The notes under the pieces were generated by a model. It was not told the DNA's origin. It searched no databases and saw nothing but the letters and a program-made list of their open reading frames with translations. Below, one piece after another: positions 1 through 64,000 of a stretch of DNA of 64,000 bases. Position numbers and translations under genes: made by a program. Source of the DNA: an uncultured Actinomycetes bacterium. GTDB lineage: Bacteria > Actinomycetota > Thermoleophilia > Gaiellales > Gaiellaceae. How positions within the stretch are numbered: the first letter of the stretch is position 1; every line of letters starts with the position of its first letter. The DNA is taken from positions 7,825 through 71,824 of the forward strand of contig CAVQDQ010000004.1 of assembly GCA_963711315.1 (NCBI GenBank). Reading direction: 5' to 3'.

Positions 1-401
1 CGTCGACCGCGTCCGCGGGCACCATCTCGTGGAATCTCAGCAGCTCGCCGAGTGCCTGGCGCACCGTCATGCGCGGGTTGAGCGAGGCGAAGGGATCCTG
101 GAAGATCATCTGGATGCGACGCCGCACGGCTCGCTCGCGCTTCGCGCCGAGCGGCGCACCCGCAAATCGGAGCTCCCCGGCCGTCGGCTCGTAGAGGCCG
201 ACGATGCAGCGCCCGAGCGTCGTCTTGCCGCAGCCAGACTCGCCGACGAGGCCGAGCACCTCACCCTGCGCGATCTCGAGATCGACGCCGTCCACGGCCC
301 GCAGGACGGCCCGCTCGTCGCGGCGCACGGCGTTTACGACGCTCCTGCTGTAGCGGGAAATGCTTGACGAGGCCCGCCACCTCGAGCAGCGGCTCAGCCA
401 T
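1..401 (-). pseudogene. Peptide/nickel ABC transporter ATP-binding protein (OppF/DppF-like). The 3' end lies outside the window and there is an apparent frameshift after about codon 16.
   Basis: The ATG at 401-399 overlaps the upstream stop (ATGGCTGA). The N-terminus reads MAEPLLEVAGLVKHFP. The frame then changes near 352-356 to ...[29 protein letters not shown] (Walker A) ...IQMIFQDPFASLNP, and the gene runs off the window edge. Confidence 0.75.
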
Positions 402-1404
402 CAGCGATCACCGGCTCCCGCTGCACGTCTGCTACGCAGAGCTCGGAATGAATGCAGGCGGTCCCGCGGTCGCCACCCATCGGCCTCAGCGGGAACTCCC
501 CGGAGGTGCAGTCTGGCTGTACGAAAGGACATCGAGGGTGGAAGCGGCAGCCCGGCGGCGGCGCAGCGAGGTCGGGCGGCGAACCCGGGATCGTCATCAG
601 CGTCTCCCGCACCAGGTCTATGTCGGGCACCGATCGCAGGAGGCTGAGGGTGTACGGATGGCGGGGCTCGCGAAACACGTCGTCTATCGGCCCTGTCTCG
701 ACTACCTGGCCGGCGTACATGACGGCGATGCTCTGGCACGTCTGAGCGACGACCGCGAGGTCGTGGGACACGAAGACGACGCTGACCTGGAGCTCGCTGC
801 GGAGCGACTCCAGCAGCTTCAGGATCTGGTCCTGGATCGTCACGTCGAGCGCCGTTGTCGGCTCATCGCAAAGGATCACCCTCGGCTCGAGCGAGAGCGC
901 GATCGCGATCATCACTCGCTGCTGCATGCCTCCGGAGAGCTCGTGGGGATAGGCCTCGTATCGCCGCGCGGGGTCCGGAATGCCTACCTGCTGCATGAGC
1001 TCGAGGGCGCGCTTGCGCGCACGGCGTCGGCTGTAGTCGAGCCGTACGAGTGGGCCTTCGGCGATCTGGTCGCCCGTGCGCATGACGGGGTTCAGAGCCG
1101 TCAGCGGCTCCTGGAAGACCATCGCGATCTCCCGACCGCGTCGCCGGCGCAATTCCTCCGCCGAGGCGCGAGCGAGGTCGACGCCCTCGAAGAGGATCTC
1201 CCCGCCGGCGAGGCGAGCCTGGCGTGGAAGCAGGCCGACGAGCGCCCGCAGCGCCATCGTCTTCCCGGAGCCGGACTCGCCGACCAGCCCGAGCGCCTCG
1301 CCGCGGCGGAGCTCGAAGGAGGCGCCGTCGACGGCGCGCACGATGCCGCGTGCGAGCGGGAACTCCACCTGCAGGTCGCGGACGCGGAGGATGGTGTCGG
1401 TCAT
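394..1404 (-). CDS. Peptide/nickel ABC transporter ATP-binding protein (OppD/DppD-like)
   Basis: Starts MTDTILRVRDLQVEF. Contains Walker A GESGSGKT, the signature LSGGMQQR and Walker B ILCDEPTTALD. It has the C-terminal oligopeptide-type extension with Cys residues. The ATG overlaps the permease stop (ATGA at 1401-1404). The upstream part of ORF 394..2118 is out-of-frame read-through. Confidence 0.93.
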   Translation of the reverse strand: MTDTILRVRDLQVEFPLARGIVRAVDGASFELRRGEALGLVGESGSGKTMALRALVGLLPRQARLAGGEILFEGVDLARASAEELRRRRGREIAMVFQEPLTALNPVMRTGDQIAEGPLVRLDYSRRRARKRALELMQQVGIPDPARRYEAYPHELSGGMQQRVMIAIALSLEPRVILCDEPTTALDVTIQDQILKLLESLRSELQVSVVFVSHDLAVVAQTCQSIAVMYAGQVVETGPIDDVFREPRHPYTLSLLRSVPDIDLVRETLMTIPGSPPDLAAPPPGCRFHPRCPFVQPDCTSGEFPLRPMGGDRGTACIHSELCVADVQREPVIADG

Positions 1405-2270
1405 TCCGGTCGCAGGAGATCGGCGAGGCCGTCGGCGATGAGCGCCAGCCCGAGGGCCGTCAGGATGACCGCGAAGCCCGGGAATGTGGCGAGCTCCCAG
1501 TTCGTGGTCAGGTAGGGCTGCCCGTCGGCGATCATGCGGCCCCAGTCCGGCGTCGGCGGCGGCACACCAAGGCCCAGAAAGCCGAGCGTGACGATGGCGA
1601 GGATGACGAGGACGATGTCCGACATCGCGAAGACGATCGCCTGCGTGATCACATTCGGAAGCACGTGCCGGCGGATGATGCGGAAGCTCGACAGACCGGC
1701 AGTCCTCGCGGCGAGGATGTACTCGCGGCGCTTGACGGCCAGCACCTCCCCCCGCACGATGCGGGTATAGGACACCCAGCCGACGAGCGCGATCGCGATG
1801 TAGATGTTGCGCGTGCCCGGTCCGAGAGCGAAGATGATCGCGAGGATGAGGACGTAGAAGGGGAACGCGACGACGACGTTCACCGCCCAGCTCGAGATCG
1901 AATCCACCGAGCGTCCGAAGTACCCCGAGACCAACCCGATCGCCGTGCCGAGAACAAACGGGATGAGCACGGCGAGGACGGCGATGCGCAGGTCGGTACG
2001 CACGGCATAGATCATCCGCGTCAGGACGTCGCGCCCGAGCTCGTCCGTGCCGAGCGGGTGGTTCCACGACGGCCCTTGGAGGTTGGCCAGGAGATCCTGC
2101 TGGATCGGGTCGTGCCACGTGACGAGCGGGGCGAACACCCCGAGCATCGTGATGAGCACGATGATCGAGAGGCCGGCGACAAACGAAGGTGTGCGGTACC
2201 AGCGGTGTCTGAACCCCCGCCGGTGCTCGACGACCGCGGCTTCGAGGATGGGCTCGGCTGCGCTCGCCAT
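1401..2270 (-). CDS. ABC transporter permease (DppC/OppC-like)
   Basis: Intact 289-aa ORF. It is multi-TM and carries the binding-protein-dependent transport motif region (...AARTAGLSSFRIIRRHVLPN...). Its start overlaps the upstream stop (TGATG). Confidence 0.92.
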   Translation of the reverse strand: MASAAEPILEAAVVEHRRGFRHRWYRTPSFVAGLSIIVLITMLGVFAPLVTWHDPIQQDLLANLQGPSWNHPLGTDELGRDVLTRMIYAVRTDLRIAVLAVLIPFVLGTAIGLVSGYFGRSVDSISSWAVNVVVAFPFYVLILAIIFALGPGTRNIYIAIALVGWVSYTRIVRGEVLAVKRREYILAARTAGLSSFRIIRRHVLPNVITQAIVFAMSDIVLVILAIVTLGFLGLGVPPPTPDWGRMIADGQPYLTTNWELATFPGFAVILTALGLALIADGLADLLRPE

Positions 2271-3217
2271 CAGTCGAACCTGACCCGCGGGTCGAGCGCG
2301 GCGTGCAGGATGTCCGCCAGCAGGTAGACGATCACGATCATGATCGCGAAGACGAGAGTCACGGCCTGGACGACCGGGAAGTCGCGCTGCAGGATCGAGT
2401 TGATCATGAGCTGGCCGATGCCCGGCAGGGCGTAGACCTGCTCGATGATGAGCGTGCCGCCCACGAGGAAGCCGATGCTGACGGCGAGCACGGAGATCGT
2501 CGAGATGATCGCGTTGCGGAGGCCGTGGCGGATCAGCACCCGCCGCTCGGGCAACCCCTTGGAGCGCGCGGTCACGATGTAGTCGGACTCGAAGACCTCG
2601 AGCAGGCTCGCACGCAGGCTGCGGACGAGGATCGGTATGAGGCCCAGCGCCACCGTCAGCGCCGGTAGGAACATCGAGTGGAGGTGCCCGAACGGGCCCG
2701 GATCCATAGCCGCTTACGGGGAACAGCCGTCCGCTGTTGAGCGCGAACGCGAGTCAGCAGCATGATCCCGATCCAGAACGACGGGAAACCGAGGCCGACG
2801 AGTGGGACCGCCCTGATCACATGGTCGGACACGCCTTCACGCCTCGCGGCGGCAATGGTTGCGAGCGGGACAGCGAGCAGTACCGAGAAGAGCGCTCCGA
2901 GGCCGATCAGCCAGAGCGTGACCGGCAGCCGGTCGAGCACCAGCCGCCCCGCAGGGACGTCGTAGAAGAGCGAGGTTCCGAGGTCCCCGCGAACGAGTCG
3001 CTCCATATAGCGCTCGTACTGGACGGGGAGCGGCTTGTCGAGCCCCCATTCCTCGTGCAGCAGCTGGATCTTCTCGGGCGTCGCCTTCGTTCCCGAGGAT
3101 CGTTCGCGCTGGATCACCGGGGACGAGGTGGATGAGGAAGAAGACGAGGAACGTCACGCCGAAGATGACAAGAATCATCTGCAGCAGGCGCCGCACGACG
3201 TAGCCGCCGAGGCTCAC
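2270..3217 (-). pseudogene. ABC transporter permease (DppB/OppB-like), reading frame broken at least 3 times
   Basis: The GTG at 3217 is preceded by GGAAGGAGGG. The N-terminus MSLGGYVVRRLLQMILVIFGVTFLVFFLIHLVPGDP is in one frame. KIQLLHEEWGLDKPLPVQYERYMERLVRGDLGTS...FPSFWIGIMLL is in a second frame. FALNSGRLFPVSGYG is in a third. GHLHSMFLPALTVALGL...TARSKGLPERRVLIRHGLRNA... is in the ORF 2270..2707 frame. Confidence 0.8.
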
Positions 3218-3247
3218 GTCCCTCCTTCCGGGGTGCTCAGAGCGGAG

Positions 3248-4811
3248 CTAGGAGAGCCAGACGTCCTCCAGGTGGTAGTTCCCGAGCGGGTAGACGAAGA
3301 AGCCGTGTACTTTGTCCGACGTGGCGTAGCGGAACGGCGTATAGAACAGGAACCCCATGAAGGCGTCCTGTGCGGCAAGCCGCTGGATCTTCTAGTAGAT
3401 CGAGCGACGCTTGGCGGGGTTCGGCTCCCGCTGTCCCTGGTGCGTGAGCTTGATCACGGTCGGGTTGGAGTACCCCGTGTAACGAGCTTTGCGTTCCCGC
3501 CCTTCGGGTCGACGGCGAAGGTCACGAGCTCGTCCGGGTCGGCGATGTCCATCGTCCAGTAGCTGAATGCCAACTGGTACTTGCGCTCCTGGATCTGGGT
3601 GAACTCCGTGCTCGTGTCGACCTGACGGAACTTCACGTTGATCTTGAGCGCCTTCAGCGCCTGCTGGAGGACCTGGGCGATCGCGTTCTCGTCCGACGCG
3701 CCGGCGCCGACGAGCATCTCGACGGTGAAGCCGTTCTTGTACTTCGACTTCGCGAGCTCGGCCTTCGCCTTCGCCGTGTTGTACTGGATCCCCGGCGAAT
3801 TCGGGTCGTAGTAGGGAACCTGCGGCGGCATGAAGGAGTTGGCCGGCTTGCCGAAGCCGAAGAGGAGCGACTTGATGATTCCGGCGCGATCGATCGGAGT
3901 ACGAGATGGCGCGGCGAACGTGCACGTCCTTGAGCGGCGCGTAGGCCTCGTTCATGACGCAGATAGTCGGTCCGGGTCGACGGGAAGAGGAACATCTTCA
4001 CGCCGGATGTGTTCTGCAGCTTCTTGATCGAGTTGAAGGGCGGGAACTCGTCCACCTGGATCTGACCCCCGCGCAACTGCAGCTCCCGCGTGTTCTGGTC
4101 GGAGACGTACGTCCACTTCACCGCGTCGAGGTACGGCTTGCCCTTCTGCCAGTAGTACGGGTTGCGCTTGAAGGTCACCGATTGCCCGACGACGCGCTTG
4201 TCCCACATGAACGGGCCCGTGCCGATCGGATGCTTGTAGAACTCGGCCCGCTTCTGGCCGGCGAAGTTCTTGGGGATGATCCCGTTCGCGAACAAGCCGG
4301 TAACGGCGACGAACGGTGCCCACGGGTACTTGAGGTTGAAGACGACCGTCGAGGGGTTGGGCGCCTGGACGTTCTTGATGGCGACGTCGAGGTAGCCCCA
4401 GCCCTGGTCCTGGGCGCGTGCGTCGTCGATGGAGAACTTCACGTCCGCCGCCGTCATCGTCTTCCCGTTCGAGAAGCGGACGCCCTTGCGCAGCTTGAAG
4501 CGTGTACTTCTTGCCGTTCTTCGAGACCTTGTAGCTCGTCGCCAGCCAAGGAATCAGGGTCTTGCCGTCCGGTCCGACGGTGTAGAGGGACTCGTTGATC
4601 TGCTCAACGAGCCAGATCGACTCGTTCTGGAAGACGTTGGTCTTGTCGAACGACTGCGAGTCCTCCTGCCGCGCGATCGTGAGGGTTCCTCCTCGCTTCT
4701 GCTGGGCCGCTTGGGTCTCGTCAGAGCCGGCTGAGGCGCCGAGCGTGCCGAACGTGACGGCCGGATCAGCGGCACGAGTGCGGCGATTGCGATCGCGAGG
4801 CGAGTGCGCAC
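3248..4811 (-). pseudogene. ABC transporter substrate-binding protein (family 5, DppA/OppA-like). About 5 frameshifts plus one in-frame TAG.
   Basis: The GTG at 4811 has a strong RBS (AAGGAG, 7 nt upstream) and is followed by the signal-like VRTRLAIAIAALVPLI. Conserved blocks are spread over ORFs 3952..4869, 3654..4457, 3392..3955 and 3454..3831. Examples are GGTLTIARQEDSQSFDK, PIGTGPFMWDKRVVGQSVTFKRNPYYW and YSNPTVIKL. A TAG at 3392-3394 sits where ...RRSIY-Y-KIQRL is expected. The final stop is at 3248-3250. Confidence 0.8.
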
Positions 4812-4890
4812 CGGTGGGCTCCTTTACGAGACGGGACTTCGAGCAATGGAAGGGGTGCAAGAATCGCACACTTTCTCCGGGGCCGTCTAG

Positions 4891-4920
4891 CCGACCGAAC
4901 CGGCACCTTCGATCGGTCGG
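4891..4920. other. Stem-loop (8-bp stem CCGACCGA/TCGGTCGG, 14-nt loop) between the SDR stop and the binding-protein start
   Basis: The inverted repeat is read directly from the sequence. There is no U-tract after it on the minus strand, so a terminator function is unproven. Confidence 0.3.
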
Positions 4921-4921
4921 C

Positions 4922-5621
4922 TCAAAACATGGAGTAGCCGCCGTCGATGGAAAGCACCTGGCCGGTGATCCAGCTCGACTCCTCGGCGACGAAGAAGAGC
5001 ACGCCGTTCGCGATGTCCTCGGGCGTGCCCAGCCGACGGACGGCGATCTGTTCGAGCAGTTGCGCCTGCCTCTCCGTGCCGTAGCTCTCCCACTGCCTGA
5101 TGCTGGACGGGTTGGACGGCACGAAACCGGGGGCGATGCTGTTGACGGTGATTCCGAAGCGGCCGAGCTCGTGGGCCGTCTGCCGCGTGAAGCCGATCTG
5201 ACCGGCCTTGGCGCTGGCGTAGGCCTGAATGCCCGTGAGGCTGACGCTCCGTCCCGCGCCGGAGGAGATGTTGACGATGCGCCCGTAGCCCGCCGCCTTC
5301 ATGCCCGGGGACGACCGCTCGTGTGCAGACGAACGTGCTCGTCAGGTTCGCATCGACGACTGCTCGCCAGTCGTCGTCGGAGACCTCTTCGAGTGGCCTA
5401 CCGACCTGTCCGCAGACGCCGCCGGCGCAGTTGACGAGGATGTCGATCCGGCCGATCCGCTCGACGAGCGCTGCCACCTGCTCCGAGTCGGCGACGTCGC
5501 AAGTATCCCGATCGACGCCGTGAGCGCTTGCTCCGTGCTCCGCGAGTGCGCTCTCGATCGCCGCTCCGATTCCCCCGGCCGTGCCGGTGACGAGCGCTAC
5601 GCGGCCCTCGAGGTCAGGCAT
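4922..5621 (-). pseudogene. Short-chain dehydrogenase/reductase (FabG-like), one apparent frameshift
   Basis: The N-terminal half MPDLEGRVALVTGTAGGIGAAI...NCAGG... lies inside ORF 4887..5867. The C-terminal half MKAAGYGRIVNISSGAG...YASAKAG...ITGQVLSIDGG is ORF 4922..5302. The break falls in the GCCCGGGGA run at about 5303-5311. Confidence 0.85.
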
Positions 5622-6323
5622 CACGCCAGCCAGTCGCGAGCACCTGGCGGACTTCTTCGACCCCCGCCCGCCAGATCCGCAGGACGTCCTCGTCGGGCCG
5701 CTCGTAGAGCCCGCCGAACGAGCCGTCTCCGAGCAGCTCCCGCACGTCGGCCGGATCTGTCTCGCGCAGCGCCGACACGTCCACCATCGGCTTCCGCTCT
5801 CGGGGTGTGTCGACGTCGGGGAGGCGCGTCCAGGGGAAGTTCTCGAGCCAGGATGCGTGGCTCGCATCGGGGTCGACGGCCTGGACCTCTGCCCACGTGC
5901 GCGGCGCGTTCCACCAGTTGTGCCAGAGAATCTCGACCTCGGGATGTGCCGCCGCCCAGTCGTCGACGACAGGCAGGCCGGCCTCGTTCCCGCCGTGGCC
6001 GTTCACGAGCAGAAACCGGCGAAAGCCCTGGCCATGCAGGGCATCGATCAGCTCTCGGAGCACCGAGCCGTACGTCTGTGCGGAAAGCGTGGGGCTGCCC
6101 GGGTACGCGGCGAAATACGGCGCGATGCCGTACGGAAGCGCTGGCAGGACGGGGACGCCGAGCGGCTGCGCCGCCTCGACCGATACCCGCTCGGCGAGGA
6201 TCTGGTCGACGGCGAGCGACAGGTAGGCGTGCTGCTCGATGGACCCGAGCGGAAGCACGATCCGATCGTCCTCGCTCGCAGATACTCCTCGAGCTGCATC
6301 CAGTTGCAGTCCTGGATCCTCAT
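5614..6323 (-). pseudogene. Creatininase-family amidohydrolase, one apparent frameshift near the N-terminus
   Basis: MRIQDCNWMQLEEYL (ORF 6048..6323) continues as ...DDRIVLPLGSIEQHAYLSLAVD...LLVNGHGGN (ORF 5614..6258). The ATG overlaps the amidase stop (ATGA at 6320-6323). Its stop overlaps the SDR start by 8 nt. Confidence 0.8.
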
Positions 6324-8431
6324 CCGGTCAGCCGCTCGTAGACAGCCGCCACAGAGAGCAGCAGGTCGTCCTTGCCGGCAGCTGCCGCAAGCTGCAGGCC
6401 CGCAGGCAAGGTGCCTTCCGCGATGCCGCAGGGAAGCGAGACGGCCGGCACTCCTGCCAGGTTGTAGGGACCGGTGAAGCGTGCCTCGATGTCACCCTCG
6501 GGGGTTCCGACCGGGGGATCCTCCGGAGGCGCCGGATACGACACCGTCGGCCCGGCGAGCACATCGACCTCGTTGAAGACGCGGGCGAAGCCGTCCGCGA
6601 CTCGCTCCTTGGCGGCAAGGCCGCAGGCGTACGCGGCCTCGTCCATCTTCTCACCTGCGTGGAGCAGCGAGCGCGTGCCCGGACCGTAGCCCTCTCCTTC
6701 CCGTGCGAGCAGGTCGCGGTGCACGTCATAGGCCTCTTTGAGGATGATGGCGCCGAGCGCATCGTCGGCGAGGTCGAGCTCGGGCACATCGACGTCCACG
6801 AGCTCGAACCCAGCCTCCGCCAGCCGCTCGATCGCCTCCGCGACTCGAGCCCGTACCTCTGGACGAACGTCCCGATCCTCGAGCTGGCGCTTGAGAACGC
6901 CCACCCGCAGCCCGTCGACCGGTCGGAGGCGAATCGCTCGACCGGCGAGCACGCCCAGGAGGGTCGCCGTCTGCTCGACCGTCCGCGTCAACGTGCCCAC
7001 GTGATCGCACGTGGGCGAGAGCGGAAAGACACCGTCGACCGGCACGAGGCCGAAGGTCGGTTTCAGGCCAACGATGCCGCAGTACGCGGCGGGAATGCGA
7101 ATCGAGCCGCCCGTGTCCGTGCCGAGGGCGTAGTCACAGACGCCGGCGGCGACAAGTGCCGCCGAGCCGCTGCTCGAACCCCCGGACGTGCGGCTCGTGT
7201 CGAGCGGGTTGAACGTCATCCCGTAGGTCGGGTTGACGCTGCCGGCCGCGTACTCCAGCAGGTTCGTCTTGCAGAGAAGCTCTGCCCCCGCCGCTCGTAA
7301 GCGAGCGACGACCGTCGCGTCACGCTCGGCTGGTGGCGGAACGCCGACCGTGGAGGCGTTCGTGGTCACGACGCCGCGTACGTCGATGTTGTCCTTGACC
7401 GCCACGGGCATACCGCGCAGCGGCCCGTCGACGCTTTCCTCGGCCGGCTCGAGCGTCGTGATCACGGCGTTGAGCCGCGGACCCTCGGTCTCGAGCCGGG
7501 CGTAGGAGGCGAGCAGCTCGAGGTTCTGCTCCTCGCACCCGCGCCGCCCGTCCTCGATCGCCCGGATGAGCGTGAGCGTGCGCCGAACGTTCGGCCCGTT
7601 GGAGAGCGAGAGCATGGCCTCTGCCTCCGTCTTTCGCCTGCGTACGGCGAGGTCGCGGTAGATGCCGGAGTGTGTCTTGGCCGAGCGCCGGTTGAACTCC
7701 ACGAGGCGCTCGATCGAGCCTTCGAGATCGGCCGGGTCGAATCCGTCGAAGGCCTTCGGCTCGACCGGCGCCTCGGCGAGCATCTCCTCCGCGAGCCGCA
7801 CGAACAGCGGGCGGTAACGCGGCTCTGCGAGGGCATCGGCAATTGACAGGTCCGAGACTGCCGTCGCGAACAGTATCGCGCCGTACGCCTGCTTCGACCA
7901 CAGGTATCCCAGGATCGCGTCGGTCGCCTTTGCGTCCTGGATGTCACGTGCGAGTCGCTCGACACGCTCGCTCGGCCGGCCGTCGATCTCGCCGACGAAG
8001 AAGGCGCCCTTGCCGCCGAGGAAGATCCGCCCGGGGCCAACGTAGTCCGCGCCGATGTTGACGAAGGCGCCCACGGTGCGCTCGGCGCCGACGGCCTCGG
8101 CGATGGCGGGTTCGTTGATGCCGTTCTGGAGAGAGACGACGAATCCCTCGTCGGCGATCCTCGGAGCGATCGTCGCAAGCGCCGCCTGCGTGTGGTGCGC
8201 CTTGACGGCGAGCAGGCAGCCGGTGATGGCCTGGGGGAGGTCCTGCGGCAAGACCGCCGGCGCTCGCACGGTGAACTGCTCGACCGGCCCTTCGATCGTA
8301 ATCCCGTTCCGGTTGATCGCCTCGACGTGGTCGCGGTCGGCATCGCAAAAGAGCACGTCGTGGCCGTCGCGCGCAAGCCGGGCGCCGACGGTGCCGCCGA
8401 TCGCTCCCGCTCCGACCATCACGTACTCCAC
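6320..8431 (-). CDS. In-frame fusion of a ketopantoate-reductase-family (ApbA/PanE) domain and an amidase-signature amidase
   Basis: VEYVMVGAGAIGGTVGARLARDGHDV... (Rossmann) ...RRRKTEAEAM...LIRAIEDGRR runs directly into ...RLNAVITT...GMPVAVKDNID...GGSSSGSAALVA...GTDTGGSIRIPA (AS signature) with no stop. The upstream 240 aa of ORF 6320..9151 are Arg/Ser-rich antisense to hsp20/lon and were not called. The start was taken as the GTG at 8431. Confidence 0.8.
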   Translation of the reverse strand: MEYVMVGAGAIGGTVGARLARDGHDVLFCDADRDHVEAINRNGITIEGPVEQFTVRAPAVLPQDLPQAITGCLLAVKAHHTQAALATIAPRIADEGFVVSLQNGINEPAIAEAVGAERTVGAFVNIGADYVGPGRIFLGGKGAFFVGEIDGRPSERVERLARDIQDAKATDAILGYLWSKQAYGAILFATAVSDLSIADALAEPRYRPLFVRLAEEMLAEAPVEPKAFDGFDPADLEGSIERLVEFNRRSAKTHSGIYRDLAVRRRKTEAEAMLSLSNGPNVRRTLTLIRAIEDGRRGCEEQNLELLASYARLETEGPRLNAVITTLEPAEESVDGPLRGMPVAVKDNIDVRGVVTTNASTVGVPPPAERDATVVARLRAAGAELLCKTNLLEYAAGSVNPTYGMTFNPLDTSRTSGGSSSGSAALVAAGVCDYALGTDTGGSIRIPAAYCGIVGLKPTFGLVPVDGVFPLSPTCDHVGTLTRTVEQTATLLGVLAGRAIRLRPVDGLRVGVLKRQLEDRDVRPEVRARVAEAIERLAEAGFELVDVDVPELDLADDALGAIILKEAYDVHRDLLAREGEGYGPGTRSLLHAGEKMDEAAYACGLAAKERVADGFARVFNEVDVLAGPTVSYPAPPEDPPVGTPEGDIEARFTGPYNLAGVPAVSLPCGIAEGTLPAGLQLAAAAGKDDLLLSVAAVYERLTG

Positions 8432-8507
8432 GCAGCCGATCCTGGCACAGGCGAGGTCGGCGTGAAGGCCGCGCTCGGGCCGCGGACTTGGCGCGGGCGG
8501 CGATGGG

Positions 8508-8513
8508 TACGCT
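8508..8513 (+). promoter_or_regulatory. Putative -10 hexamer TACGCT 6 nt upstream of the hsp20 ATG (leaderless-type start)
   Basis: A TANNNT hexamer lies at a fixed short distance from the start codon. No Shine-Dalgarno sequence lies between them. The same pattern recurs at other operon heads in this window. Confidence 0.35.
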
Positions 8514-8519
8514 TGCCGA

Positions 8520-8960
8520 ATGGCCCGGCGTCGAGGCATCGAACGGCTCCAGACCGAGCTCGACGAGCTCTTCGAAGACCTCTGGCGAGGGCCCTGGTTC
8601 ACCGGGCAGCGCGCCGGCTTCCGGCCACGCGTCGACGCATTCGTCACGGAAGACCCGGCCGAGCTGACCATCGTCGTCGAGCTCCCGGGCGTCGACGCTG
8701 CGGACCTGAGCCTCGTCGTCGTCGGCGACGTGCTCGTCGTCTCCGGCCATCGCGGGCTCAGAGCCCGGCTCCGAGTGCACCGCCTCGTGGTACCAGGTGG
8801 AGATCCCCCGCGGACACTTCGAGCGCCGAGTTCGGCTGCCGGCGCACGCAAACGCGGCAGCCGCTCGCGCCGGCTACTCGCGCGGGCTGCTGACGATCGT
8901 GCTCCCCTTCGCTCCACGCTCCACGACCCAGGAGCCGGTACCCATTCCGGTGCAGGCGGG

Positions 8961-8964
<4 letters not shown>
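8520..8964 (+). pseudogene. Hsp20/alpha-crystallin small heat-shock protein, one apparent frameshift
   Basis: The N-terminal part ...FRPRVDAFVTEDPAELTIVVELPGVDAADLSLVVVGDVLVVSGHR is in the lon frame. The C-terminal part ...SWYQVEIPRGHFERRVRLPAHANAAAARAGYSRGLLTIVLPF... is in the +1 frame. That frame ends at a TGA at 8962-8964 overlapping the lon ATG (ATGA). The break is near 8752-8760. Confidence 0.8.
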
Positions 8965-11361
<2,397 letters not shown>

Positions 11362-11378
<17 letters not shown>

Positions 11379-11909
11379 AGGTCGTCTCGAGGATCCCGCA
11401 GTCTTCCGGAGTGTCGGTAGAAGCCTCCCAGCGACAGAGCAGCTGATACTCGGTTCGCCTGCTGAGAAGCAACGTCAGCCGCTGACGTAGCTCAACGCCC
11501 TGCCGTTCGTAGCCGATCTCGTACAGCCGCCCGCGCAGCCCTCCTCGCCGCACGGTCTTCGGCTCTTGCTCCAGCTCGCCCCCGAGGCTCTTGGCCAGCC
11601 GCTCGGCCACGCCGTCGAGCTCCTCTGCCGCCTGCGTCCACAGAGCGGGCCGATACGGCTTGACGAGTGGGAAGACAGTGACCGACACCAGCTCCTGACT
11701 GCCTTCCTCGGCGGGCAGAACACTGACCGAGCGCGGCGCGCGCGAAAGCTCTCTCCCCTGGGGAGCCGAAAATGTGAAGCCGGGGCCGGAGACGGCCTCG
11801 TCGCGAGCGGCTCGCCGGCGTCGCTCTTGCCGCCGCAGCCGGCCATGGCGATCGCCGCCAGCGCTACGGCGAGAGTCACGTGCGTAAGGCGTGGGCGACG
11901 GGGGTACAC
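11362..11909 (-). pseudogene. Hypothetical lipoprotein, frame break between the signal peptide and the mature part
   Basis: The GTG at 11909 gives VYPRRPRLTHVTLAVALAAIAMAGC (lipobox AMAGC) in the ORF 11475..11987 frame. The mature part GPGFTFSAPQG...LYEIGYERQGVELRQRLTLLL...CRWEAS is in the ORF 11362..12012 frame. The break is near 11810. No family was recognised. Confidence 0.55.
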
Positions 11910-11941
11910 TCGAAAGAACGATACGGAAGCGGGGTGAACGC

Positions 11942-12370
11942 ATGAGCAAGTCCACGAGCAAGGTCCTAGGTGCCGCCGAGACGGCACGCCCGTACGTGGA
12001 GCGGGCGATCACCGATGAAGAGTTCCGGGAGAGCCTCCGCAGCGCGTTCCTCGCGGCGAAGCAGATCTACGACGGGCTTGCGCCGCCGAAGGGCGTCTCC
12101 GGGATCGCCAGCAAGGTGGCGAAGGACGAAGAAGTCCAGGAGAACCTCAAGCGCGCAGTGGCGGAGCTACGCTTCGCGGCCGACCGGGTGCAGGCCGGCA
12201 AGGAGAGCCACGGTCTCCGCAACGTCTTCCTGATCCTCATCGGCGTCGCGATCGGCATCTTCTTCAACCCGTTCACGGGCCCGGAGACCCGGAGCTGGGT
12301 GAAGGGACGAGTGTCCGGCGGCGAGTTCTCGTACAACGGCCAGGAACAGGTCGAGACCGTTCCCGCCTAG
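11942..12370 (+). CDS. Hypothetical protein with one C-terminal transmembrane helix
   Basis: The ATG at 11942 is preceded by GGGGTGA. The sequence MSKSTSKVLGAAETARPYVERAITDEEFRESL... is helical and charged, followed by the hydrophobic NVFLILIGVAIGIFFNPF. Codon bias is consistent with coding. Confidence 0.6.
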   Translation: MSKSTSKVLGAAETARPYVERAITDEEFRESLRSAFLAAKQIYDGLAPPKGVSGIASKVAKDEEVQENLKRAVAELRFAADRVQAGKESHGLRNVFLILIGVAIGIFFNPFTGPETRSWVKGRVSGGEFSYNGQEQVETVPA

Positions 12371-13828
12371 CTAGCGCTTAGGTAGCGACCTCTGCAACTC
12401 GCGAGCGACGCTCCGGCCGCCTGCGGCCGGAGCGATCGCGCGCGCCAGCGAGCCCGGGTCGAGCCCGTTGGCGACCGAGATGTCCGTCGACTGGAGGAGC
12501 ATGGCGCCGGCGGCGGGCGCACGACCTGTCGCGCGCAGAGTCGGGGCCCACACGGCCGCCGAGGGGAAGTCGACGTCGGTCGCGTGCTGCCAGGCGCGGA
12601 GGTAGGGGTACGGATTGACGACGCCGTCGTAGCCGAGAAAGAGCAACGACGACGGGTGGATCTCGAAATGCAGGTGGTAAGGCGTGGTGTCCGCGTCGCC
12701 CGTGTTGCCGACGAACCCGACGACGTCACCCGCCTGCACGCGCCCGCCGTCGACCGCCAGCGGCGAGAACGCGGCCAGGTGGGCGTAGTAGAACTCGTTG
12801 CCGTCGCGGTCGCGCAGCCACAGCCGGTTGCCGCCTACCGTGTTCCACCCGACCGAGAAGACCGTGCCATCGGTCACAGCGAGCACGGGCGAACCGAGCG
12901 CGGCGAAGATGTCCTGCCCGTGATGCCAGCCGGTGTCCGCGCGCGCCGCGCCGAAGGTGTCGCCGAAGCCTGACGGGCCGTACACGGGGAAGACGTAGCC
13001 GGCAGCCGTCAGCCGCTTCGTCACCTTGGGGGCGATCTGGACGAGCGGGGAAGGACCGGCCGTTCCGGGCCGCGCCATGTCGGGCGGAATCCCGAGCCCG
13101 CGCCTGCTCGCAGGGCGTACGGCCGGCTCGGCGACCGCCGGGGGCAGCACAGCACGCGGCTTGGCCGACTCCGTCGCTGCCGGCTTGGCGACCGTGGGCT
13201 GAGTCGCGGTCGCGGAGGCCTCTGCATAGCCGACCAGGATCCGCGTGCCCACGGGCAAGCCCGCGTGATCGGCATCGAGCCGGACGTCGACGGCCGTGAT
13301 CCAGCCCCGGTGTGTGGACTCACCCGCCGTGCGCTCCTGGAGGAGCGTGAGGTGCCCCCAGTCGGCGAGCGGGACGCGGAGGTCGGGCGCAGGCTCGATC
13401 GACTGGCCGAGCACCGTCAGGCTCGTGACGCTCGTGCCGGAGAAGCTCTCTTCACCCGTTCTGGCCGATGCCTGCGTGCGGGCGACGACAGCACCAACGG
13501 TCACCTCGCCGCCGAACAGCGACACAACTCGCAGGTCGGCGCGCGCCTGAGCATTGACGCCTGTCGCCCACGAGCGGCCCGCCACGCTCTCGGCATGAAC
13601 GACGGAGCCGTCTTCCGGATACGAGAAGGAGACGGGCGACGCCTCCGTGGTGGCGGCGCCGTCCACGAGGCCGGCGACGATGGGCAGCTGGTTCGGAAGC
13701 AGCACCTTGATGCCGTACGCCGACGCAGCGGTCGTGGACTGCTCCTGCGCGCCAGTCTCGGCCCCCGCCTGAGCCGCGAGCCCGAGCAGCACTGTCAATG
13801 CGAGCGCAAAGCCCCGCAAGCCCACCAT
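12371..13828 (-). CDS. Secreted M23-family (LytM-type) metallopeptidase
   Basis: Has the signal peptide MVGLRGFALALTVLLGLAAQAGA. The C-terminal domain carries GWHHGQDIFA ... GNTGDADTTPYHLHFEI, which are the HxxxD and HxH Zn-binding motifs. Confidence 0.9.
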   Translation of the reverse strand: MVGLRGFALALTVLLGLAAQAGAETGAQEQSTTAASAYGIKVLLPNQLPIVAGLVDGAATTEASPVSFSYPEDGSVVHAESVAGRSWATGVNAQARADLRVVSLFGGEVTVGAVVARTQASARTGEESFSGTSVTSLTVLGQSIEPAPDLRVPLADWGHLTLLQERTAGESTHRGWITAVDVRLDADHAGLPVGTRILVGYAEASATATQPTVAKPAATESAKPRAVLPPAVAEPAVRPASRRGLGIPPDMARPGTAGPSPLVQIAPKVTKRLTAAGYVFPVYGPSGFGDTFGAARADTGWHHGQDIFAALGSPVLAVTDGTVFSVGWNTVGGNRLWLRDRDGNEFYYAHLAAFSPLAVDGGRVQAGDVVGFVGNTGDADTTPYHLHFEIHPSSLLFLGYDGVVNPYPYLRAWQHATDVDFPSAAVWAPTLRATGRAPAAGAMLLQSTDISVANGLDPGSLARAIAPAAGGRSVARELQRSLPKR

Positions 13829-13835
13829 CGCGCTG

Positions 13836-13841
13836 ATTATG
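13836..13841 (-). promoter_or_regulatory. Putative extended -10 (TGcCATAAT on the minus strand) 7 nt upstream of the M23 peptidase ATG
   Basis: The minus strand reads ...GTTGCCATAATCAGCGCGATG. There is no RBS, so the spacing fits a leaderless transcript. Confidence 0.4.
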
Positions 13842-13870
13842 GCAACACGACGCGGCTGTCGCCCGCGGCT

Positions 13871-14245
13871 TTACGTGGCGCGCCGGGAAGACCGCCACGC
13901 AAGCTGGGCCGCCACACAGAGCAGGAGCACACCGAACAGCCGCTCCAATGTGTCTTCCGGCAACGACTCGGCAAGGAAGCCTCCGCCCACGATGCCGACA
14001 ATGCCGGCAAGGCCGAGCACGAGCGCCGACCGCATGCGCACGTGGCCGTAACGGGTCTGGCGCCAGGTTCCGACCGCGACGACAGGGAGCATCGCCGCCA
14101 GCGATGTGGCCTGTGCGTGCAGCTGGTCGAGACCGAGCGCCAGCGACAGCGTGGGCACGAACAGGATCCCGCCGCCCACGCCGAACAGGCCTGCGAGCAC
14201 GCCCGCGACGAGGCCGAGCGCGATGGCAAGCGCCACTTTGTCCAT
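13871..14245 (-). CDS. TSUP (TauE/SafE, DUF81) family half-size membrane protein, second half
   Basis: Reads MDKVALAIALGLVAGVLAGLFGVGGGILFVP.... It has about 4 TM segments. Its ATG shares 1 nt with the upstream stop (TGATG). Confidence 0.8.
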   Translation of the reverse strand: MDKVALAIALGLVAGVLAGLFGVGGGILFVPTLSLALGLDQLHAQATSLAAMLPVVAVGTWRQTRYGHVRMRSALVLGLAGIVGIVGGGFLAESLPEDTLERLFGVLLLCVAAQLAWRSSRRAT

Positions 14246-14586
14246 CAGACGAGGAGGACGATGCCGATCGCCGTCAGCAGCCCGGCGAACGCGAGGGAGA
14301 GTGTGCGCGAGGGCACCCGCTGCTGGAGACTCGTCCCGCCGAGCACGCCTACCGTGGCGGGGATGCCCATCAGCGCCGCATACTTGAACTCGACGTCGCC
14401 GTGCAGTGCGAAGAAGATCGCTCCTTCCAGGGCGATCAGCCCGATGGCCGCGAGTGAGGTCGCCATCGCCGACCGCTCGGGATAGGCGGCGAGGAGGATG
14501 AGCAGCGGCACGATGACGATCCCGCCGCCGACTCCGAAGAGCGCCCCGAAAAACCCCGCCGCGATACCGATGAGGACGAGGCGCAC
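14245..14586 (-). CDS. TSUP (TauE/SafE, DUF81) family half-size membrane protein, first half
   Basis: Reads VRLVLIGIAAGFFGALFGVGGGIVIVPLL.... It has about 4 TM segments. The start is the GTG at 14586. Confidence 0.8.
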   Translation of the reverse strand: MRLVLIGIAAGFFGALFGVGGGIVIVPLLILLAAYPERSAMATSLAAIGLIALEGAIFFALHGDVEFKYAALMGIPATVGVLGGTSLQQRVPSRTLSLAFAGLLTAIGIVLLV

Positions 14587-14592
14587 CGGCCT

Positions 14593-14598
14593 ATTGTA
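14593..14598 (-). promoter_or_regulatory. Putative -10 hexamer TACAAT (minus strand) 6 nt upstream of the TSUP GTG
   Basis: The minus strand reads CATACAATAGGCCGGTG. The hexamer touches the otsB ATG on the other strand. Only 11 nt separate the two divergent start codons. Confidence 0.35.
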
Positions 14599-15317
14599 TG
14601 AGCGTGGCTTCCGATCTCCTGGCTCGGCTCGCCGAGCGCCCCGCGGAAGCGGCGATCCTCCTCGACGTGGACGGCACGCTGGCGCCGATCGTCTCCCGGC
14701 CGGACGAGGCGGTGGTGCCGGAGGAGACGCGCGCCGCGCTCTCGAGGCTCGTCGAGCGCTATGCGCTCGTGGCGTGCCTCAGCGGACGGCCGGGCGCGGA
14801 TGCCGCGCGAGTCGTGGGCGTCGCCGGCGTGCGGTACGTCGGCGAGCACGGCCTGGAGTTGGAGCCGGGCGCGGACGAGTGGGCGGAGCGGCTGGCGGCG
14901 TTCGCCGCGTCTGTCGACTGGCCTGCGGAGGAGGGAAAGCGACTCACGCTCTCTTTCCACTACCGGTCTGCGGACGACGCGGCCGCAGCCGAGGATGCTC
15001 TTCGCGCCGTCGCCGACCGCGCGCTCGAGCAGGGATTGCGTCCTCGTTGGGGGCGGCGCGTGCTCGAGATCCGGCCCCCGATCAACGCGGACAAGGGTAC
15101 GGCGGTCGTGCGGCTGCTCGACGAAGGCGCCCTGCGACGCGCGCTGTACGCCGGCGACGACACGACCGACCTCGATGCGTTCCGCGGTCTCGACGGCCTG
15201 GAGGTGGCCGTTCGCATCGCGGTCGCGTCTGACGAGGCTCCCGACGAGCTGGCCCACAGGGCCGATCTCGTCGTCGACGGCCCGAGGGCTCTCGCTGAGC
15301 TGCTCGCAAGGCTATGA
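14598..15317 (+). CDS. otsB: Trehalose-6-phosphate phosphatase (HAD-IIB, OtsB-like)
   Basis: Has the LLDVDGTLAPI (DxDGTL) motif, a ...SGR... region and ...YAGDDTTDLDAF (HAD motif IV). 239 aa. Confidence 0.8.
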   Translation: MSVASDLLARLAERPAEAAILLDVDGTLAPIVSRPDEAVVPEETRAALSRLVERYALVACLSGRPGADAARVVGVAGVRYVGEHGLELEPGADEWAERLAAFAASVDWPAEEGKRLTLSFHYRSADDAAAAEDALRAVADRALEQGLRPRWGRRVLEIRPPINADKGTAVVRLLDEGALRRALYAGDDTTDLDAFRGLDGLEVAVRIAVASDEAPDELAHRADLVVDGPRALAELLARL

Positions 15318-15873
15318 CGCATATCGACGAATCGGTGCTCGCACCGGTCCGCGAGCGTTACGGCGAGCCGTTCGTTCTGCGATGGGAGGGCGAGGTTTCG
15401 GACCCGGAGCTCGCCCTGATCACCTACAGCCCGGGGCGGCGGCACGACGTCACGCTCTTCGTCACGAACGGCGACCGACTGGCGCTGATCCGCAAGCCGC
15501 ACTTCGAGCCGGGCATCTGGCGGACGCCGGGTGGTGGCGTGAAGGTCGGCGAAGACTTCGTCGCAGGCATCGTGCGTGAAGGGCTCGAGGAGCTGGGAGT
15601 GGCCATCTCGCTGGAGCGCTACCTCGTCCGTGCGGAGGCGGTGTTCCGCTTCGCCGACGAGTCCGTGCCGTGGGTCACGCATGTCTTCTCCGCCACGACC
15701 GACGCGGAGGTGCTCGCTCCGCTGGACACGGCCGAGATCGCCGAGGCACGCTGGGGCACGGCGGAGGAGCTCTCCGGCCCGATCCGTGAACGGCTGTACA
15801 GACGGGGCGCGCGCTCTGGCGCTACCGCGTCGCCCTTCACGACGCCGCGCTCGAGCAGCTCAACGCCGCCTGA
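15314..15873 (+). pseudogene. NUDIX hydrolase, probable frameshift about 25 codons before the end
   Basis: The Nudix box is GGGVKVGEDFVAGIVREGLEELG. The ATG overlaps the otsB stop (ATGA). After ...GPIRER, the frame giving TGRALWRYRVALHDAALEQLNAA-stop (TGA at 15871-15873) looks native. The ORF-track tail ...RGARSGATASPFTTPRSSSS does not. Confidence 0.7.
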
Positions 15874-15975
15874 GCCTGGGGCCTCCCCTCGCCTCCTCCC
15901 GCCTTGAGCGTACGGAGGGATTCCAGACCTGTGGGTGACGCAAGCGTGCCGAGTGTGTGCCAATCGATTCACAGG
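15864..15975. repeat. Copy A of a roughly 100-nt intergenic element shared with 28699-28814
   Basis: Shared blocks are CGCCGCCTGA, GGGGCCTCCC, GCCTCCTCCC, TTGAGC and GTGGGT(G/A)AC, in the same order and spacing. It fills the convergent gap between the NUDIX and decarboxylase genes. It includes a 9-bp hairpin (15928-15936 / 15967-15975). Confidence 0.6.
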
Positions 15976-17276
15976 GAGGCGGCCTCGCGTCGCAGGACCT
16001 CCCAAGCAAGACTCACATCAGGCTCACTCGTTCGCTCCTGCCCGATCGCCAGCCGCAACACGTAGCGTCCGCCGAGCTTCGTGTGCGAGAGAAAGAGCTC
16101 GCCCGTCGCGTTGACGCGCTCGAGGAGCAACTCGTTCTCCTCGTCCGACCCGTCCCGGCGGAAGCAGACGAGCGAGAAGTGCCGTGGCGCCGAGATCTCC
16201 CAACCCGGCTCTGCGCGCACCCAGCTCTCGAACAGCTCCGCCAGCCGCACGTGCTCGCGGATCATGCGCTGCAAGCCCTCACGGCCATAGCAGCGCAGCA
16301 CCGCCCACAGCTTGAGAGAACGAAAGCGCCGGCCGAGCGCGAGCCCGTATTCGGCGATGCTCTCGACTTCCTCGCTCGTCCGCAGGTACTCGGGCACGAG
16401 CGAGAAGGCTGCGCGCAAGGCTTCGGGACGGCGGCTCCAGATCAGCGAGCAGTCGACGGGCACGAGCATCCACTTGTGCGCGTTGACGACGAGTGAGTCG
16501 GCGCGGTCGACGCCTTCGAAGGCCCAGCGAAGCTCCGGGCAGACCATGGCCGACCCGGCATACGCAGCATCGACGTGGAGCCACACGCCGGCCTGCTCGC
16601 ACGCGTCTGCCATCGCGGGCACGGGATCGACCGACCCTGTCGACGTCGTGCCTACCGTGGCGACGGCCGCGCAGGCTCCGGCCAGATCGAGGCTGTCCGG
16701 CCGCAGCCGGAATGCGTCGTCGACCGGCACCTTGCGCAGCTCCAGACCGAGCGTCTTCACGGCCTTCTCGACGGACGAGTGAGCATGCTCGGACGCAACG
16801 ACGACCGGCCTGTCAGGAGCGAGCTCGCGGGCGGCGGCCAGCGCGACGAGCGTGGAAGTAGAGGCGGTGTCCTCGATGTGGCCATGCCAGCCGGACGGCA
16901 GCCCGAGCAGCTCGGCCACCCAGTCGAGGACGACGCCCTCGAGCTCGGTCGAGGCCGGCGACGTGCGCCAGACGATCGCGTTCTGGTTGAGCGTTGCGGC
17001 AAGGAGCTCCGCGAGGATGGCGGGCTCGGAGCTGGAGATGCCGAAGTACGCGAAGTAGCGCGGCGATTGCCAGTGGGTCATCGCCGGCAGGAGGATCTCC
17101 TCGACATCTTTCAGGACCGCCGAGAACGGCTCGCCCTGATCCGGAGGCGACGCCGGAAGGCGCGACCGCACGTAGCCGGGCTCGACCTGCGCGAGCACGG
17201 GCAGCTCGCCGACACGCTCCAGGTAGCGCGCCGCCCACTCCAGCGCCTCGGCGCCGTCCTCGCGGAAGCTGCTCAT
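15969..17276 (-). CDS. PLP-dependent group II decarboxylase (aromatic-L-amino-acid / glutamate decarboxylase family)
   Basis: Starts MSSFREDGAEALEWAARYL. Contains ...THWQSPRYFAYF... and ...SLVVNAHKWMLVP (PLP Lys). The ATG overlaps the PolX stop (ATGA at 17273-17276). Confidence 0.88.
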   Translation of the reverse strand: MSSFREDGAEALEWAARYLERVGELPVLAQVEPGYVRSRLPASPPDQGEPFSAVLKDVEEILLPAMTHWQSPRYFAYFGISSSEPAILAELLAATLNQNAIVWRTSPASTELEGVVLDWVAELLGLPSGWHGHIEDTASTSTLVALAAARELAPDRPVVVASEHAHSSVEKAVKTLGLELRKVPVDDAFRLRPDSLDLAGACAAVATVGTTSTGSVDPVPAMADACEQAGVWLHVDAAYAGSAMVCPELRWAFEGVDRADSLVVNAHKWMLVPVDCSLIWSRRPEALRAAFSLVPEYLRTSEEVESIAEYGLALGRRFRSLKLWAVLRCYGREGLQRMIREHVRLAELFESWVRAEPGWEISAPRHFSLVCFRRDGSDEENELLLERVNATGELFLSHTKLGGRYVLRLAIGQERTSEPDVSLAWEVLRREAASL

Positions 17277-18987
17277 CGCTTGAGCGTCTTCTCGATCTGC
17301 GCCCACGAGCGCGTGTTCAGCACGTGCTTCTTCGTCAGCCACGCGCGGCGCGCCTGACCGATCCCGAGCTCGACGTAGGCAAGGGTCGACTCACGATGGG
17401 CGTCGCTGGTCACCGGTACGAGGATCCCCTCCTCGCCCGCCAGCCGCGCCAGCGGATCCGGCATGTCCAGGCGGTCGGGCTGGGAGTTGATCTCGAGCGC
17501 AGTACCGGTTCGCGCGGCCGTCTCGATCACACGCCCCGGATCGATGGACATGCCCTCACGGCGGCCGATCTTCCTCCCGGTCAAGTGGCCGATGGAGTCG
17601 ACGTGCGGATTCTCCATGGCGCCGCACAGCCGCTCGGTCGGATCTCGATGGAATGCGGAGTGGATCGAGGCCACCACCCAGTCGCGCTCGGCGAGCACCT
17701 CGTCCGGAACGTCGAGCGAGCCGTCGGCGCGGATGTTGACCTCTACGCCCTTCAGCAGCCGGAAGGGCGCGAGCTGCTTGTTGACGGCATCGATCTCCCT
17801 GTCCTGCGCCTCCATCCGGCCCTCCCTCAGGTAGTGCGAGTGGTCGGTGATCGCGAGGTACTCGTAGCCACGCTCGACGGCCGCGAGCGCCATCTCCTCG
17901 ACCGTGTTGTGCCCGTCCGCCGACCAGGTCGTGTGCGCGTGCAGGTCGCCCTTGAGCTGTCGCAGCTCGACGAGCTTCGGCAACGAACCTTCCCGCGCCG
18001 CCTCCAGCTCGCCGGCGTTCTCGCGTAGCTCCGGTGGGACGAACTGGTAGCCGAGGAACTCGTACAGCTCCTTCTCGTCCCGGTGCGTGATCGTCTCGCC
18101 GGTCTCGGTGACGAGGACGCCGTACTCGGAGATCGAGAGCCCGCGCCGCTGCGCCTCTTCCCGCATGGCGATGTTGTGGTTCTTCGAGCCCGTGAAGTGC
18201 TGGAGCAGGTTGCCGTAGCACTCGGGCGGAACGACACGGAGGTCGAAGCGAAGGCCGTGTCCGGACACGACGGTCGCCTTCGTGCCACCGCGGGCCGCCA
18301 CCTCCACCACCCACGGCAGCTCGGTGAAGTGCGCGATGAGCGCGTCGGGATCGCGGGCAGTCGCGATGATGTCGACGTCGCGGACGTTCTCTCGCCTGCG
18401 CCGCGCGCTTCCCGCCTCCGACACCTTGAGGGCAGCTGGATGGGCGCTGAAGCTCCTCGACCGCCTCCAGCACGAGCGGCAGCGCAACGCCGAGGAGGGC
18501 TCTCGTGGGGCCGCCGGCGTCACGCTTCGTCTCGGCGAGGGCCTTCAGAACGTTCTCCTCGCTCCTTGGGCCCAATCCCGACAGCGTGCGTAGCTGCTCC
18601 GATTCAGCGGCCTCGCGCAGGCCGTCGAGCGTCGTGATGCCGAGCTCGTGCCAGATCCGCCGGACCGTCTTCGGCCCCAGGCCCGGAATGCGCATGAACT
18701 CCACCACCTCCGCAGGCACGAGCTGCTTGTGCTTCGTCAGCGCGTGCACCTCGCCGTCCTCGACGATCTGGACGATCTTCTCCTCGATCGTCTTGCCGAT
18801 TCCCTGAAGCTCCTTGGCCTTGCCTTCGAGGGCCATCTGCGCGACCGAGGTGCCCGTCTCGCGGATCCGCGTCGCCGCTCGCCGGTACGCGAGCACGCGG
18901 AACGACTGCGACGTCTTCGAGCTCGAAGATGTCGGCCAGCAGCTCGAATTGCGTGGCTACGTCGGCGTTGGTGGGCAGGGTTGCCAT
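17273..18987 (-). pseudogene. Family X DNA polymerase with a C-terminal PHP domain (PolX), two apparent frameshifts
   Basis: MATLPTNADVATQFELLADI (ORF 18604..18987) continues as FRVLAYRRAATRIRETG...GIGKTIEEKI...IPGLGPKTV (ORF 17556..18896). It then continues as ...VRDVDIIAT...LLQHFTGSKNHN...GDLHAHTTWSADG...ITDHS... (ORF 17273..18523). The breaks are near 18900 and 18445-18458. Confidence 0.85.
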
Positions 18988-19008
18988 CTCGCCCGCGATG
19001 ATACGGCC

Positions 19009-19725
19009 GTGCGCGCGATCGTCTGTCTGCCCACATATAACGAGCGCGAGAATCTCGAGCCGATGCTGCGCGCGCTCGGCGGCGTGCTGCCTGACGATGC
19101 ACGCGTCTTCGTAATCGATGACAACTCACCCGACGGAACCGGACGGCTCGCCGACGAGCTCGCCGACGAGCTCGACTTCGTCGACGTGCTCCACCGACCG
19201 CGGAAGGAGGGCCTAGGGCCCGCGTACCTGGCCGCGTTCCGGCGGGCGCTTTCGGACGGAGCCGAGCTGATCCTGGAGATGGACTGCGACTTCTCGCACG
19301 ACCCCCACGACGTGCCGCGGCTGCTCGCCGCAGCAGAGCACGCCGATCTCGTGCTCGGCTCGCGCTACGTCGAGGGCGGAGGCGTGGAGAACTGGGGCCC
19401 CCTGCGCCGCTTCGTCTCGTCGGGAGGCTCGCTCTACGCGCGCGTGCTGCTCGGCGTCGGCATACGCGACCTCACGGGGGGCTTCAAGTGCTACCGGCGG
19501 GCCGTGGTGGAGGCTCTCGACCTCGACGCGGTCTCCTCTACGGGTTACGCCTTCCAGATCGAGACCACATACCGCGCGCTCCGTGCCGGATTCCGCGTCG
19601 TCGAGATCCCGATCACGTTCGCCGACCGCGAGGCAGGCGCCTCCAAGATGAGCAAGAGCATCTTCCTCGAGGCCGTGTGGAAGGTGCCTGTGCTGAGAGC
19701 CCGGGCGCTCGCCGGACGGCTATAA
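19009..19725 (+). CDS. Polyprenol-phosphate mannosyltransferase-like GT2 (Ppm1/DPM1 family)
   Basis: The GTG at 19009 gives VRAIVCLPTYNERENL...VIDDNSPDGT...MDCDFSHDP...GSRY...GGFKCYRR. The upstream part of ORF 18814..19725 overlaps PolX antisense and was not called. Confidence 0.85.
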   Translation: MRAIVCLPTYNERENLEPMLRALGGVLPDDARVFVIDDNSPDGTGRLADELADELDFVDVLHRPRKEGLGPAYLAAFRRALSDGAELILEMDCDFSHDPHDVPRLLAAAEHADLVLGSRYVEGGGVENWGPLRRFVSSGGSLYARVLLGVGIRDLTGGFKCYRRAVVEALDLDAVSSTGYAFQIETTYRALRAGFRVVEIPITFADREAGASKMSKSIFLEAVWKVPVLRARALAGRL

Positions 19726-19726
19726 G
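19721..19726 (+). promoter_or_regulatory. Putative -10-like TATAAG 6 nt upstream of the trxA GTG
   Basis: The sequence reads CTATAAGTCCACCGTG. The hexamer overlaps the TAA stop of the preceding gene. No RBS is present. Confidence 0.3.
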
Positions 19727-19732
19727 TCCACC

Positions 19733-20053
19733 GTGGACGAAGTCACCGACGCGACGTTCCAGCAGGAGGTGCTCGACGCCGGCGACCCGGTCGTCGTCGA
19801 CTTCTGGGCGCCGTGGTGCGGGCCGTGTCGGGCAGTCGAGCCGATCTTCGAGGCGCTCGCCGCCGAGCACGACGGACGCGTCCGCTTCGTGAAGCTCAAC
19901 ATCGACGAGAACGTCGCCACGGCCGCCCGTTACGGGGTGCTCTCGATTCCGACGGCGATCCTCTTCGCGGGCGGCGAGGATCGCGACAAGGTGATCGGCG
20001 CGTACCCGCGCTCGCGCTACGAGCAGGCGTGGGCCGAGTGGCTCACGCCGTAG
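19733..20053 (+). CDS. trxA: Thioredoxin
   Basis: 106 aa with the WCGPC active site (DFWAPWCGPCR). The start is GTG. Confidence 0.93.
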   Translation: MDEVTDATFQQEVLDAGDPVVVDFWAPWCGPCRAVEPIFEALAAEHDGRVRFVKLNIDENVATAARYGVLSIPTAILFAGGEDRDKVIGAYPRSRYEQAWAEWLTP

Positions 20054-23000
20054 CTCCCACCGGGAGCCGATCGAGCCGTTCGATGTAGGGCCTCGCCCGC
20101 AGCCGCTCGAAGATCTCGCGCGCCTCGGTCGCGAGCGGCGCGGCATCATCGAGTCTGCCCATTTCCGCGAGCCACTCGGCGTGCTCGAGCAGCACGACAG
20201 CGAGGTCGAACGAGTACTCGATCTCGCGGAAGATCCGGGCGGCGGCGGAGAAGCCGGCCGCCGCGGTATCGCCGTCACCATCACGTGCTGCGCGCCGAGC
20301 GGTGAAGCGGGCACCGGTCGCGCGGAGAAAGGGGCTCAACTCGCCAGGCGGTAGGTGTTCGACGATGGCCAGGAGCTCGTCCACCTTCGCATCGTCACCG
20401 AGGGCAAATGCGGCCTCGAGCGCAATCGTGTATCCACCGCCGACTGTCGCAAGCCCCCCTGGCATATCCTCGCGGACGGAGATCGCCTCCTCGGCCGCAG
20501 AGAGCGCCTCTCGCGACCGGCCTTCGGCGGCGAGCACGCACGCTTCCATCGTCTTGAAATTCGAGCGATCCTGCGCTTCCTCCGGGTCGACAAGCGGCCG
20601 AACCGCCTCGAGCCGGCGCCTGGCCTCCTCCAGCTCGCCTCGTGCCGCAAGTATCGGGACGAGACTCCCGTACATGGAAAGAGTCCACTCGCGCCTGCAG
20701 CTCGTCCTCGGGCGGATGGTCGTCGGCCATGACAGCGTCCCATTCGCCGAGTGTCGTGCGAATACTGCGGACCCAGCTTTCGAGGAAGTGCTCTGAGTCT
20801 CGATCGCCTACCTTCCTTGCCAGCTCCTGACCCTTGAGGGCCAGCTCGAGAGCCTCGCGCTCACGGTTCCGCCAGGCGACGAGTGCCGTGGAGTTGATGT
20901 ACGCGCGAAGCGCGGCCGTGGACAGGTCATGGGTGAGCGCCACCTCCAGCGCATGACGCATCAGCAGCCAGGCTTCTTCTGGCCTCCCTCGCGCCGAGAG
21001 GATCAGGGCCTTCGTGTTGAGGCCGTGCGAGAGCACCTCCGGCAGCTCCAGCGACTCCGCGATCTCGAGCGCAAGCTCGTTGCGCGCCATCGCGTCGTCG
21101 TGGCGGCCGGTAAAGAACAGCGGACGGGCGAGCGAGACCGCCAGCTGGGCGAGATCGGCGTCGCGCTCGTCGGCGGCGAGCACGTCGAAGGCGGACTCCA
21201 TGTACACGATCGCCTTCGCGATGTCGCCCTCCTGCGCCCAGGTGAGCAACCCCAGACGCGACCGAACGCGGGCAGCCGGGTGCGTTAGCCCGATGCCCTC
21301 GAACCCCTCGATCGCCGCCTCGAAATGCGCGCGGGCCTCGGGCGTGCGACTCCCAAAAGTCGCCATCTGGCCTGCGCGCTCGTGGAGCTCGGCTGCGCGC
21401 AGCGGGCTGTCAGCGAGCTCGAGGGCCTGCTCGAAGTACCGTTGCGCGCTGTCGTTCGCGCCAAGGGTGGCCGCCCGTTCGCCTGCGCGGACGAGCATCG
21501 CCTCGGCGTTCGTCCGCAGCTCGAGCGCATCGGCTGCGTCGGGGTCGAGCTCGAGCGCCGACAGCAGGTGCGAGGCGACGATCTCCACGAGCTCGTCGTC
21601 ACCCTCCTCCCACTGCTGCTCGAGATACGAGGCCGCCGCAACATGCCTCGTCTTGCGCTCCTTCCGCGACAGTGTCTCGTAGGCGACCTGGCGCAGGAGG
21701 TCCTGGAGGAAGCTGTACTGACCGCGCTCCGGTGACCGGGGATCCGCCTGGAGCGAGAGGACCTCCTTCCGCACCAGCGCGGCCAGCAAGGTGTCGAGAT
21801 CGCCGTCGCCTGAGCCCGACACGGCGGCGAGCGCGGACTTGCTGAAGGTCTTGCCGAGCACCGCGGCGTCCTGGACCAACGAGCGCTCCTCGGCCGGCAG
21901 GCCGTCCAGGCGAGCAGCGATCAGCGCCTGCAGGGTCTCGGGTACTTCGAGCGCCTCGATCGGGCCCGTAGGTCGGTACTCGTCTCCGACCTGCTCGAGC
22001 AGGCCACGGTCGATGAGCATGCGCACCGTCTCGACGGCGTAGAGGGGAACTCCTTCCGAGCGCTCGAGGATCTGCGTGCGAAGGTCGTCGGAGAGACCCG
22101 GGACGAAGCCGTCGAGCAGCTTCTCCATCGCCTCGGTCGACAGAGGCTCGAGAGAGAGCGTGGTTGCGTTCCTCAACCCGGCCGCCCACTGCGCCTTGCG
22201 TTCGTCCGACCCGGGGCGGGCGAGCGCGACCACGAGGATCGGGTGATTGCGCGACCACTCGAGGAGGTACGCAACGAACTCGAGCAACGGTGCGTCGGCC
22301 CATTGCATGTCCTCGAAGACGAGCACGACCGGGTCGCGCTCCGCGAGCCGCTCGAAGAAGAGACGCCACCCGGCGAACAGCTCGGCCTGCTCGAGGTCCG
22401 AACGCCCCTCGAGCGACAGGAGCTGGGCGACGCGCGGTCGGATCCATGCGCGTTCCTCGACGTCTTCGACCGCGCTCTCGAGGACGGCGTCGAGCTTCGA
22501 CCACGCCGTCGTATCGTCCTCGCCCTCGGCGATGCCTGCGCGCATCCGGACCATCTCGGCGAGCGCCCAGTACGTCACGCCGTCGCCGTAGGCCAGGCAA
22601 CGGCCGCGGTGCCAGACGACATCCTGGGTGATGCCGTCGAGGTACTTGTAGAGCTCCCATGCGAGCCGCGACTTGCCGATGCCTGCGATGCCGGTGATCG
22701 AGAGCAGATGCGCCTTGTGCTCGTCGGCGCCGAGGCATGGAAGAGCTCCTTCGCGAGCCGTAGCTCGCGATCCCGGCCGACGAACGGCGGCTCGAGACCT
22801 TGCGACTTCAGTCCGCCGGCCCGACCGGCGGTCACGCGGAGAGCACGCCAGAGCTGCATCGCCTCCGTCTTCCCCTTCAGCTCGTGGAGACCAGCGTCCG
22901 CGTACGCGATCGCCGCTTCCGTTGCCCGCCGAGTCGGATCGCCGACGAGCACCGTGTGCGGATCAGCTGCACCCTGCACGCGGGAGGCTGCGTTGACGAG

Positions 23001-23561
23001 GTCGCCCGCGACCATGCCCTGCCCTGCGGCGCCGAGATTGACCGCCGCCTCGCCGGTCAGCACCGCGGCGCGAGCGCCGAGCTCCGGCATCCCAGTCTCG
23101 CCACCGAACGCGCTCACGGCGGCAACGAGCTCGAGCGCCGCGCGTACGGCGCGCTCGGCATCGTCCTCCTGCGCGACGGGCGTGCCCCACACCGCCATCA
23201 CCGCATCGCCGATGAACTTCTCGACGACGCCGCCGTAGCGCCCGATCACGTCGGCCGCCACCTCGAAGTAGCGGGAGAGGAGGTCGCGCACCTCTTCCGC
23301 GTCGCGGTCCTCCGACAGCGGCGTGAAGCCGACTAGATCGGCGAAGAGCACGGAGACGAGGCGCCGCTCGACGGCGACCGCAGGTGCCGCAGCAGGCCCA
23401 GACGAGGCCCCCAGCGGCGTCCCGCACTCGCCGCAGAACTTCTGGCCCGGCGGATTCACAGCACCGCAAGAGCCGCAGGTCGCCGCGAGCGCGGTGCCGC
23501 ACTCCCCGCAGAACTTCTGCCCGGCCGGATTCTCCGCGCCGCAGTTCGAGCAGGAGATCAC
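20043..23561 (-). pseudogene. Double zinc-ribbon / class III adenylate-guanylate cyclase / STAND-type P-loop ATPase / TPR protein (about 1170 aa), two apparent frameshifts
   Basis: The N-terminus has CSNCGAENPAGQKFCGECGT and CGSCGAVNPPGQKFCGECGT. The cyclase core is VSVLFADLVGFT...GGVVEKFIGDAVMAVWG.... The P-loop LLSITGIAGIGKSRL is in the shifted frame (break near 22735), followed by Walker B VLVFEDMQWAD. Long TPR-like helical repeats follow. The second break is near 20700. The GTG at 23561 directly follows the GNAT stop. Confidence 0.85.
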
Positions 23562-24044
23562 TCAAAGCTCCTTCAGCATCCGTACACCGTCATCATCGAC
23601 GGTGAGTGTCTCGTAGCCGAGGCGCTCGTACAACCTCCGCGCGGGGTTGTCGGCGTCGACCGAGAGGCTGATCTGCGAGAACCCAGCCGCTCGCGCCGCG
23701 TCTTCGATCGCGGCCATCAGCCGCGTCCCGATGCCTTCGCCGCGGTGCCCGTCCCAGACGGCGACCGCGAGCTCGGGCGTCTCGTCGTCGACGTAGCCGT
23801 GGCCGTGGTCCTCGGGCGTGAATACGCGGCAAAGCGAGGCGCCGACGACCTCCCCATGATCCTCGGCGATCACTGCGAGGTCACCGTTGCGTCCCCAGCC
23901 TTCGTGATATCGCGCGAGCTCCGGATGGGCGATCACGAATTCGTACGGAGGCAGCTCGCGCTCGGGGTTCCACGAGACGGCCTCGAACAACGCTCGTTTC
24001 ATACTCTCGATGTCGGCGTCCGTCCCGGGGCGGAGCTCGGTCAC
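23562..24044 (-). CDS. GNAT-family N-acetyltransferase
   Basis: Contains ...AVWDGHRGEGIGTRLMAAIEDAARAAGF...NPARRLYERLGY (acetyl-CoA binding motif A). The GTG at 24044 overlaps the thiL stop (GTGA). Confidence 0.85.
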   Translation of the reverse strand: MTELRPGTDADIESMKRALFEAVSWNPERELPPYEFVIAHPELARYHEGWGRNGDLAVIAEDHGEVVGASLCRVFTPEDHGHGYVDDETPELAVAVWDGHRGEGIGTRLMAAIEDAARAAGFSQISLSVDADNPARRLYERLGYETLTVDDDGVRMLKEL

Positions 24045-24863
24045 CTGAAGTGCTCCCAACCGCCGAGCTCGTACGGCCTGCCGTCCAGCAGCAGCTCGGT
24101 TCCCTCACCCTCTTCGCAGCGCCCGATCACCATGAACGGGCCGGAATCTACGACCGCGGCCAGGAGCTCGTAATCCTCTCCGAAACCCAGGTCGTCGACC
24201 GTCGCGTCGTCCGCCAGCGGGACGTGGTCGAGGTCGATCACAAGGCGGCAGCGAGAGCGCTCGGCGATGTGCGCTGCATCACGCGCGATGCCGTCGGAGA
24301 TGTCGATCAGCGCGTGGGCGTGCGCGGCGAGCGCGCGTCCTTCGTCGAGCCGGATCGGCGGACGCCTGAGCGCGGCCCGGCGGAACGCAGCACCCGCGGC
24401 GCCGAGAGGGCCGGTCACGACGAGGAGATCGCCGGGAAGGGCGCCGGCTCGACCTGGAACGCGCTCCGAGTGCCCTAAGGCCGTTACCGAGAGGTAGACC
24501 GAGTCCGCCGACGTCGTGTCTCCCCCGATGACGTCGATACCGGTCTCGGCGATCCCCTCATACAGCTCGATGACCGATGCGACAGCCGTATCGACAGGCA
24601 GCCCAAGCGAGACCAAGAGCCCGTCCGGCACGGCTCCGCACGCAGCGAGGTCGGAGAGGTTGACCGCCGCGGCACTGAAGCCGAGGTCGCGCCACGAGAT
24701 GCGGTCGAAGAGTGAAGTGGACGTCCTCGACGAGCGCGTCCTGCGTGACGACGAGCCCGTCGTCCAGCAGCGCGGCGTCGTCGGCGATCCCCTTCGCCAG
24801 GCCGCGCCGCTCGAGCTCGGCGAGCAGCCCGAGCTCGCCGAGGTCACCGAGCGTCTGCGACAT
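24041..24863 (-). pseudogene. thiL: Thiamine-monophosphate kinase (ThiL), one apparent frameshift
   Basis: MSQTLGDLGELGLLAELERRGL...DDAALLDDGLVVTQDALVEDVHF (ORF 24558..24863) continues as DRISWRDLGFSAAAVNLSDLAACGA...GGDTT...DISDG in the frame of ORF 24041..25627. The break is near 24708-24716. Confidence 0.85.
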
Positions 24864-25627
24864 GGCAGCACGTCCACGGGCCCTTCTCCCTCACCCAGAT
24901 CGACGAGTCCGTGAGCCACGGCATCGGCCGCTGCCTCAGCAGCGCCTCGCGCCGCCTCCTCGAGCGACTCGCCCTGCGCGAGCAACGCCGTCAACGTCGC
25001 CGAGTGGGTGCACCCCGCGCCGTGCGTCGCCGCCACATCGTGACGCTCGACCGGGATCTCAACGTGACGCCCGGAGGTGAACAGATGGTCGACGGGGCGC
25101 TCGCCGTGGCCGCCAGTCACGAGCACCGCCGGCGCTCCCAGCGCGTGCAGCTGCTCGGCCAGCACGCCCCGGTCCTCGGTGTCTACCTCGCCGAGCGCCT
25201 GTGCCTCGTCGAGGTTCGGCGTCACGACGGTCGCCAGCGGGAAGAGACGCGTTACGAGCGCCTCGACCGCGTCCTCCTGCAGCAACTGCGCGCCGCTGGT
25301 GGAGACCATCACCGGGTCGACTACGAGCGGAAGCGGGCGCTCGGCGAGGAAGTCGGCCACCGTTTCGATGATCTGACGCGAGAAGAGCATGCCCGTCTTC
25401 GCCGCATCGACGCCGATGTCGGAGAAGACCGCGTCGAGCTGCGCACGCACGAACTCGGGCGCCACCTCCTGCACGGCGGTCACGCCGACGGTGTTCTGCG
25501 CGGTTAGCGCCACGATCGCACTCATCCCGTAACAACCGGCCCGTGCGAACGCCTTGAGGTCGGCCTGAATGCCGGCGCCGCCGCCAGAATCGGAGCCTGC
25601 GATGGTCAGGCAGCGCGCGACCGACAC
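24863..25627 (-). CDS. thiD: Hydroxymethylpyrimidine / phosphomethylpyrimidine kinase (ThiD). As assembled it has no in-frame stop and reads through into thiL.
   Basis: The GTG at 25627 gives VSVARCLTIAGSDSGGGAGIQADLKAF...VVDPVMVSTSG...THGAGCTHSA...GEGEGPVD. The 3' coordinate is nominal, set at the last conserved residues. Confidence 0.85.
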
Positions 25628-25633
25628 GGCGCG

Positions 25634-25639
25634 ACGCTA
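25634..25639 (-). promoter_or_regulatory. Putative -10 hexamer TAGCGT (minus strand) 6 nt upstream of the thiD GTG
   Basis: The minus strand reads CTGCTAGCGTCGCGCCGTG. The spacing implies a leaderless thiD mRNA, which leaves no room for a TPP riboswitch. Confidence 0.35.
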
Positions 25640-25679
25640 GCAGTACGATCCGGGCACCGCCGTCCAGAGGGAGGCTGAC

Positions 25680-25976
25680 ATGGCCGAGACGTACACGCAC
25701 ACGACGTGGCGCGTGAAGCCGGGCTCGGAGGACGAGTTCATCAGGCGCTGGAAGGAGTGGATCGAATGGAGCCACCTCCAGGGTCTAGGTCCGCGGGCGC
25801 GCCTTCTCCGCGACGCGGAGAGCCCGTCGACGTTCGTCAGCTTCGGCCCCTGGATGAGCATGGATGCGGTGAAGAACTGGCGCGCGGCCGCCGGCTACCA
25901 CGAGCGCGTAGCGAGCATTCAGGAACTGCTGGAGGGCTTCGAGCCGCGAACGCTGGACGTCGTGGCCGAAGGGTGA
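25680..25976 (+). CDS. Antibiotic-biosynthesis-monooxygenase (ABM/Dabb) fold protein
   Basis: 98 aa, MAETYTHTTWRVKPGSEDEFIRRWKEW...FVSFGPWMSMDAVKNWR. The ATG is preceded by GGGAGG. Confidence 0.7.
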   Translation: MAETYTHTTWRVKPGSEDEFIRRWKEWIEWSHLQGLGPRARLLRDAESPSTFVSFGPWMSMDAVKNWRAAAGYHERVASIQELLEGFEPRTLDVVAEG

Positions 25977-25989
25977 GCGTGGGCCAACC

Positions 25990-26427
25990 CTAGGAAGGAC
26001 GTGCGCCCGCGTGGACCGGCACGCCCAACTGCTCCATGAGGCCGAGGTCGTCGCGGTGGTTCCAGAGCTCGGCCACCTTCCCGTCTTCGAAGCGAAAGAT
26101 GTTTACGGCGGAGAACGTCGCCCTCCTGCCAGTTGGCTCGACTTCTCCCCATGAGCCGAGATGAGTACCGGACGCCGTCCAGCGTCCGACGACGCACTCG
26201 CCTTCGCCGACGATCAGGTCGATCGTGAACTCGAGATCCGGGAAGGCGGCTTGGAAGTCGTCCGCAACCTTCTTCTGTCCGGCGGGCCCTGGCAACGCCG
26301 CGACCGGTCGTAGGTCGTGGCGAACGTAGTCGTCGGCGAAGACCTCGTACGCGACATCCGTGTTGCCTCGGCTCCACACCTCTTCGTAGAAGCGGCGAAC
26401 GAGCGCCTTGTTCTCCTCGGCGGACAT
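25990..26427 (-). CDS. SnoaL-like / ester-cyclase family protein
   Basis: Reads MSAEENKALVRRFYEEVWSRGNTDVAYEVFADDYVRHD...GRWTASGTHLG...SAVNIFRFEDGKVAELWNHRD. The upstream 99 aa of ORF 25990..26724 were not called. Confidence 0.8.
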   Translation of the reverse strand: MSAEENKALVRRFYEEVWSRGNTDVAYEVFADDYVRHDLRPVAALPGPAGQKKVADDFQAAFPDLEFTIDLIVGEGECVVGRWTASGTHLGSWGEVEPTGRRATFSAVNIFRFEDGKVAELWNHRDDLGLMEQLGVPVHAGARPS

Positions 26428-26434
26428 CGCGTGC

Positions 26435-26440
26435 AGCCTA
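26435..26440 (-). promoter_or_regulatory. Putative -10 hexamer TAGGCT (minus strand) 7 nt upstream of the ester-cyclase ATG
   Basis: The minus strand reads GCGATAGGCTGCACGCGATG. No RBS is present. Confidence 0.3.
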
Positions 26441-26470
26441 TCGCCCACATGCTGCTGCGACACTGAGCGC

Positions 26471-28708
26471 GTGACCGTCGAGATCGCGCTCACCGACGAA
26501 TTGCTCATGGGCGAGGAGGTCGCGTACGTCGGCACTGAGACCGCCCGCGAGGCGTCTACGGCGCCGCTTCCCGACGAGCTCGATGCGCGCGTGGTCGCAG
26601 CGCTCGAGCGGCAGGGCATCACGACCCTCTTCGACCACCAGGCGGAGGCGTGGGCGGCGGCCTCACGCGGCGAGCACGTCGCGGTCACAACCGGCACGGC
26701 GAGCGGCAAGACGCTGGCTTTCAACCTCCCTGTCCTGGACGCGATCGCGCGAGACCCAAAGGCGCGAGCGCTGTACCTCTATCCGACGAAAGCTCTCGCG
26801 CAGGATCAGGCGCGCAGCCTTACCGCTCTCGGCGTGCCGGGCGTGCGGCCGGCCATCTACGACGGCGACACGCCCACCGATCAGCGGCGCCAGGTACGGA
26901 CGTGGGCCAACGCCATCCTCTCCAACCCGGACATGCTCCACCTCGGCGTCCTGCCTCATCACGACCGCTGGGGAGACGTGCTCGCGAACCTCGAGTACGT
27001 CATCGTCGACGAGGCCCACGTGTACCGCGGCGTCTTCGGCTCGCATGTAGCCAACGTGTTGCGACGCCTGCGGCGGCTCGCGGCGGTCTACGGCGCCGAC
27101 CCACAGTTCCTGCTCGCCAGCGCCACGATTGCGAACCCGGGCGAGCTGGCGCAGACGCTTACGGGTCTCCAGGCGACGGTGGTCTCCGGGGACTCGGCGC
27201 CGCGGGCCGAGAGAACGGTCGTGCTCTGGAACCCTCCGGTGACCGACGAGGAGCTCAACCTCCGCGCCAGTGCGCTCGGTGAGGGTGCCCGCCTGCTCGC
27301 GGAGCTCGTCGAGCGAGGACTGCGGACGCTCTGCTTTGCGAAGAGCCGCAAGACAGCGGAGCTGATCCATCGCTTCGCCCTCGACCGGCTCGGCCGCGAG
27401 TACAAGGACCGGCTCTCGCCCTACCGCGCCGGTTACACGCCGGCGCAGCGGCGCGACATCGAGCGGCGGCTCGCTGCGGGCGAGCTGCTCGGCGTGTCGG
27501 CGACAGATGCGCTCGAGCTCGGTATCGACATCGGCCTCCTCGACTGCGTGATCTCGGTGGGTTTCCCGGGTACCGTCGCCAGCCTGCGTCAGCAGTGGGG
27601 TCGCGCCGGCCGGCAAGGCCACGGCCTCGCTGTGCTCGTCGCCTCCGACGACGCGCTCGACCAGTACTTCATGCGCGAGCCGGAGGCGCTGCTCGGCCGG
27701 CGTGTCGAGGCCGCGATCCTCGATCACGCGAATCCGCGTGTGCTCGATGGGCACGTGCTCGCCGCCGCCTACGAGGCACCGCTCGATGACGACGACCGCG
27801 CGACGCTCGGAGACAAGGCACTCGAGCGCGCCGCCGAACTGCCCGAGCTGCGCCGCACGGCCGCGGGCTTCACGTGGACGGGCCGCGACTACCCGGCCGC
27901 ACGCATCTCACTCCGATCGGCCGGCGTGGACTCAGTGCTCGTCGTCGAGGCCGACTCGGGCTCAGTGCTAGGCATCGTCGAGCGGGAACGCGCCTACTCG
28001 ACCGTTCACGCAGGCGCCGTCTACCTCCACCTCGGTGAGCCGTATCTTGTGGGGGAGCTCGATCTCGTGGTCGGGGCGGCGCTCGTCGAGCCATTCTCCG
28101 GAGACTGGTATACCCAGGCGAAGAAGGACACGACGACGGCCATCGAGGACGCCGTGCTCACGGAGCAGCTCGGCGGCGTCGCTCTCTCGTTCGGACGCGT
28201 CTCCGTGACCGAGCACGTAGTGGCGTACCAGCGCAAGTCGACCCGAGACGGCGCGGTGCTGGAGACGATCGCGCTCGACCTGCCGCCTGCGACGTTCGAG
28301 ACGGAAGCGGTCTGGTTCGTGCCCTCGGAGTCGGTGCTGGACGGCTTGGAGCGGATGCCGAAGCTGCTGTCCTCGCTCCACGCCGCCGAGCACGCCCTCA
28401 TCGCGCTGCTGCCGCTCTTCGCGATGTGCGACCGCTGGGACATCGGCGGCCTGTCAACGAACGTTCACTTCCAGACCGGGGCGCCGACGGTGTTCGTGTA
28501 CGACGGCCACCCGGGCGGCGTGGGCATCGCCGAACGGGGTTACGAGGTCTTCGGCGACTGGGTGGCGGACACGACAAAACTGCTCGCTGGGTGCCCTTGC
28601 GAGAGCGGGTGCCCGTCGTGCGTGCAGTCGCCGAAGTGCGGAAACCTCAACGAGATGCTGGACAAAGCCGGCGCCCTCCAGCTCCTGCGCCGCATCTCCG
28701 CCGCCTGA
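26471..28708 (+). CDS. DEAD/DEAH-box helicase with a C-terminal MrfA-type Zn-binding domain (DUF1998). MrfA/YprA family.
   Basis: Contains LFDHQAEAW, TGTASGKT (motif I), VIVDEAH (motif II) and SATIANP (motif III). A helicase C region follows. The C-terminal Cys cluster is CPCESGCPSCVQSPKCGN. The start is uncertain (GTG 26471 or ATG 26507). Confidence 0.9.
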   Translation: MTVEIALTDELLMGEEVAYVGTETAREASTAPLPDELDARVVAALERQGITTLFDHQAEAWAAASRGEHVAVTTGTASGKTLAFNLPVLDAIARDPKARALYLYPTKALAQDQARSLTALGVPGVRPAIYDGDTPTDQRRQVRTWANAILSNPDMLHLGVLPHHDRWGDVLANLEYVIVDEAHVYRGVFGSHVANVLRRLRRLAAVYGADPQFLLASATIANPGELAQTLTGLQATVVSGDSAPRAERTVVLWNPPVTDEELNLRASALGEGARLLAELVERGLRTLCFAKSRKTAELIHRFALDRLGREYKDRLSPYRAGYTPAQRRDIERRLAAGELLGVSATDALELGIDIGLLDCVISVGFPGTVASLRQQWGRAGRQGHGLAVLVASDDALDQYFMREPEALLGRRVEAAILDHANPRVLDGHVLAAAYEAPLDDDDRATLGDKALERAAELPELRRTAAGFTWTGRDYPAARISLRSAGVDSVLVVEADSGSVLGIVERERAYSTVHAGAVYLHLGEPYLVGELDLVVGAALVEPFSGDWYTQAKKDTTTAIEDAVLTEQLGGVALSFGRVSVTEHVVAYQRKSTRDGAVLETIALDLPPATFETEAVWFVPSESVLDGLERMPKLLSSLHAAEHALIALLPLFAMCDRWDIGGLSTNVHFQTGAPTVFVYDGHPGGVGIAERGYEVFGDWVADTTKLLAGCPCESGCPSCVQSPKCGNLNEMLDKAGALQLLRRISAA

Positions 28709-28814
28709 TACTCGGGGGCCTCCCACGAGCCTCCTCCCACTTTGAGCCTAATGCGGAAATTCGAGCCCGTGGGTAACGGAAGTGAGCGGAAATCGTGTCA
28801 ATAACACCCAGGGG
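28699..28814. repeat. Copy B of the roughly 100-nt intergenic element shared with 15864-15975
   Basis: It has the same ordered blocks as copy A, beginning with the last codons and TGA of the helicase. It fills the convergent gap to the SLOG gene. It includes a hairpin (28766-28774 / 28806-28814) at the position equivalent to the copy A hairpin. Confidence 0.6.
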
Positions 28815-29273
28815 TCATTCACTGTCGGACGCAAGGCACAGCGCGAGCTCGACTGCCTCCTCGGGGGTAGACGCGCGCTCGACTCCCTCGCGCCCGAGGT
28901 CCCAGCCCGGTTCCAGCACGACGACCGGGCGGCCCAGGATGCGCGCGTATGCGATCTCTGCCAGCGTGCCGTAGCCGCCGCCCACCGCAATCACGGCATC
29001 ACCCGACGCGGCCACGGCGAGGTTCCGCGCGTGCCCGATGCCCGTCACGACCACGTGGTCGATCCAGGGATTCGCGGCCCCCCGCGACTCGCCCGGCAGG
29101 ATGCCAACGGTGACGCCGCCCGCCTCCTTCGCACCGCGCGCGGCAGCCGCCATCACCTCATCCAGCCCACCGCAGACCAGCGTCGCCCCACGCTCGGCGA
29201 GCAGCCGGCCCACCTCCGCGGCACGCGCCTCGTGCTCGGCACCACTGCCGATCACTGAGATTTGCAGCGTCAC
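28815..29273 (-). CDS. SLOG/LOG-like Rossmann protein (TIGR00725-type)
   Basis: Reads VTLQISVIGSGAEHEA...LVCGGLDEVMAAAARGAKEAGGVTVGILPG...AVGGGYGTLAEIAYA. The GTG at 29273 directly follows the upstream TAA. Confidence 0.75.
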   Translation of the reverse strand: MTLQISVIGSGAEHEARAAEVGRLLAERGATLVCGGLDEVMAAAARGAKEAGGVTVGILPGESRGAANPWIDHVVVTGIGHARNLAVAASGDAVIAVGGGYGTLAEIAYARILGRPVVVLEPGWDLGREGVERASTPEEAVELALCLASDSE

Positions 29274-30638
29274 TTACGCCGCCCCTACCCGCTGCACGAT
29301 CGCGTCGACGACACGCTCGCCGGCGCGCCCGTCCAGTTCCCCGACGACCTCCCGTGCGACGCGCCGCCGCTCCGCCGAGAGCTCGCCCGGTTGATCGAGG
29401 CAACGTTCAATGGCCGCGGTCACGTCGTCGAACGTCGAAGCCCGATAGAAGGCCGTGGACGACATGAGCTCGCGGTAGTGCACGCCGAGCACGTTCTTCG
29501 CGGCCCAGGTTTCCCCGGGCGGAGCACCCTCGTCGTAGAGGACGCACACCGCCGGCCGGTCGTTGACGAGTGAGTCGAGCAGGATGGTGCCGGCGTTCGA
29601 CACGACGCACGCGCCGTACTGGAGCATCACGGCGAGCGAGCGTATGTCCGCCTCGCCGGCGGGCTGCACGGCGGCCCCCTCCCGCCCCATCGCCGCCGCA
29701 AACCGCTGCTCCCACTTCTTGTCACGAGGGTGCGGGCGAAACAGCAACGAAAACCTCTGCCGTGAGCCGCTCTCCTCCCACCAGCCGACCAGCCGCTCGA
29801 AGAACAGCGGCTCGTACGGCGTGTTCGTCGGCGTGTTTCCCATCACCAGTACGACGGGGCGCGACGGATCCAACCCGTGCCGGCGGCATAACGCCTCGAA
29901 GTCCTCGGGCGGGCGCCGTTCGTGGAAGAAGTCGCTCTGGGGCCAGCCGGTGACGATCGCGCGTGCGGGGTCGACGCCGTGATACCGCTCGAGATCGCTC
30001 CGCATGACGTCGTTCTGAACGATGTAAGCGTCGAGGTGAGACGAGATGACGCCCTTGCCCACGGGGTGGTCCCAGCTCGCAACGTAGCCGACGGCGGGCG
30101 TCCCCAGCCGCCGCGCGGCATTCAGCACGGGCGCCACTGACGGCGTCTGGAGATTGGCCACGACGACGGCGTCGCACTCGTCCCGCATCCGCTTCACCAG
30201 CGCGCTGGGCACGTACCGCCTCTTCGAGAAGTACCACCGCAGCATCCCCTGCTCCACCCATTGCCAGCGCGGCAGCGGATCGGCGTGGTCGAGATCGAGG
30301 AACGGATTGCCGTGCCCGTGTGCCATTCGCTCGACATGGAAGCCGTGCCGGTAGTTGAAGCGAATCGCGAGCGGCCAGAACCCGAAGTGCTGCTCGAGCC
30401 AGGCGTCAGCGCGCCGGGCGACCCTCTCGGAGAACGCGACGTGCTCGGGAAAGACATCCTCGTAGTACTTCACCTGCAGCTCGTCGAGCTCAGCCCAGCG
30501 TGACGCCTGCTTGCGCGGCTCGAGAAAGACGACTTCCAGCCGATCTCCGAGCCGCTCCGAAAGCCCTGCCGTCAGCCCGCACCAGAAAAAGAGCTTGGTG
30601 GTCAGCGGATCGGGGAGGACAAGCCAGACCCGCCGCAT
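29274..30638 (-). CDS. Hypothetical GT-B-like transferase with an HP motif (candidate CMP-sugar or phospho-sugar transferase)
   Basis: MRRVWLVLPDPLTTKLFFW...VLVMGNTPTN...LLFRPHPRD...VVSNAGTILLDSLVNDRPAV... has a two-Rossmann-like layout. The ATG shares 1 nt with the upstream stop (TGATG). The upstream 137 aa of ORF 29274..31049 were not called. Confidence 0.6.
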   Translation of the reverse strand: MRRVWLVLPDPLTTKLFFWCGLTAGLSERLGDRLEVVFLEPRKQASRWAELDELQVKYYEDVFPEHVAFSERVARRADAWLEQHFGFWPLAIRFNYRHGFHVERMAHGHGNPFLDLDHADPLPRWQWVEQGMLRWYFSKRRYVPSALVKRMRDECDAVVVANLQTPSVAPVLNAARRLGTPAVGYVASWDHPVGKGVISSHLDAYIVQNDVMRSDLERYHGVDPARAIVTGWPQSDFFHERRPPEDFEALCRRHGLDPSRPVVLVMGNTPTNTPYEPLFFERLVGWWEESGSRQRFSLLFRPHPRDKKWEQRFAAAMGREGAAVQPAGEADIRSLAVMLQYGACVVSNAGTILLDSLVNDRPAVCVLYDEGAPPGETWAAKNVLGVHYRELMSSTAFYRASTFDDVTAAIERCLDQPGELSAERRRVAREVVGELDGRAGERVVDAIVQRVGAA

Positions 30639-31630
30639 CAGAAGAAGTCGTGGTCGCCGCTGATGATGCGCCAGCGATCGAAGTCGTAGGCGTCGAAGGG
30701 GAAGGCCTTCGACGGATTCGCGAGCGACGTCATGGGATGGCGGCCTTCGAGCGTGAAACCGGTGGCCGTGACGGCCTGCTCGAGCATCGGATCCTTCACC
30801 AGCACGTCGAGCTTCCGGGCGCCCGTGCGGCGCACTCGTTCCACCGCCTCTCCGAGCGCGGACTGTGCAGCCTGTCCGTCGAGAGCAAGGAGCTCGTGGA
30901 CGCGGAAGATGCCCGCGAAGTCGTCGCCCCACCGCGCCGGGTCGCGTTCGCCGAGCAACGCGGCTGCGGTCAGCGACCCGGTCGCGTCCCGCTCGGTGAC
31001 CCACTGGTAGTTCTCGCAGGTCGCGTCGGAGTAACGCCATGACAACCATGCGGCGCTCTTGTCGATGCGTACGAGACCGGGCTGCGCGTGAGCTCGTGAC
31101 GCAAACTCGGCGAGCTCGTCGATCGTCGGTGCGGCTGCGGGCTCAGCGCCCCGGCGCGAGAGTCTCGGCAGGCGCAGGCGCCGCCGCTCGAGGTCGATTC
31201 CCCAGCCGCCCACCTCGCCCAGATACGTGGCGCCGACGTGCTTGGTGAGCTTGATCGACCGCACGTTGGGAAACGTGTACATCAGCTGCATGCGCTCGAG
31301 GGCGAGGTCCCGCCCCTGCTTGGCAAGGGTCAGAAAGAGCCGCGGCCGGTTGCGGTAGTCGGGGTGCGTCACCGCCTCCATGCCCTGAGCGCCGAGCAAG
31401 ACCTCGTCGCCGGCGCGCATGGCCACGGGCCAGTAGACCGCCATCGATGCGCAGACGTCGCCGTCGACCGCGATCAGCGCTACCGAGTCTCCCCACGGAG
31501 TGTCGAAGAGGCGGTGGCGGGTGACGGACTCGGGTCGCGGCCTGCCTTTGACCGCTTCGTAGAGCCTCCCGAGCGCCGGCAAGTCGGCAGGCGTCGGCGG
31601 CCGGATCTGCAATTCGTCAGCCAAGCCCAA
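30638..31630 (-). CDS. GNAT-like acyltransferase, two-domain
   Basis: 330 aa with IRPPTPADLPALGRLYEAV...IAVDGDVCASMAVYW...GMEAVTHPDYRNRPRLFLTLAKQG.... The start is TTG and overlaps the upstream gene's 3' end. Confidence 0.65.
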   Translation of the reverse strand: MGLADELQIRPPTPADLPALGRLYEAVKGRPRPESVTRHRLFDTPWGDSVALIAVDGDVCASMAVYWPVAMRAGDEVLLGAQGMEAVTHPDYRNRPRLFLTLAKQGRDLALERMQLMYTFPNVRSIKLTKHVGATYLGEVGGWGIDLERRRLRLPRLSRRGAEPAAAPTIDELAEFASRAHAQPGLVRIDKSAAWLSWRYSDATCENYQWVTERDATGSLTAAALLGERDPARWGDDFAGIFRVHELLALDGQAAQSALGEAVERVRRTGARKLDVLVKDPMLEQAVTATGFTLEGRHPMTSLANPSKAFPFDAYDFDRWRIISGDHDFF

Positions 31631-32600
31631 GCTCCGCAGCCACGACGCGATACCACTTGCTGTGACTCAGCTGCACGCGGTCAACCAGGGCGGCGTCGGG
31701 CGGAGATCCGGCGATGGCGATCCTAGGTAGCAGCAGCGGATCCATGCCCTCGCGCACCGGGCCGCCGACGTTCATGAAGGCGGAACTGTAGCCCGCCTCA
31801 CGAGCGGCCTCGACGGCGGCGCGGCAGAGGTCGCTCGGATGTCCGTGCGGGTAGGAGAAGTGCCGGCACGGGACGCCGAGGCGATCCTCGATCGCTGACT
31901 TCGAGCCCTCCACCTGGGCGGTGATCTCCCCTGTGCCCTGCCGCTCGTGAAGGACGGCGTGGTCGCGAGTGTGAGACCCGACGGTGACGCCCCGCTCGAC
32001 GAGCGAGCGCAGCTCGTCCCAGCCGAGCAACGCCTCGCTCGCGAACGCTGCATCGACTTCCGTCCAGCGCTCGTCGGGCAGGAGCTCGCGGAGCCTCTGC
32101 AGCACGTCTTCGGCCTCCTGCAGGGGCAACGTCCGGAGCAGCTCCGCCGCCTGTCCGGCCGCGCGCTCACGATCGTCCGCGGTGCGGAGCTTGAACGGCC
32201 GTCTCCGCCCCGGCAACCGTACGCTCGGCTCCTCGGTAAACGCGAGAGCTGCGCGCATGACGTACGTCGGCACACGCGATCCCGAGTCGATAAGGCCCGT
32301 CGGGACGAAAACGGCGTAGGGCAAGCCGTTCAACAGCGGATCGGCGAGCTCGAGCACCGAGCGATAGGCGTCGTCGAACGTGAGCGCGGCGGCGTTCGCC
32401 GGCAGCGACGCTTCGCCACGCACGGCCGCCACGACCTCGTCCAGCGTCACGACCTCGTAGCGCGAGCGGACGAGCTGGACGATGCGCTCGAAGGACTCGA
32501 CATCGACGTGGTTGACCTGGATCTCCGGATGCTCGATCCGCTCGACGACGCCGTGGAAGCTCAGCACCGCGGCGAGCTCTGGCGCGAAGGTCGCGTTCAC
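31617..32600 (-). CDS. Polysaccharide deacetylase (NodB-homology domain)
   Basis: The GTG at 32600 overlaps the transketolase stop (GTGA). Contains ...ALTFDDAYRSV..., ...VGSHTRDHAVL... and ...FSYPHG.... The upstream 262 aa of ORF 31617..33386 were not called. Confidence 0.82.
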   Translation of the reverse strand: MNATFAPELAAVLSFHGVVERIEHPEIQVNHVDVESFERIVQLVRSRYEVVTLDEVVAAVRGEASLPANAAALTFDDAYRSVLELADPLLNGLPYAVFVPTGLIDSGSRVPTYVMRAALAFTEEPSVRLPGRRRPFKLRTADDRERAAGQAAELLRTLPLQEAEDVLQRLRELLPDERWTEVDAAFASEALLGWDELRSLVERGVTVGSHTRDHAVLHERQGTGEITAQVEGSKSAIEDRLGVPCRHFSYPHGHPSDLCRAAVEAAREAGYSSAFMNVGGPVREGMDPLLLPRIAIAGSPPDAALVDRVQLSHSKWYRVVAAELGLG

Positions 32601-34513
32601 GCGCCCGCGAGCGTCCGCGCCTCGGCGATTCGGCCCACCAGCGAGGCAGCGTCGAGTCCGTGCGCCCGCAGCGCTTCGGGCGGAGTGCCGAACGCAGGCC
32701 AGCCGTCGGCGCCGCTCACGGCCACTTCGCGGCCGGGCAGCTCGCGGCGCAGCGCGTCGCCGAGCGCACCGACCGAGGCGTGGTCTTCGACGACTACGAT
32801 CGGGGCCGTCGTCGCTGCGACCTCCTCTAACCACTCGCGGTCGAAGCGGTTGAGCCAGGGCAGGTCGACAACGGCCACGTCGTGCCCGTGCTCCGCGAGC
32901 ACCTCTGCCGCCGTCAGCACCTCGTGCAGCATCACGGGCCCGTAGGCGAAGACGAGGGCGTCCTCGCCATCCCGGAGCACTGTTCCGCGCCCAGGCGCCA
33001 GCCGGTAGTCGGCGGGAAGCTCGATGCGTCGCGGGGAAGGCCCTATGGCGAGCCGAATGGCGACGTTGCCTTCCGCCTCCTCCACCGCCCACGCCACGAC
33101 CGCCTTCGTCTCGTCTGCATTCGCAGGCTGCACGATCGTCATGTTCGGCAGCGCTGCCAGCAGCGACACGTCGCGCAGGCTCTGATGCGACATGCCCGGC
33201 CCGGCCGGGATCAGCCCGGCGTAGTGCAGCGCATAGATCACCTTCGAGCCTTCGCTCGCGTTGTTGTAGATCTGCTCGTTCGCGCGTGACGCGAGGAAGC
33301 TCGCGAACGAGTTGACCACGGGCACGAACCCGTGACGCGCCAGCCCGCCGGCTACCGACACCATGTCCTGCTCGGCGATGCCGCACTCGAGGAAGCGGTC
33401 GGGGTAGGCCTCCTCGAAGGCGCGCACCCGGCAGTCGGATGCAAGGTCGGCGTCGAGCACGACGAGCGCCGGATTCCGCGCGGCCAGCTCGACGAGGGCC
33501 TCGCCGTAGGCCTCGACGACGTACTCGCGGGTGACCGTGACGCGTTTTCCTGCGCCACTCTCGGGCTCCGCCTCGAGCGCCGGTGCGGGCAGCTCGTCCT
33601 CCAACGGGGGCACAGGCTCGAGCTGCACGGGCCCGATTCGGGCCAGCAGCTCGTCGCGTGCCCGCTCAAAGCTCTGATCGTCGGGAGCGCCAGCGTGCCA
33701 GCGGTACGTGCCGCCCCCCACGCGCAGGGCAGCCGGATGCTCCATGAACGAGACGCCGCGGCCTTTGATCGTCCGGGCGACGATGGCCTGCGGGCGGTCG
33801 TCAATCGTGCTCAGCTCGCCGAACACGCGCCGCAGCTCGTCGTAGTCGTGGCCGTCGCACGAGGAGACGTGCCAACCGAACGCCGCGAGCTTCGCCTCGA
33901 GGTCGCCGAGCGCGAGGATCTCCTCCGTCGGCTTGTCCGACTGGAGCTCGTTCCGATCGACGACGACCGTCAAGCCGGCGAGGCGGTCGTGAGCCGCGCC
34001 TTGCAGCGCCTCGAAGTTCTGGCCCTCCTGCAGCTCGCCGTCGCCGACCATCACCACCACTCGCCCGCCCCTGCCCAGCTGCCGTTTTGCCCACGCGATT
34101 CCGCGCCCCTTGGAGATGCCCATGCCGAGCGAGCCGGAGTTGGCCTCGATGCCGGGCGCGCGCACGTTCGGGTGGCCGTCCAGCCCGTCCGCCCGGCGCA
34201 GACGCAGCAGCTTTTCGGTCGGCACCACGCCAAGCGAGTGGAGGACGGCGTACAGCCCGGGCACGTCGTGACCCTTCGATGAGAAGTACACGTCGCGGTC
34301 GGCGTGCTCGAAGCCGAGCCGCGTGACATTCAGCTGCTCGTAGAGCAGGAAGACCACGATGTCCATCGCGCTGAAGCTCGAGCCGAGGTGGCCGGAGCCC
34401 GCACGCTTGACGGCGGTCAGGGCGTTGAGCCGGCACATGTCGGCGACCACGGGGAGCCCCGCCTCGCGCGCGCGGGCGAACTCCGACCGCGGGATGAGGC
34501 TCAGCTCGCTCAC
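32597..34513 (-). CDS. Transketolase-family protein with N- and C-terminal halves fused (638 aa)
   Basis: Contains SGHLGSSFSAMDIV, GSLGMGISKG and VMVGDGELQEGQ (the ThDP GDG motif). The pyrimidine-binding half has ...ECGIAEQDMV.... A C-terminal domain is present. The ORF is intact. Confidence 0.9.
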   Translation of the reverse strand: MSELSLIPRSEFARAREAGLPVVADMCRLNALTAVKRAGSGHLGSSFSAMDIVVFLLYEQLNVTRLGFEHADRDVYFSSKGHDVPGLYAVLHSLGVVPTEKLLRLRRADGLDGHPNVRAPGIEANSGSLGMGISKGRGIAWAKRQLGRGGRVVVMVGDGELQEGQNFEALQGAAHDRLAGLTVVVDRNELQSDKPTEEILALGDLEAKLAAFGWHVSSCDGHDYDELRRVFGELSTIDDRPQAIVARTIKGRGVSFMEHPAALRVGGGTYRWHAGAPDDQSFERARDELLARIGPVQLEPVPPLEDELPAPALEAEPESGAGKRVTVTREYVVEAYGEALVELAARNPALVVLDADLASDCRVRAFEEAYPDRFLECGIAEQDMVSVAGGLARHGFVPVVNSFASFLASRANEQIYNNASEGSKVIYALHYAGLIPAGPGMSHQSLRDVSLLAALPNMTIVQPANADETKAVVAWAVEEAEGNVAIRLAIGPSPRRIELPADYRLAPGRGTVLRDGEDALVFAYGPVMLHEVLTAAEVLAEHGHDVAVVDLPWLNRFDREWLEEVAATTAPIVVVEDHASVGALGDALRRELPGREVAVSGADGWPAFGTPPEALRAHGLDAASLVGRIAEARTLAGA

Positions 34514-35304
34514 GGGGTTTCGCGGCGGTGCGCGGCAACTGCGGGAGCGAGCCCCGTCGCCTCGGCCAGCTCATCGGTCTTCTCACAGATCAGCAGCACC
34601 TGCTCCGACTCCGGGCGGTAGTCCGTAAACCTCCGGACCTTTCGCCAGCCGGTCCACGCGAGCTCCGTCCGCATGGCTGCCACCGTCGGCACAGCCTTCG
34701 CCTTGCCCGTCGACGCCTGCCAATTAAGGCGGACGATGGCGTCGCTCCTGTCGTCGACGGTGGACTCGAGCAGCATCGAGCCGCCCAGCCGCGTCACGCG
34801 GTTCAGCGTCGACAGCAGTTCGAGGTGATGCGCGGAGTGGTAGAGCACGCCGAGGAAGAAGACGAGGTCGAACGGCTCCAGCTCGAGCAGCTCCTTTGCA
34901 GCGCGCAGGTCCCCGTAGACGAAGCGGTGCGGACTACGCAGCTCACCTACCCAGCGCTCGTGCAGCTCGCCGTCCGCCGCAAAGTCAGAGAAGACGAGCT
35001 CGGACGGCCGGAGCTCCCGGTCGATCCAGAGCGAGTGCACGCCGTACTTCGGCCCCACCTCGAGCACGCGGGCGCCGCGAAAGCGCTCGACGTCGATCAC
35101 GGTCGGCAGTGCCGCAGGAACGAGCGTCAGATCGGGCACGTCCCCCCACGCGGTCGACGGCCGCTTGTCGGCGATCGGCCGGGAGTCGAGCACCTCCTCC
35201 GCCGCCTCGTCCAGGCGATAGCTGGCGTGCGCGTCCGGGTCGTACACCTGAAGCCCTGACCGGACGGCTGCCGACCACGCGGCCCTGCGCAGGAGCTTCC
35301 GCAC
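34510..35304 (-). CDS. Class I SAM-dependent methyltransferase
   Basis: Contains VLEVGPKYG (motif I-like) ...DLVFFLGVLYH...GGSMLLE. The GTG at 35304 lies 1 nt after the upstream stop. Confidence 0.75.
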   Translation of the reverse strand: MRKLLRRAAWSAAVRSGLQVYDPDAHASYRLDEAAEEVLDSRPIADKRPSTAWGDVPDLTLVPAALPTVIDVERFRGARVLEVGPKYGVHSLWIDRELRPSELVFSDFAADGELHERWVGELRSPHRFVYGDLRAAKELLELEPFDLVFFLGVLYHSAHHLELLSTLNRVTRLGGSMLLESTVDDRSDAIVRLNWQASTGKAKAVPTVAAMRTELAWTGWRKVRRFTDYRPESEQVLLICEKTDELAEATGLAPAVAAHRRETP

Positions 35305-35305
35305 G

Positions 35306-36478
35306 TCAGCCCGCGGACGGCCAGGGATGGGCGCGCAGCACGTCCTCGTCCACCTCGGCGCCCCAGCCCGGGCCGGCTGGGACGGTCAGCACGCCGCCGG
35401 TGATGTCCGGCACGGACGTCAACTCGTCCTTCCACGGCACGTCGTCGACGTCGACCTCGAGGATCCGCATGTTGGGAATGGCCGCGCACCACTGGGCCGA
35501 GATGTACGTCGCCAGGTGGCTGTAGTAGTTGTGCGGCGCGCAGTTGACCTCGTGGGTCTCGGCGAGGTCGGCGATCTTCTTCGACTGCGCGAAGCCGTTC
35601 CAGATCACGTCGACGGAGGCGACGTCGACCGCGCCGGCTTCGAAGAATGGCCGGAACGCGCGCGCGCCGTAGAGGTTCTCGCCGGAGCAGATCGGGATCG
35701 ACGTCGACCGGCGCACGAACGCGAGGGCCTCGGGGTCGAAGCAGTCGATCTCGAGCCAGGCGAGGTCATACGCGGCGAGCGCAGCCGCGGTGCGCCTCGC
35801 GCCCTCCGTCGTGAGGTTGAAGTTCAGATCGACTATCGGCTCAGCCTTGCCCTCCGTGCCGGCGGCGAACGCCTCCAGCAGCCTGCCGAGCGCTGCCTCC
35901 ACCTCGGGTGAGGAGTTCCGCTCCAGACCTGGGCCGTGGAACCCTCGGTGCAGCACCTGCGGCTCGTCGCCCGGCACGACGAGGTTCGTCTTGAAGGCGG
36001 GAAAGCCGCGCTCGACCACCTCGCGGCCGAGCGCCGTGACGTCTTCGTAGGAGGCGAGCTTCGGCGTTCCCGTCACCTCCCACGCGCGCGCACGCGTGGT
36101 GCCGCAGTGCGACCAGTAGGTAGGCACCTCCGTGCGCAGCGGGCCTCCGAAGAGCTCGTAGACCGCGACGCCGTGTGATTTCGCCGAGAGGTCGAGCAGC
36201 GCGTTCTCGACGGCGGCGATCGCCTTCGCCACGACGCCGCCGGGGCTCTGCCGGGTCGCGCGGTAGAGATCCCAGTAGACGGCCTCCCATGCGCGCGGGT
36301 CGCGGCCGACGACGAGCGGCGACAGGTCCTCGACGATCCCGGCGAGGCCGCGCGGCGAGCCGTGCGAATCGGTCACCTCGCTCCAGCCGACGAGCCCGTC
36401 GTCCGTGGTCGCCTTGAGGAAGATCCACGGCCGCCAGCCGGCGTCGCAGAACAGCGTTTCGAGGGCTGTGACCTTCAC
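35306..36478 (-). CDS. Enolase-superfamily enzyme (mandelate racemase / muconate lactonizing family, acid-sugar dehydratase-like)
   Basis: 390 aa with MKVTALETLFCDAGWRPWIFLKATTDDGLVGWSE...AVENALLDLSAK...DLNFN...WLEIDCFDP...PICSGEN...APHN.... The start forms a GTGA overlap. Confidence 0.85.
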   Translation of the reverse strand: MKVTALETLFCDAGWRPWIFLKATTDDGLVGWSEVTDSHGSPRGLAGIVEDLSPLVVGRDPRAWEAVYWDLYRATRQSPGGVVAKAIAAVENALLDLSAKSHGVAVYELFGGPLRTEVPTYWSHCGTTRARAWEVTGTPKLASYEDVTALGREVVERGFPAFKTNLVVPGDEPQVLHRGFHGPGLERNSSPEVEAALGRLLEAFAAGTEGKAEPIVDLNFNLTTEGARRTAAALAAYDLAWLEIDCFDPEALAFVRRSTSIPICSGENLYGARAFRPFFEAGAVDVASVDVIWNGFAQSKKIADLAETHEVNCAPHNYYSHLATYISAQWCAAIPNMRILEVDVDDVPWKDELTSVPDITGGVLTVPAGPGWGAEVDEDVLRAHPWPSAG

Positions 36479-37158
36479 GAGCCCTCGGCGAGCCGGAACA
36501 CGACCCTCGCGACGGGCGTTCCCTGGTCGTTCGTGGCGCTCCGCGCAGGCTGCTCGTCGAGCCAGAGCTCGTCAGCGGCGACCGGCGTGAGCACTGCCTG
36601 CAGGTCGGCGAGGCTGTGGAACGCGATCCGGTCGGCGTCGCTCGAGCCGTCGCCGAGCGGCACTTCCACCCCGACGATTGCGCCGGGTCGGCCGACGCGC
36701 TCGATCTCGCGCAGCACCTTCCCGGCGTCGAACGAGTGCTCCAGCGAATGGGACGCGTAGACGGCGTCGAAGACAGCGTCGCCGAAGCTCATGTCGTGCA
36801 TGTCCATGACGAGGATGTCCGGGTGCGGTGAGACGAGATCGATCCCGACCACCCGGCCGACGCCTGCGGCACGGAAGAGGTCGAGCTCGACTGTGTTCCG
36901 GCAGCCGACGCAGAGCACCGACGACGCGCGCGACAGGTCTCCGAGCTCGACGACCCTGCGGACGAGCTGACGTGCGCCAGCTCCCGGGTCGTTCTCGCGC
37001 TTCGACAGCGTACGCCGCTGCTGCACCTCGAGATACTCGCGGTAGTCGGTCGGCTTGCCCCTGCCGAGCCGCCTCAGACCGGGCCGGTGACGGAGATCGG
37101 TGACAGAGCCCGCCGTCGCCCGAAGACGTGTCCGGATTCCCAGTCTCGCCACCTTCAT
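36475..37158 (-). CDS. Class I SAM-dependent methyltransferase (Methyltransf_11-like)
   Basis: Contains VLCVGCRNTVE...DMSFGDAVFDAVYASHSLEH...PGAIVGVEV. The start forms an ATGA overlap. Confidence 0.8.
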   Translation of the reverse strand: MKVARLGIRTRLRATAGSVTDLRHRPGLRRLGRGKPTDYREYLEVQQRRTLSKRENDPGAGARQLVRRVVELGDLSRASSVLCVGCRNTVELDLFRAAGVGRVVGIDLVSPHPDILVMDMHDMSFGDAVFDAVYASHSLEHSFDAGKVLREIERVGRPGAIVGVEVPLGDGSSDADRIAFHSLADLQAVLTPVAADELWLDEQPARSATNDQGTPVARVVFRLAEGS

Positions 37159-37910
37159 GGGCGGTCAGGATACGGATAGGGCGGGCGATCGATCTTCGTG
37201 AGCAAGGCGGCACCCGAGGCCACGAGCGCCTCTGCGCGCTCCCAGTCCACCTCGTCGTCGACGTTGAAGCCCTCCAGGCCTTCCGTCAGGAACGGCGCGA
37301 GCACCCGGCCCTCGCGCGTGCCGGTCTCGGTGACGACGCGCGTCCACGCGATCTCGAGCGCGCTGTTCTGGTGATAGACGGGCGGCAGCGCCTGGTACTG
37401 GCCCGCGTGCCACGCCACCTCGAGATGGGACTGGTCGAGCAGAGGCGTCATGGTGCGGCCGTCCTCGGCGAGCTCCCACATCTTCCCGGGGTGCTGCTTG
37501 ACCAGCTCGACGGCGCGGATGGAGTCCGCTTCAGGAGTGGCGAGCAGCTGCTCGAGGCCGCGCTGCACGACGTCGGGGCCGCGGAAAGGATTCGTCGCCC
37601 GAACGATGGCGAAGAGGTCGTAGCTCTCCGGCAGCCGCTCGAGCGTGTACGCGATCCACTCGATGTCCGGCGAGGTGGACGTTGCGAATTCCGCCGGGCG
37701 CAGGAAGGGGACGTCGGCGCCGTACCAGCGCGCGACCTCCGCGATCTCCTCGGAGTCGGTGGAGACGAGCACGCGCTCGAACACGCCCGCCTGCTGCGCG
37801 GTCGCGATCGCGTATCCGAGCAGCGGATGGCCTGCGAGCGGCCGGATGTTCTTGTTCGCCACGCGCTCGGAGCCGGAGCGCGCGCCGATGAGGGCGATCA
37901 CGCTGGGCAT
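37155..37910 (-). CDS. Acylneuraminate / ulosonic-acid cytidylyltransferase family (CTP_transf_3, NeuA/KdsB-like)
   Basis: Reads MPSVIALIGARSGSERVANKNIRPLAGHPLLGYAI...STDSEEIA...PFLRPAEFA...VRATNPF.... It overlaps the upstream gene by 13 nt. Confidence 0.85.
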   Translation of the reverse strand: MPSVIALIGARSGSERVANKNIRPLAGHPLLGYAIATAQQAGVFERVLVSTDSEEIAEVARWYGADVPFLRPAEFATSTSPDIEWIAYTLERLPESYDLFAIVRATNPFRGPDVVQRGLEQLLATPEADSIRAVELVKQHPGKMWELAEDGRTMTPLLDQSHLEVAWHAGQYQALPPVYHQNSALEIAWTRVVTETGTREGRVLAPFLTEGLEGFNVDDEVDWERAEALVASGAALLTKIDRPPYPYPDRP

Positions 37911-38729
37911 TGTGCAAGGGCCTCTTCGAGGGTAGGTGTGGGAACGCCGAGTCGGCGGCCCGCGCGGACGACCGCGCCGCCGATCGCGTCGAGCTCCGAG
38001 GGCCGCCCGGCGGAGACGTCGCGTTCCGTTGACGACGTGGCCCAGTCCGGCAAGGACTCGATGATCGCCCATTGCTCGTCGAACGTCGTCCGGGCGCCGT
38101 CCGCTGCGGCGACCGCGCACGCTTCCTCGATTGCCAGGCGCAGCCGCTGGCCGGTCCGCAGCTCGCCGATCGTCTCACCTGCCACCGACGTCAGCACGGC
38201 GATCGGACCCTGGCGGGCGAGCTTCTCCCACAGCACGTCCTTCTCGTTTCGCCACGTCCGTGTGGCGATGCCCGCGCGTTCGAGTTGCTCCGGGGCCTCG
38301 TCGGTGGCGACGTTCACGAGCCCTGGAGTCTGCTGAACGATGCGGGTGGGCGATTCCCGATACCCCTCGAAATGACCGATCGTCGCCGCGACGACGCTTC
38401 GAAACCTGTCGCGCAGCACAGCCATGTGCTCGATGCCGTTCAGCAGGGGGAGAACGAGCCCGGGCTCGGCCCGGATGCGCGCGATGCCGTCTTCCAGACC
38501 GTACGCCTTCACCGTGACGAGCAAGAGGTCGACGGGCTCCTCCAGCCGCTCCGTGACCTGGAGCTGCTCGGTGTGCTCGCCGTCGTCCGTCACGAGCGTC
38601 AGGCCTTCGGCGGCAATCGCCGCCGCGGTCTCCGGCCGCGCCACGCAGACGACGCGCTCGCCGGCAAGCGCCATGCGGACGCCGAGCGCACCCCCGACCG
38701 CCCCCGGACCCGAGGACCGCGACGCTCAT
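37898..38729 (-). pseudogene. Ketopantoate-reductase-family (ApbA/PanE) oxidoreductase, one homopolymer frameshift
   Basis: From the ATG at 38729, MSVAVLGSG is followed by a G5 run (plus-strand C5 at 38701-38705). With G4 the text reads GSGAVGGALGVRMALAGERVVCV..., which is continuous with ORF 37898..38674. Confidence 0.85.
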
Positions 38730-40154
38730 ATCTTGGCCGGATCGCTGATGAGGTTCACGTACTTCCACTCCGAGTACACGTCGAGCGCCTCCACACCGGG
38801 CTCGCGCCAGCCGGTGCCCGATTGCTTCACGCCGCCGAAGCCCATGTGCGGCTCCGAGCCATGCGTCCCGCCGTTCACGACGACGACGCCAGCCTCCGCC
38901 TTCTCGGCAAACCGCATCGCTCGGTGCAGGCTCGCCGTGTGAACGGCGCACGTGAGGCCGTACGGCGAGTCGTTGACGACGGTCAGCGAGTCCGCCAGGT
39001 CATGGACGCGATAGAGGATCGTCACGGGGCCGAACAGCTCGGTGCAAGAGAGCTCGGCGTCGGCAGCAACGTCTTCCAGGATCGTCGGCGCAAGCCACCA
39101 ACCGTCACGCTCGAGACGCTCGCCGCCGCAAAGCACTCTGGCGCCCGCCTCGCGTGCCCGCGCGAGGGCATCGAGGATTCGGCCGAGGCTCGCCTCGCTG
39201 ATCACCGGGCCCGTGTCCGCGAACTCCTGGGCGGCTTCCACAAAGCGGCTGCGGAACTCGTCGTACACGGCGTCGAAGATGACGATTCTCGAGGCGGCCG
39301 CACACCGCTGGCCGGCGTTCGAGAACGACGATTGCACCGCCCAGCGGACGGCGTTGTCCAGATCCGCGTCGTCGCAGACGACCAGTGCGTTCTTGCCGCC
39401 CAGCTCCAGGCAGACCTTCGCCAGCCGCCGGCCGGCCGCCTCCGCGATCCAACGCCCCGTCGCCGCCGAGCCCGTGAAGCTGACGAGATCGACCTGCGGA
39501 TGCTCGACCAGGGCGGCACCAGCCTCGGCGCCGAGCCCCTGCACGACGTTGAGGACGCCCGCCGGCACACCGACCTCGTGGCAGACACGCGCGAAGAGTT
39601 GTGCCGAGAGCGGCGTCTCCTCGGAGGGTTTCAGCACGGTGCCGTTGCCGCAGAAGATCGCCGGGAACACCTTCCAGGCGACGTTCGGAAGCGGTGTGTT
39701 GAAGGAGATCAGCAGGCCCGCAACGCCCACGGGCTGCCGGACGGCCATCACCGTGCGGTGGGGCATGCTCGCGGTCGTCGTCCGTCCGTAGTAGCGGCGG
39801 CCCTCGCCCGCCACGAAGAGCCCCAGCTCGATCGCCGCGTCGGTCTCACCCAGGGCGAGCGCCTCTGCCTTTCCAGTCTCCTCGACGACGACCTCCGAGA
39901 GCTCCTCGCGCCGTTCCCGCAGCGCCAGCGAGATCTCGCGGACGAGATCGCCGCGCTCTACCGCCGTCCGCTCGGCCCAGGGCTCCTGTGCCACCCGCGC
40001 AGCCTGCACCGCAGCGTCGACGTCGGCCGCCCCGGACCGCGCAACGCGACACAGCGGCGCGCCGTCCGACGGCCGCAGCTTCTCGAGCCACTCGCCCCGA
40101 GCTCGCCGGCACCGCCTCGCCCGCGATGAGGTTGGGCACGTCGGCGACAGCCAC
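38726..40154 (-). pseudogene. NAD(P)+-dependent aldehyde dehydrogenase, one homopolymer frameshift near the N-terminus
   Basis: The GTG at 40154 gives VAVADVPNLIAGEAVPASSG, which stops matching at the G4 run (plus-strand CCCC at 40095-40098). It then continues as EWLEKLRPSDGAP...FTGS...ELGGKN...SNAGQRCAA.... An AAGG lies upstream of the GTG. Confidence 0.88.
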
Positions 40155-40164
40155 GGGGCCAACC

Positions 40165-40632
40165 TTAGGCGCTCGCTTGATCGGGCGACGGCCGCAGCAC
40201 GAGCGTCTCATTCGGTGCGTGCGCAAGCATCCAGGCGACGTCCTTGCCCGAGAAGCCGGGATGTCCCGGAGCGAGCGCGGGCACGAGGATGCGATCGAAG
40301 GTCTCCACCTCCCACAGTCTCCCGAGTGCATCGATCGGCGTCCGCCCTCGCTCTATGCGGGCATCGACCGGGACGCCGGCGCGCGCAGCAGCGGTCTCGA
40401 CTGCTTCCAGCAGCGGCAGCGCTTCCTCGGCCTGCCGTGCGAGCGCGGCTTCGACGTCGAACTCGAGCGGCACCACGACGAGAAAGGCGGCGACGAGGAT
40501 CGCTTCCTCCGCCCGTGCGATGCGAATCGCCGCCTGCAGCACTGCCGGATCGAGCGCGCCGTCCGCGAAGGGCACTAGCAGCCGCGGCTGGCCCTCGCGC
40601 CGTTCGGCCGTCTTTCGTCGCCGGAGCCTCAC
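40165..40632 (-). CDS. Universal stress protein (Usp) family
   Basis: 155 aa with LLVPFADGALDPAVLQAAIRIARAEEAILVAAFLVVVP.... It forms a GTGA overlap with the KdpD-N gene. Its stop lies 10 nt before the ALDH start. Confidence 0.7.
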   Translation of the reverse strand: MRLRRRKTAERREGQPRLLVPFADGALDPAVLQAAIRIARAEEAILVAAFLVVVPLEFDVEAALARQAEEALPLLEAVETAAARAGVPVDARIERGRTPIDALGRLWEVETFDRILVPALAPGHPGFSGKDVAWMLAHAPNETLVLRPSPDQASA

Positions 40633-41717
40633 GGCGGTCGCTCCTCGCGCAGCGCGCGGTCGGCGATGACGCGGATGTCGATCCCGGGCAGCTCGCGGAC
40701 CATCCGGGACAACAGCGACCCGCGGACGATCTCAACGCGGCGGCGCTCGTCGGGCGTGCCGACGAAGACGTACGTCGACCCGCGCTCGGCGGCCACCCGT
40801 CCGACCGTCGCCACGAGGTCATCGCCCTCCTCCTCGAGGAAATGGACGCCGAGGATGGAGGCGAGCCGCCGCAGGGCGGCCAGCTGCGTTGCCTCCTCGG
40901 CCGTGAGCTGCTGGCCGGGGTGGCGCATCCACATGGCGTCGATATCGCTTCCCAGCCGCTGCGCCGACCGCCAGGCGCGGCGCAGGATGCGCTGGGACTT
41001 CGGCTGCGGTTCGATGAGTGCGAGCACCCGCTCCGTGACCGCCTGCTGGCTGAGCGGGTCGAGCACCTTCGGTGAGCGACGGGCCTCGACGTCCTCGGCC
41101 ACCTCTCGCAGCGCAAGCTCACGCAGCGCGGAAAGGTTCTCCTGGGTGAAGAAGTTCAGCAACGCCCGCTCGGCCTGGCCGCCGGGGTAGACCTTGCCCG
41201 CCCGCAAGCGCTCCTGCAGCGCCTCGGGCGAGAGATCGACCAACACGACCTCGTCGGCGTCGTCCAGCACGCGGTCGGGGAAGGTCTCGCGGACGCGAAC
41301 TTCGGTCAGCTCCGCGACTGCGTCGTTGAGGCTCTCCAGGTGCTGGACGTTCACCGTCGAGATGACGTCGATACCGGCGGCGAGGATCTCGTCGATGTCC
41401 TGGTAGCGCTTCTCGTTGCGCGAGCCGGGGGCGTTCGTATGCGCAAGCTCGTCGACGAGTGCGAGCTCGGGCGCCCGGCGTATGACGGCGTCCACATCCA
41501 TCTCCTCGAGCCCGAGCGAGCCGTGCTCGATGGGTCGGCGCGGCACGGTCTCGAGCCCCTCGGCGAGGGCGGCCGTCTCAGGACGATCGTGCGGCTCGAG
41601 GTAGCCGATCACGACGTCTCGGCCTTCCGCCTTTGCCTGGCGACCCTCCTGGAGCATCCGGTAGGTCTTGCCGACGCCGGCCGCCATCCCGAGGAGGATC
41701 CGGTACCGGCCTCGCAT
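40629..41717 (-). CDS. Stand-alone KdpD N-terminal sensor domain (KdpD-N plus Usp-like), without TM or kinase parts
   Basis: Reads MRGRYRILLGMAAGVGKTYRMLQEG...VIGYLEPHDRPET...ALVDELAHTN...RYQDIDEILAAGIDVISTVNVQHLES.... It ends after the Usp-like region, at 362 aa. Confidence 0.85.
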   Translation of the reverse strand: MRGRYRILLGMAAGVGKTYRMLQEGRQAKAEGRDVVIGYLEPHDRPETAALAEGLETVPRRPIEHGSLGLEEMDVDAVIRRAPELALVDELAHTNAPGSRNEKRYQDIDEILAAGIDVISTVNVQHLESLNDAVAELTEVRVRETFPDRVLDDADEVVLVDLSPEALQERLRAGKVYPGGQAERALLNFFTQENLSALRELALREVAEDVEARRSPKVLDPLSQQAVTERVLALIEPQPKSQRILRRAWRSAQRLGSDIDAMWMRHPGQQLTAEEATQLAALRRLASILGVHFLEEEGDDLVATVGRVAAERGSTYVFVGTPDERRRVEIVRGSLLSRMVRELPGIDIRVIADRALREERPP

Positions 41718-41726
41718 GGCGGGAGG

Positions 41727-43786
41727 TTATGCCCCGAAGACGTTGTGGATGAGCAGGTCGATCAGCTTGATGCCGACGAACGGCAGGATCACGCCGCCCA
41801 GCCCGTAGATGAGGAGGTTGCGCCGCAGCAGCGCCGTCGCCCCGATCGCGCGGTACTTCACGCCGCGCAGAGCGAGCGGTACGAGCGCGGGGATGACGAG
41901 CGCGTTGAAGATGATCGCGGAGATGATCGCGCTGTAGGGGCTGCCGAGGTTCATGACGTTCAGCTGGCCGAGAGGGCCTTCCTCGCCCGGAACAGTGGAG
42001 TAGGTGAAGGCGAACATCGCCGGCAGGATGGCGAAGTACTTTGCGACATCGTTCGCGATCGAGAACGTCGTCAGCGAGCCGCGGGTGATGAGGAGCTGCT
42101 TCCCGACCTCGACGATCTCGATGAGCTTCGTCGGGTTGGAGTCGAGGTCGACCATGTTGCCGGCCTCCTTGGCAGCGGTCGTCCCGGTGTTCATCGCCAC
42201 GCCGACGTCGGACTGGGCCAGCGCAGGCGCGTCGTTCGTCCCGTCACCCGTCATCGCGACCATGCGGCCGCGAGCCTGCTCCTCCCGGATGAGCTCGAGC
42301 TTCCGCTCGGGCGTCGCCTCGGCGAGGAAGTCGTCGACGCCCGACTCCTGCGCGATCACGGCGGCGGTGACCGGGTTGTCGCCCGTGATCATCACCGTGC
42401 GGATGCCCATCTTCCGCAGCTCGTCGAAGCGCTCGTTCATGCCGCCCTTGACGATGTCCTTGAGGTGGACGACGCCGAGCGCGAAGTTGTCCTTGGCGAC
42501 GACGAGCGGCGTGCCTCCCTGCTCGGCCACCTGCTGCACGATCCCGTCGAGCTCGGCGGGGGCGCTCCCTCCCTGCTCGCGATGAACTCCTTGACGGCGT
42601 CGGCGGCGCCCTTGCGGATCATCGTCCCGTTCATGTTGAGGCCGCTCATGCGCGTCGTCGCGGAGAACGCCACGAACTCGTGCTGCTCGCCGAGCTCGCG
42701 CTCGCGCAGCCCGAACTGCTCTTTGGCGAGCACGACGATCGAGCGGCCTTCGGGAGTCTCGTCGGCGAGTGAGGCGAGCTGTGCCACCTCTGCCAGCTCG
42801 AGCGTCTCGACACCTGAGAGCGGCAAGAACTCGGCTGCCTGACGGTTGCCGAGCGTGATCGTGCCGGTCTTGTCGAGCAGCAGGACGTCGACGTCGCCCG
42901 AGGCCTCTACCGCGCGGCCGGACATCGCGAGCACGTTGCGCTGCACGAGGCGGTCCATGCCGGCGATGCCGATCGCCGAGAGCAGCGCGCCGATCGTCGT
43001 CGGGATGAGGGCCACGAGCAGCGCGATGAGGACGGTCTGGGACAGATGCGTGCCGGCGTAGTCCGCGAACGGCGCCAGCGTGACCGTCGCGACGACGAAC
43101 GTGATGGTCAGGCCGGCGAGCAGGATGTTGAGCGCGATCTCGTTCGGCGTCTTGCGGCGCTCGGCGCCCTCGACGAGGGCGATCATGCGGTCGAGGAACG
43201 AGCGGCCCGGCTCCTGCGTGACCTCGATGACGAGCCGGTCCGAGAGCAGCCGTGTGCCGCCGGTCACGGCCGAGCGGTCGCCGCCTGCCTCGCGGATCAC
43301 CGGCGCCGACTCGCCCGTGATCGCGGACTCGTCGACCGAGCCCACGCCCTCGATGATCTCGCCGTCGGCGGGGATGACCTGGCCGGCTTCGACCACGACG
43401 ATGTCGCCGCGCTGGAGATCGGGTGCGGCAACCTCCTCCAGCCCGCCGGTGTCGGTTCGCCGGAAGGCCATGGTCGTCGTGCGCGTGGCGCGCAGCGCGT
43501 TGGCCTGCGCCTTGCCACGGCCTTCGGCGACCGCCTCCGCGAAGTTCGCGAACAGCACCGTCAGCCATAGCCAGAGCGCGATCGTGCCGGTGAACCAGAG
43601 CGGCTCCGATTCGTCCGACGAGAAGAGGTCGCGGAAGAAGATCACCGTCGTGATCACGCTGCCCAGCTCGACGATGAAGATCACCGGGTTGCGGAAGAGC
43701 GTCCGCGGGTCGAGCTTCACGAACGAGTCGCCAATCGCGTGGAAGACGATCGCGCGGGTGAAGATGCCGCCGCTGCGCGTCGTCAT
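41727..43786 (-). pseudogene. kdpB: K+-transporting P-type ATPase subunit B, one apparent frameshift
   Basis: Starts [39 protein letters not shown]. Contains ...[13 protein letters not shown].... The break is near 42560-42590. It then continues as ...[11 protein letters not shown]...[13 protein letters not shown].... The ATG overlaps the kdpC stop (ATGA). Confidence 0.9.
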
Positions 43787-44368
43787 GCCGTCTCCTCGTC
43801 CAGCGCCAGGTTGAGCTCGAGCACGTTCACGCCCGGCTCGCCGAAGATGCCCAGCCAGCGCCCGTCTGTGTTCTCGTCGATCAGCCCCTCGACGCGGTCC
43901 AGGGAGAGCCCACGGACTTCCGCCACGCGCGCCGTCTGGAGTTGGGCGTTGGCCGGGGAGATGTGCGGATCGATGCCCGACCCAGAGGTCGTCACGGCGT
44001 CGACGGGGATGTCGCCGATCCGCAGACCCGGGTTGTAGGGGCGCTCCAGCTTGAGAATCGCGAGCACGCGTTGACGTACGGCCTTCGCGAGGTCGGGGTT
44101 CGTCGGGCCGAGGTTGGCGAACGTCGTCGCGGCGGCGTTGTACTCGGGTGCCGTCGCCGAGGGCCGCGGGTGGAAGTACTCGCGGCTTTGTGAACGCCTG
44201 CGCGGCGAGGCGGGAGCCGACGATCTTGCCGTCGCGCTCGATGAGGCTGCCGTCCGCGCGGCCGGGCGCGATGAGCTGCGCGAGCCCGGTGAACGCGAGG
44301 GGATAGGCGAGGCCGAAGACGAGCGTCAGCACGACGACGGCGATGACGGAGCGGCCGAGCGTGCGCAT
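43783..44368 (-). pseudogene. kdpC: K+-transporting ATPase subunit C, one apparent frameshift
   Basis: [24 protein letters not shown]...[23 protein letters not shown] continues after a break near 44186 as [31 protein letters not shown]...[16 protein letters not shown]...[11 protein letters not shown]. It is located between kdpA and kdpB. Confidence 0.88.
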
Positions 44369-46072
44369 CAGGGAGAAAGCGCCTCCACGATCGGGCCCAG
44401 AGTGAGGGCCGGGAAGAGCATCAGGCCGGCGGTCAGGATCGCGACGCCTACGAGCAGGACGGCGAACGTCGTGCCGTCGGTGCGGAACGTTCCCGCGGAC
44501 GGCGGTACGGTCCTCTTGGCGGCCAGCGAGCCACCCAGCGCCAGCGCTGCGATGAGCGGCGCGAAGCGTCCCAGCCAGAGCGCAATCGAGCCGACGAGCG
44601 TCGAGAACTCCGTCGCGCCGTAGCCGGCGAACGCGCTGCCGTTGTTGTTCGACTGGGAGTCGTAGGCGTACAGCGCCTCGGAGAAGCCGTGCGCAGCCGG
44701 ATTGAAGATGGATGCCAGGCCGCGATCGGTGGCGATCGAGATCGCAGTCAGTACGAGCACCATCGTCGGCACCAAGAGCGCGCCGACAGCAGCGAGCTTG
44801 ATCTCCCTCGCCTCGATCTTCTTCCCGAGGTATTCGGGCGTACGGCCCACCATCAGCCCCGCCACGAAGACGGCGATGACGATGTAGAAGAACATCCCGT
44901 AGAGACCGGAGCCGACACCGCCCCAGATGACCTCGCCCGTGAACATGTTCGCAATGGGCACGGCTCCGCCCGTCGCGGTCAACGCGTCATGGCCGCCGTT
45001 GACCGACCCGTTGGAGGCGTTCGTCGTCGCCACGGCCCAGTTGACCGTGGACGCGATGCCGTAGCGGACCTCCTTGTCGGACATGTTGCCGCCGCTCTGC
45101 CCGTCGCCGGCAGTGATGTTCACGCCGGAGTCACGTAACACCTGGGATCCGTGCTGCTCGGCCGGTAGCGCGACGGCGAGGCCGATGATCGTCATCGCCA
45201 TCATGGCCCCGTAGATGGGCAGCGCCTGGCGGCGCGCCCCGATCATGCGGCCGAACATGAAGACCTGCGCTGCGGGGATGAGCAGGATGGACAGCATCTC
45301 CAGGAGGTTCGTGAAGGGGTTCGGGTTCTCGAAGGGAACGGCCGAGTTCGAGTTGTAGAAGCCGCCGCCGTTCGTCCCCAGCTGCTTGATCGCGATCTGC
45401 GTCGCCGCCGGGCCGCGTGCGATCGTCTGCTGGGCGCCCTCGACCGTCGTCGCGGTCGCCTAGCCGTCGAACGTCTGCACGACGCCCTGTGTGATGAGCA
45501 CCACCGCGAGAATCGCGGCCAGCGGGCAGCAGGATGTAGACGAGCGAGCGGTAGAGGTCGACCCAGAAGTTGCCGACCGTCGACGCCGAGCGCCGCGCGA
45601 AGCCGCGGATGACGGCGACCAGCACGGCCATGCCGAGCGCAGCGGACACGAAGTTCTGCACTGCCAGCCCGGCCATCTGGCTCAGGTACGACATCGTGTA
45701 CTCGCCGCCGTAGTACTGCCAGTTCGTGTTGGTGACAAAGCTCGCGGTCGTGTTCATGGAGACCCACGAGTTCACGCCTTTGAGGCCATCGGGGTTGAAC
45801 GGCAGGTGACCTTGTAGCCGCAGCAGGAGATAGAGCAGCACGGCGAAGACGCCCATGAAGATGAGCGCCGTCTTCGCATAGCCCTTCCAGCCCTGCTCCT
45901 CCTCGGCCCGCGTTCCCAGGAGCCGGTAGAAGCCGCGCTCCGGTGCGGTGAGCCAGCGCGGCATGCGCAGCGTGCCCGCGTAGACCCGCGACATGTAGAT
46001 GCTGAGCGGGTACGCCAGCACCGTGAGGATCACGACGTAGAGGACGATCTGCGTGATGCCGTTGCCGGTCAC
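44368..46072 (-). pseudogene. kdpA: K+-transporting ATPase subunit A, one frameshift plus an in-frame TAG
   Basis: The GTG at 46072 overlaps the kdpF stop. VTGNGITQIVLYVVIL...NTNWQYYGGE... breaks near 45520. It continues as ...[61 protein letters not shown]..., with the TAG at 45460-45462. The frame is then intact to 44368. Confidence 0.9.
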
Positions 46073-46158
46073 AGCTTCTCGCCTCGGAACAGCACGTAGA
46101 CGAGATACGCGACCACGAGTACCGCGACGACGAGGCCGAAGATGTCGCCCGCGGCCAT
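46069..46158 (-). CDS. kdpF: K+-transporting ATPase subunit F (29 aa)
   Basis: Reads MAAGDIFGLVVAVLVVAYLVYVLFRGEKL. It is a single hydrophobic helix. Its stop overlaps the kdpA GTG (GTGA). Its ATG overlaps the stop of the preceding small ORF. Confidence 0.75.
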   Translation of the reverse strand: MAAGDIFGLVVAVLVVAYLVYVLFRGEKL

Positions 46159-46241
46159 CAGACGCGGCTCAACACGTAGATGACCGCGAACGAGAACGCG
46201 AAGCACGCGAGCGCGATGACGATGCCGAGCAACTCGACCAT
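46158..46241 (-). CDS. Small hydrophobic ORF (27 aa) immediately upstream of kdpF
   Basis: Reads MVELLGIVIALACFAFSFAVIYVLSRV. It is chained by TGATG overlaps to both neighbours. No family was recognised. Confidence 0.4.
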   Translation of the reverse strand: MVELLGIVIALACFAFSFAVIYVLSRV

Positions 46242-46537
46242 CAGTGCTCCAGCGCCTCGGCCGCGTCGTCAAGTGCTTCGCCGAGCTCGTCCGCCCGGTC
46301 ACGGTCGTGAAGCGGGCTCCAGGGGTCGTCGAGCAGTTGCTCGAGGAGCAGGACGCCGCGCGGCGCGACAGGGCGCTCGAGATCGGCGAGCCGGTCGGCG
46401 AGCGCGAGAAAACTCTCCGCTTCCGCGCGAACGGCGAGGCGGTCGAACGTCTGGGCACCAGGGAGATAGCGGGCGTCGGAATCGTGGACGAGCCGGCGCA
46501 GCGTGTGCGCGAGGTCGAGGCGCCGCTTCGGGATCAC
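46241..46537 (-). CDS. Hypothetical acidic helical protein (98 aa), first ORF of the kdp transcription unit
   Basis: The GTG at 46537 gives VIPKRRLDLAHTLRRLVHDSDARYL...LLEQLLDDPWSPLHDRDRADELGEALDDAAEALEH. Third positions are G/C-rich on this strand. Its stop overlaps the next ORF's start (TGATG). Confidence 0.5.
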   Translation of the reverse strand: MIPKRRLDLAHTLRRLVHDSDARYLPGAQTFDRLAVRAEAESFLALADRLADLERPVAPRGVLLLEQLLDDPWSPLHDRDRADELGEALDDAAEALEH

Positions 46538-46699
46538 GAGCTCGGCCGCGCGCCAGGAAAGCCGCAGGGACGGGCACCGGCGAACGAAGCAGCTCCCGGT
46601 CCGCGACCCGTCGCGCGCGCGCGCAGCTGGCGCCGCTGGCGAAACGATTGCACGACCTGCGTCAAGATATTCGAGGCTACGGACGGCCGCCTGAGCGCC

Positions 46700-46738
46700 G
46701 TCTAAGGGTTCGAGCCGCCGGTCTAAGAGTTGTCTAAA
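46700..46738 (-). promoter_or_regulatory. Three phased direct heptad repeats (minus strand TTTAGAC, CTTAGAC, CTTAGAC; starts spaced 11 and 21 nt). Candidate KdpE operator.
   Basis: The plus-strand copies are GTCTAAG at 46700-46706 and 46721-46727, and GTCTAAA at 46732-46738. They lie in the only sizeable intergenic gap of the minus-strand train. A TANNNT hexamer (TAGCCT, 46674-46679) lies downstream. Confidence 0.45.
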
Positions 46739-47420
46739 GCGCCGGATTGACCAGGCGGTAGCCGACGCCGGCCTCCGTGAGGATGTACCTCGGTCGCGAT
46801 GGATCGGGCTCGAGCTTGCGTCTCAGCTGCGACACGTAGACGTGGATGTAGCTCGACTCCCGCTGGTAGGCGGGCCCCCAGACCTCGCGCAGGAGCGTCG
46901 TGTGGGTGAGCAGCTTGCCTTCGTTCTTCGCCAGCAGGCGGAGCAGCTCGAACTCGTGCGGCGTGAGGTGGACGGGCTCTCCCGCCATGGCCACCGAGTG
47001 CTTCTCGAGGTCGACGACGAGGTCGCCGATCTCGAGCACGGTGAGGCCGGCGGGCTCGACTCTCCGCAGCACCGCCCGCAGCCGCGCGAGTAGCTCGCCG
47101 ATCGCGAACGGCTTCGTGACGTAGTCGTCGGCGCCGGCGTCGAGCGCCGCCACCTTCTCCGCCTCCTCGCCGACGGCCGAGACGAGGATGATCGGCGCCT
47201 GCGTCCACTCGCGCAGCTCGCGGCAGACGTCGGTGCCGCGCCCGTCAGGCAGCAGGAGGTCGAGGATGATCGCCTCGGGCGGCTGCAGCCCGGCCGCAGC
47301 AAGCGCCTCCTGGGCCGTCGTTGCCGTCGCGACGTCGTAGCCGGCGCCGCGGAGGTTCGTCTGCAGTGCCCGTAGGAATTGCGGCTCGTCGTCGACGACG
47401 AGAATCCGCTCTCCGCTCAC
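46734..47420 (-). CDS. kdpE: OmpR/PhoB-family response regulator (KdpE-like)
   Basis: Contains ILVVDDEPQFLRAL...IILDLLLPDGRG...DDYVTKPF (receiver domain). A winged-helix domain follows (...LTPHEFELLRLL...VYVSQLRRKLE...GVGYRL). It forms a GTGA overlap with the kinase gene. Confidence 0.92.
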   Translation of the reverse strand: MSGERILVVDDEPQFLRALQTNLRGAGYDVATATTAQEALAAAGLQPPEAIILDLLLPDGRGTDVCRELREWTQAPIILVSAVGEEAEKVAALDAGADDYVTKPFAIGELLARLRAVLRRVEPAGLTVLEIGDLVVDLEKHSVAMAGEPVHLTPHEFELLRLLAKNEGKLLTHTTLLREVWGPAYQRESSYIHVYVSQLRRKLEPDPSRPRYILTEAGVGYRLVNPAL

Positions 47421-48815
47421 GCAGGCACCTCAGCCGGCAACTCGACCACGGGCAAGGCGAGTACGAACGACGCGCCCTGGCCCTCGCGCGACTCGAGCCA
47501 GAGGCGGCCGCCGTTCGCTTCGGTGAAGCCGCGGGCGATTGCCAGGCCAAGCCCCGCGCCGCGCTGGTCGGGCTGCCCGTCGACCCGGTAGAAAGGCTCG
47601 AAGATGTGCTCGTACTCCTCCTCGGGAATCCCCGGCCCGCGGTCGGTGACGCGAATCAGCAACTCCTTCCGGGTGGCGTTCACGCGCACGTGCACCCGCT
47701 CGTCCGGCGGCGAGAGCCTGATCGCGTTCTCGAGCACGTTCACGAGCGCCCGCTGGATCTGCGTCGCGTCGACCTGGACAGGAGGGCACGTCGGGACGCG
47801 CGTCCACGACGACCTGCTCCGGATCGGCGAGCTCGTCCATCGGCCTGCGCGAGCAGTTCGTCCGCCGTCCAGAGCTCGGGGCTCGCTACTGCCGCACCGG
47901 CCTGGAGCCGCGAGAGATCGAGGAGGTTCTCGACGAGCCGCTTCAGCCGCGTGTGCTCGACGCGGATCGTCTCCAGCAGGTCGACCCGGTCCTCGTCGGA
48001 GAGCGCCAGCTCGCCGCTCTGGAGCCCGTCCAGCGCCTGCTCGATCGTGGCCAGCGGCGTGCGGAGATCGTGTGACACGGTCTGGATGACGGCGGTCTTG
48101 ATCGTGTCGCTGCGGCTGAGTGCCTCGGCCTCGAACGCGTCGCTCGCCAGCCGCTCCCGCTCCTGGGTGACGGCCAGCAGCGAGGCGAGCGCCGGTAGGA
48201 ACCGCCGCTGTATGGCGAGGGCGGGCTCCTCGCTCTCGCTGCGTGTAGATCGTGCCGATCTCCCTGCCGTCGACGGCGAGCGGATGCGGTGCCTCGCCCG
48301 TACGCTCGCTCACCCGCCCGCCGAGCGCGATGCGCACCGAGGAAACGCCGAGCACCGTCGGCCGTTCTCTGCTCGATGCGTTCGAGCTCATCGTCCAGCC
48401 GCGTGCCGCGCAGGAGCTCGACAGCGATGTCTGCGAGCAGCGATGCCTCGAGCTCGCGTTGCTCAGCCTCGGCCCGCTGTCCTCGGGCCCGAGAGGCCAG
48501 GGTGCCGACGACGATCGCCGTCACCACGTAGACGAGCAGCGCGAACCAGTTGCTGCGGTCGGCGAGCGTGAACGAGTACACCGGCGGCAGGAGGAAGAAG
48601 TTGAACGCGAGCATGCTCGCGACCGCCACCAAGACCGCGTAGGCGATGCCCCAGAAGAGCGCAATCGGCAGGACAGCGAAGACGTAGAGCACGCCGAGGC
48701 TGAGCACCGGGATGAAGTCGTCGAGAACGGCAATCGCCGCAGTGACGACGGTGACCGCGAGCGCCCCGGCCGCGATGCCGGCCAGCGGGCTCTTCAGCGA
48801 CTCAGCGATCCAGCC
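47417..48815 (-). pseudogene. Membrane sensor histidine kinase equivalent to the C-terminal half of KdpD, at least 4 frameshifts. The start is not resolved.
   Basis: The TM bundle is SLKSPLAGIAAGALAVTVV...VLYVFAVLPIALFWG...NFFLLPPVYSFTLAD...LLVYVVTAIVVG. It is followed in changing frames by ...VLGVSSVRIALGG..., VSHDLRTPLATIEQ (H-box), ...ALVNVLENAIRL (N-box) and ...DRGPGIP...GAGLGLAIARG (G-boxes). The breaks are near 48385, 48245, 47850 and 47795. Confidence 0.8.
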
Positions 48816-48825
48816 GCATGAGGAG

Positions 48826-49614
48826 CTACCAGGCCGACCAGCCGCCGTCGACGACGAGGTTTGCCCCCGTGACGTACGACGAGGCGTCCGACGCGAGGAA
48901 GACGACGGCGCCAAGCGCCTCGCCTGCATCGGCCATTCGCCCGAGCGGCACCCGTGCGCCATAGGCCTCGAGGAACTCCTGGGGCTGCTCGTTGAAGATC
49001 CCGCCCAGCGTCAGCGTGTTCACGCGCACGCCGGACTGCGCCCAGTAGGTGGCGAGGTAGCGCGTGAGGTTCAGCAGCGCCGACTTCGATACCGAGTAGG
49101 CAACCGGCTTGAAGAACGTCTCGCCCTTGCTGCGCCGGAACTCGTAGAGATCCTGCGGTGGTGAGAGGAGGCCGTAGACGGACGAGACGTTGACGATCGA
49201 GCCACGTCCCGCCTCGGCCATCGCGGCGCCGATCGCCTGACAGCAGAGGACGACACCCTTGACGTTGACGTCCATGACCTCGTCGAAGGAGGCCTCCGGG
49301 TACGTCTCGAAGGGGCCGACCTCCTCGGGCGGCGCGTCCGGCGGCGAGTCGAGCGCGGCGTTGTTGACCAGCAGGTGCGGCGCGCCCCACTCGGCAGTGA
49401 CCTCGGCCGTCGCCGATTCGATCGACGCCCGGTCCTTGACGTCGACCCGGTAGCGGCGGACGCTGTCGTCACCACCCGGCTCGGCCGCGACGTCGAACAC
49501 GGCCACACGCATGCCGCGCGCGGCAAGGCCGTCGGTGTAGACCTGCCCCATCTGGCCGAGACCGCCGGTGACGACGGCCACGCGGCCGGCGAGATCGAAC
49601 AGCTCGTCGGTCAC
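48826..49614 (-). CDS. Short-chain dehydrogenase/reductase
   Basis: The GTG at 49614 gives VTDELFDLAGRVAVVTGGLGQMG...NNAA...SSVYG...YSVSKSA...VTGANLVVDGG. It forms a GTGA overlap with the upstream gene. Confidence 0.88.
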   Translation of the reverse strand: MTDELFDLAGRVAVVTGGLGQMGQVYTDGLAARGMRVAVFDVAAEPGGDDSVRRYRVDVKDRASIESATAEVTAEWGAPHLLVNNAALDSPPDAPPEEVGPFETYPEASFDEVMDVNVKGVVLCCQAIGAAMAEAGRGSIVNVSSVYGLLSPPQDLYEFRRSKGETFFKPVAYSVSKSALLNLTRYLATYWAQSGVRVNTLTLGGIFNEQPQEFLEAYGARVPLGRMADAGEALGAVVFLASDASSYVTGANLVVDGGWSAW

Positions 49615-50132
49615 GCGTGCGCCTTCCAGATCGCATCGCAGAACTCGCGCACGCAGCCGTCGCCTCCCGCGCGCGTCAGCACCCAATGCGCGTGCTCTCT
49701 CGCCTCCGGCCACGCATCGGCCGGCACGACGGGAAGCCCGACCGCCTCGAGGCATGTCGCGTCGTTGATGTCGTTGCCGACGTACGCGGTCTGCTCGAGC
49801 TCGATCCCGCGCGCCACGGCCTGCTCGCGGAGCAGGGACAGCTTCTCCTCGATCCCCTGGATGCACTCGATGCCGAGCTTGCGCGCCCGCACACCCACGA
49901 CCGGCGCCGTCTCCATCGACACGACCAGCGCCTCGACGCCAACCTCGCGCAGCCGGCGGAGGCCGAGCCCATCGGCGCGGCAGCAGCGGACGCTCTCGCG
50001 TCCGTCGTCGTCGACCCAGACGTGGTTGTCTGTGAAGACCCCGTCGAAATCGAAGACCGCGAGCCGCACCGACGCCAGGGTCTCGCGCGACGGCGCCGCC
50101 GGCTCAGCTTGCAGCACGCACCACCGGCTCAT
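49611..50132 (-). CDS. HAD-IIIA phosphatase of the KdsC/YrbI type (ulosonate-8/9-phosphate phosphatase-like)
   Basis: Contains LAVFDFDGVFTDN...ADGLGLRRL...YVGNDINDA...GGDGCVREFCD. The start is uncertain within 50100-50132. Confidence 0.82.
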   Translation of the reverse strand: MSRWCVLQAEPAAPSRETLASVRLAVFDFDGVFTDNHVWVDDDGRESVRCCRADGLGLRRLREVGVEALVVSMETAPVVGVRARKLGIECIQGIEEKLSLLREQAVARGIELEQTAYVGNDINDATCLEAVGLPVVPADAWPEAREHAHWVLTRAGGDGCVREFCDAIWKAHA

Positions 50133-51186
50133 CGAGGGGTACGAGCGCGTCGGTCGTCACAGGCTCGTCTGCACGCAGCCCACGGTCGAGCGAACGGCCG
50201 AGCAGCCGGTCGAGCTCGAACGGCGCGAGTCCACCGTCGGCCGGCGAGCGCGCGACGAGGTCGCCTTCGGCGATCACATGTCCGGGCTCGAGGTCGCGCG
50301 CGGCGACGAGCATCTTCCCCATCTTCCTGAGCGCCGGCTCCTCGGACGGCAGCTGGCGCTTGACGCCGTCACCGAGCGCTGCGGGCACGCGTCGCAGGTC
50401 GCGGACGAGCTTGCGCATCCCCTCCGGCATCAGCGAGAACGCATGGTCCGTGCCCTTGAGCGTGTGCGAGAGCGTGAAGTGCTTCTCCATGATCCGCGCG
50501 CCGAGCATGTACGCCACCAGCGACATCGCGATGCCGTCCTGATGATCCGAGAGGCCGACGACGAGCTCCGGGTAGCGGTCGCGAAAGGTCGTGATCACGC
50601 CCAGCTCGAGCTCGTCGACCGGGGCCGGATAGGCAGCCGTGCACTGGAGCAGGCAGAGCTGCGAGTTGATCGGCAGCACCGCCTCGACGGCGCGGTCGAC
50701 ATCGTCGATGGTCGCGCCGCCCGTGGAGACGATCATCGGCTTACCGAGCGATGCGACGTGCCTCAGCAGCGGTGTGTTACGGAGATCTCCCGAGGCGATC
50801 TTGTAGGCCGGCATATCGAGCTCGGCCAGGAGATCGGCGCTCGGCTCGTCGAAGGCAGTGGCGAAGAAGGCGAGGCCGAGCTCTCTGGCACACGCCTGCA
50901 GCTCCTTGTACTCGCCGACATCGAACTCGAGCGCTTCGCGGTGCTCGCCGTATGTGGGCCCGAACGAGTTCTCGTGGTCGTACGGCGCGTCGTACGCCGC
51001 CCTGGTGTAGAGCGAGCGGTTGTGGCGCTTCTGGAGCTTCACGGCGTTCACACCACACTGAGAGGCGGACAGGAAGAGCTTCTGCGCCTGTTCCACCGAG
51101 CCCTGGTGGTTGTGGCCGATCTCGGCGATGACGTAGCAGTCGCCGTCGTCCGAGATACGGGTGCCGTCGATGACGAGTTCGCGCAT
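50104..51186 (-). CDS. NeuB-family ulosonic acid synthase (sialic-acid-synthase fold with a C-terminal SAF domain)
   Basis: Reads MRELVIDGTRISDDGDCYVIAEIGHNHQGSVEQAQKL...AVKLQKR...YKIASGDL...PMIVSTG...LLQCTAAYPAP...GLSDH...EKHFTL.... A SAF-like tail follows. The upstream 81 aa of ORF 50104..51429 were not called. Confidence 0.88.
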   Translation of the reverse strand: MRELVIDGTRISDDGDCYVIAEIGHNHQGSVEQAQKLFLSASQCGVNAVKLQKRHNRSLYTRAAYDAPYDHENSFGPTYGEHREALEFDVGEYKELQACARELGLAFFATAFDEPSADLLAELDMPAYKIASGDLRNTPLLRHVASLGKPMIVSTGGATIDDVDRAVEAVLPINSQLCLLQCTAAYPAPVDELELGVITTFRDRYPELVVGLSDHQDGIAMSLVAYMLGARIMEKHFTLSHTLKGTDHAFSLMPEGMRKLVRDLRRVPAALGDGVKRQLPSEEPALRKMGKMLVAARDLEPGHVIAEGDLVARSPADGGLAPFELDRLLGRSLDRGLRADEPVTTDALVPLDEPVVRAAS

Positions 51187-51214
51187 GGCTTTCGCGGCCG
51201 GAACCGCGCCGCCG

Positions 51215-53299
51215 ATGGTACCCCGCGCGTCTGTCACGATCGGTGACAATCGCCCTCTGGGCACGGTGGCGTTCATCCTCGGTCTCGCGCTGATCGCCGC
51301 CACGGCGTGGCTGGTTGCCGCGTCGTTCTCGTTGCGTGACGCGATCGACTTCCTGCTCGCGTCGTTCCTCTGCGCGACGGGAGCCATCGCCGTCCTCGTG
51401 TTGTTGCTATCACCGTTCGAGGCCCTCACGCGCGGCTGGCTACTCGCCGGCTCGGGCGTGTTGGCGGCGGTGGCCGTCCTCGTCTGGGCGTGGCGTGGGA
51501 GGCCGGCCGCGCCGGCGTTCCGGCCCGGATTTCGCGCCGGCGGCGAGGCGCTGCGAGACCCCGTCGTGGCGATCCCGGCTGCGGCCGTCGCCGCCGGGCT
51601 CGTCTATTCCGTCGTGCTCGCGATCGCCACGCCTCCGAACGACTACGACACGCTCTGGTACCACCTCTCCCGCGCCGCCTTCTGGCGCCAGGCGCACGGC
51701 GTGGGCTACGTGGAGCGGGCGAACGACTTGCGGCTGGACGTCTTCACGCCCGGCTCCGAGCTCGTCTCCTCGTGGGCGATGACGCTTTCCGGGGACGAGC
51801 GCTTCGCCGGGCTCTTCCAGCTGGTCGCGCTGCTCGCAACCATGCTGGCGGTGGCGGGGATTGCACGCGCGCTCGGCCTTGACCGGCGCGCCGCAGCGCT
51901 CGGTGCCGTGCTCTTCGCGTCGCTGCCGGTCGTCGTGCTCCAGGCTTCGACCGCCCTCAACGACCTCGCGCTCGCGTCGTTTCTCGTCATCGTCGTCTAC
52001 CTCCTGCTCCGGGGCGAGCGGATGCACCTGGCGCTCGGCGCGCTGGCGCTGGCGCTGGCCGTAGCCACGAAGGCGACAGCGTTGGTGGCGTTGCCGGTAC
52101 TCGCACTCCTTGCCTTCGGCCTCACCCCGCGCCGGCGCTGGCCGGACGTGGCCATCTCGGGGGCGGCCGGAATCGCGCTCGGAGCCTTCTGGTACTACGT
52201 CAACCGCGCGGAGACCGGGAGCTTCATTCCCCGCTTCGCGCCGACGAACGAGGGCGGCGGCGTCTCGCACGACACCCACTTCGTCAAGTATCCGGCGCAG
52301 TTCAGCCGGCTCGTGATCGATGCCATCGACCCGGCCGGCTCCGTGGGGAGGGATCGCTGGCTCTACCTCGTCGCAGCTGTGGTCGTGCTCGCTGTCGGCT
52401 CGGTGCTCGCAGCCCGGCGCCGCTCGCGAAGCACGGCCGTCGCAGCCGTCGTCGCTGCCTGCGTCGTCGCCATCCCGGTTGCCTTCGTCACGCTTCACGC
52501 GCGGCTGCTGGACGGGTTTCAGCGCTTCTGGCTGAATGCCGGCGAGCCCGATCTTGCTTTCCTCGGCGCCAATCGCGAAGCGGTGCCGCCTTCGCCGTTC
52601 GTCTCCTGGTACGGCGCGCTGGGCGTGCTCATGGTGCTTGCCGCAGTCGTGCTCGCTGTCAGAGAGGTGAGACGTGGAGCGCTGCGCAAAGCCGGCCTGC
52701 TGTTCGCGCTTGCGCCCGTCTTCTATCTCGTCGTGATCACGATCGGGCTCGGCTACACACCGTTCCACGGCCGCTACCTGATGCCGGCCGTGGCGCTCGG
52801 AGCCGCGACGTGGGGACTGGTGCTCCCCGTCCGCCCGCTCGCGTGGGCGGCGGCGGCCATCGCCACGGTCACGGTCTGCCTCTCGTTCGTCCACTACGTG
52901 GAGAAGCCCGCGGGCTTCAGCGTGCTGGGCGGCGACGACGTGCGCTCGGTGTGGAACGAGTCGCGGATCGAGATCCTCGCGCACTCACGTGCGCCCGGCG
53001 GCGCAGGGCCGTTGCGAGTGCTCGAGGAGAAGGCCGCCGACGGCGACACCGTGGCGCTGATGATCCGCCAGGACGATGTCAGCTATCCGTTCTTTGGAGC
53101 GGACCTCGACCGACGCGTCGTGTTCGTGGAGGACACCGGCGGGCTCGACGAGAAGGCCGACTGGCTAGTCGTCGCTCCGGGCCTGACTGCCGACGTCTGC
53201 GACGAGGGCTGGCGCTCGCTGCCCGTCGACGAGCCCGACTGGCGGCTCTACGAGCGCGTGGGGCTTTGCCCCGGCGAGACCGCGGAGCGACATCGCGTA
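51215..53299 (+). pseudogene. GT-C fold membrane glycosyltransferase (GT39/ArnT/PMT-like). The 3' end is inferred because there is no in-frame stop until 54181.
   Basis: It has about 12 or more TM segments. The first-loop acidic motif is ATPPNDYDTLWYHL. The soluble tail is ...DWLVVAPGLTADVCDEGWRSLPVDEPDWRLYERVG. Beyond about 53290 the ORF is Arg-rich antisense to the GT4 gene. Removing 1 nt in the GGGG/CCCC runs at 53260-53273 gives a stop at 53297-53299. Confidence 0.7.
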
Positions 53300-54287
53300 G
53301 GCCTCGAGCGTCGCCGAGGTCGCCGCTGCCCAGGAGAATCGCTCGCCCGCACGCTCGCGGGCTGCGGCGCCGAGGCGCGCACGCAGCACAGGGTCGGCAA
53401 GCAGGCGGTCGATCGCCGATGCGCAGTGCTCCGGCGTCCCCGGGCGGCACCAGCAGGCCCGTCCGGTCGTCCTCCACGGCGTCCAGCAGCCCACCCACTG
53501 CCGACGCGACGACCGGACGGCCGTGCGCCATCGCCTCGCGGGCGACGACACCGTACCCCTCGCGCCGGGAGGGGCAAACGACGATCGCGGCGCGGTCGTA
53601 ATAGTGGCCGAGCTCCGCCGGCGGCACGAATCCGATCGCATCCGGGACAACGTCGCGCAGCGGCCCGTCGCCGACCACGACACGCGGGACGCCTGCCGTC
53701 GCCTGCGCCAGCTCCTCGATCCCCTTCTCCGGGGCCAGCCGGCCGACGTAGAGGACGTGCGGCGGCTCCGCGGGCGCGGCGAGCGCAGCGGGTAGCTCGA
53801 CGCCGCTGCCGATCACGCGGACGTCGGTCGCACCGAGCCGCGTCAGGGCCTCGGCAACAGCCTTCGACGGTGCGACCACGACGCGGGCGCGGCGCACGAC
53901 CGGGCGGAAGAGGATCGGCGCGCGCGTGGCCAGCTCGACGTCGGTGCCCCACGCCTGGAGCACGTAGGGAAGGCCCGTCGCGAGCGCCGCGAAGCCCGAC
54001 GGCAGCCAGTGAGCGTGAACGAGGTCGGCACCCTTCGCAGCGCGCCTCGCGGCCTGCGCGTACGAAGCGAGGAACGCCGGCAGCAACGCCACGCGCGTCG
54101 GATTGGCTCGCAGATTGGCCACGATGCCGTCGCCGTACGCGATGCCGAAGTCGTGGAAGCCCGCGGGTGAGACCACCTTGACGTCGACGTCCGCAGCGCG
54201 CAGGTGCTGAACGGCGTCGCGGACGAACGCGCCGGCCATGTCAGTCTCGTCGCGCGGGTACGACGTCGTCAGCACGGCTACGCGCAT
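53248..54287 (-). pseudogene. GT4-family glycosyltransferase. One homopolymer frameshift, and the 3' end is inferred.
   Basis: Reads MRVAVLTTSYPRDETDMAGAFV...LYVGRLAPEKG...CPSRREGYGVVAREAMAHGRPVVASAVGGLLD...GLLVPPG. The break falls in the GGGG run (plus strand 53437-53441). It continues as ...AIDRLLADPVLRARLGAAARERAGERFSW. The as-assembled stop is at 53165. Confidence 0.8.
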
Positions 54288-54310
54288 TGCGGGTGCCACA
54301 ATACGCCCGC

Positions 54311-55711
54311 ATGAGCCGCCGCCTTCCCGGTTGGACGCTCCCGGCGGCGGGCATCGGCCTACCGCTTCTCGCCGTCCTCGTCGCCATCCTCGTGCTCGAG
54401 CCGTACTACGGGGTAGTCGACGACGCGATCCTGCTCGGCTACGCGCACGTCCCCACTGCCGACTTCCCCGGCGAGTGGGCTCACCGGGTCTGGTCGGACA
54501 TCTCCTCGTGGGGGATGATTCGGCCGTTCTACTGGGCGCTCGCGTACGGCGAGTACAACGCCGGGGCGGAGAGCCCCACTGCGCTCTACCTCGTCAACTG
54601 GGCCGCCACGGGCGCCATTCTCGCCTTCGCCGGCTTCGCGATCGCGCGAGCGTTTCGCGTCGCTCGCGACCGGCTCGCGATCTTCCTCGCCGTGTACGGG
54701 GCGGCGGTCTTCATCTATCCCTGGACGCTCGATCTCTTCGCGTTCCCGAGCTACCAGGAGAAGTGGGTCGTGCTGGCAGCCGCGATCGGCCTGCTCTGGT
54801 TCGCGGAGCCCCGCGAGCGCGTGCCGGCCTGGCGGTGGTACGCGGTCAGCGCGCTCGTCATCGGGCTGGGCTCGCTGACGAAGGCGCAGTACGTCGTCTT
54901 CCTGCCGGCGTTCGTCCTGCTCGTGCTCGACCACCGCCGGGAAGCGCGCGCGGGCTGGTGGCGCGTCGGAGCCGTCACGGCCATGGGGGTCGCCGCCGCC
55001 CTCGCCTTGCGTGCCATCGCCTGGCACGGCGACTACACCGAGGGCTTCGGCCTCTCGAACGTGCCAGACCAGCTCGGATCGAAGTACCTCTGGCTCGTGG
55101 CGGCATTCGCGCTGGCGTGGACCGTGTACGCGGTCGTGCGGCGGGAGACGCTGCTCCGCGACCTCATCCCGACGGTCGTCTTCGGAGCCTTCGTGGTGGT
55201 CTTCGCCCAGTGGCCGGGCGGCTTCCTCTGGACGCTGCTCGGGTTCGTCGCCGCCGGCGCCTTCGCACTCGCTGTCTCGCGTCTCCGCTCGGCGACAGTG
55301 GCGACGGTCGCGCTCGTGGCAAGCCTGGTCTGGGCATGCACGTGGATCGTCGTGCGGACCGACGAGCTCTACTCCTCGCTGACGAGCATCGGCGAGTTCG
55401 CCCGCTCCGCCCCGGCGAGGACGCTCGCCGCCGACGGCACTCCGGTCTACATCTCCTGCGAGGAAGGGTCGGCCGCGATCGCCGGCTACGTCCGCCGCGA
55501 GCAGGGCCTGCCGCTCAGCGTGCGTCCTCGAGAGGCAGCGCCATGGACCTCCGCGAAGGGCCTGGAGCCGCCTCCGGGCTTCCGCTACGCGCTCGTGGAC
55601 GCGCGCCTATGTCCCGCGGCTATCGACGGGGCGAAGTGGCGCGCCGTGTGGACGCCGAGCCGCGCTGGGGGCTTTGTCCTCTACGAGTCCACGGCCGAAG
55701 ACAACGGGTAA
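54311..55711 (+). CDS. Polytopic membrane protein, GT-C-like (putative glycosyltransferase)
   Basis: 466 aa with about 10 TM segments. An early acidic motif is YYGVVDDAILLGY. The soluble C-terminal tail is about 120 aa. No specific family was recognised. Confidence 0.6.
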   Translation: MSRRLPGWTLPAAGIGLPLLAVLVAILVLEPYYGVVDDAILLGYAHVPTADFPGEWAHRVWSDISSWGMIRPFYWALAYGEYNAGAESPTALYLVNWAATGAILAFAGFAIARAFRVARDRLAIFLAVYGAAVFIYPWTLDLFAFPSYQEKWVVLAAAIGLLWFAEPRERVPAWRWYAVSALVIGLGSLTKAQYVVFLPAFVLLVLDHRREARAGWWRVGAVTAMGVAAALALRAIAWHGDYTEGFGLSNVPDQLGSKYLWLVAAFALAWTVYAVVRRETLLRDLIPTVVFGAFVVVFAQWPGGFLWTLLGFVAAGAFALAVSRLRSATVATVALVASLVWACTWIVVRTDELYSSLTSIGEFARSAPARTLAADGTPVYISCEEGSAAIAGYVRREQGLPLSVRPREAAPWTSAKGLEPPPGFRYALVDARLCPAAIDGAKWRAVWTPSRAGGFVLYESTAEDNG

Positions 55712-56990
55712 GGCGAGCGCGAGCACCGCGAACACGTAGATGTAGTAGAACGACATCGTGAGGTAGAAGAGGTTCGAGGCGAGCGTTCCTGCGAGCGCTG
55801 CACTCATGCCCCAGGCCAGCGGGGTCACCCGCGCGGCCGCGATGTCACCACGAGCGGCAAGCGCGCGTCCCACACGGCGGGCGGCGCCGAGGCGGGAGAA
55901 CAGGTACCAGATGAAGACGCCGAACAGCGCCGCGCCGACAAGCCCCGTCTCGACCAGCAGGGCGACGTAGAACGAGTGGGGGCCCCAGTTCGTCTTGCCG
56001 GTGACCTGCTCGTAGTAGACCGAGAAGTTGTTGAGCCCCAGCCCGAACAGCGGCTTCGTGGAGAGGATGTCCGGGATGAAGTCGTAAACGCCGAAGTGGG
56101 CCTGGGACGCGCCGCCGCCCGTCTTCACCCGTGACCGCAGGATGGTCTCGAAGTAGTCGAGCCGCGAGAACCACGACGACCGACAGCAGCCCTACAACTG
56201 CCGCCAGAGGCGTCAGAAAGGCCTTCGTCAAGAAGAAGCGGCGGTACGGGAGCGCGAGCACCGCGAGGCCGACGATCAGACCGAGCATCCCGCTCCGCGA
56301 CAGCGTCGTCAGCTCGACGATGAGCAGGAAGCCGAGCGTGACGGCAAGCGGCGTCTTCCAGCGGTGGCCTCGCTCCAGCCGTAGGTAGACGGGCGTCAGC
56401 GCCAGCAGCGGGACGATCAGCATCACGCCGAGGTGGTTCGGATCGCCCGTGATCGCGTTCGGCCGGTAGACGTTCGCGCCCTCGATCGCGCCGTAGATGT
56501 TGATGTTGCTCGCACCGCCGGTGATCGGCGACAGCAGCGCCTGGTCGAGGCTCGAGCCCGAGCGCGCGAGCAGCAGCTGCAGGATGCCGTACGCCGAGTT
56601 CACGACCATGCCGGCCGTGAAGAAGCCGAGCGTCTGCCAGTAGAACATGCGGCTGGCGCGGGCCAGGTATGCCACGCCGAGGATCAGGAACAGGAAGTGG
56701 ATGGCGAACTTCGTCATCCCCTTGCCGTACTGCGTAGCCGCGATCGCGGTGTCGAGGTTGAAGTAACCGACGAGGTACACGACGAGGAACGCAACGAGAA
56801 ACCCGGTCGCCACGACCGAAGTCCGCGGCACGCGTTTGTCGCCTTTGGCCAGGCGATCGGCCGCGAAGCTGACGATGAAGCCGATCGCGAAGACGTCGGC
56901 GAGCGCCACCTGTCCCGCCACGTCCCAGTGGATCTTCTCGAAGGTCACCGAGAAGACCGATGCCAGGAAGAAGAAGCGGGTGAGCTTCAT
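55607..56990 (-). pseudogene. O-antigen ligase / polymerase-like (Wzy_C) membrane protein, one apparent frameshift
   Basis: MKLTRFFFLASVFSVTFEKI...GDPNHLGVML...LTTLSRSGMLGLIVGL (Wzy_C-type loop) breaks near 56160-56175. It continues as ...NNFSVYYEQVTGKTNWGPHSFYVALLVETGLVG.... Its 3' end overlaps the convergent gene by about 100 nt. Confidence 0.78.
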
Positions 56991-58287
56991 GCCACGGCCC
57001 TTCGGCTCCAGCCCGGCGGCCTCCGCGAAGGCTGAAGCTGCGGAGCAGGTCGGGCCGAGAGTCGGGTCGCGCACACGACTGCGGCGGTCGAGCCTTCGCC
57101 GCAGCTCGGGAGGCGATGAGCGGCGTGCCGTCGAGCGAGCCGCCCCGCCAGCGCTCGTGCAGCGAGCGCAGCGCCTCTCCGATGGCCTGCTGGTCGTCCG
57201 GAGGCGCGACCACGCCCGTCCCGGTCTCGCGAATCAGCGCCGCTGCGGCGCCGTCCGGAGGCACCACGGCGAGGATCGGGCGCTCGGCGGCGAGGTACTC
57301 GAACACCTTCCCCGAGAGCACGCCTTTGCCGCGGCCCCCTGCCTCCGGGATGAGCAGGAGCAGCGCCTCGGAATCGCGCTGCAGCTCGAGCGCGCGGTGG
57401 CGGGGCGCGAACTCGTGGAGCTCCAACCGGTCGCCGAGGCCGAGCGTCTCCGCCCATTCGCGGTCGGCGGTGCGAAAGTCGCCTACGAACCGTGCGACGG
57501 CATCGAGACCGGAGTCGGCGAACGCAGTGAGAAACGGTCGCGGGTCGCGACGGCCAAAGAAGCTACCCGCGTGCGTGATGCGAAAGCGGGGGCTCGCGTG
57601 ATGCTCCAGCCCGGTGAAGTCGTCGAAGTCGCAGCCGTTCTCGATCGTCACCACGGGGGAGCGCGGGCCCAGCGAGCGCGTCTCCTCGGCGATCGCCTCG
57701 GACGCAGCCACGATCGCGTCCGCCTTGCGGGCGACCAGCCGGGCGACCGCGTGCCGCATGCGCTCTTTGGCCTGCAACGCAGCCGAGTCTGCGCGGCGGT
57801 GTGGATGCGCGAGCAGCGAGTCGCGGAGGTCGGCCACCCAGCGTGCGCCCGTCAGTCGCTGCACGGCGGCGCCGACGAAGTGGACGGAACCGGGCGGAGA
57901 CGTGGTCAGTACGACGTCGATTCCCTCGCGACGGACGATGCGAGTAGCCGTCGGGATTGCCGTCAGCGCCCAGCCGACGTTCTCGTCGGGCACCAGCAGG
58001 CGGCGCCCGAAGAGGCCCGCCTGAAGTCGCAGCCGATGGGCGCCCGACGTGCCGTGCAGCTCCTCGGCCGGGCGGCGGCCTTCCGGGCCCACGTAGCGCG
58101 CGCGGTGGATCCACGCCTGCGTCGGGGGCTGTAGCTCGTCGTCGCGGTGCACCCACTTGGAGTCGTCCGGCGCGAGCACGTGCGTCTCGATTCCCAGTTC
58201 AGGCAGGTGCGTCGCAAACTTCAGCGGGCGCTGCACGCCGCCGCCGCCGGCGGGCGGGAAGTACAGGGAGACGATCAGCAGTTTCAT
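56987..58287 (-). pseudogene. GT4-like glycosyltransferase. The C-terminal about 40 codons are not resolvable (frame ambiguity at 56987-57110).
   Basis: Reads MKLLIVSLYFPPAGGGGVQRPLKFATHLPELG...TTSPPGS...HAGSFFGRRDPRPF...LLLLIPEAGGRGKGVLSGKVFEYLAAERPILAVVP.... The frame that ends in a TGA overlapping the next ATG (ATGA at 56987-56990) is not the frame of the conserved part. Confidence 0.7.
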
Positions 58288-60291
58288 AAGCGGTAGAGAA
58301 CGTAGCGACCGTCGCGGTACACAGCCGGCAGTGACAGATCGAGCCGGGGCCAGCGGTCGCGCTGGACGAGCACGAAGTCCGCGCGATAGCGACGCGGAAT
58401 CGAGAGGTCACCGGTCCTGCCGAAGCGATTCGCGTCGTCTCGGCGCTCGTACGGCCGGTTCTTGTCCGTGTCGGCCACGTGACCCGGCCGGGCCGTGGCG
58501 ATGTAGATGGGCGCTACCGAGGCTGCCCAGTAGCTCGTCGAATCGTCCGAGAAGACGACGGTGCCTTCCGGCAGCGAGTCGAGTCGCTCGACGAGGCCAG
58601 CGGTGAGCGGCGACGGCTCGTAGCGCGCCGCATCCCAGTGGCCGAAGCCGAAGATCGCCACCGGCAGGACGAAGGCCGCGGCGACCGCCGCGGACAACGG
58701 CCCCCGATCGTCGAGCGTCCCTCTCCTGCCGACGACGGCGGCGATGATCAGTGCGACCGCACCGCCCACGAGCGCGATCCAGGCCGCTATCGGGGGTCCG
58801 CCCTCGTCGAGTGCGTACGTGAACTCCCCCGGGTACGCGAGCTCGAGAGCGATTCCCGCTGCGAGGGCCACGGGAATGGCCCACCAGGACGCTAGCCGGG
58901 CCAGCACAGCCGCGCCACCGGCGAAGGCTGCAGCGAGCGGTACGAACCCGGCGGCCCGGCGAGCCTGCGACAGCGACACGCCGTCCGAGAAGGGCGTGAA
59001 GAGCTGCGGCAGGAGGAGAATCGCCAGGAGCGCCACCGAGCCGCCGAGCACGTAGGCCGACCAGCGCCTGCGGGAGGCGAGCGCGGCGAGTGGTACGGCG
59101 ATGAGAGCGGCGATAGCGACCGCGCCGGGCCGGCCGAGCATCTCCGGCGCCAGGCGGAAGCTGTCCGGCGAGAAGATGTCGACCTGACCCGGGTAGTGCG
59201 CGAGCCCGCGCGCGCGCTCGGCGGCGGACGGGCTGTGCGACGCCGTGTCGCGCACGAGCGGCGCCAGCCAGGCGGCCACGGCCGCGGCCGGAAGCAGCAC
59301 GAAGGCAAGCCCGGCCGCACCGCGCGCAAGCTCGCCGCGTGCCAGCACGAGTCGCGCCAGCACGTAGCCGGCGAGTGGCACGGCCACGAAGATCACGTAC
59401 GTCGGATGCACGAGCGCGAGTGCCAGAGACGCGGCGGCTGCGGTCAGGCCAGCCGCCCATCCCGGCTTCCTGACGAAGACGAAGAACGCGGCCACCGCCG
59501 CCGGCGCGAGCAGGTGGCGCGCCGAGGTCGCGGGCAGCGAGAGCGCCGTATACGCGCCGCCGCTGCCCGGCGCGAGTGCGGTAAGCGCGACGGCCGCGAG
59601 CAGCGCCGCAATGCCGCCCCAGGCAGTGCGCAGGATCGCGACGCCGGCCTCGTAGGCGATCAGGAACGCCACCGGCACGAGGACGCTCGGCTCGTGGAGG
59701 AGAACCGCACCCGAGTCGACGCCGGCGAGCCAGGCCACGCTCGCCATGAGCACATGCCACAGTGGGAACGCGTAGCCGGGATGCAGCCCGCCGTCCACGA
59801 ACTCGTTGACGGACTCTGAGGGTCAGGTTGTCGAACGCCTCCAGCTTGCGGATGCGGGCGAGATGGAAGAGCGCATCGCCGTCGAGCTGCCCGGCGATCG
59901 ACCACAGAGCGATGCCGAAGCCGACGCCCGCCAGGCCGACCCCGATCGCGAACGGCGAGGGCTTGCGAAGCGGCTGCCAGACAGCGAACGGAAGGGCTAC
60001 GGCTCCGACACCTGCGTAGAGGACAAGCGCCCACCACAGCGGGCCCTCGACCGCGAACATCACCGCCGAGGCAGCCGCCAGCCCGGCGAGGCTCCAGGAG
60101 AGCGCCGCGAACACGCTCGGCTGACCGAGTGCCCGCGCCAAGAGCGCTCCGGGAAGGAGCAGGCAGAGCGTCGCTGCGGCGAGCCTCACATACAACCCGG
60201 CGCCCGTTTCCGGCAAGACGTGGGCCAGGGCGAGCGCGGGCAGCGCCAGCAGCTCCCACGGCCACCGGGCGGGTGCGGCGCGGCCGGTCAA
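58284..60291 (-). pseudogene. Large polytopic membrane protein (about 669 aa) with a C-terminal periplasmic-type domain. Possible GT-C-like enzyme. One apparent frameshift.
   Basis: The TTG at 60291 overlaps the GT2 stop (TTGA). ...LYVRLAAATLCLLLPGALLA...ALFHLARIRKLEAFDNLTL breaks near 59810. It continues as ...VNEFVDGGLHPGYAFPLWHVLMASVAWL.... It has more than 12 TM segments. The soluble tail is ...YIATARPGHVADTDKNRPYERRDD.... Confidence 0.65.
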
Positions 60292-61266
60292 CGAGGCTCG
60301 TCGAGGAGCTGCAGCGCGGAGCCGGAAGCGAGCCACGACGCCGTGTCGCGGTACATGCGGCCGCGCTCGCCGCGGAACAGCACGCCGCGCAGCCGCAGGG
60401 CCCACAGCATCAGCCCCCGCGCGCGGTCGGCCTCACGCGCACCGTGGTGCTTGGAGAAGAAGCGTAGGTGGCCGCGGACGTTCTCCTTGAACAACCGCCC
60501 ACCGTGGGAGGCACCGCTCACGTGGACGAACTCTGCGCCGGGAAAGAAGAGCACGCTCCAACCCGCCTGGTGGAAGCGGTAGCACCAGTCGGTTTCCTCG
60601 CTGAACAGGAAGAACGTGCTGTCCGGGGGGCCGACGGCGTCGATCGCGTCGCGCCGGACGAGCATGCAGGCGCCCATCACGAACTCCACATCGCGCGTCT
60701 CGTCGTGCTCGAAGTCGCCCGCGTAGAAGGCATTGAACGCGCGGGATCGCGGAGCCAGCTTGCGCAAGAAGAAGTATTCGGTGGCCAGCCGCCAGAGCGT
60801 GGGAAAGCCGCGCACCGAGCGTTGGAGCGACCCGTCCGTGTTGAGCAGCTTCGGGCCGACCACGGCCGCCTGCGGATGCTCGGCGGCGAACGCGGCGAGT
60901 TGCTCGACGGCGTTGCCCACGGCCCACGCGTCGGCGTTCAGCAACAGGATGAAGCGGCCCGACGCCAATTCGATTCCGCGACGCCAGCCGGCAGCGAGCC
61001 CGAGATTCGCCTGCTCGATCAGCTTCACCGTCGAGTATTGCTCGCGGACGAGCTCAACCGTGCCGTCCGTCGACCCGTTGTCGACGACGATCGTCTCGAA
61101 GTTGGGCGACGCTGTCCAGGCAGCGCTCCAGCCAGGGCAGCGCGTCGTACGTCACGACGACGACCGATACAGACGCGTCTTCTCGAGACACAGGGTCAGC
61201 CTCAGTGTCTGACCCTGTGTCTGACACTGGGTCTGGCACCTGGACATGGCCGGAAGGGTCAGCCAT
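60288..61266 (-). pseudogene. GT2-family glycosyltransferase (rhamnosyltransferase-like), one apparent frameshift. The alternative start is the GTG at 61191.
   Basis: ...SVSVVVVTYDALPWLERCLDSV breaks near 61085. It continues as ...FETIVVDNGSTDGT...LLLNADAWA...FLFSEETDWCYR.... The ATG at 61266 overlaps the flippase-like stop (ATGGCTGA) and adds an acidic 25-aa leader. Confidence 0.8.
61188..61229. promoter_or_regulatory. Perfect 12-bp inverted repeat (61188-61199 / 61209-61220) with an overlapping alternative 7-bp stem (61203-61209 / 61223-61229) at the 5' end of the GT2 gene
   Basis: The repeat is ACACAGGGTCAG-N9-CTGACCCTGTGT. The alternative stem is CAGTGTC-N13-GACACTG. GTGTCTGAC occurs twice. 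The candidate GTG start (61191-61189) lies inside one arm. Confidence 0.5.
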
Positions 61267-62236
61267 GGTGGACGGGCGGGCTCGCCGGCCGGCGAACGCT
61301 CTCCCACGCGAGGATGAGCGCGCCGGGGACGGCCATCGCGATGGTGACGAGGAAGAAGAGGAAGCCGGCTGCGAAGGCGGCGTCCGCGGACACACCGAGC
61401 TGGCCGAGGAAGCTGACGAAGAACGCCTCGCGCACGGCAAGCCCGTTGATCGTGAAAGGGACGAGCATGACGAGGAAGAGCAGCGGGCCCATCACGTAGT
61501 ACACGCGGGGCGACAGGCTAATGCCCACCGCTTCGGCCGTACACCAGATGGCGAGCACGCGCACGGCCTGGATGGCAATCGTCAGTGCGAAGACCCCTAG
61601 CAGCAGCCGCGTGTGCGCGCGGTAGGCGTGCACGCCCTCGTACACGGCGCGAATGGGCCGCTCCACCCGCAGCCGGCGCAGCAGCGGCACGGTACGCGCC
61701 AACGGCCGCCGCGCGCTGCGCGAGAACACGGCGAGGGCGAGCAAGACCGTTCCCACGACAAAGGCGAGCTCGATCCAGAGATACGCGCCGACGTCGTATT
61801 CGCCGAGCGCAAGCGCGAAGCCCACGGCGGCAAGGGCGAGCGTTGCCGAGCCTCCGAGAGCGCGCTCGAGCAGCACCGAGCCGGCGATTGCCCCGGTGCG
61901 TCCCGGGTGGCGCCTGGACGTCTCGAAGATCCGCGCCGCGTCTCCGCCCACCGCCGTCGGCAGCACCTGGCCTGCCGTGTAGCCGACGAAGTACGCCCGC
62001 GTCAGCCATCCCAACCTGTCGTCGATCGACCGCGCTCGTAGGAGCCGCTGCCAGCGCCACGCCATCGGCAAGACCGTCACCGTCATGATCGCGACTGCGG
62101 CCACCAGCCACCAGTAGTCGGCCTCGGCGAGGATGTCGACCGTCTGGTGGATGTTGATCTTCCAGACGATGTAGGCGAGGCAGAGGCCGGTGACGGCGAG
62201 CGTCGCGGTGACCCGCACGCTGCGTCGCTGCGTCAC
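61259..62236 (-). CDS. Lysylphosphatidylglycerol-synthase-TM-region family (UPF0104, flippase-like) membrane protein
   Basis: The GTG at 62236 overlaps the aminotransferase stop (GTGA). It reads VTQRRSVRVTATLAVTGLCLAYIVWKI...WRWQRLL...GYTAGQVLPTAVGGDAARI.... It has about 8 TM segments. The upstream 291 aa of ORF 61259..63109 were not called. Confidence 0.8.
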   Translation of the reverse strand: MTQRRSVRVTATLAVTGLCLAYIVWKINIHQTVDILAEADYWWLVAAVAIMTVTVLPMAWRWQRLLRARSIDDRLGWLTRAYFVGYTAGQVLPTAVGGDAARIFETSRRHPGRTGAIAGSVLLERALGGSATLALAAVGFALALGEYDVGAYLWIELAFVVGTVLLALAVFSRSARRPLARTVPLLRRLRVERPIRAVYEGVHAYRAHTRLLLGVFALTIAIQAVRVLAIWCTAEAVGISLSPRVYYVMGPLLFLVMLVPFTINGLAVREAFFVSFLGQLGVSADAAFAAGFLFFLVTIAMAVPGALILAWESVRRPASPPVHHG

Positions 62237-63387
62237 GCGTCGCTCCCGGTGAACGTCGCGTGCACGCGGCGCAGGGCGTCGATTGCGTCGGCGATGTCGT
62301 CGTCCGAGTGGGCAGGGGAGAGCGGCAGCGACAGCACCTCGTCTCCTGCACGCTCGGCGACGGGCAACGGCTGCTGGTCCGGATAGCGTTCCCGGTAGGC
62401 GCTGAGCCTGTGCACGGGCAGGAAGTGAACGCTCGTGCCGATCTGCTCCGCGGCCATCGCCTGCTGGTACTCGTCGCGCGTCGCGCCCGCCCGGTCGGGA
62501 TCGATGCGTACGACGTAGAGGTGCAGCGCATGCGTGTCGCGCGGGTCGCGGGCCAGCGGCTCGATCCCTTCCAACTCCGCCACCGCGGCGTCGTAGGCGC
62601 CAACGTGCCGCTCGCGTATCTCGCGATGCCGCTCGAGCTTGTCCAACTGGCAGAGCGCGATCGCCGCCAGGACATCGGAGAGGTTCGCCTTGTAGCCGGG
62701 CACGGCGATGTCGTACAGCGAGCCGTGACCGCGCCGCATCACGCGCAGATCGTCGACCGCGCTCGCCACCTTGGGGCTGTTCGTCGTGATCACACCACCC
62801 TCGCCGGCGGCGACGTTCTTGGTCGCGTAGAGCGAGAAGCAGGTGGCTTCGGAGAGCGCCCCGATCTTGCGGCCGCGATACGCGCTCTCGACCGCGTGAG
62901 CTGCGTCCTCGACCACGGGCAGCCCCAGCTCCCGGATCGGATCGAGGTCGGCCGGCTGACCGGCGAGGTGGACCGGCAGGATCGCCTTCGTCCGGGGGCC
63001 GACGAGCGCCGCCACCTGCTCCGGATCGATGTTGAGGTCCGAGTGGCGAACGTCCGCGAAGACGGGCGTCGCGCCGGTGTGGACGATGACGTTCGCCGTT
63101 GCGGGCCACGTGATCGGCGTCGTTATCACCTCATCTCCCGGTCCTACGCCGAGTGCCAGGAGGGCCAAATGCATCGCCGCGGTGCCCGAGGAGACCGCCA
63201 CTGCGTGCTCCGCGCCGGTGTAGTCGGCGAACCGCCGCTCCAGCTCGGCGGCCTTCGGCCCGGTCGTCAGCCAGCCCGAGCGCAGTGTCTCGGCGACGGC
63301 CGCGATCTCCTCCTCACCGAGGGCGGGCGGCTGGAAGCCGAGGAAGATCTCCCTAGGCGATCTCGACGGGGGAGCGGGTCTCAACAA
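62233..63387 (-). CDS. DegT/DnrJ/EryC1/StrS-family PLP-dependent sugar aminotransferase
   Basis: Contains ...PPALGEEEIAAVAETLRSGWLTTGPKAAELERRFADY...SSGTAAMHLAL...PVFADV...FSLYATKNVAAGEGG (PLP Lys).... The start is uncertain (TTG 63387/63384). There is no ATG/GTG between the upstream stop and the conserved N-terminus. Confidence 0.85.
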   Translation of the reverse strand: MLRPAPPSRSPREIFLGFQPPALGEEEIAAVAETLRSGWLTTGPKAAELERRFADYTGAEHAVAVSSGTAAMHLALLALGVGPGDEVITTPITWPATANVIVHTGATPVFADVRHSDLNIDPEQVAALVGPRTKAILPVHLAGQPADLDPIRELGLPVVEDAAHAVESAYRGRKIGALSEATCFSLYATKNVAAGEGGVITTNSPKVASAVDDLRVMRRGHGSLYDIAVPGYKANLSDVLAAIALCQLDKLERHREIRERHVGAYDAAVAELEGIEPLARDPRDTHALHLYVVRIDPDRAGATRDEYQQAMAAEQIGTSVHFLPVHRLSAYRERYPDQQPLPVAERAGDEVLSLPLSPAHSDDDIADAIDALRRVHATFTGSDA

Positions 63388-64000
63388 CGCGGAAGCGTAC
63401 GCGTCTCGCCGCCCTCCTAGCCCGTGCCAGCGCCTGCTTCCGGCTCTCGCCGACGGCCAGCACGGCGCCGGCGCGGTCGGATCCGTGCCGCAGCGCCCGG
63501 ATCTCGTCTCCCGGCTGGCGATACACGCGCACCCATGCGACGCCGTCGCTCGCCTCGGCCCGCTCGATGCCGTCCACCGCCTCCACCGAGCCTTCCGGGG
63601 CGACGAGAAAGCGCACGCACGCACCGCCCGCCGCCACCTGCGGACGGAGCTCCGCAGCTGAAATCTCCTCGCCAAGCGCACCGGCGATCGCGAGGCCGTT
63701 GAGATCGACGCCGGTCGCCGCCTCGCAGAGCTCCGCATCGTGGCCCCCACCGAGCCGCGCAGCGAGCTCACCCACGACCGGGCCGTCGTCGCCGACGAGC
63801 ACCTGCGTGTAGGTCGGTCCATCCTCGACGCCGACGGCGTCCGCCGCCGCCCGGGCGAGCCCGATAGCCGCGTCGACGGTCGCCGCGTCGAGCTCGCTCG
63901 GCCAGACATGGGCCAGTGCCACTCCGAAAGCAGGTGGCTCGGCTACGACGCGGTCGGTCACCGTCAGCGGGTGGAACTCCCCGCCCACGGAGAAGGCGTT
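63353..64000 (-). CDS. ATP-grasp-fold protein, C-terminal part only (the 5' end is outside the window)
   Basis: The open frame runs to the window edge. It contains ...PTYTQVLVGDDGPVVGELAARLGGGHDAEL...GVDLNGLAI.... The stop is at 63353-63355. Confidence 0.6.
   Translation of the reverse strand, partial: NAFSVGGEFHPLTVTDRVVAEPPAFGVALAHVWPSELDAATVDAAIGLARAAADAVGVEDGPTYTQVLVGDDGPVVGELAARLGGGHDAELCEAATGVDLNGLAIAGALGEEISAAELRPQVAAGGACVRFLVAPEGSVEAVDGIERAEASDGVAWVRVYRQPGDEIRALRHGSDRAGAVLAVGESRKQALARARRAARRVRFRVVETRSPVEIA

Follow-up and report, generated by a model that had tools for sequence, protein, structure and literature searches.

We analysed a 64,000-nt stretch of genomic DNA from a Gaiellaceae bacterium (hereafter the window) and found eleven open reading frames on the minus strand between positions 28815 and 40154, with high third-position GC (0.84–0.93). 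A sequence-only reading had named the gene families of this interval, and ORF calls together with Pfam and NCBIfam profile matches bore these out. The features of the locus, including those upstream of the interval, are listed below.

50104..51186, minus strand: NeuB-family PEP-condensing ulosonic-acid synthase, outside the interval of the sequence-only reading
49611..50117, minus strand: YrbI/KdsC-type HAD phosphatase of the ulosonate-phosphate phosphatase type (NCBIfam)
48826..49614, minus strand: short-chain dehydrogenase (SDR; generic SDR matches), the constant partner of NeuB in the module
40146..48827, strand unassigned: inserted kdp block with KdpD-N/Usp, KdpC/B/A pieces, KdpE and histidine-kinase pieces (Pfam and NCBIfam matches)
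38726..40154, minus strand: aldehyde dehydrogenase (ALDH; PF00171, E 1e-144)
37898..38729, minus strand: ketopantoate-reductase-family (ApbA) 2-ketoacid reductase (KPR; ApbA and ApbA_C)
37155..37910, minus strand: NeuA/PseF-type CMP-ulosonic-acid synthetase, i.e. the cytidylyltransferase (CT; CTP_transf_3)
36475..37158, minus strand: SAM methyltransferase 1 (MT1; Methyltransf_11), accessory
35306..36478, minus strand: enolase-superfamily (MR subgroup) acid-sugar dehydratase (MR_MLE; MR_MLE_N and MR_MLE_C)
34510..35304, minus strand: SAM methyltransferase 2 (MT2; Methyltransf_9/23)
32597..34513, minus strand: atypical fused transketolase-like ThDP enzyme of 638 aa (TK; three TK domains)
31617..32600, minus strand: NodB-type deacetylase (Polysacc_deac_1; motifs TFDD and HxxxH, the latter as HTRDH), accessory
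30638..31630, minus strand: accessory protein of 330 aa whose N-terminal part weakly matches GNAT (Acetyltransf_9, 23 bits; gathering score 25)
29274..30638, minus strand: TagB/TagF-like GT-B transferase (Glyphos_transf, E 4.5e-9, 36 bits, C-terminal half only)
28815..29273, minus strand: SLOG (LDcluster4/TIGR00725) protein (PF18306 at 132 bits; TIGR00725 at 115 bits, above its cutoff of 107), accessory

Inspection of the junctions confirmed the tight packing and the ATGA, GTGA and TGATG overlaps that had been noted from the sequence. ALDH/KPR and CT/MT1 share ATGA; MT1/MR_MLE, MT2/TK and TK/NodB share GTGA; the GNAT-like and TagF-like genes meet at TGATG, and the TagF-like and SLOG genes at TAAGTG. 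KPR and CT overlap by 13 nt, MR_MLE and MT2 are separated by 1 nt, and NodB and the GNAT-like gene overlap by 14 nt, with an uncertain TTG start. No sigma-70-like promoter was found, and terminator-like sites (6 found, 4.1 expected from shuffles) were not commoner than in shuffled sequence. Position 40154 is not an operon boundary: another ORF on the same strand ends 11 nt upstream of the ALDH start. In relatives, the operon continues upstream with the SDR and NeuB genes, and in locus L001 the phosphatase gene lies between them. On balance, we favour the view that the eleven-gene unit is the larger, distal part of an envelope-glycan locus of about 14 genes.

In the window, NeuB lies 9 kb upstream of the eleven-gene unit on the same strand. 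A clean 8.7-kb kdp insertion splits the locus precisely between SDR and ALDH: in blastn, positions 1-4877 of L001 aligned to 53706-48828 of the window, and positions 4885-6284 to 40145-38739. The kdp block is not part of the pathway and is all that separates NeuB, phosphatase and SDR from ALDH here. NeuB of the window is 93.5% identical to that of L001 (PF03102 and SAF) and SDR is 90% identical to its L001 counterpart, and the phosphatase gene overlaps the NeuB stop codon, as it does in L001. Two genes of the window carry apparent +1 frameshifts. Removing one G from the G4 run at 40095-40098 restores the ALDH reading frame from the GTG at 40154, and removing one G from the G5 run at 38701-38705 restores KPR from the ATG at 38729. 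Both repaired N-termini match L001 and L002; that of KPR, which matches L002, reads MSVAVLGSGAVGGALG. These frameshifts are probably assembly errors; if they were real, the pathway would be broken in the present genome.

We found the same ordered module in 13 loci. These comprise five from Gaiellaceae (the window, L001, L002, L003 and L005), one each from Desulfobacteraceae (L027), Anaerolineae (L087) and Acidoferrales (L091), and five from unclassified MAGs (L085, L086, L088, L089 and L090). NeuB and SDR are contiguous with the ALDH gene in L001, L003 and L005, and they flank the same TK subfamily in the eight loci from other phyla. NeuB is followed by SDR, directly or past the phosphatase, in 11 of the 11 loci whose sequence reaches NeuB; besides the window, the phosphatase occurs in L001, L086, L087, L089, L090 and L091. 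Identity to the window proteins, where measured, was 59-67% for NeuB and 57-71% for TK. A conserved cross-phylum core of NeuB-(phosphatase)-SDR-ALDH-CT-TK is strongly supported. The literature searched held no description of this module and, in agreement with the sequence-only reading, no characterised cluster of the same composition.

This arrangement bears directly on the route first proposed, in which TK, ALDH and the MR_MLE dehydratase would build a 2-keto-3-deoxy acid for CT independently of PEP and of any NeuB/KdsA step. MR_MLE dehydratases do yield 2-keto-3-deoxy acids and there is no NeuB within 28815-40154, but NeuB, phosphatase and SDR are encoded on the same strand at 48826-51186 and the route is contradicted by their adjacency to the cluster in relatives. 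The suggested chemistry, TK extension followed by ALDH oxidation, is also weak, as the product of TK is a ketose and not an aldose that ALDH could oxidise. Moreover, MR_MLE is missing from six loci that have NeuB and TK, five of them with a cytidylyltransferase nearby. We consider this route very improbable.

The gene content of the loci is nested: L087 has SDR and TK without ALDH; L085 and L088-L091 add ALDH; and the window, L001-L003, L005, L027 and L086 also have MR_MLE and the reductase. This fits a linear order SDR, TK, ALDH, dehydratase, reductase. MR_MLE and the 2-ketoacid-type reductase are an add-on to the core; the presence of NodB, the GNAT-like gene, SLOG and the methyltransferases depends on the lineage. 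AsnB-type amidotransferase genes adjoin the module in L027, L088, L089 and L090, and a KpsC/KpsS-type Capsule_synth gene adjoins it in L089; these neighbours are compatible with an additional carboxyl group on the sugar and with the transfer of an ulosonic acid.

Like the CMP-Kdn pathway (Kdn-9-P synthase, Kdn-9-P phosphatase and CMP-Kdn synthetase, of the Bacteroides thetaiotaomicron type), the window combines in a single operon a synthase of the NeuB family with a HAD phosphatase of the YrbI type and a cytidylyltransferase of the NeuA type, and both are free of UDP-sugar amination genes. In contrast to that pathway, the window module adds three to five conserved enzymes (SDR, ALDH and TK, with or without MR_MLE and the reductase), and its three core proteins all fall below the curated NCBIfam equivalog cutoffs, so the scores do not fix the starting sugar (Kdn-like, Kdo-like or other). 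NeuB matched NeuB_NnaB with 288 bits (cutoff 400) and PseI with 222 bits, and its top PDB matches were SpsE, NmNeuB and PseI. The phosphatase scored 102 bits for KdsC and 97.7 bits for Kdn-9-P phosphatase, both below cutoff. The top NCBIfam match of CT was PseF (122 bits, cutoff 206), with KdsB models at 41 bits or less; in the PDB, NeuA 9ftb and the mouse and N. meningitidis CMP-Neu5Ac synthetases far outscored KdsB. Judged by these matches, CT is of the NeuA/PseF type and not of the KdsB type.

The TK of the window shares the three-domain architecture of pentose-phosphate transketolase (human/short type) and of split transketolases, and all the ThDP-binding residues and catalytic histidines. 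In the subfamily (240 sequences), H37, S40, H77, H110, D155, N185, K244, H258, E366 and F392 are kept, S40 and N185 each varying in one or two sequences. Unlike in pentose-phosphate transketolase, the four sugar-phosphate-binding residues R318, S345, H416 and R474, together with D424, are replaced throughout, the genes always lie in NeuB glycan loci, and the window protein scores below NCBIfam transketolase cutoffs (NF004559, 404 bits against 488); it matches human TK with 241 bits. Its residues mark TK as a ThDP enzyme with intact catalytic residues and no sugar-phosphate site, which is consistent with action after the phosphatase. To our knowledge, ulosonic-acid side-chain cleavage by a TK has no precedent.

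KdnB/KdnA, the Kdo8N enzymes, represent a system of the side-chain oxidation type. EpaA/EpaB (Pse to 8ePse) and AciE share with the window an SDR of about 260 aa encoded with a cytidylyltransferase and acting, in the window putatively, on C8 or the terminal carbon of a finished ulosonic acid; in nonulosonic acids, C8 is the site of action of the SDRs EpaB and AciE (PMC12053666). Those three systems re-reduce or transaminate the oxidised carbon, whereas the SDR of the window is partnered by TK and ALDH, which points to a C-C bond being cleaved or the chain being extended, with subsequent oxidation to an acid. Extension would mean that SDR oxidises the terminal CH2OH to an aldehyde and TK adds a C2 ketol, giving a C10/C11 ulosonic acid that is then tailored and CMP-activated. 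In their canonical synthetic direction, transketolases add C2 to an aldehyde, and the catalytic residues are intact, but the ketol product would leave ALDH, which is almost always co-present, without a substrate, and likewise the dehydratase and reductase, which need a carboxylate. The sugars of Magnetospirillum are C10 diamino sugars, and the module has no aminotransferase. We regard extension as quite unlikely.

The remaining enzymes belong to the families of the Weimberg and glucarate/galactarate pathways (sugar dehydrogenase, enolase-superfamily dehydratase and alpha-ketoglutarate-semialdehyde dehydrogenase) and share their reaction logic: oxidation of an aldehyde to an acid, dehydration across the alpha,beta positions, and chemistry on 2-keto acids. 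The top NCBIfam match of ALDH was 2,5-dioxovalerate dehydrogenase (367 bits, cutoff 750), and KPR scored 153.6 bits for TIGR00745 (cutoff 141). MR_MLE matched PDB entries 2oo6/3sn0/3sn1/3sn4 best (E 2e-102); K163, D217, E243, E267, D285 and H316 were invariant in 27 homologues, and D290 was kept in at least 90%. A catabolic acid-sugar operon of the Weimberg or glucarate type that merely adjoins glycan genes could account for SDR, MR_MLE and an ALDH resembling alpha-ketoglutarate-semialdehyde dehydrogenase. However, the genes are translationally coupled to the cytidylyltransferase, methyltransferases and transferase, they co-occur with NeuB and CT across phyla, and a transporter, a regulator and a second dehydratase are all lacking, so we give this explanation hardly any credence. 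In contrast to those pathways, the context is biosynthetic, coupled to CMP activation and glycosyl transfer, and a KPR-type reductase replaces the second dehydratase.

The call of an HP-motif GT-B-like transferase proved good. The AF2 model of the TagF-like protein (pLDDT 89) has a GT-B fold, and Foldseek returned UDP-GlcNAc 2-epimerases, TagF, MshA and CapG, without separating TagF from other GT-B folds. The motifs SWDH (188-191), NTPTN (268-272) and RPHP (301-304) were invariant in 37 sequences, except T269 (at least 90%). As in TagF/TagB CDP-glycerol glycerophosphotransferases (PF04464), the Pfam match exceeds the gathering score, PT and HP motifs are present, and TagF 3l7k was among the Foldseek matches; unlike in these, the match covers only the C-terminal half and the partner cytidylyltransferase is of the CMP-ulosonate type. 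No TagD/TarIJ-type CDP-alditol gene was found in the window. In Tannerella forsythia, the nonulosonic-acid transferases proven by genetics are TagB-like GT-B enzymes with an HP motif (PMC5420450). These Pse/Leg transferases (Tanf_01245/BFO_1060 family) share with the window protein the fold, the TagB/TagF-type signal, the invariant HP motif and a position beside a CMP-ulosonic-acid pathway; they differ in that the window protein has a DEG tripeptide C-terminal to HP, and its match to the BFO_1060 family is faint (23 bits, cutoff 200). In every Gaiellales locus the TagF-like gene comes after TK: L004 and L005 have the two side by side, in L003 one reverse-strand methyltransferase gene intervenes, and in the window, L001 and L002 NodB and the GNAT-like gene lie between them. 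The transferase is likely a CMP-ulosonic-acid transferase or polymerase.

The accessory genes vary. MT1 is not in the operon of L001 or L005, and L003 carries a 58% identical copy on the other strand, immediately beyond the TagF-like gene. MT2 is kept in most Gaiellaceae versions (L001, L003 and L005, not L002), and SLOG is present in L001 and absent from L002, L003 and L005. The 330-aa protein had been called a GNAT-like acyltransferase; it shows some Acetyltransf_9 signal, but the match is below threshold, with no NCBIfam match and no PDB match by sequence or profile, and its AF2 single-sequence model (pLDDT 35) is unusable. Adjacent to TK in the window, L001 and L002, NodB and this gene might suggest two separate jobs: NeuB, phosphatase and CT would make plain CMP-Kdn, as for actinomycete Kdn teichulosonic acids, with which the window shares an actinobacterial host and a polymer-type transferase, and SDR, ALDH, MR_MLE, KPR and TK would make a small hydroxy-acid substituent (e.g. 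of the glycerate or deoxy-tetronate type), attached by the GNAT-like protein after NodB deacetylation. ALDH, MR_MLE and KPR are indeed typical of small acid-sugar metabolism. However, neither NodB nor the GNAT-like gene occurs in L003, in L005 or in any locus outside Gaiellaceae, whereas SDR and TK remain linked to NeuB and CT, the conserved module has no CoA ligase or carrier protein, and the GNAT assignment is sub-threshold. This division of labour seems unlikely.

Our leading reading, held with moderate confidence, is that the locus serves to synthesise a 3-deoxy-2-ulosonic acid through a classical PEP-condensing NeuB, to remodel and CMP-activate it, and to transfer it. It is strongly supported that NeuB condenses PEP with a sugar phosphate and that the KdsC/Kdn-9-P-type phosphatase releases the ulosonic acid, that the NeuA-type CT activates the final sugar, and that the TagB/TagF-like transferase uses it. 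The exact order of the intervening steps, drawn from family chemistry and nested gene content, is tentative. After dephosphorylation, SDR would oxidise the side chain at its penultimate carbon, forming a ketol, the TK-like enzyme, with no phosphate pocket, would cleave off the terminal C2 unit and leave an aldehyde, and ALDH would convert this to a second carboxylate, giving a Dha-like dicarboxylic 'ulosaric' acid. In Gaiellaceae, L086 and L027, MR_MLE would then eliminate the hydroxyl group in beta position to the newly formed carboxylate, and the 2-keto group arising from this dehydration would be reduced by the KPR-type enzyme; the methyltransferases, NodB, the GNAT-like protein and SLOG may serve lineage-specific tailoring or housekeeping. 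Homologues of MR_MLE about 50% identical occur in many phyla without linkage to the module, which counts against this reading. The same product class would result if SDR, TK and ALDH acted before NeuB to build an unusual aldose or aldehyde-acid, e.g. a uronic semialdehyde from a 5-keto-aldonate, giving heptulosaric acid directly: the NCBIfam matches of SDR are generic, the top, weak one being 'gluconate 5-dehydrogenase' (150 bits), and a 5-keto-aldonate cleaved by TK would yield a C4 aldehyde-acid and, with PEP, a C7 ulosaric acid. Yet the phosphatase implies a phosphorylated NeuB substrate and TK has no phosphate site, ALDH would destroy the aldehyde that NeuB requires, and L087 keeps SDR and TK without ALDH; we find precursor supply decidedly doubtful.

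The suggestion made from the sequence, that the cluster is dedicated to producing a CMP-activated and probably modified sugar of the ulosonic type, is supported. This enzyme set, including an atypical TK, is cross-phylum and undescribed in the literature searched, and it probably remodels a sialic-acid-like sugar.

Because the G+C content of the window is approximately 70%, third-position GC was used to pick the real genes, and we found the segment 28815-40154 filled by eleven genes on the minus strand. Every family that the sequence-only reading had named for them was recovered in Pfam and NCBIfam searches, with a sub-threshold match in the case of the GNAT-like protein.

Genes of the cluster at 28815-40154, all on the minus strand.
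ALDH, aldehyde dehydrogenase (Pfam/NCBIfam)
KPR, ApbA/ketopantoate-reductase family (Pfam/NCBIfam)
CT, CTP_transf_3 cytidylyltransferase (Pfam/NCBIfam)
MT1, SAM methyltransferase, Methyltransf_11 (Pfam)
MR dehydratase, MR_MLE (Pfam)
MT2, SAM methyltransferase, Methyltransf_9/23 (Pfam)
TK, 638-aa three-domain transketolase
NodB, Polysacc_deac_1
GNAT-like protein, Acetyltransf_9, sub-threshold
TagB/TagF-like protein, Glyphos_transf
SLOG protein, LDcluster4/TIGR00725

The tight packing of the eleven genes was also confirmed: the junctions consisted of ATGA, GTGA or TGATG, or of gaps no longer than 1 nt, and two gene pairs overlapped by 13 and 14 nt. In and around the cluster we found no sigma-70-like promoter, and terminator-like sites were not in excess. 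Reading through from the overlapping start codon requires the removal of one G (+1 frameshift) in both ALDH and KPR (from the G4 run 40095-40098 and the G5 run 38701-38705, respectively), and the repaired N-termini agree with the orthologues of two Gaiellaceae relatives (L001 and L002). Those frameshifts are most likely homopolymer assembly errors, since the adjoining kdp genes are in fragments too; real or programmed frameshifts are conceivable.

The nearest homologues of the TK were found in Gaiellaceae MAGs, including L001, a 3.1 Mb contig whose TK is 88% identical to that of the window. In L001, the cluster genes are preceded by three extra co-oriented genes whose stops and starts overlap, namely a NeuB synthase (PF03102 and SAF), a 168-aa HAD protein and an SDR. 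The window copies of the three genes were recovered by tblastn at 48826-51186 on the minus strand, with 90-94% identity. The SDR had generic SDR matches, and the other two were assigned as follows.

50104-51186, minus strand, NeuB-family PEP-condensing synthase (NeuB_NnaB 288 bits and PseI 222 bits, both below cutoff; PF03102 and SAF in the orthologues)
49611-50117, minus strand, YrbI/KdsC-family phosphatase adjoining the synthase (KdsC 102 bits and Kdn-9-P phosphatase 98 bits, both below the equivalog cutoffs)

According to blastn, the window and L001 are colinear except for one block: L001 positions 1-4877 correspond to 53706-48828 of the window, and those from 4885 onward correspond to 40145 downward. 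Compared with L001, the 8.7 kb block at 40146-48827 falls precisely between the stop of the SDR and the start of the ALDH, and contains KdpD-N/Usp, KdpC/B/A, KdpE and pieces of a histidine kinase; since it is the only break in colinearity, it is an insertion of kdp genes at the SDR/ALDH junction. Only the C-terminal 309 aa of KdpA are present, the KdpC N-terminus is fused in frame to KdpB and the kinase is split at 47740, which suggests indel errors or decay. In L002, kdp genes likewise abut the ALDH, in the orientation opposite to that of the window. The sequence-only reading had proposed a PEP-independent route, with no NeuB/KdsA-type condensing enzyme in the functional unit. This proposal is not supported, because the window contains NeuB and, in the relatives, NeuB directly adjoins the cluster; thus, the pathway has a condensing enzyme and is PEP-dependent.

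The locus therefore includes the PEP-condensing synthase that a NeuB/NeuA-type ulosonic acid locus requires. The PDB matches of NeuB were SpsE, NmNeuB (NeuB) and PseI. The CT scored 74 bits with PF02348 (gathering score 22.6) and fell below the PseF and KdsB equivalog cutoffs; its closest solved relatives were NeuA enzymes/CMP-sialic-acid synthetases, with KdsB far weaker. None of NeuC, PseB/C/H/G and LegB/C/H/G was found in the conserved module of the window, L001-L003, L005, L027 and L086-L090, and the locus is therefore not a Pse, Leg or Neu5Ac locus. It resembles instead a Kdn-type CMP-ulosonic-acid pathway with a TagB-like transferase, and the YrbI/KdsC-family phosphatase adjoining the synthase is a feature of the Kdn-9-P/Kdo-8-P branch. 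A reading of the locus as a catabolic operon was rejected. In the literature searched, we found no description of a NeuB-SDR-ALDH-transketolase module and no characterised cluster of such composition, as the sequence-only reading had stated. In other bacteria, unusual CMP-activated ulosonic acids that are still unassigned have been reported in a 2026 preprint.

We examined the neighbourhoods of the Gaiellales loci L001-L005 and of members of the same TK subfamily in other phyla, which were collected through an MR_MLE locus search and a second TK search. The following arrangements were observed.

Gene arrangements of the module (Pase, phosphatase).
L003 and L005 (Gaiellales): NeuB-SDR-ALDH-KPR-CT-MR-MT2-TK-TagF-like
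L086 (unclassified bacterium): NeuB-Pase-SDR-ALDH-MR-KPR-CT-TK
L027 (Desulfobacteraceae): NeuB-SDR-ALDH-TK-MR, then a 6PGDH-like reductase
L089 and L090: NeuB-Pase-SDR-ALDH-CT-TK
L091 (Acidoferrales): NeuB-Pase-SDR-ALDH-TK-CT
L085 and L088: NeuB-SDR-ALDH-TK
L087 (Anaerolineae): NeuB-Pase-SDR-CT-X-TK

MR and MT2 are separated by a gap of approximately 2.5 kb in L005, and a reverse-strand methyltransferase gene sits between TK and the TagF-like gene in L003. Across the loci compared, which represent several phyla, identity to the window proteins was 59-67% for NeuB, 54-76% for ALDH and 57-71% for TK. Based on these arrangements, the conserved core comprises NeuB, SDR, ALDH, CT and TK, together with the phosphatase in part of the loci; MR_MLE and a 2-ketoacid-type reductase are an add-on to it, and NodB, the GNAT-like protein, SLOG, MT1 and MT2 vary between loci.

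AsnB amidotransferases adjoin the module in four loci (L027, L088, L089 and L090) and a KpsC/KpsS-type Capsule_synth gene adjoins it in L089; Wzx or Wzm/Wzt exporters and GT4 genes were other frequent neighbours. These neighbours point to a surface-glycan system. Two metagenomic loci with the TK module also contained DHDPS/DapA-family genes, another enzyme class acting on 2-keto-3-deoxy acids: one directly 3' of TK in L088 (10976-11899) and one in L085 (21785-21953), after a second cytidylyltransferase and approximately 10 kb downstream of TK. The family includes N-acetylneuraminate lyase and 5-dehydro-4-deoxyglucarate dehydratase. Directly upstream of the NeuB module of L086 (1-3034) we found genes for an AMP-binding enzyme, an SDR/epimerase, a PP-binding carrier protein and a class I/II aminotransferase, which may represent a lipid or acyl anchor pathway linked to the sugar.

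In the window, the ulosonic-acid genes are part of a larger glycan region, with further glycan genes at 51-64 kb. Upstream of NeuB (51215-63909), a GT87/PMT-like GT-C gene, also present in L001, is divergent from NeuB; the others are a Wzy_C fragment (55607-56128), a GT2 (60288-61028), an LPG_synthase_TM protein (61259-62236) and a 558-aa DegT aminotransferase fusion (62233-63909) that lies 11 kb from the module. On the other side, a DEAD-box helicase with an MrfA Zn-binding domain (MZB; 26408-28708, plus strand) converges on the SLOG gene, a position kept in L001 and L002. The adjacent minus-strand ORFs at 20395-23561 encode a zinc ribbon with an adenylate/guanylate cyclase (22575-23561) and an AAA_16/TPR protein (20395-22578); in L002 (19520-21929) both parts belong to a single protein longer than 1100 aa, so the window pair is possibly another indel split.

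The TK contains three transketolase domains with the ThDP-binding and catalytic residues kept, and its nearest types are the human/short type and the split transketolases. We aligned it to human TK together with 239 subfamily members (240 sequences). H37, S40, H77, H110, D155, N185, K244, H258, E366 and F392 were kept across the 240 sequences, with S40 and N185 each varying in one or two of them, and the Q428 position carried the bacterial-type His. In all or nearly all of the sequences, R318, S345, H416 and R474, which we take to bind the substrate phosphate in the human enzyme, were replaced by gap/V, Asp, Tyr and Gly/Ile, respectively, and D424, presumably the acceptor-OH Asp, was replaced by Pro. 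The score against NF004559 was 404 bits (cutoff 488). Judging from these residues, the protein is predicted to be a catalytically competent ketol-transfer enzyme without a sugar-phosphate pocket, and not a canonical transketolase (EC 2.2.1.1). The predicted loss of the pocket would fit an enzyme that works on an ulosonic acid after its dephosphorylation. Thiamine genes (HMP-P kinase ThiD and a ThiL-like AIRS protein) lie just past the cluster in three Gaiellaceae genomes (window 24041-25627, L001 18276-19860, L002 17842-19445), as one 528-aa ORF in the window (fused or frameshift-joined) and as separate genes in L001 and L002; their nearness to a ThDP-dependent enzyme may be a coincidence.

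The MR dehydratase has both barrel domains (MR_MLE_N and MR_MLE_C) and carries the three carboxylate metal ligands and the His-Asp dyad of the MR subgroup: D217, E243, E267, H316, D285 and K163 were invariant in 27 homologues, and D290 was kept in at least 90%. It falls outside the isofunctional families with an assigned substrate (best equivalog galactonate dehydratase, 140 bits, cutoff 311). The nearest structure is 2oo6 from Burkholderia, for which no function was described in the literature searched and none was assigned in one paper on it. A broad 27-sequence alignment proved too divergent to serve in the locus search, and a narrower one was used. In 78 of the 80 loci that it retrieved (many phyla, approximately 50% identical), no other gene of the cluster was nearby; thus, the wider context of the family is uninformative on the pathway. 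Apparent MR_MLE fusions seen among the representatives could be traced to a transposase read-through or to N-terminal extensions, and were equally uninformative.

The TagF-like protein matched PF04464 with 36.2 bits (gathering score 22.1) over profile positions 132-366 only. Its predicted fold is GT-B (AF2 pLDDT 89), and its Foldseek matches were generic GT-B proteins (TM 0.5-0.64; UDP-GlcNAc 2-epimerases, TagF, MshA and CapG), a comparison that does not separate TagF from other GT-B folds and does not decide the donor type. The Pfam match and the fold are shared with the TagF/TagB glycerophosphotransferases, whose CDP-glycerol or CDP-ribitol donor is supplied by TagD/TarIJ. With an approximate TagD query, no TagD-like ORF was found in the 64 kb of the window, and a CDP-alditol teichoic-acid locus was therefore rejected; the sole cytidylyltransferase of the locus is of the NeuA type. 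A role as a hydrolysing NeuC-like epimerase was set aside because the profile match is to Glyphos_transf and not to Epimerase_2. Conserved motifs were SWDH, NTPTN and RPHP, and there was a faint match to the BFO_1060 family, which includes the TagB-like HP-motif nonulosonic-acid transferases of Tannerella forsythia, with a role shown by knockout (PMC5420450). The GNAT-like protein scored 23 bits with Acetyltransf_9 (gathering score 25), gave a single-sequence AF2 model with pLDDT 35 and had no match in NCBIfam, or in the PDB by phmmer or a 3-sequence profile.

Based on family assignments, we firmly predict that NeuB would condense PEP with a sugar phosphate to an ulosonate phosphate, that the phosphatase would release the free ulosonic acid, that the NeuA-type CT would form the CMP-sugar and that the TagB/TagF-like GT-B would transfer its ulosonic acid to an envelope glycan. 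The gene content is nested at three levels (SDR and TK; plus ALDH; plus MR_MLE and reductase), which fits a linear order in which each enzyme would apply the chemistry typical of its family to the preceding product. The SDR would oxidise the penultimate side-chain carbon to a ketol, and SDRs working at C8 of nonulosonic acids are known (PMC12053666). The TK would then remove the terminal C2 unit, leaving an aldehyde; alternatively, it could extend the chain by C2 and give a higher-carbon sugar. After C2 removal, the ALDH would create a second carboxylate, giving a 3-deoxy-2-ulosaric acid of the Dha class. Where the add-on is present, MR_MLE would eliminate the hydroxyl beta to the new carboxylate and KPR would reduce the resulting 2-keto group. 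The enzymes could alternatively make a separate hydroxy-acid substituent, or supply a precursor ahead of NeuB. The AsnB neighbours would fit an extra carboxyl group that is amidated in some lineages; in Gaiellaceae, methyltransferases are found in place of AsnB.

Taken as a whole, the NeuB-phosphatase-SDR-transketolase-ALDH-CT module could be a bacterial pathway to CMP-activated 3-deoxy-2-ulosaric (Dha-type dicarboxylic) acids, in which a TK devoid of the phosphate site shortens a Kdn- or Kdo-like side chain by two carbons, a proposal that we consider rather improbable in this specific form. If true, it would represent a new role and reaction type for a ThDP enzyme among transketolases, and the first biosynthetic route to Dha-type sugars, whose origin in plants and whose activated form, in plant rhamnogalacturonan-II and in prasinophyte walls, are still not known (PMC3355719).

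In the recurrent and highly conserved enzyme set, a NeuB synthase is joined by an SDR, an ALDH and a TK without a sugar-phosphate site. Among the key sugars of cell surfaces are ulosonic acids such as Kdo and the sialic, pseudaminic and legionaminic acids, and mass spectrometry is still turning up new CMP-activated members without assigned pathways. Our results point to an undescribed remodelling of an ulosonic-acid carbon skeleton among Gaiellaceae, Desulfobacterota, Chloroflexota, Acidobacteriota and other abundant bacteria of soils and sediments, and this sugar-remodelling module is widespread, undescribed and testable.

Follow-up and report, generated by a model that had tools for sequence, protein, structure and literature searches.

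In the kdpFABC-kdpDE locus of E. coli, kdpC follows kdpB and the regulators lie downstream, with KdpD being one 894-aa protein encoded 3' of kdpC. Split forms of this sensor have been published, in which a KdpD/Usp serine-kinase chain encoded 3' of the pump is accompanied by a TM/GAF/DHpCA histidine kinase; they are most common in Acidobacteriota and Chloroflexota, and short KdpD forms have been linked to c-di-AMP (Silberberg et al. 2024, Nat Commun, PMC11018627). In Deinococcus radiodurans the kdp genes run kdpB-A-C-kdpD-N, and the genes for the sensor kinase and the response regulator diverge from them (Dani et al. 2017, PMC5716572), and E. coli UspC provides an example of a stand-alone Usp protein that binds the Usp domain of KdpD (PMC2714519, PMC11018627).

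The window analysed here is a stretch of 64,000 nt from genome G000, a Gaiellaceae long-read MAG of 6 contigs scored 88.7% complete. It carries on its minus strand a kdp locus in the order histidine kinase (HK), kdpE, kdpF, kdpA, kdpC, kdpB, a KdpD N-terminal domain (KdpD-N) and a Usp-like ORF, flanked by genes of a glycan locus:

48826-49617, minus strand: SDR of the flanking glycan locus, start approximate (adh_short_C2, 1.5e-42)
47417-48819, minus strand: HK half of KdpD, with DUF4118 membrane block, putative GAF-like linker, HisKA and HATPase_c (Pfam for DUF4118, HisKA and HATPase_c, three pieces)
about 48807, 48357, 48240, 47841 and 47786, minus strand: five 1-nt insertions in HK as assembled
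46734-47420, minus strand: kdpE, OmpR-type response regulator, intact (Response_reg 3.7e-27, Trans_reg_C 4e-26)
46159-46733, minus strand: kdpE-kdpF spacer, about 575 nt, of variable length
46241-46537: 98-aa ORF inside this spacer, without Pfam match
46069-46158, minus strand: kdpF, 29 aa (PF09604 at 5.1e-06, above the gathering score)
44368-46072, minus strand: kdpA (PF03814, two pieces, one TAG within)
45524 and 45462-45460, minus strand: kdpA lesions as assembled, respectively a +1 and an in-frame TAG that is AAG (Lys) in relatives
43783-44368, minus strand: kdpC, between kdpA and kdpB (PF02669 positions 3-57 and 60-182, two frames)
44183, minus strand: kdpC lesion as assembled, a +1
41727-43786, minus strand: kdpB, P-type ATPase subunit (E1-E2_ATPase 2.8e-34, Hydrolase 1.6e-17, two frames)
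42578, minus strand: kdpB lesion as assembled, a -1
40629-41717, minus strand: KdpD-N, stand-alone, 362 aa, intact (PF02702 at 9.6e-95)
40165-40632, minus strand: Usp-fold protein by predicted structure, 155 aa, intact
38726-40154, minus strand: ALDH of the flanking glycan locus (Aldedh 9.8e-145), with its own +1 at about 40098

GTGA overlaps join HK and kdpE, kdpF and kdpA, and KdpD-N and the 155-aa ORF. The TGATG overlap of kdpA with kdpC and the ATGA overlap of kdpC with kdpB are present in the window as a previous sequence-only reading had described them, and so are the stand-alone 362-aa KdpD-N 3' of kdpB with an extra Usp behind it and the separate TM/HisKA/HATPase kinase gene paired with kdpE upstream; we have likewise confirmed its view that the locus is non-canonical relative to E. 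coli kdpFABC-kdpDE. At the edges, the GTG start of ALDH does lie 10 nt past the Usp stop (spacer GGTTGGCCCC), whereas the distance from SDR to the kinase, previously put at about 10 nt, measures 6 nt (CTCCTC) from the SDR stop to the HK ATG at 48819, some 4 nt beyond the locus end of 48815 given in that reading.

The four pump families all score above their Pfam gathering scores (KdpF PF09604, KdpA PF03814, KdpB P-type ATPase, KdpC PF02669), and the KdpB translation carries both the A-domain TGES and the catalytic DKTGT phosphorylation motif. Pfam detects DUF4118, HisKA and HATPase_c on the window pieces of HK, whose translation contains the H-box SHDLRTP, as well as in an intact 465-aa orthologue from the same-genus genome G011, where a gap of about 120 residues, without score for GAF families, separates DUF4118 from HisKA. 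KdpE combines a receiver with a winged-helix Trans_reg_C domain and adjoins the kinase, whose stop it overlaps. KdpD-N matches PDB 2r8r at 7.6e-67 over residues 2-211, and the alignment displays Walker A GMAAGVGKT (G-x5-GKT) and Walker B LVDELAHT (D-E); its C-terminal half (residues 182-362) matches Usp weakly (E 0.089, 13.8 bits vs a cut-off of 24) and could be a divergent Usp-like region. By analogy, KdpD-N is presumed to be the serine-kinase (ASK) chain of a split KdpD.

The locus resembles the design reported by Silberberg et al. in that the sensor is cut into the same two polypeptides, KdpE is kept, the serine-kinase chain lies directly 3' of the pump genes, and the Walker A G-x5-GKT, the Walker B DE and the KdpB TGES target are all present. 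The combination of KdpD-N with a separate kinase half, which the sequence-only reading implied to be new, had already been described (PMC11018627), with a parallel in Deinococcus (PMC5716572). What sets the present locus apart is its host, which belongs to the Thermoleophilia (Actinomycetota) and not to the Acidobacteriota or Chloroflexota, where split forms are reported to be most common, together with the A-C-B pump order and the extra stand-alone Usp-fold gene. D. radiodurans similarly has a non-canonical pump order, a naturally truncated KdpD-N that closes its pump operon and, immediately upstream, a kinase half of its own gene together with a response regulator; however, its order is B-A-C and not F-A-C-B, its regulators are divergent whereas those in the window are co-directional, and an extra Usp gene is not described there. 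The families (KdpF, A, B, C, KdpD domains, KdpE) and the presumed response to K+ limitation are shared with E. coli. Neither the A-C-B order nor the extra Usp appears to have been described in the literature searched, and the 'kdpFACB/kdpACB' of the Geobacter and Alcaligenes literature look like loose naming rather than an A-C-B order.

The arrangement is by no means private to this genome. An A-C-B layout was found in 57 of the 80 named KdpC loci, distributed over Gaiellaceae, Gaiellales, Thermoleophilia and Conexibacteraceae and including closed chromosomes, with HK-KdpE upstream in 47 of the 57 and KdpD-N downstream in 54, while the canonical A-B-C order occurs in 20 loci (Acidimicrobiia and others), in most of which KdpD is a single fused protein of 830-900 aa. 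Four same-genus genomes (G011, G016, G014 and G002) carry intact ORFs in A-C-B order, with lengths of about 566 (A), about 194 (C), about 684 (B), 465-482 (HK) and 362 aa (D-N), and the order recurs in G022 and G024, members of two other families of the order. Relatives thus share the layout instead of displaying the canonical kdpFABC-DE that the sequence-only reading had named as the mark of a misassembly, so that the locus is not misassembled; the cassette is the normal Kdp gene set of Gaiellales/Thermoleophilia soil actinobacteria.

The 155-aa ORF remains below threshold against Pfam Usp PF00582 (E 0.18, 12.8 bits vs a cut-off of 24), and its best orthologues reach 20-21 bits. A Foldseek search of PDB with its AlphaFold model (pLDDT 87.6, pTM 0.84) returned Usp proteins as the top 37 matches and as 39 of the 41 at E <= 0.001, among them the Usp domain of KdpD (7ji4), with TM-scores normalised to target of about 0.6-0.75 for most matches; the protein is accordingly predicted by modelling to adopt the Usp alpha/beta fold. 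By inspection, the ATP-binding motif G-2x-G-9x-G[ST] of the UspFG/MJ0577 type is absent from the family consensus, which retains a single conserved Gly (G126) in that region. UspC sets a precedent for a small protein of this fold that works together with the N-terminal region of KdpD, but it is unlinked to kdp in E. coli, whereas here the gene is translationally coupled to that of its putative partner KdpD-N; the 155-aa ORF also departs from UspC in the missing nucleotide motif and in the N-terminal membrane anchor of some orthologues. A Usp-fold ORF accompanies 45 of the 57 A-C-B loci and 0 of the 20 A-B-C loci, and is hence confined, among the loci examined, to the split A-C-B architecture.

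The kdpE-kdpF spacer is presumed to hold the promoter/operator region of the pump operon. In G011 about 225 nt separate the stop of kdpE from the start of kdpA, and most of the G011-private deletions of 13-188 nt are probably located in this spacer. Neither the spacer nor the locus as a whole gave an Rfam match at E <= 1; a sigma-70-like promoter consensus was not found, and terminator-like sites did not exceed shuffled expectation anywhere meaningful, the cassette edges included.

We consider it probable that, taken jointly, we are dealing with an ordinary Kdp cassette of the lineage which operates by the mechanism outlined here, whose lesions are errors and whose place next to the glycan genes indicates no functional link with them. 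Judging from the homologous systems of E. coli and Deinococcus, the membrane half of the kinase (DUF4118-GAF-like-HisKA-HATPase) would sense low K+ and phosphorylate KdpE, which would in turn act on a promoter in the kdpE-kdpF spacer and promote expression of kdpF-A-C-B-kdpD(N)-usp. The KdpD-N/Usp chain, co-expressed 3' of the pump, would be an atypical serine kinase that shuts the pump off under plentiful K+ by phosphorylating the Ser of KdpB TGES, and the extra Usp-fold protein may tune this off-switch; kinase activity, KdpE control and the role of Usp are all extrapolated from the homologous systems. The A-C-B order would represent an old neutral permutation fixed in the lineage, the nine single-base indels and the nonsense codon would be consensus errors and not biology, and the whole would be a self-contained unit of 8.65 kb that entered a single ulosonic-acid glycan locus between two of its genes, SDR and ALDH, which are translationally coupled.

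Control of Kdp by c-di-AMP was not adopted for this genus because four of its genomes (G000, G011, G016 and G008) gave no match to the DAC (c-di-AMP cyclase) domain, in contrast to the c-di-AMP link of the published short forms; the domain is present in a sister family.

A more ambitious reading, which we regard as doubtful, would have the KdpD-N of Thermoleophilia served by a dedicated, coupled Usp-fold partner that supplies the off-switch signal and, jointly, the 8.65-kb cassette behave as a relocatable unit. The partner is membrane-anchored in some lineages, and the organisms seemingly lack c-di-AMP synthesis; as for the unit, it would land in either orientation exactly between translationally coupled genes, without recognisable recombinase or terminal repeats. 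If this reading were true, the Usp-fold partner would bring a new input to the control of Kdp after translation.

As assembled, none of HK, kdpA, kdpC and kdpB is an open frame, and the 586 nt of kdpC do not divide by three. The interruptions comprise eight 1-nt insertions, a single 1-nt deletion and a change of AAG to TAG. The codon-position statistics, together with similar lesions elsewhere in the genome, favour consensus errors of the long-read assembly as the most likely source of the indels and the nonsense codon. That the cassette is instead truly decaying in this organism, with pump and kinase pseudogenised by biological indels and a biological stop, appears unlikely to us, even though the lesions strike those four genes and spare kdpE, KdpD-N and Usp (zero in 2.25 kb), five of them are concentrated in the 1.4-kb kinase gene, one is a nonsense substitution and not an indel, and their density exceeds that of the immediate flanks 2-3x (about 9-11 per 8.65 kb vs 2 per 4.3 kb in an alignment-based control). 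The pump may also be dispensable in part of the genus, since 8 of 18 same-genus genomes, many of which are incomplete, yielded no KdpC. However, ten real lesions should bring dozens of neutral substitutions, and the G000 branch displays no excess at first and second codon positions: its private substitutions by position are 34/21/143 (72% third position), a pattern like that of the intact G011 copy (89/46/284), with 3/2/24 in the broken HK and 1/0/16 in the broken kdpB, and the first two positions take 28% in total and likewise in the broken genes, the same share as in intact orthologues. All 11 G000-private indels are frame-breaking and 8 are 1-nt insertions, a lesion type that also affects the flanking ALDH and another MAG's copy, namely the second G005 cassette with 13 private 1-nt insertions; KdpC is fragmented too in other few-contig, low-completeness relatives. 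Frame breaks are moreover spread over the whole G000 genome: a 7-state HMM called up to 687, 20 of them within the window, a count to be read as an upper bound because in calibration even good loci gave about 1 call per 10 kb, these false calls falling where genes are tightly joined, and 5.3% of 8.7-kb intervals of G000 are at least as dense in them as the cassette.

The surroundings had previously been taken for two glycan clusters with whose sugar operons the K+ module is continuous. They are rather one locus split by the cassette: in G011, SDR runs straight into ALDH with a GTGA overlap, while 1.7 Mb separate the kdp cassette from this site, and in G016 and G014 the cassette is inverted between the same two genes (the SDR orthologue of G016 has 263 aa). 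The adjacency is real; a functional link is not supported, given the empty site and the inversion, which point to insertion. Contig C2 of G000 carries the reciprocal vacant site, that is, the G011-type position without its cassette, at which no mobility gene was found but only a cupin-like and an endonuclease-like ORF, the latter a non-specific endonuclease by eye; terminal inverted repeats, a possible basis for inversion, were absent among the best pairs at the cassette ends. Cassette identities track species clades. It is very unlikely that the K+ module belongs with the glycan genes to one deliberate co-transcribed unit tying envelope-sugar synthesis to K+ status: the common direction and the 6- and 10-nt spacers in G000 and contig C10 of G005, and edges without terminator-like sites, would suit such a unit, but the inverted copies, the G011 site and the different neighbours of most other kdp loci speak against it, and read-through across the G000 junctions, which may occur, would be an accident of insertion. 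Scarcely any credence can be given to the arrangement or its position being an assembly chimera. The G000 assembly is error-prone, and the two cassettes of G005 may stem from a mixed bin, but contig C10 of G005 matches the window colinearly through both junctions (13 kb, 91% identity), and 57 independent loci, closed chromosomes among them, have the same internal order.

The G000 assembly most likely carries many single-base errors, and what look like pseudogenes there, or in sister MAGs built from long reads, should not be taken as biology. While of small weight by itself, the finding adds Thermoleophilia to the groups with the published split-KdpD design (serine kinase plus histidine kinase) and documents, across the lineage, the order kdpF-A-C-B followed by a Usp gene, which could be of use in work on the regulation of the KdpD N-domain switch beyond the c-di-AMP and E. 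coli paradigms.

The assembly that carries the window (G000; the window lies at positions 7825-71824 of its contig C4) comprises 3.38 Mb in six contigs with 68.5% G+C, and is scored 88.7% complete. The kdp cassette runs from window position 48819 to 40165, with all of its genes on the minus strand:

47417-48819, minus: HK, the histidine-kinase half of KdpD (DUF4118/HisKA/HATPase_c; domains confirmed on pieces of the window)
46734-47420, minus: kdpE (identity confirmed on the window sequence, as for the next five)
46069-46158, minus: kdpF
44368-46072, minus: kdpA
43783-44368, minus: kdpC
41727-43786, minus: kdpB
40629-41717, minus: KdpD-N, a stand-alone KdpD N-terminal protein of 362 aa
40165-40632, minus: ORF155, 155 aa, with a Usp fold in its predicted structure

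The gene order described by the sequence-only reading is indeed present, with kdpC placed between kdpA and kdpB by a TGATG overlap (A/C) and an ATGA overlap (C/B), the KdpD N-terminal domain encoded as a separate gene, and HK as another gene paired with kdpE; GTGA overlaps additionally join HK to kdpE, kdpF to kdpA and KdpD-N to ORF155. Residues 2-211 of KdpD-N match the solved KdpD N-domain 2r8r (E 7.6e-67), and the alignment to this structure reveals intact Walker A (GMAAGVGKT) and Walker B (LVDELAHT) motifs. The kdpE-kdpF spacer (46159-46733) measures about 575 nt in the window and includes a 98-aa ORF (46241-46537) with no Pfam match; in G011, a genome of the same genus, about 225 nt separate the kdpE stop from the kdpA start, and the several deletions of 13-188 nt that are private to G011 in the cassette alignment probably lie mostly in this spacer.

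The layout HK-kdpE-(F)-A-C-B-KdpD-N-Usp recurs with intact ORFs in other genomes of the genus (G011, on a single contig, G016, G014 and G002), and the same gene order is found in G022 and G024, which represent two other families of the order, the kdpA and kdpB of G022 having been retrieved as partial ORFs only. When a KdpC alignment was used to search the collection of named genomes, 80 loci were recovered, 57 of which are clearly A-C-B, with three further partial loci consistent with this order; the A-C-B loci are labelled Gaiellaceae, Gaiella, Gaiellales, Thermoleophilia and Conexibacteraceae, plus one Rubrobacter fragment. Among the 57, HK-KdpE lies upstream in 47, KdpD-N downstream in 54 and a Usp-like ORF is present in 45, while the KdpE-to-KdpA distance ranges from about 250 to 1250 nt. 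The canonical A-B-C order was found in 20 of the 80 loci (Ilumatobacteraceae, Microthrixaceae, Acidimicrobiales, one Acidobacteriota and others), and in those with intact frames KdpD is a fused protein of 830-900 aa, with KdpE after it. The sequence-only reading had envisaged a canonical order in related genomes as grounds for abandoning its claim; the relatives instead share the layout of the window and, since it recurs over so many loci, the A-C-B order constitutes, together with the split sensor and the extra Usp, one lineage-typical architecture. Two loci (L071 and L081) carry HK after the Usp-like ORF (A-C-B-KdpD-N-Usp-HK) instead of upstream before kdpE, an arrangement that may represent a stage between the fused layout and the split one. 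A 1475-nt contig labelled uncultured Spirochaetaceae (L047, CAYTGX010000236.1) spans a KdpA-KdpC junction whose KdpC is 70% identical to that of Gaiellaceae, and probably represents actinobacterial sequence that was mis-binned.

Silberberg et al. (2024, PMC11018627) demonstrate that the N-domain of KdpD functions as an atypical serine kinase, inhibiting the pump by phosphorylating KdpB at Ser162. In some species, they state, the serine- and histidine-kinase activities reside on separate chains, most commonly KdpD/Usp plus TM/GAF/DHpCA, and Deinococcus, Anabaena and Alicyclobacillus retain the serine-kinase chain on the downstream side of the pump. In D. radiodurans (Dani et al. 2017, PMC5716572) the genes run kdpB-A-C-kdpD-N, and the kinase half and the response regulator are encoded divergently; both this pump order (B-A-C versus A-C-B) and the divergent regulators distinguish it from the window. 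These two studies establish that split sensors and non-canonical pump orders were both already known, so that of the novelty originally proposed only the A-C-B order and the extra Usp seem undescribed in the literature searched, in which name-string matches look like loose naming.

The extra Usp reported after KdpD-N holds at the level of the predicted fold. All Pfam Usp matches of ORF155 fall below threshold; however, its AlphaFold model, built from a 40-sequence family alignment (pLDDT 87.6, pTM 0.84), retrieves from the PDB almost exclusively universal stress proteins as top matches, the third being the c-di-AMP-bound Usp domain of KdpD. The nucleotide motif G-2x-G-9x-G[ST] is absent from the family. 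In many orthologues (L038, L040, L053, L055, L057, L064, L065, L074, L075) the N-terminus consists of about 20 hydrophobic residues and then an Arg-rich segment, a composition which suggests a membrane-anchored form; the hydrophobic stretch is missing in the genus of the window.

As assembled, HK, kdpA, kdpC and kdpB are not open, a point which the sequence-only reading omitted and which emerges from a GC3 frame plot and from alignment to intact orthologues; together these place the lesions as follows:

HK: 1-nt insertions at about 48807, 48357, 48240, 47841 and 47786
kdpA: 1-nt insertion at about 45524
kdpA: in-frame TAG at 45462-45460, where both copies in G005 (a further relative) and G011 have AAG (Lys), not a Tyr codon
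kdpC: 1-nt insertion at about 44183
kdpB: 1-nt deletion at 42578

Further 1-nt insertions private to G000 lie outside kdp at 40098 and 38708, the former shifting the frame of the neighbouring ALDH gene some 19 codons past its GTG start at 40154. Four indirect lines lead us to favour assembly error over a truly decaying cassette, which we regard as improbable, even though lesions are 2-3 times as dense in the cassette as in the adjoining 4.3 kb of flank and one kdp lesion is a substitution and not an indel. Ten genuine inactivating lesions would bring many neutral changes at first and second codon positions, yet no such excess is seen on the G000 branch: in a four-way alignment the G000-private substitutions at positions 1/2/3 number 34/21/143, against 89/46/284 for the intact G011 copy, an equal third-position bias that holds within the broken genes too. 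All 11 G000-private indels are frame-breaking and eight are 1-nt insertions, the same type of lesion as in ALDH and in the second G005 cassette, where 13 insertions of 1 nt are private to that copy. Frame breaks are, moreover, found throughout the genome. A codon-position HMM, whose positions for six kdp breaks differ from those of the aligned indels by at most about 11 nt (for five of them by no more than 2 nt), calls up to 687 same-strand breaks without a stop in G000 (about 2 per 10 kb), an upper bound given about one false call per 10 kb on good loci; by this count, 5.3% of 8.7-kb segments of G000 hold at least six. Twenty calls fall in the window, including these:

2734, 3086, 4498, 5323, 8477, 18450, 20676, 22737, 24712, 24866, 56169, 57108, 59816: HMM frame breaks

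Long-read soil MAGs make up most of the named relatives, and many genomes of the genus combine few contigs with low completeness, some having fragmented KdpC matches. Apparent pseudogenes in the G000 assembly therefore deserve distrust. An assembly chimera is ruled out by contig C10 of G005 (L106), which carries the cassette at the same junction and aligns colinearly (91% identity) with 13 kb of the window that include both junctions.

The cassette is flanked by the glycan-locus genes SDR (48826 to about 49617) and ALDH (38726-40154), and its junctions (window 40155-40164 and 48820-48825) were compared with those of loci L105, L017, L024 and L106. The tight spacing reported earlier is borne out, with 10 nt from the ORF155 stop to the ALDH GTG start and 6 nt from the SDR stop to the HK ATG. 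In G011, SDR and ALDH adjoin with a GTGA overlap and no cassette between them (L105, G011:C1:952500-958000), the kdp cassette of this genome being 1.7 Mb distant; reciprocally, G000 contig C2 retains both flanks of the G011-type site without the cassette, and in G016 and G014 the cassette sits between the same SDR and ALDH genes in inverted orientation, the breakpoints falling within the short spacers. In G000 (C2:527585-530924) the G011-type site holds two ORFs that by eye appear cupin-like (154 aa) and similar to a non-specific endonuclease (305 aa). It follows from the empty, vacant and inverted sites that, while the position between SDR and ALDH is as first described, the supposed two glycan clusters are a single locus interrupted by an insertion of 8.65 kb. 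Likewise, the short spacers make the potassium module physically continuous with the sugar genes, and transcripts may run into or out of kdp in the orientation of the window, but the absence of the cassette there in G011 and its inversion in G016 and G014 indicate that such read-through is not a conserved design. Cassette identities track species clades and not insertion site, and the cassette behaves as a relocatable unit; no terminal inverted repeats were found at its ends among the best pairs compared, and no recombinase gene was seen. G005 (70% complete, 4% contamination) has one cassette at each alternative site, on contigs C2 (L023) and C10, 90.7% identical, as a result of either genuine duplication or the mixing of two populations in one bin.

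By homology, the variable kdpE-kdpF spacer would be where HK and KdpE exert transcriptional control; KdpD-N, expressed together with the pump genes that precede it, would switch the pump off post-translationally via the conserved TGES serine, and the Usp protein may modulate this off-switch. Control by c-di-AMP is doubtful in the genus of the window, since no diadenylate cyclase domain (DAC, PF02457) was detected in G000, G011, G016 or G008 (88.7-98% complete, two of them 93% and 98%), whereas both sister-family genomes, G022 and G026, have one. One tentative proposal, which we consider rather unlikely, combines cassette-like relocation with a Usp protein dedicated to signalling to the stand-alone KdpD-N switch, in a genus where no c-di-AMP cyclase was found. 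The locus itself is a Kdp system of a published kind whose gene order is specific to its lineage and to which a Usp gene is attached.

Follow-up and report, generated by a model that had tools for sequence, protein, structure and literature searches.

Organization of the locus

The 64,000-nucleotide stretch analyzed here (the window), from a soil actinobacterium, carries a cassette of enzyme genes headed by a NeuB-family synthase. A preliminary description had recognized its first three products as a NeuB-type synthase with an SAF domain, a KdsC/YrbI-type HAD phosphatase and an SDR, encoded with overlapping ends, and Pfam and NCBIfam matches bear out this reading. The remaining members lie beyond a kdp potassium-pump block. 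From the head of the cassette downward, the features are:

50104-51186, minus strand: NeuB-family synthase with SAF domain, 360 aa, first gene of the cassette, probably of the NANS/Kdn-9-P-synthase-like (KxQKR loop) subtype
49611-50132, minus strand: HAD-IIIA phosphatase of KdsC/YrbI fold, 173 aa, with a Glu/Lys pair of the Kdn-9-P-phosphatase type
48826-49614, minus strand: classical SDR oxidoreductase (adh_short_C2, E=6e-43)
40146-48827: kdp potassium-pump and sensor block, 8.7 kb, splitting the cassette between SDR and ALDH
38726-40154, minus strand: NAD(P) aldehyde dehydrogenase (ALDH; Pfam Aldedh, 1e-144)
37898-38725, minus strand: ApbA/PanE-type 2-oxoacid reductase (Pfam ApbA and ApbA_C)
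37155-37910, minus strand: putative NeuA/PseF-like CMP-ulosonic acid synthetase (PF02348 CTP_transf_3, 73 bits)
36475-37164, minus strand: SAM methyltransferase (Methyltransf_11), an extra gene
35306-36571, minus strand: enolase-superfamily acid-sugar dehydratase (MR_MLE_N and MR_MLE_C)
34510-35385, minus strand: second methyltransferase (Methyltransf_9/23 matches)
32597-34513, minus strand: transketolase-like (TK-like) ThDP enzyme with all three transketolase domains

The head of the cassette is tightly packed. The HAD gene begins with an ATG at 50132, 29 nt inside the synthase gene, whose stop codon occupies 50104-50106, and the GTG start of the SDR gene overlaps the TGA of the HAD gene as GTGA (49611-49614). 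All three genes are intact and full length compared with relatives at 93-94% identity. In this assembly, the ALDH gene has a one-base frame break within the G4 run at 40096-40099. The SAM methyltransferase is missing from the closest relative, L006, where the alignment has a gap from window position 37148 to 36477. The window also contains a TagB/F-like transferase and flanking envelope-glycan machinery, and a DegT aminotransferase and an ATP-grasp gene at 62-64 kb.

The kdp block, with a KdpD N-domain gene at 40629-41726, is variably present among close relatives. Comparison by blastn joins window position 48828 straight to about 40145 in L006 and L009, which lack the block; in L006, the ALDH gene directly follows the SDR gene with a GTGA overlap. 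The block occupies the same place in the same orientation in L007, L008 and L011 and is inverted in L013; no repeats of at least 10 nt were found at its junctions. Judged by these alignments, the block was inserted in this lineage and separates SDR from ALDH, and only because of it does the head of the cassette stand apart from the later genes. The cytidylyltransferase at 37155-37910, previously singled out as the only one in the window and as lying far off beyond kdp, is indeed the sole CTP_transf_3 gene, not only of the window but of the genome; its apparent separateness does not hold, since it belongs to the same cassette and is contiguous with the head in relatives lacking kdp.

In close relatives, the genes for synthase, HAD, SDR, ALDH, reductase, cytidylyltransferase, dehydratase, methyltransferase and TK-like enzyme form one unbroken run, and compact versions exist in which synthase, SDR, ALDH, cytidylyltransferase and TK follow one another in this order with no other gene in between. 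Across the 64 relatives' loci with at least 8 kb of downstream sequence, the SDR is the most constant partner of this synthase clade (60/64), followed by the ALDH (54/64), the cytidylyltransferase (43/64) and the HAD (20/64). The ApbA-type reductase (32/64) is confined nearly entirely to Gaiellales-type loci, and the enolase-type dehydratase (21/64) is also Gaiellales-type. A TK-like orthologue was present beside the cassette in all five genomes where the flank had missed it. The literature yielded no paper describing this cassette.

The synthase and the adjoining phosphatase

The synthase matches PF03102 (NeuB) over residues 40-276 (E=5e-76) and PF08666 (SAF) over residues 292-348 (E=9e-9). 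Its best NCBIfam models, NeuB_NnaB and PseI, would point to a classical NeuB, LegI or PseI enzyme whose substrate is not phosphorylated (ManNAc or a 2,4-diacetamido-6-deoxy hexose) beside an unrelated HAD protein, an option also favored by the DegT aminotransferase and ATP-grasp genes of the window. However, both models stay far under their cut-offs, at 288 bits against 399.65 for TIGR03569 (NeuB sensu stricto) and 222 bits against 340 for TIGR03586 (PseI). An alignment with Neisseria meningitidis NeuB (Nm) shows that the catalytic, PEP-binding and metal-binding residues E25, K53, Q55, K129, S132, S154, Y186, S213, H215, E234, H236 and D247 are kept in the synthase and its clade. At the position of Nm E134 the synthase has Asp, a conservative change. 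The counterpart of Nm R314 in the SAF domain is Ser in the window synthase, throughout its clade and in a BT1714-like enzyme, whereas most other NeuB-family members sampled have Arg. In the Nm enzyme, this Arg presumably touches the N-acetyl group of ManNAc. Arg314 is essential for the bacterial Nm NeuB, and eukaryotic enzymes have likewise exchanged Glu for Asp at Nm E134 and lost Arg314 (PMC8208679).

The clearest subtype signature is the loop K-x-Q-K-R ... N-S-[FY]-G-x-T-Y-G-x-H-R-x-x-L-E, which, together with K-G-T-D-H, the window synthase has in common with the two characterized Man-6-P enzymes of our set: the Prymnesium parvum Kdn-9-P synthetase (its sequence is given in the supplement to PMC6200933) and the BT1714-like synthase at locus L093, which adjoins a 99%-identical BT1713. 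The loop aligns with both enzymes with zero or one gap, and the signature is lacking in NmNeuB and Bacillus subtilis SpsE. This extended basic beta2-alpha2 loop, implicated in phosphate binding, has been credited with the use of ManNAc-6-P by the human enzyme (PMC8208679).

The HAD protein has the core motifs of its superfamily: the DxD nucleophile (D-F-D-G), the Ser and the Lys. Motif IV reads G-N-D-x-N-D, with GND for GDD (first Asp replaced by Asn), as in the Streptomyces avermitilis structure 3mmz and all actinobacterial members. Its nearest solved structures are 3mmz (best, 4e-33), YrbI/KdsC-type proteins and BT1713 (3e81/3e8m). All of its NCBIfam scores lie under the cut-offs: 102 bits for KdsC NF007019 (cut-off 208), 97.6 bits for the Kdn-9-P phosphatase NF058599 (cut-off 180) and 93 bits for YrbI TIGR01670. 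At the positions of BT1713 E56 and K67, a pair that reportedly marks specificity for Kdn-9-P, Glu and Lys are found in the window protein and in every one of 30 clade members. The same holds for the 16 actinobacterial HADs checked, 15 of which adjoin a KxQKR synthase while one sits 6.4 kb from a non-KxQKR synthase. Escherichia coli KdsC, 3mn1 and 4nav have Arg plus Thr, Ser or Asp at these two positions.

The association of loop and phosphatase extends beyond the cassette. In 301 Actinomycetota genomes with 36 NeuB-family loci, a KdsC-like HAD lies at most 0.8 kb from 15 of the 17 KxQKR synthases and from none of the 19 others, and the 15 pairs are spread over seven families. Taken together, these sequence features indicate that the synthase is probably a member of the NeuB family of the NANS/Kdn-9-phosphate-synthase type, starting from a phosphorylated sugar.

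Genome content was examined with the same question in mind; the genome is 88.7% complete, which applies to every genome-wide absence given here. The window contains no Epimerase_2 gene. The two strong Epimerase_2 genes of the genome, both far from the window, were considered as NeuC and rejected: they are WecB (TIGR00236, 443 and 216 bits, above cut-off), and the NeuC model TIGR03568 gives 76 bits or nothing. NanE was not found in the genome, nor was a type-I phosphomannose isomerase beyond a weak cupin match of 34.9 bits. Near the synthase, an Epimerase_2 homologue is found in one of 80 relatives' loci and a DegT homologue in six. With Arg314 missing as well, and given that 6-deoxy precursors cannot bear a 6-phosphate, which would leave the translationally coupled KdsC-type phosphatase unexplained, a classical NeuB, LegI or PseI activity is very improbable.

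Equally improbable is a route resembling that of Kdo-8-phosphate, in which PEP would be condensed with arabinose-5-phosphate and the HAD would be a true KdsC. The KdsC model does give the HAD its top score, but this amounts to half of the cut-off, and Glu takes the place of the KdsC Arg after the motif-II Ser/Thr-Gly. In the genome, the best KpsF/KdsD (arabinose-5-phosphate isomerase) score is 46 bits against a cut-off of 204, the KdsA (KDO8P synthase) model reaches 125 bits against 314, and KdsB was not found, the sole CTP_transf_3 gene resembling NeuA/PseF instead. The P. parvum relative of the synthase also rejects Ara-5-P.

The preliminary description had left a Kdn-9-P and a Kdo-8-P-like route side by side: from the pairing with a KdsC-type phosphatase it had concluded that the synthase probably condenses PEP with a sugar phosphate, and it had seen no NeuC. 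The Kdo-8-P half is disfavored by the missing Kdo genes and Arg marker. The rest is strengthened by sequence and context: the loop, the Ser at R314, the Glu/Lys pair, the linkage of 15 of 17 KxQKR synthases to a HAD and the failure to find NeuC or NanE. The searches of the genome for neuC and neuA that it had called for returned no NeuC and a single NeuA/PseF-like gene, inside the same cassette; the combination it named as contrary evidence, neuC elsewhere together with ManNAc-type synthase residues, was not found.

Position in the tree leaves room for a different substrate. A maximum-likelihood (ML) tree places the window synthase in a cross-phylum clade of its own (support 100/99), distinct from those of BT1714, P. 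parvum and the Streptomyces-type synthases. The 22 KxQKR sequences of the tree are all grouped in one half of it, the deep split being weakly supported (78/78). Identity to each of the two Man-6-P enzymes is 33%. The separate clade, the low identity and the weak deep split mean that the substrate may be a different anionic aldose. In such a scheme, the SDR, ALDH and TK-like enzyme would act before the synthase to make an uncommon aldose with a negative charge, such as an aldehyde of the uronic-acid type. The KxQKR loop would bind the carboxylate of this substrate in place of a phosphate, and the HAD would be accessory in some lineages. The scheme would suit the roughly two thirds of relatives' loci without a HAD, the absence of phosphate-ester binding residues from the TK-like enzyme (see below) and the distance from proven Man-6-P enzymes. 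It is nevertheless unlikely: where present, the HAD overlaps or abuts the synthase and has Kdn-9-P-phosphatase-type residues every time, the loop motif goes together with a neighboring phosphatase throughout the Actinomycetota set, and P. parvum has no dedicated phosphatase homologue either, although its synthase takes Man-6-P only.

Enzymes accompanying the synthase

The nearest named families of the SDR are gluconate 5-dehydrogenase, KduD and other sugar-acid dehydrogenases, all under cut-off. For the ALDH they are the 2,5-dioxovalerate and alpha-ketoglutarate semialdehyde dehydrogenases, again under cut-off, which work on omega-aldehydes of 2-oxo acids. The ApbA-type reductase exceeds the cut-off of its model (TIGR00745, 153.6 bits against 141), and the enolase-type dehydratase comes nearest to galactonate dehydratase, under cut-off. 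By its sequence matches, the cytidylyltransferase is closer to NeuA/PseF than to KdsB: it scores 122 bits with PseF TIGR03584 (cut-off 206, not reached) against at most 41 bits with the KdsB models, and its PDB matches are 4e-23 to 4e-15 for NeuA/CMAS (CMP-Neu5Ac synthetases) and 1e-6 for KdsB.

The TK-like enzyme, with human transketolase as best PDB match (3e-70), has the three-domain fold of human TKT and E. coli TktA, and keeps their ThDP and Mg ligands and catalytic histidines (human H37, H77, H110, H258 and E366; E. coli D155 and N185). It differs from both in that all four phosphate-binding residues are replaced (human R318 by Val, S345 by Asp, H416 by Tyr and R474 by Ile), as is the Asp that reads the donor C4 hydroxyl stereochemically (human D424, here Pro). 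In an E. coli-based check, the columns equivalent to these residues were non-conserved or hydrophobic across 17 TK-like members of the clade. Without the phosphate binders and the hydroxyl-reading Asp, the protein would therefore not be an enzyme of the pentose phosphate pathway.

Proposed pathway and product

The phosphosugar route is known from Bacteroides thetaiotaomicron, Prymnesium and animals. In B. thetaiotaomicron, BT1714 is the Kdn-9-P synthase, BT1713 the Kdn-9-P phosphatase and BT1715 the CMP-Kdn synthetase; P. parvum has Kdn-9-P and CMP-Kdn synthetases. The window has in common with both a synthase of the KxQKR...NSxGxTYGxHR kind, a NeuA-type cytidylyltransferase and the lack of NeuC, and with B. 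thetaiotaomicron also an adjoining KdsC-fold HAD with Glu and Lys at BT1713 positions 56 and 67. It differs in the sequence divergence and separate clade of its synthase and in the GND of phosphatase motif IV; SDR, ALDH and TK-like partners are absent from the alga and, as far as L093 shows, from B. thetaiotaomicron. The animal NANS/NANP/CMAS pathway follows the same logic, from sugar 6-phosphate to 9-phosphate, dephosphorylation and CMP activation, and we take the human NANS loop to resemble that of the window synthase. However, animal NANP belongs to another HAD subfamily, and ManNAc-6-P there comes from GNE, an equivalent of which was not found in the genome. The putative synthase-phosphatase pairs for the Kdn-containing teichulosonic acids of Streptomyces belong to the same phylum and contain KxQKR synthases, and the S. 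avermitilis HAD 3mmz, the closest to the window HAD, has the same Glu/Lys pair and GND motif. In contrast, synthases of the Streptomyces type belong to another clade; they contain neither an SAF domain nor the NSxGxTYGxHR half of the loop, and have no SDR, ALDH or TK-like neighbors.

The explanation that we consider likely is that the phosphosugar synthase and the HAD perform the first two steps of a conserved, kdp-split cassette that makes a CMP-activated ulosonic acid. The synthase would condense PEP with a 6-phosphorylated aldohexose, most simply Man-6-P, yielding a 3-deoxy-nonulosonate 9-phosphate, from which the overlapping HAD enzyme would remove the 9-phosphate. The free ulosonic acid would then be tailored, activated by the NeuA-like enzyme and passed as CMP-sugar to the flanking envelope-glycan machinery. 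Gene identities, subtype signatures, contiguity in relatives and the failure to find NeuC, NanE or Kdo genes come directly from the DNA, and we infer from them the substrate and the order of the tailoring steps. Against this explanation stand the presence of the HAD in less than a third of the relatives' loci, its GND motif IV, its scores under the curated cut-offs and the frame break in the ALDH gene, as well as the synthase's low identity to the Man-6-P enzymes and the failure to find a type-I phosphomannose isomerase as a source of Man-6-P.

The linkage of this clade to an SDR, an ALDH and a phosphate-blind TK-like enzyme makes it probable that the product is not plain Kdn. A plain CMP-Kdn pathway, as in B. 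thetaiotaomicron or the Kdn teichulosonic acids of Streptomyces, with the SDR, ALDH and TK-like enzyme serving another glycan sugar or being peripheral, would have the merits of an established three-enzyme route, of actinobacterial walls known to hold Kdn polymers, often methylated, and of the methyltransferases and TagB/F-like transferase in the window. It is improbable, as the SDR and ALDH track the clade more constantly than do the HAD and the cytidylyltransferase, and as no other gene stands between synthase, SDR, ALDH, cytidylyltransferase and TK in the compact loci. Moreover, one Streptomyces-like genome encodes two synthases at separate places, one of the Streptomyces KxQKR type beside a HAD and one of the window clade beside SDR and TK-like genes, and the coexistence of two synthase types suggests different products.

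For the tailored ulosonic acid, the product may be a tail-trimmed di-acid. The scheme that we prefer, tentatively, uses the three accompanying enzymes in turn to yield a 3-deoxy-heptulosaric di-acid. The SDR would oxidize the C8 hydroxyl of a Kdn-type nine-carbon acid to a ketone; the phosphate-blind TK-like enzyme would cut the C7-C8 bond, C8-C9 leaving as a two-carbon unit; and the ALDH would oxidize the new C7 aldehyde to a second carboxyl group. On stereochemical grounds, we expect 8-oxo-Kdn to have in its tail the D-threo ketose configuration of transketolase donors, an argument weakened by the loss of the Asp that reads the donor C4 hydroxyl in the TK-like enzyme. In Gaiellales-type versions, including that of the window, the enolase-type dehydratase would remove the hydroxyl beside the new carboxyl and the ApbA-type reductase would reduce the resulting ketone, giving a 3,5-dideoxy derivative that would then be methylated. 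That the cassette product is CMP-activated 3-deoxy-hept-2-ulosaric acid, a seven-carbon di-acid, is possible but doubtful. With Man-6-P as substrate and the usual facial selectivity, it would be the L-arabino isomer, in contrast to the Dha of plant pectin, which is D-lyxo.

The phosphosugar route itself is already known; what is new is the set of enzymes constantly found with synthases of this clade. The cassette is widely conserved, and its product is probably a new acidic sugar of the cell surface; if this is indeed the seven-carbon di-acid, it would belong to a class of sugars without a known biosynthetic pathway.

Synthase, phosphatase and SDR genes in their genome

A NeuB-type synthase, a KdsC-type phosphatase and an SDR had been described from the DNA with overlapping ends, and the three genes are confirmed at the coordinates given there:

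50104-51186, minus strand, synthase of 360 aa with a NeuB domain (E=5e-76) and an SAF domain
49611-50132, minus strand, HAD-IIIA protein of 173 aa, with KdsC, the Bacteroides Kdn-9-P phosphatase model and the YrbI subfamily as top family matches
48826-49614, minus strand, classical SDR

The HAD gene starts 29 nt within the synthase gene, the HAD stop and the SDR's GTG start share the sequence GTGA, and all three genes are full length compared with orthologues of 93–94% identity. Homologue searches with the synthase protein returned close relatives with generic names only. The window has a G+C content of ~70%, and is most closely related to MAGs from soil that carry the labels Gaiellaceae, Gaiella or "uncultured Actinomycetes". 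On the other side of the synthase, the ORF of a divergent GT87/PMT-like membrane protein opens with GTG at 51161 and would overlap the synthase ATG (51186), so that two promoters would hardly fit, if at all, between the divergent starts.

The genome of the window (3.38 Mb, 6 contigs, 88.7% complete) carries a single gene of the NeuB family and a single CTP_transf_3 gene (37155-37910), so that the cytidylyltransferase first described as the only one in the window is also the only one in the assembly. Nor was a NeuC epimerase found elsewhere in the assembly: two strong Epimerase_2 genes lie far from the window, both are non-hydrolysing WecB by curated models, and in this 88.7%-complete genome the NeuC model gives them 76 bits or no score. 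In the same assembly, no NanE was found, and no gene scored above the cut-offs of the arabinose-5-phosphate isomerase and Kdo-8-P synthase models. The search for phosphomannose isomerase gave no type-I enzyme, only a weak cupin match, so that a supply of Man-6-P can only be presumed. With NeuC, NanE and the Kdo genes not found, neither a source of ManNAc or ManNAc-6-P nor a Kdo pathway is visible, and the Kdo-8-P-like option of the preliminary description finds no counterpart among the genes.

Substrate subtype of the synthase and phosphatase

The synthase was aligned with Neisseria meningitidis NeuB and Bacillus subtilis SpsE, both from PDB alignments, and with two characterised Man-6-P enzymes: the Prymnesium parvum Kdn-9-P synthetase, taken from the supplement of PMC6200933, and the synthase beside a 99%-identical copy of BT1713, the Bacteroides thetaiotaomicron Kdn-9-P phosphatase, on a Bacteroides-type contig. 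The window enzyme retains every catalytic, PEP-binding and metal-binding residue. Directly after strand β2 it reads K-L-Q-K-R ... N-S-F-G-x-T-Y-G-E-H-R-x-x-L-E-F and, further on, K-G-T-D-H; these motifs are present in both Man-6-P enzymes with at most one gap, whereas the NeuB and SpsE loops at that position are shorter and unrelated. The overall identity to each of the two Man-6-P enzymes is only 33%. The position of Arg314 of meningococcal NeuB is occupied by Ser in the window synthase's own cross-phylum clade (the window clade) and in the enzyme resembling BT1714, the B. thetaiotaomicron Kdn-9-P synthase. We take this arginine to touch the N-acetyl group of ManNAc. Arg314 is essential in the meningococcal enzyme, and the loop following β2 is the element to which ManNAc-6-P use by the human enzyme has been ascribed (PMC8208679); the P. 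parvum synthetase accepts Man-6-P as its sole substrate (PMC6200933). The residue comparison thus agrees with the earlier proposal of a phosphorylated substrate, and we file the window synthase, on its sequence, as a putative member of the phosphate-substrate subtype, leaving aside the exact sugar.

A maximum-likelihood tree was built from 41 family members; the 22 sequences with the basic-loop motif KxQKR all fall on one side of a deep split that is itself weak (78/78). The window clade (support 100/99) stands apart from the P. parvum group, the BT1714 branch and a Streptomyces-type group. As a search pattern, the whole NSxGxTYGxHR stretch was too strict, matching just one sequence outside the window clade; KxQKR is the half common to the window-clade and Streptomyces-type enzymes. 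The substitution E134D was rejected as a subtype marker, since Asp also occurs in several family members lacking KxQKR.

The phosphatase was examined through a rule that reportedly goes back to Lu et al. in 2009, by which Glu56 and Lys67 set BT1713 apart from KdsC, and which we checked by contrast with named KdsC structures. Glu and Lys occupy these columns in BT1713, the window HAD protein, all 30 clade homologues and the Streptomyces avermitilis structure 3mmz; in E. coli K-12 KdsC and two YrbI-type structures, 3mn1 and 4nav, the first is Arg and the second Thr, Ser or Asp. The DxD nucleophile motif of the window protein is intact. Its motif IV is GND, not GDD, a feature common to all actinobacterial members and 3mmz, and a caveat for the predicted phosphatase activity.

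The two genes were then related to each other across Actinomycetota. A NeuB-model search of 301 genomes gave 37 loci, of which 36 were taken, the window's own being left out; each synthase was sorted by the KxQKR motif and its neighbours were counted. A KdsC-like HAD gene lies within 0.8 kb of 15 of the 17 KxQKR synthases and of none of the 19 others, one of which has a HAD gene 6.4 kb distant. The test is not circular, because the groups were set by the synthase and the count was made on the neighbour. The 15 loci span seven families but are incompletely independent, seven belonging to one genus-level group. All HADs of the survey carry the Glu/Lys pair. The association of motif and neighbour supports a phosphate ester as the intermediate.

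The Streptomyces-type KxQKR synthases (loci L103-L112, L115, L117, L119 and L125) lack the SAF domain and have TPWGxM(T/S)Y in place of NSxGxTYGxHR. They probably make Kdn in producers of teichulosonic acids, and annotation seemingly does not tell them apart from NeuB. One large Streptomyces-like genome has both such a synthase with an adjoining HAD gene (locus L109) and a second synthase, belonging to the window clade at 59% identity (L118:3192-7944; contig G287:C1, ~3.498-3.502 Mb). The latter is followed by an SDR, a transketolase-like enzyme and an RraA-like aldolase, with no ALDH, cytidylyltransferase or HAD gene, and its synthase-SDR-transketolase trio may also have a role outside glycan synthesis.

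A biosynthetic cassette spread across phyla

Eighty loci encoding synthase relatives were fetched and screened for homologues of the genes in the window. The closest complete relative, locus L006 (93% identity), shows a gapless order: synthase, HAD, SDR, ALDH, ApbA-type reductase, cytidylyltransferase, enolase-type dehydratase, methyltransferase and transketolase-like gene. The cytidylyltransferase, first noted as lying 11 kb away on the far side of the kdp locus, is therefore part of the same cassette. A SAM methyltransferase gene (36475-37164) between the cytidylyltransferase and enolase-type dehydratase genes is extra in the window and missing from L006. Downstream of the transketolase-like gene, 28815-32600 holds polysaccharide-deacetylase-like, GNAT-like, TagB/F-type (Glyphos_transf) transferase and SLOG/LOG-like genes; of their products, the TagB/F-like protein is a candidate for polymerizing or transferring the CMP-sugar.

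The separation seen in the window comes from an 8.7-kb kdp block (40146-48827) lying exactly between the SDR stop and the ALDH start. By blastn, window position 48828 joins ~40145 directly in L006 and in a second locus, L009, where SDR stop and ALDH start overlap as GTGA; the block is thus an insertion into the cassette. L007, L008 and L011 have it at the same site and in the same orientation, L013 (11873-20529) at that site but inverted. No direct or inverted repeats of at least 10 nt were found at its junctions, so we refrain from classing it as mobile. In the G4 run at 40096-40099, where L006 is continuous, a one-base frame break cuts off the first 20 codons of the ALDH gene (from GTG at 40154) from the remainder. 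The kdpA, kdpB, kdpD and GT4 genes are also split in this assembly, which together with the ALDH break suggests long-read homopolymer errors.

Among the 64 loci with at least 8 kb of downstream sequence, SDR was located in 60, ALDH in 54, cytidylyltransferase in 43, and HAD and the transketolase-like gene in 20 each. Five further genomes in which the transketolase-like gene was missed in the flank encode an orthologue of 66–71% identity ~10-30 kb beyond. Homologues of Epimerase_2 and DegT aminotransferase occur near the synthase in 1 and 6 of the 80 loci, respectively. The core set of synthase, SDR, ALDH, cytidylyltransferase and transketolase-like gene recurs at synthase identities of at least 60% in Gaiellales, Chloroflexota, Gemmatimonadota, Acidobacteriota, Armatimonadota, Deltaproteobacteria-type MAGs and the cyanobacterium Moorena, lineages across which the window-clade synthase is spread at 60–94% identity.

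Tailoring enzymes, a possible product and significance

The cytidylyltransferase resembles NeuA/PseF, not KdsB, and the nearest named families of the ALDH oxidize the omega-aldehyde of 2-oxo acids. The transketolase-like enzyme is nearest to human transketolase (3e-70). Human TKT served for the residue comparison, the alignment with E. coli TktA being out of register at His261 and Ser385; in the human alignment His258 is kept and Ser345 is Asp. The ThDP, Mg and catalytic histidine residues are retained, while the human phosphate binders R318, S345, H416 and R474 are replaced by Val, Asp, Tyr and Ile, and the stereo-reading D424 by Pro; the equivalent substrate-binding columns are non-conserved in 17 clade members. 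Given the loss of the phosphate-binding residues, the enzyme would not be one for ordinary sugar phosphates.

These enzymes could be ordered in a scheme that trims the tail of the sugar. The SDR would oxidize the C8 hydroxyl of the dephosphorylated nonulosonate to a ketone; the resulting HOCH2-CO-CHOH tail would, by our own reasoning from the configuration of Kdn, have that of a ketose donor. The transketolase-like enzyme would then cut between C7 and C8, and the ALDH would make the C7 carboxylate, yielding 3-deoxy-heptulosaric acid. In Gaiellales-type versions, the acid-sugar dehydratase and 2-oxoacid reductase could deoxygenate the position beside the new carboxyl, after which the two methyltransferases could act. 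The scheme uses each core enzyme once, but we hold it only tentatively and think it rather unlikely to be right as drawn: the loss of the stereo-reading Asp from the transketolase-like enzyme counts against it. Dha is a heptulosaric acid of plants and algae whose biosynthesis and activated form are listed as unknown in reviews of 2012 and 2025; starting from Man-6-P, the predicted product would be an isomer distinct from it.

B. thetaiotaomicron and P. parvum are established users of a three-step route in which a sugar-6-P synthase, a KdsC-fold phosphatase and a CMP synthetase act in turn, parallel to the animal route, and the synthase-phosphatase pair is therefore already of a known type. Kdn polymers are known from actinobacterial walls. 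A literature search combining nonulosonic acids or Kdn with transketolase, aldehyde dehydrogenase or cytidylyltransferase returned nothing on the cassette; its cross-phylum, clade-specific linkage to an SDR, an ALDH and a phosphate-blind transketolase is undescribed in the searchable literature.

Proof that sialic-acid-like sugars are made by the phosphorylated route exists for very few bacteria, and this locus reveals a distinct, putatively phosphate-type synthase clade across many phyla, linked to three unexplained enzymes: the SDR, the ALDH and the transketolase-like protein. The KxQKR loop and the phosphatase Glu/Lys pair give a simple sequence rule for separating phosphate-route from free-sugar-route NeuB homologues, which databases at present annotate alike. 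If the trimming of a nine-carbon acid to a seven-carbon di-acid is true, it would be the first heptulosaric acid pathway and would put transketolase chemistry to a new use, on an already completed sugar.
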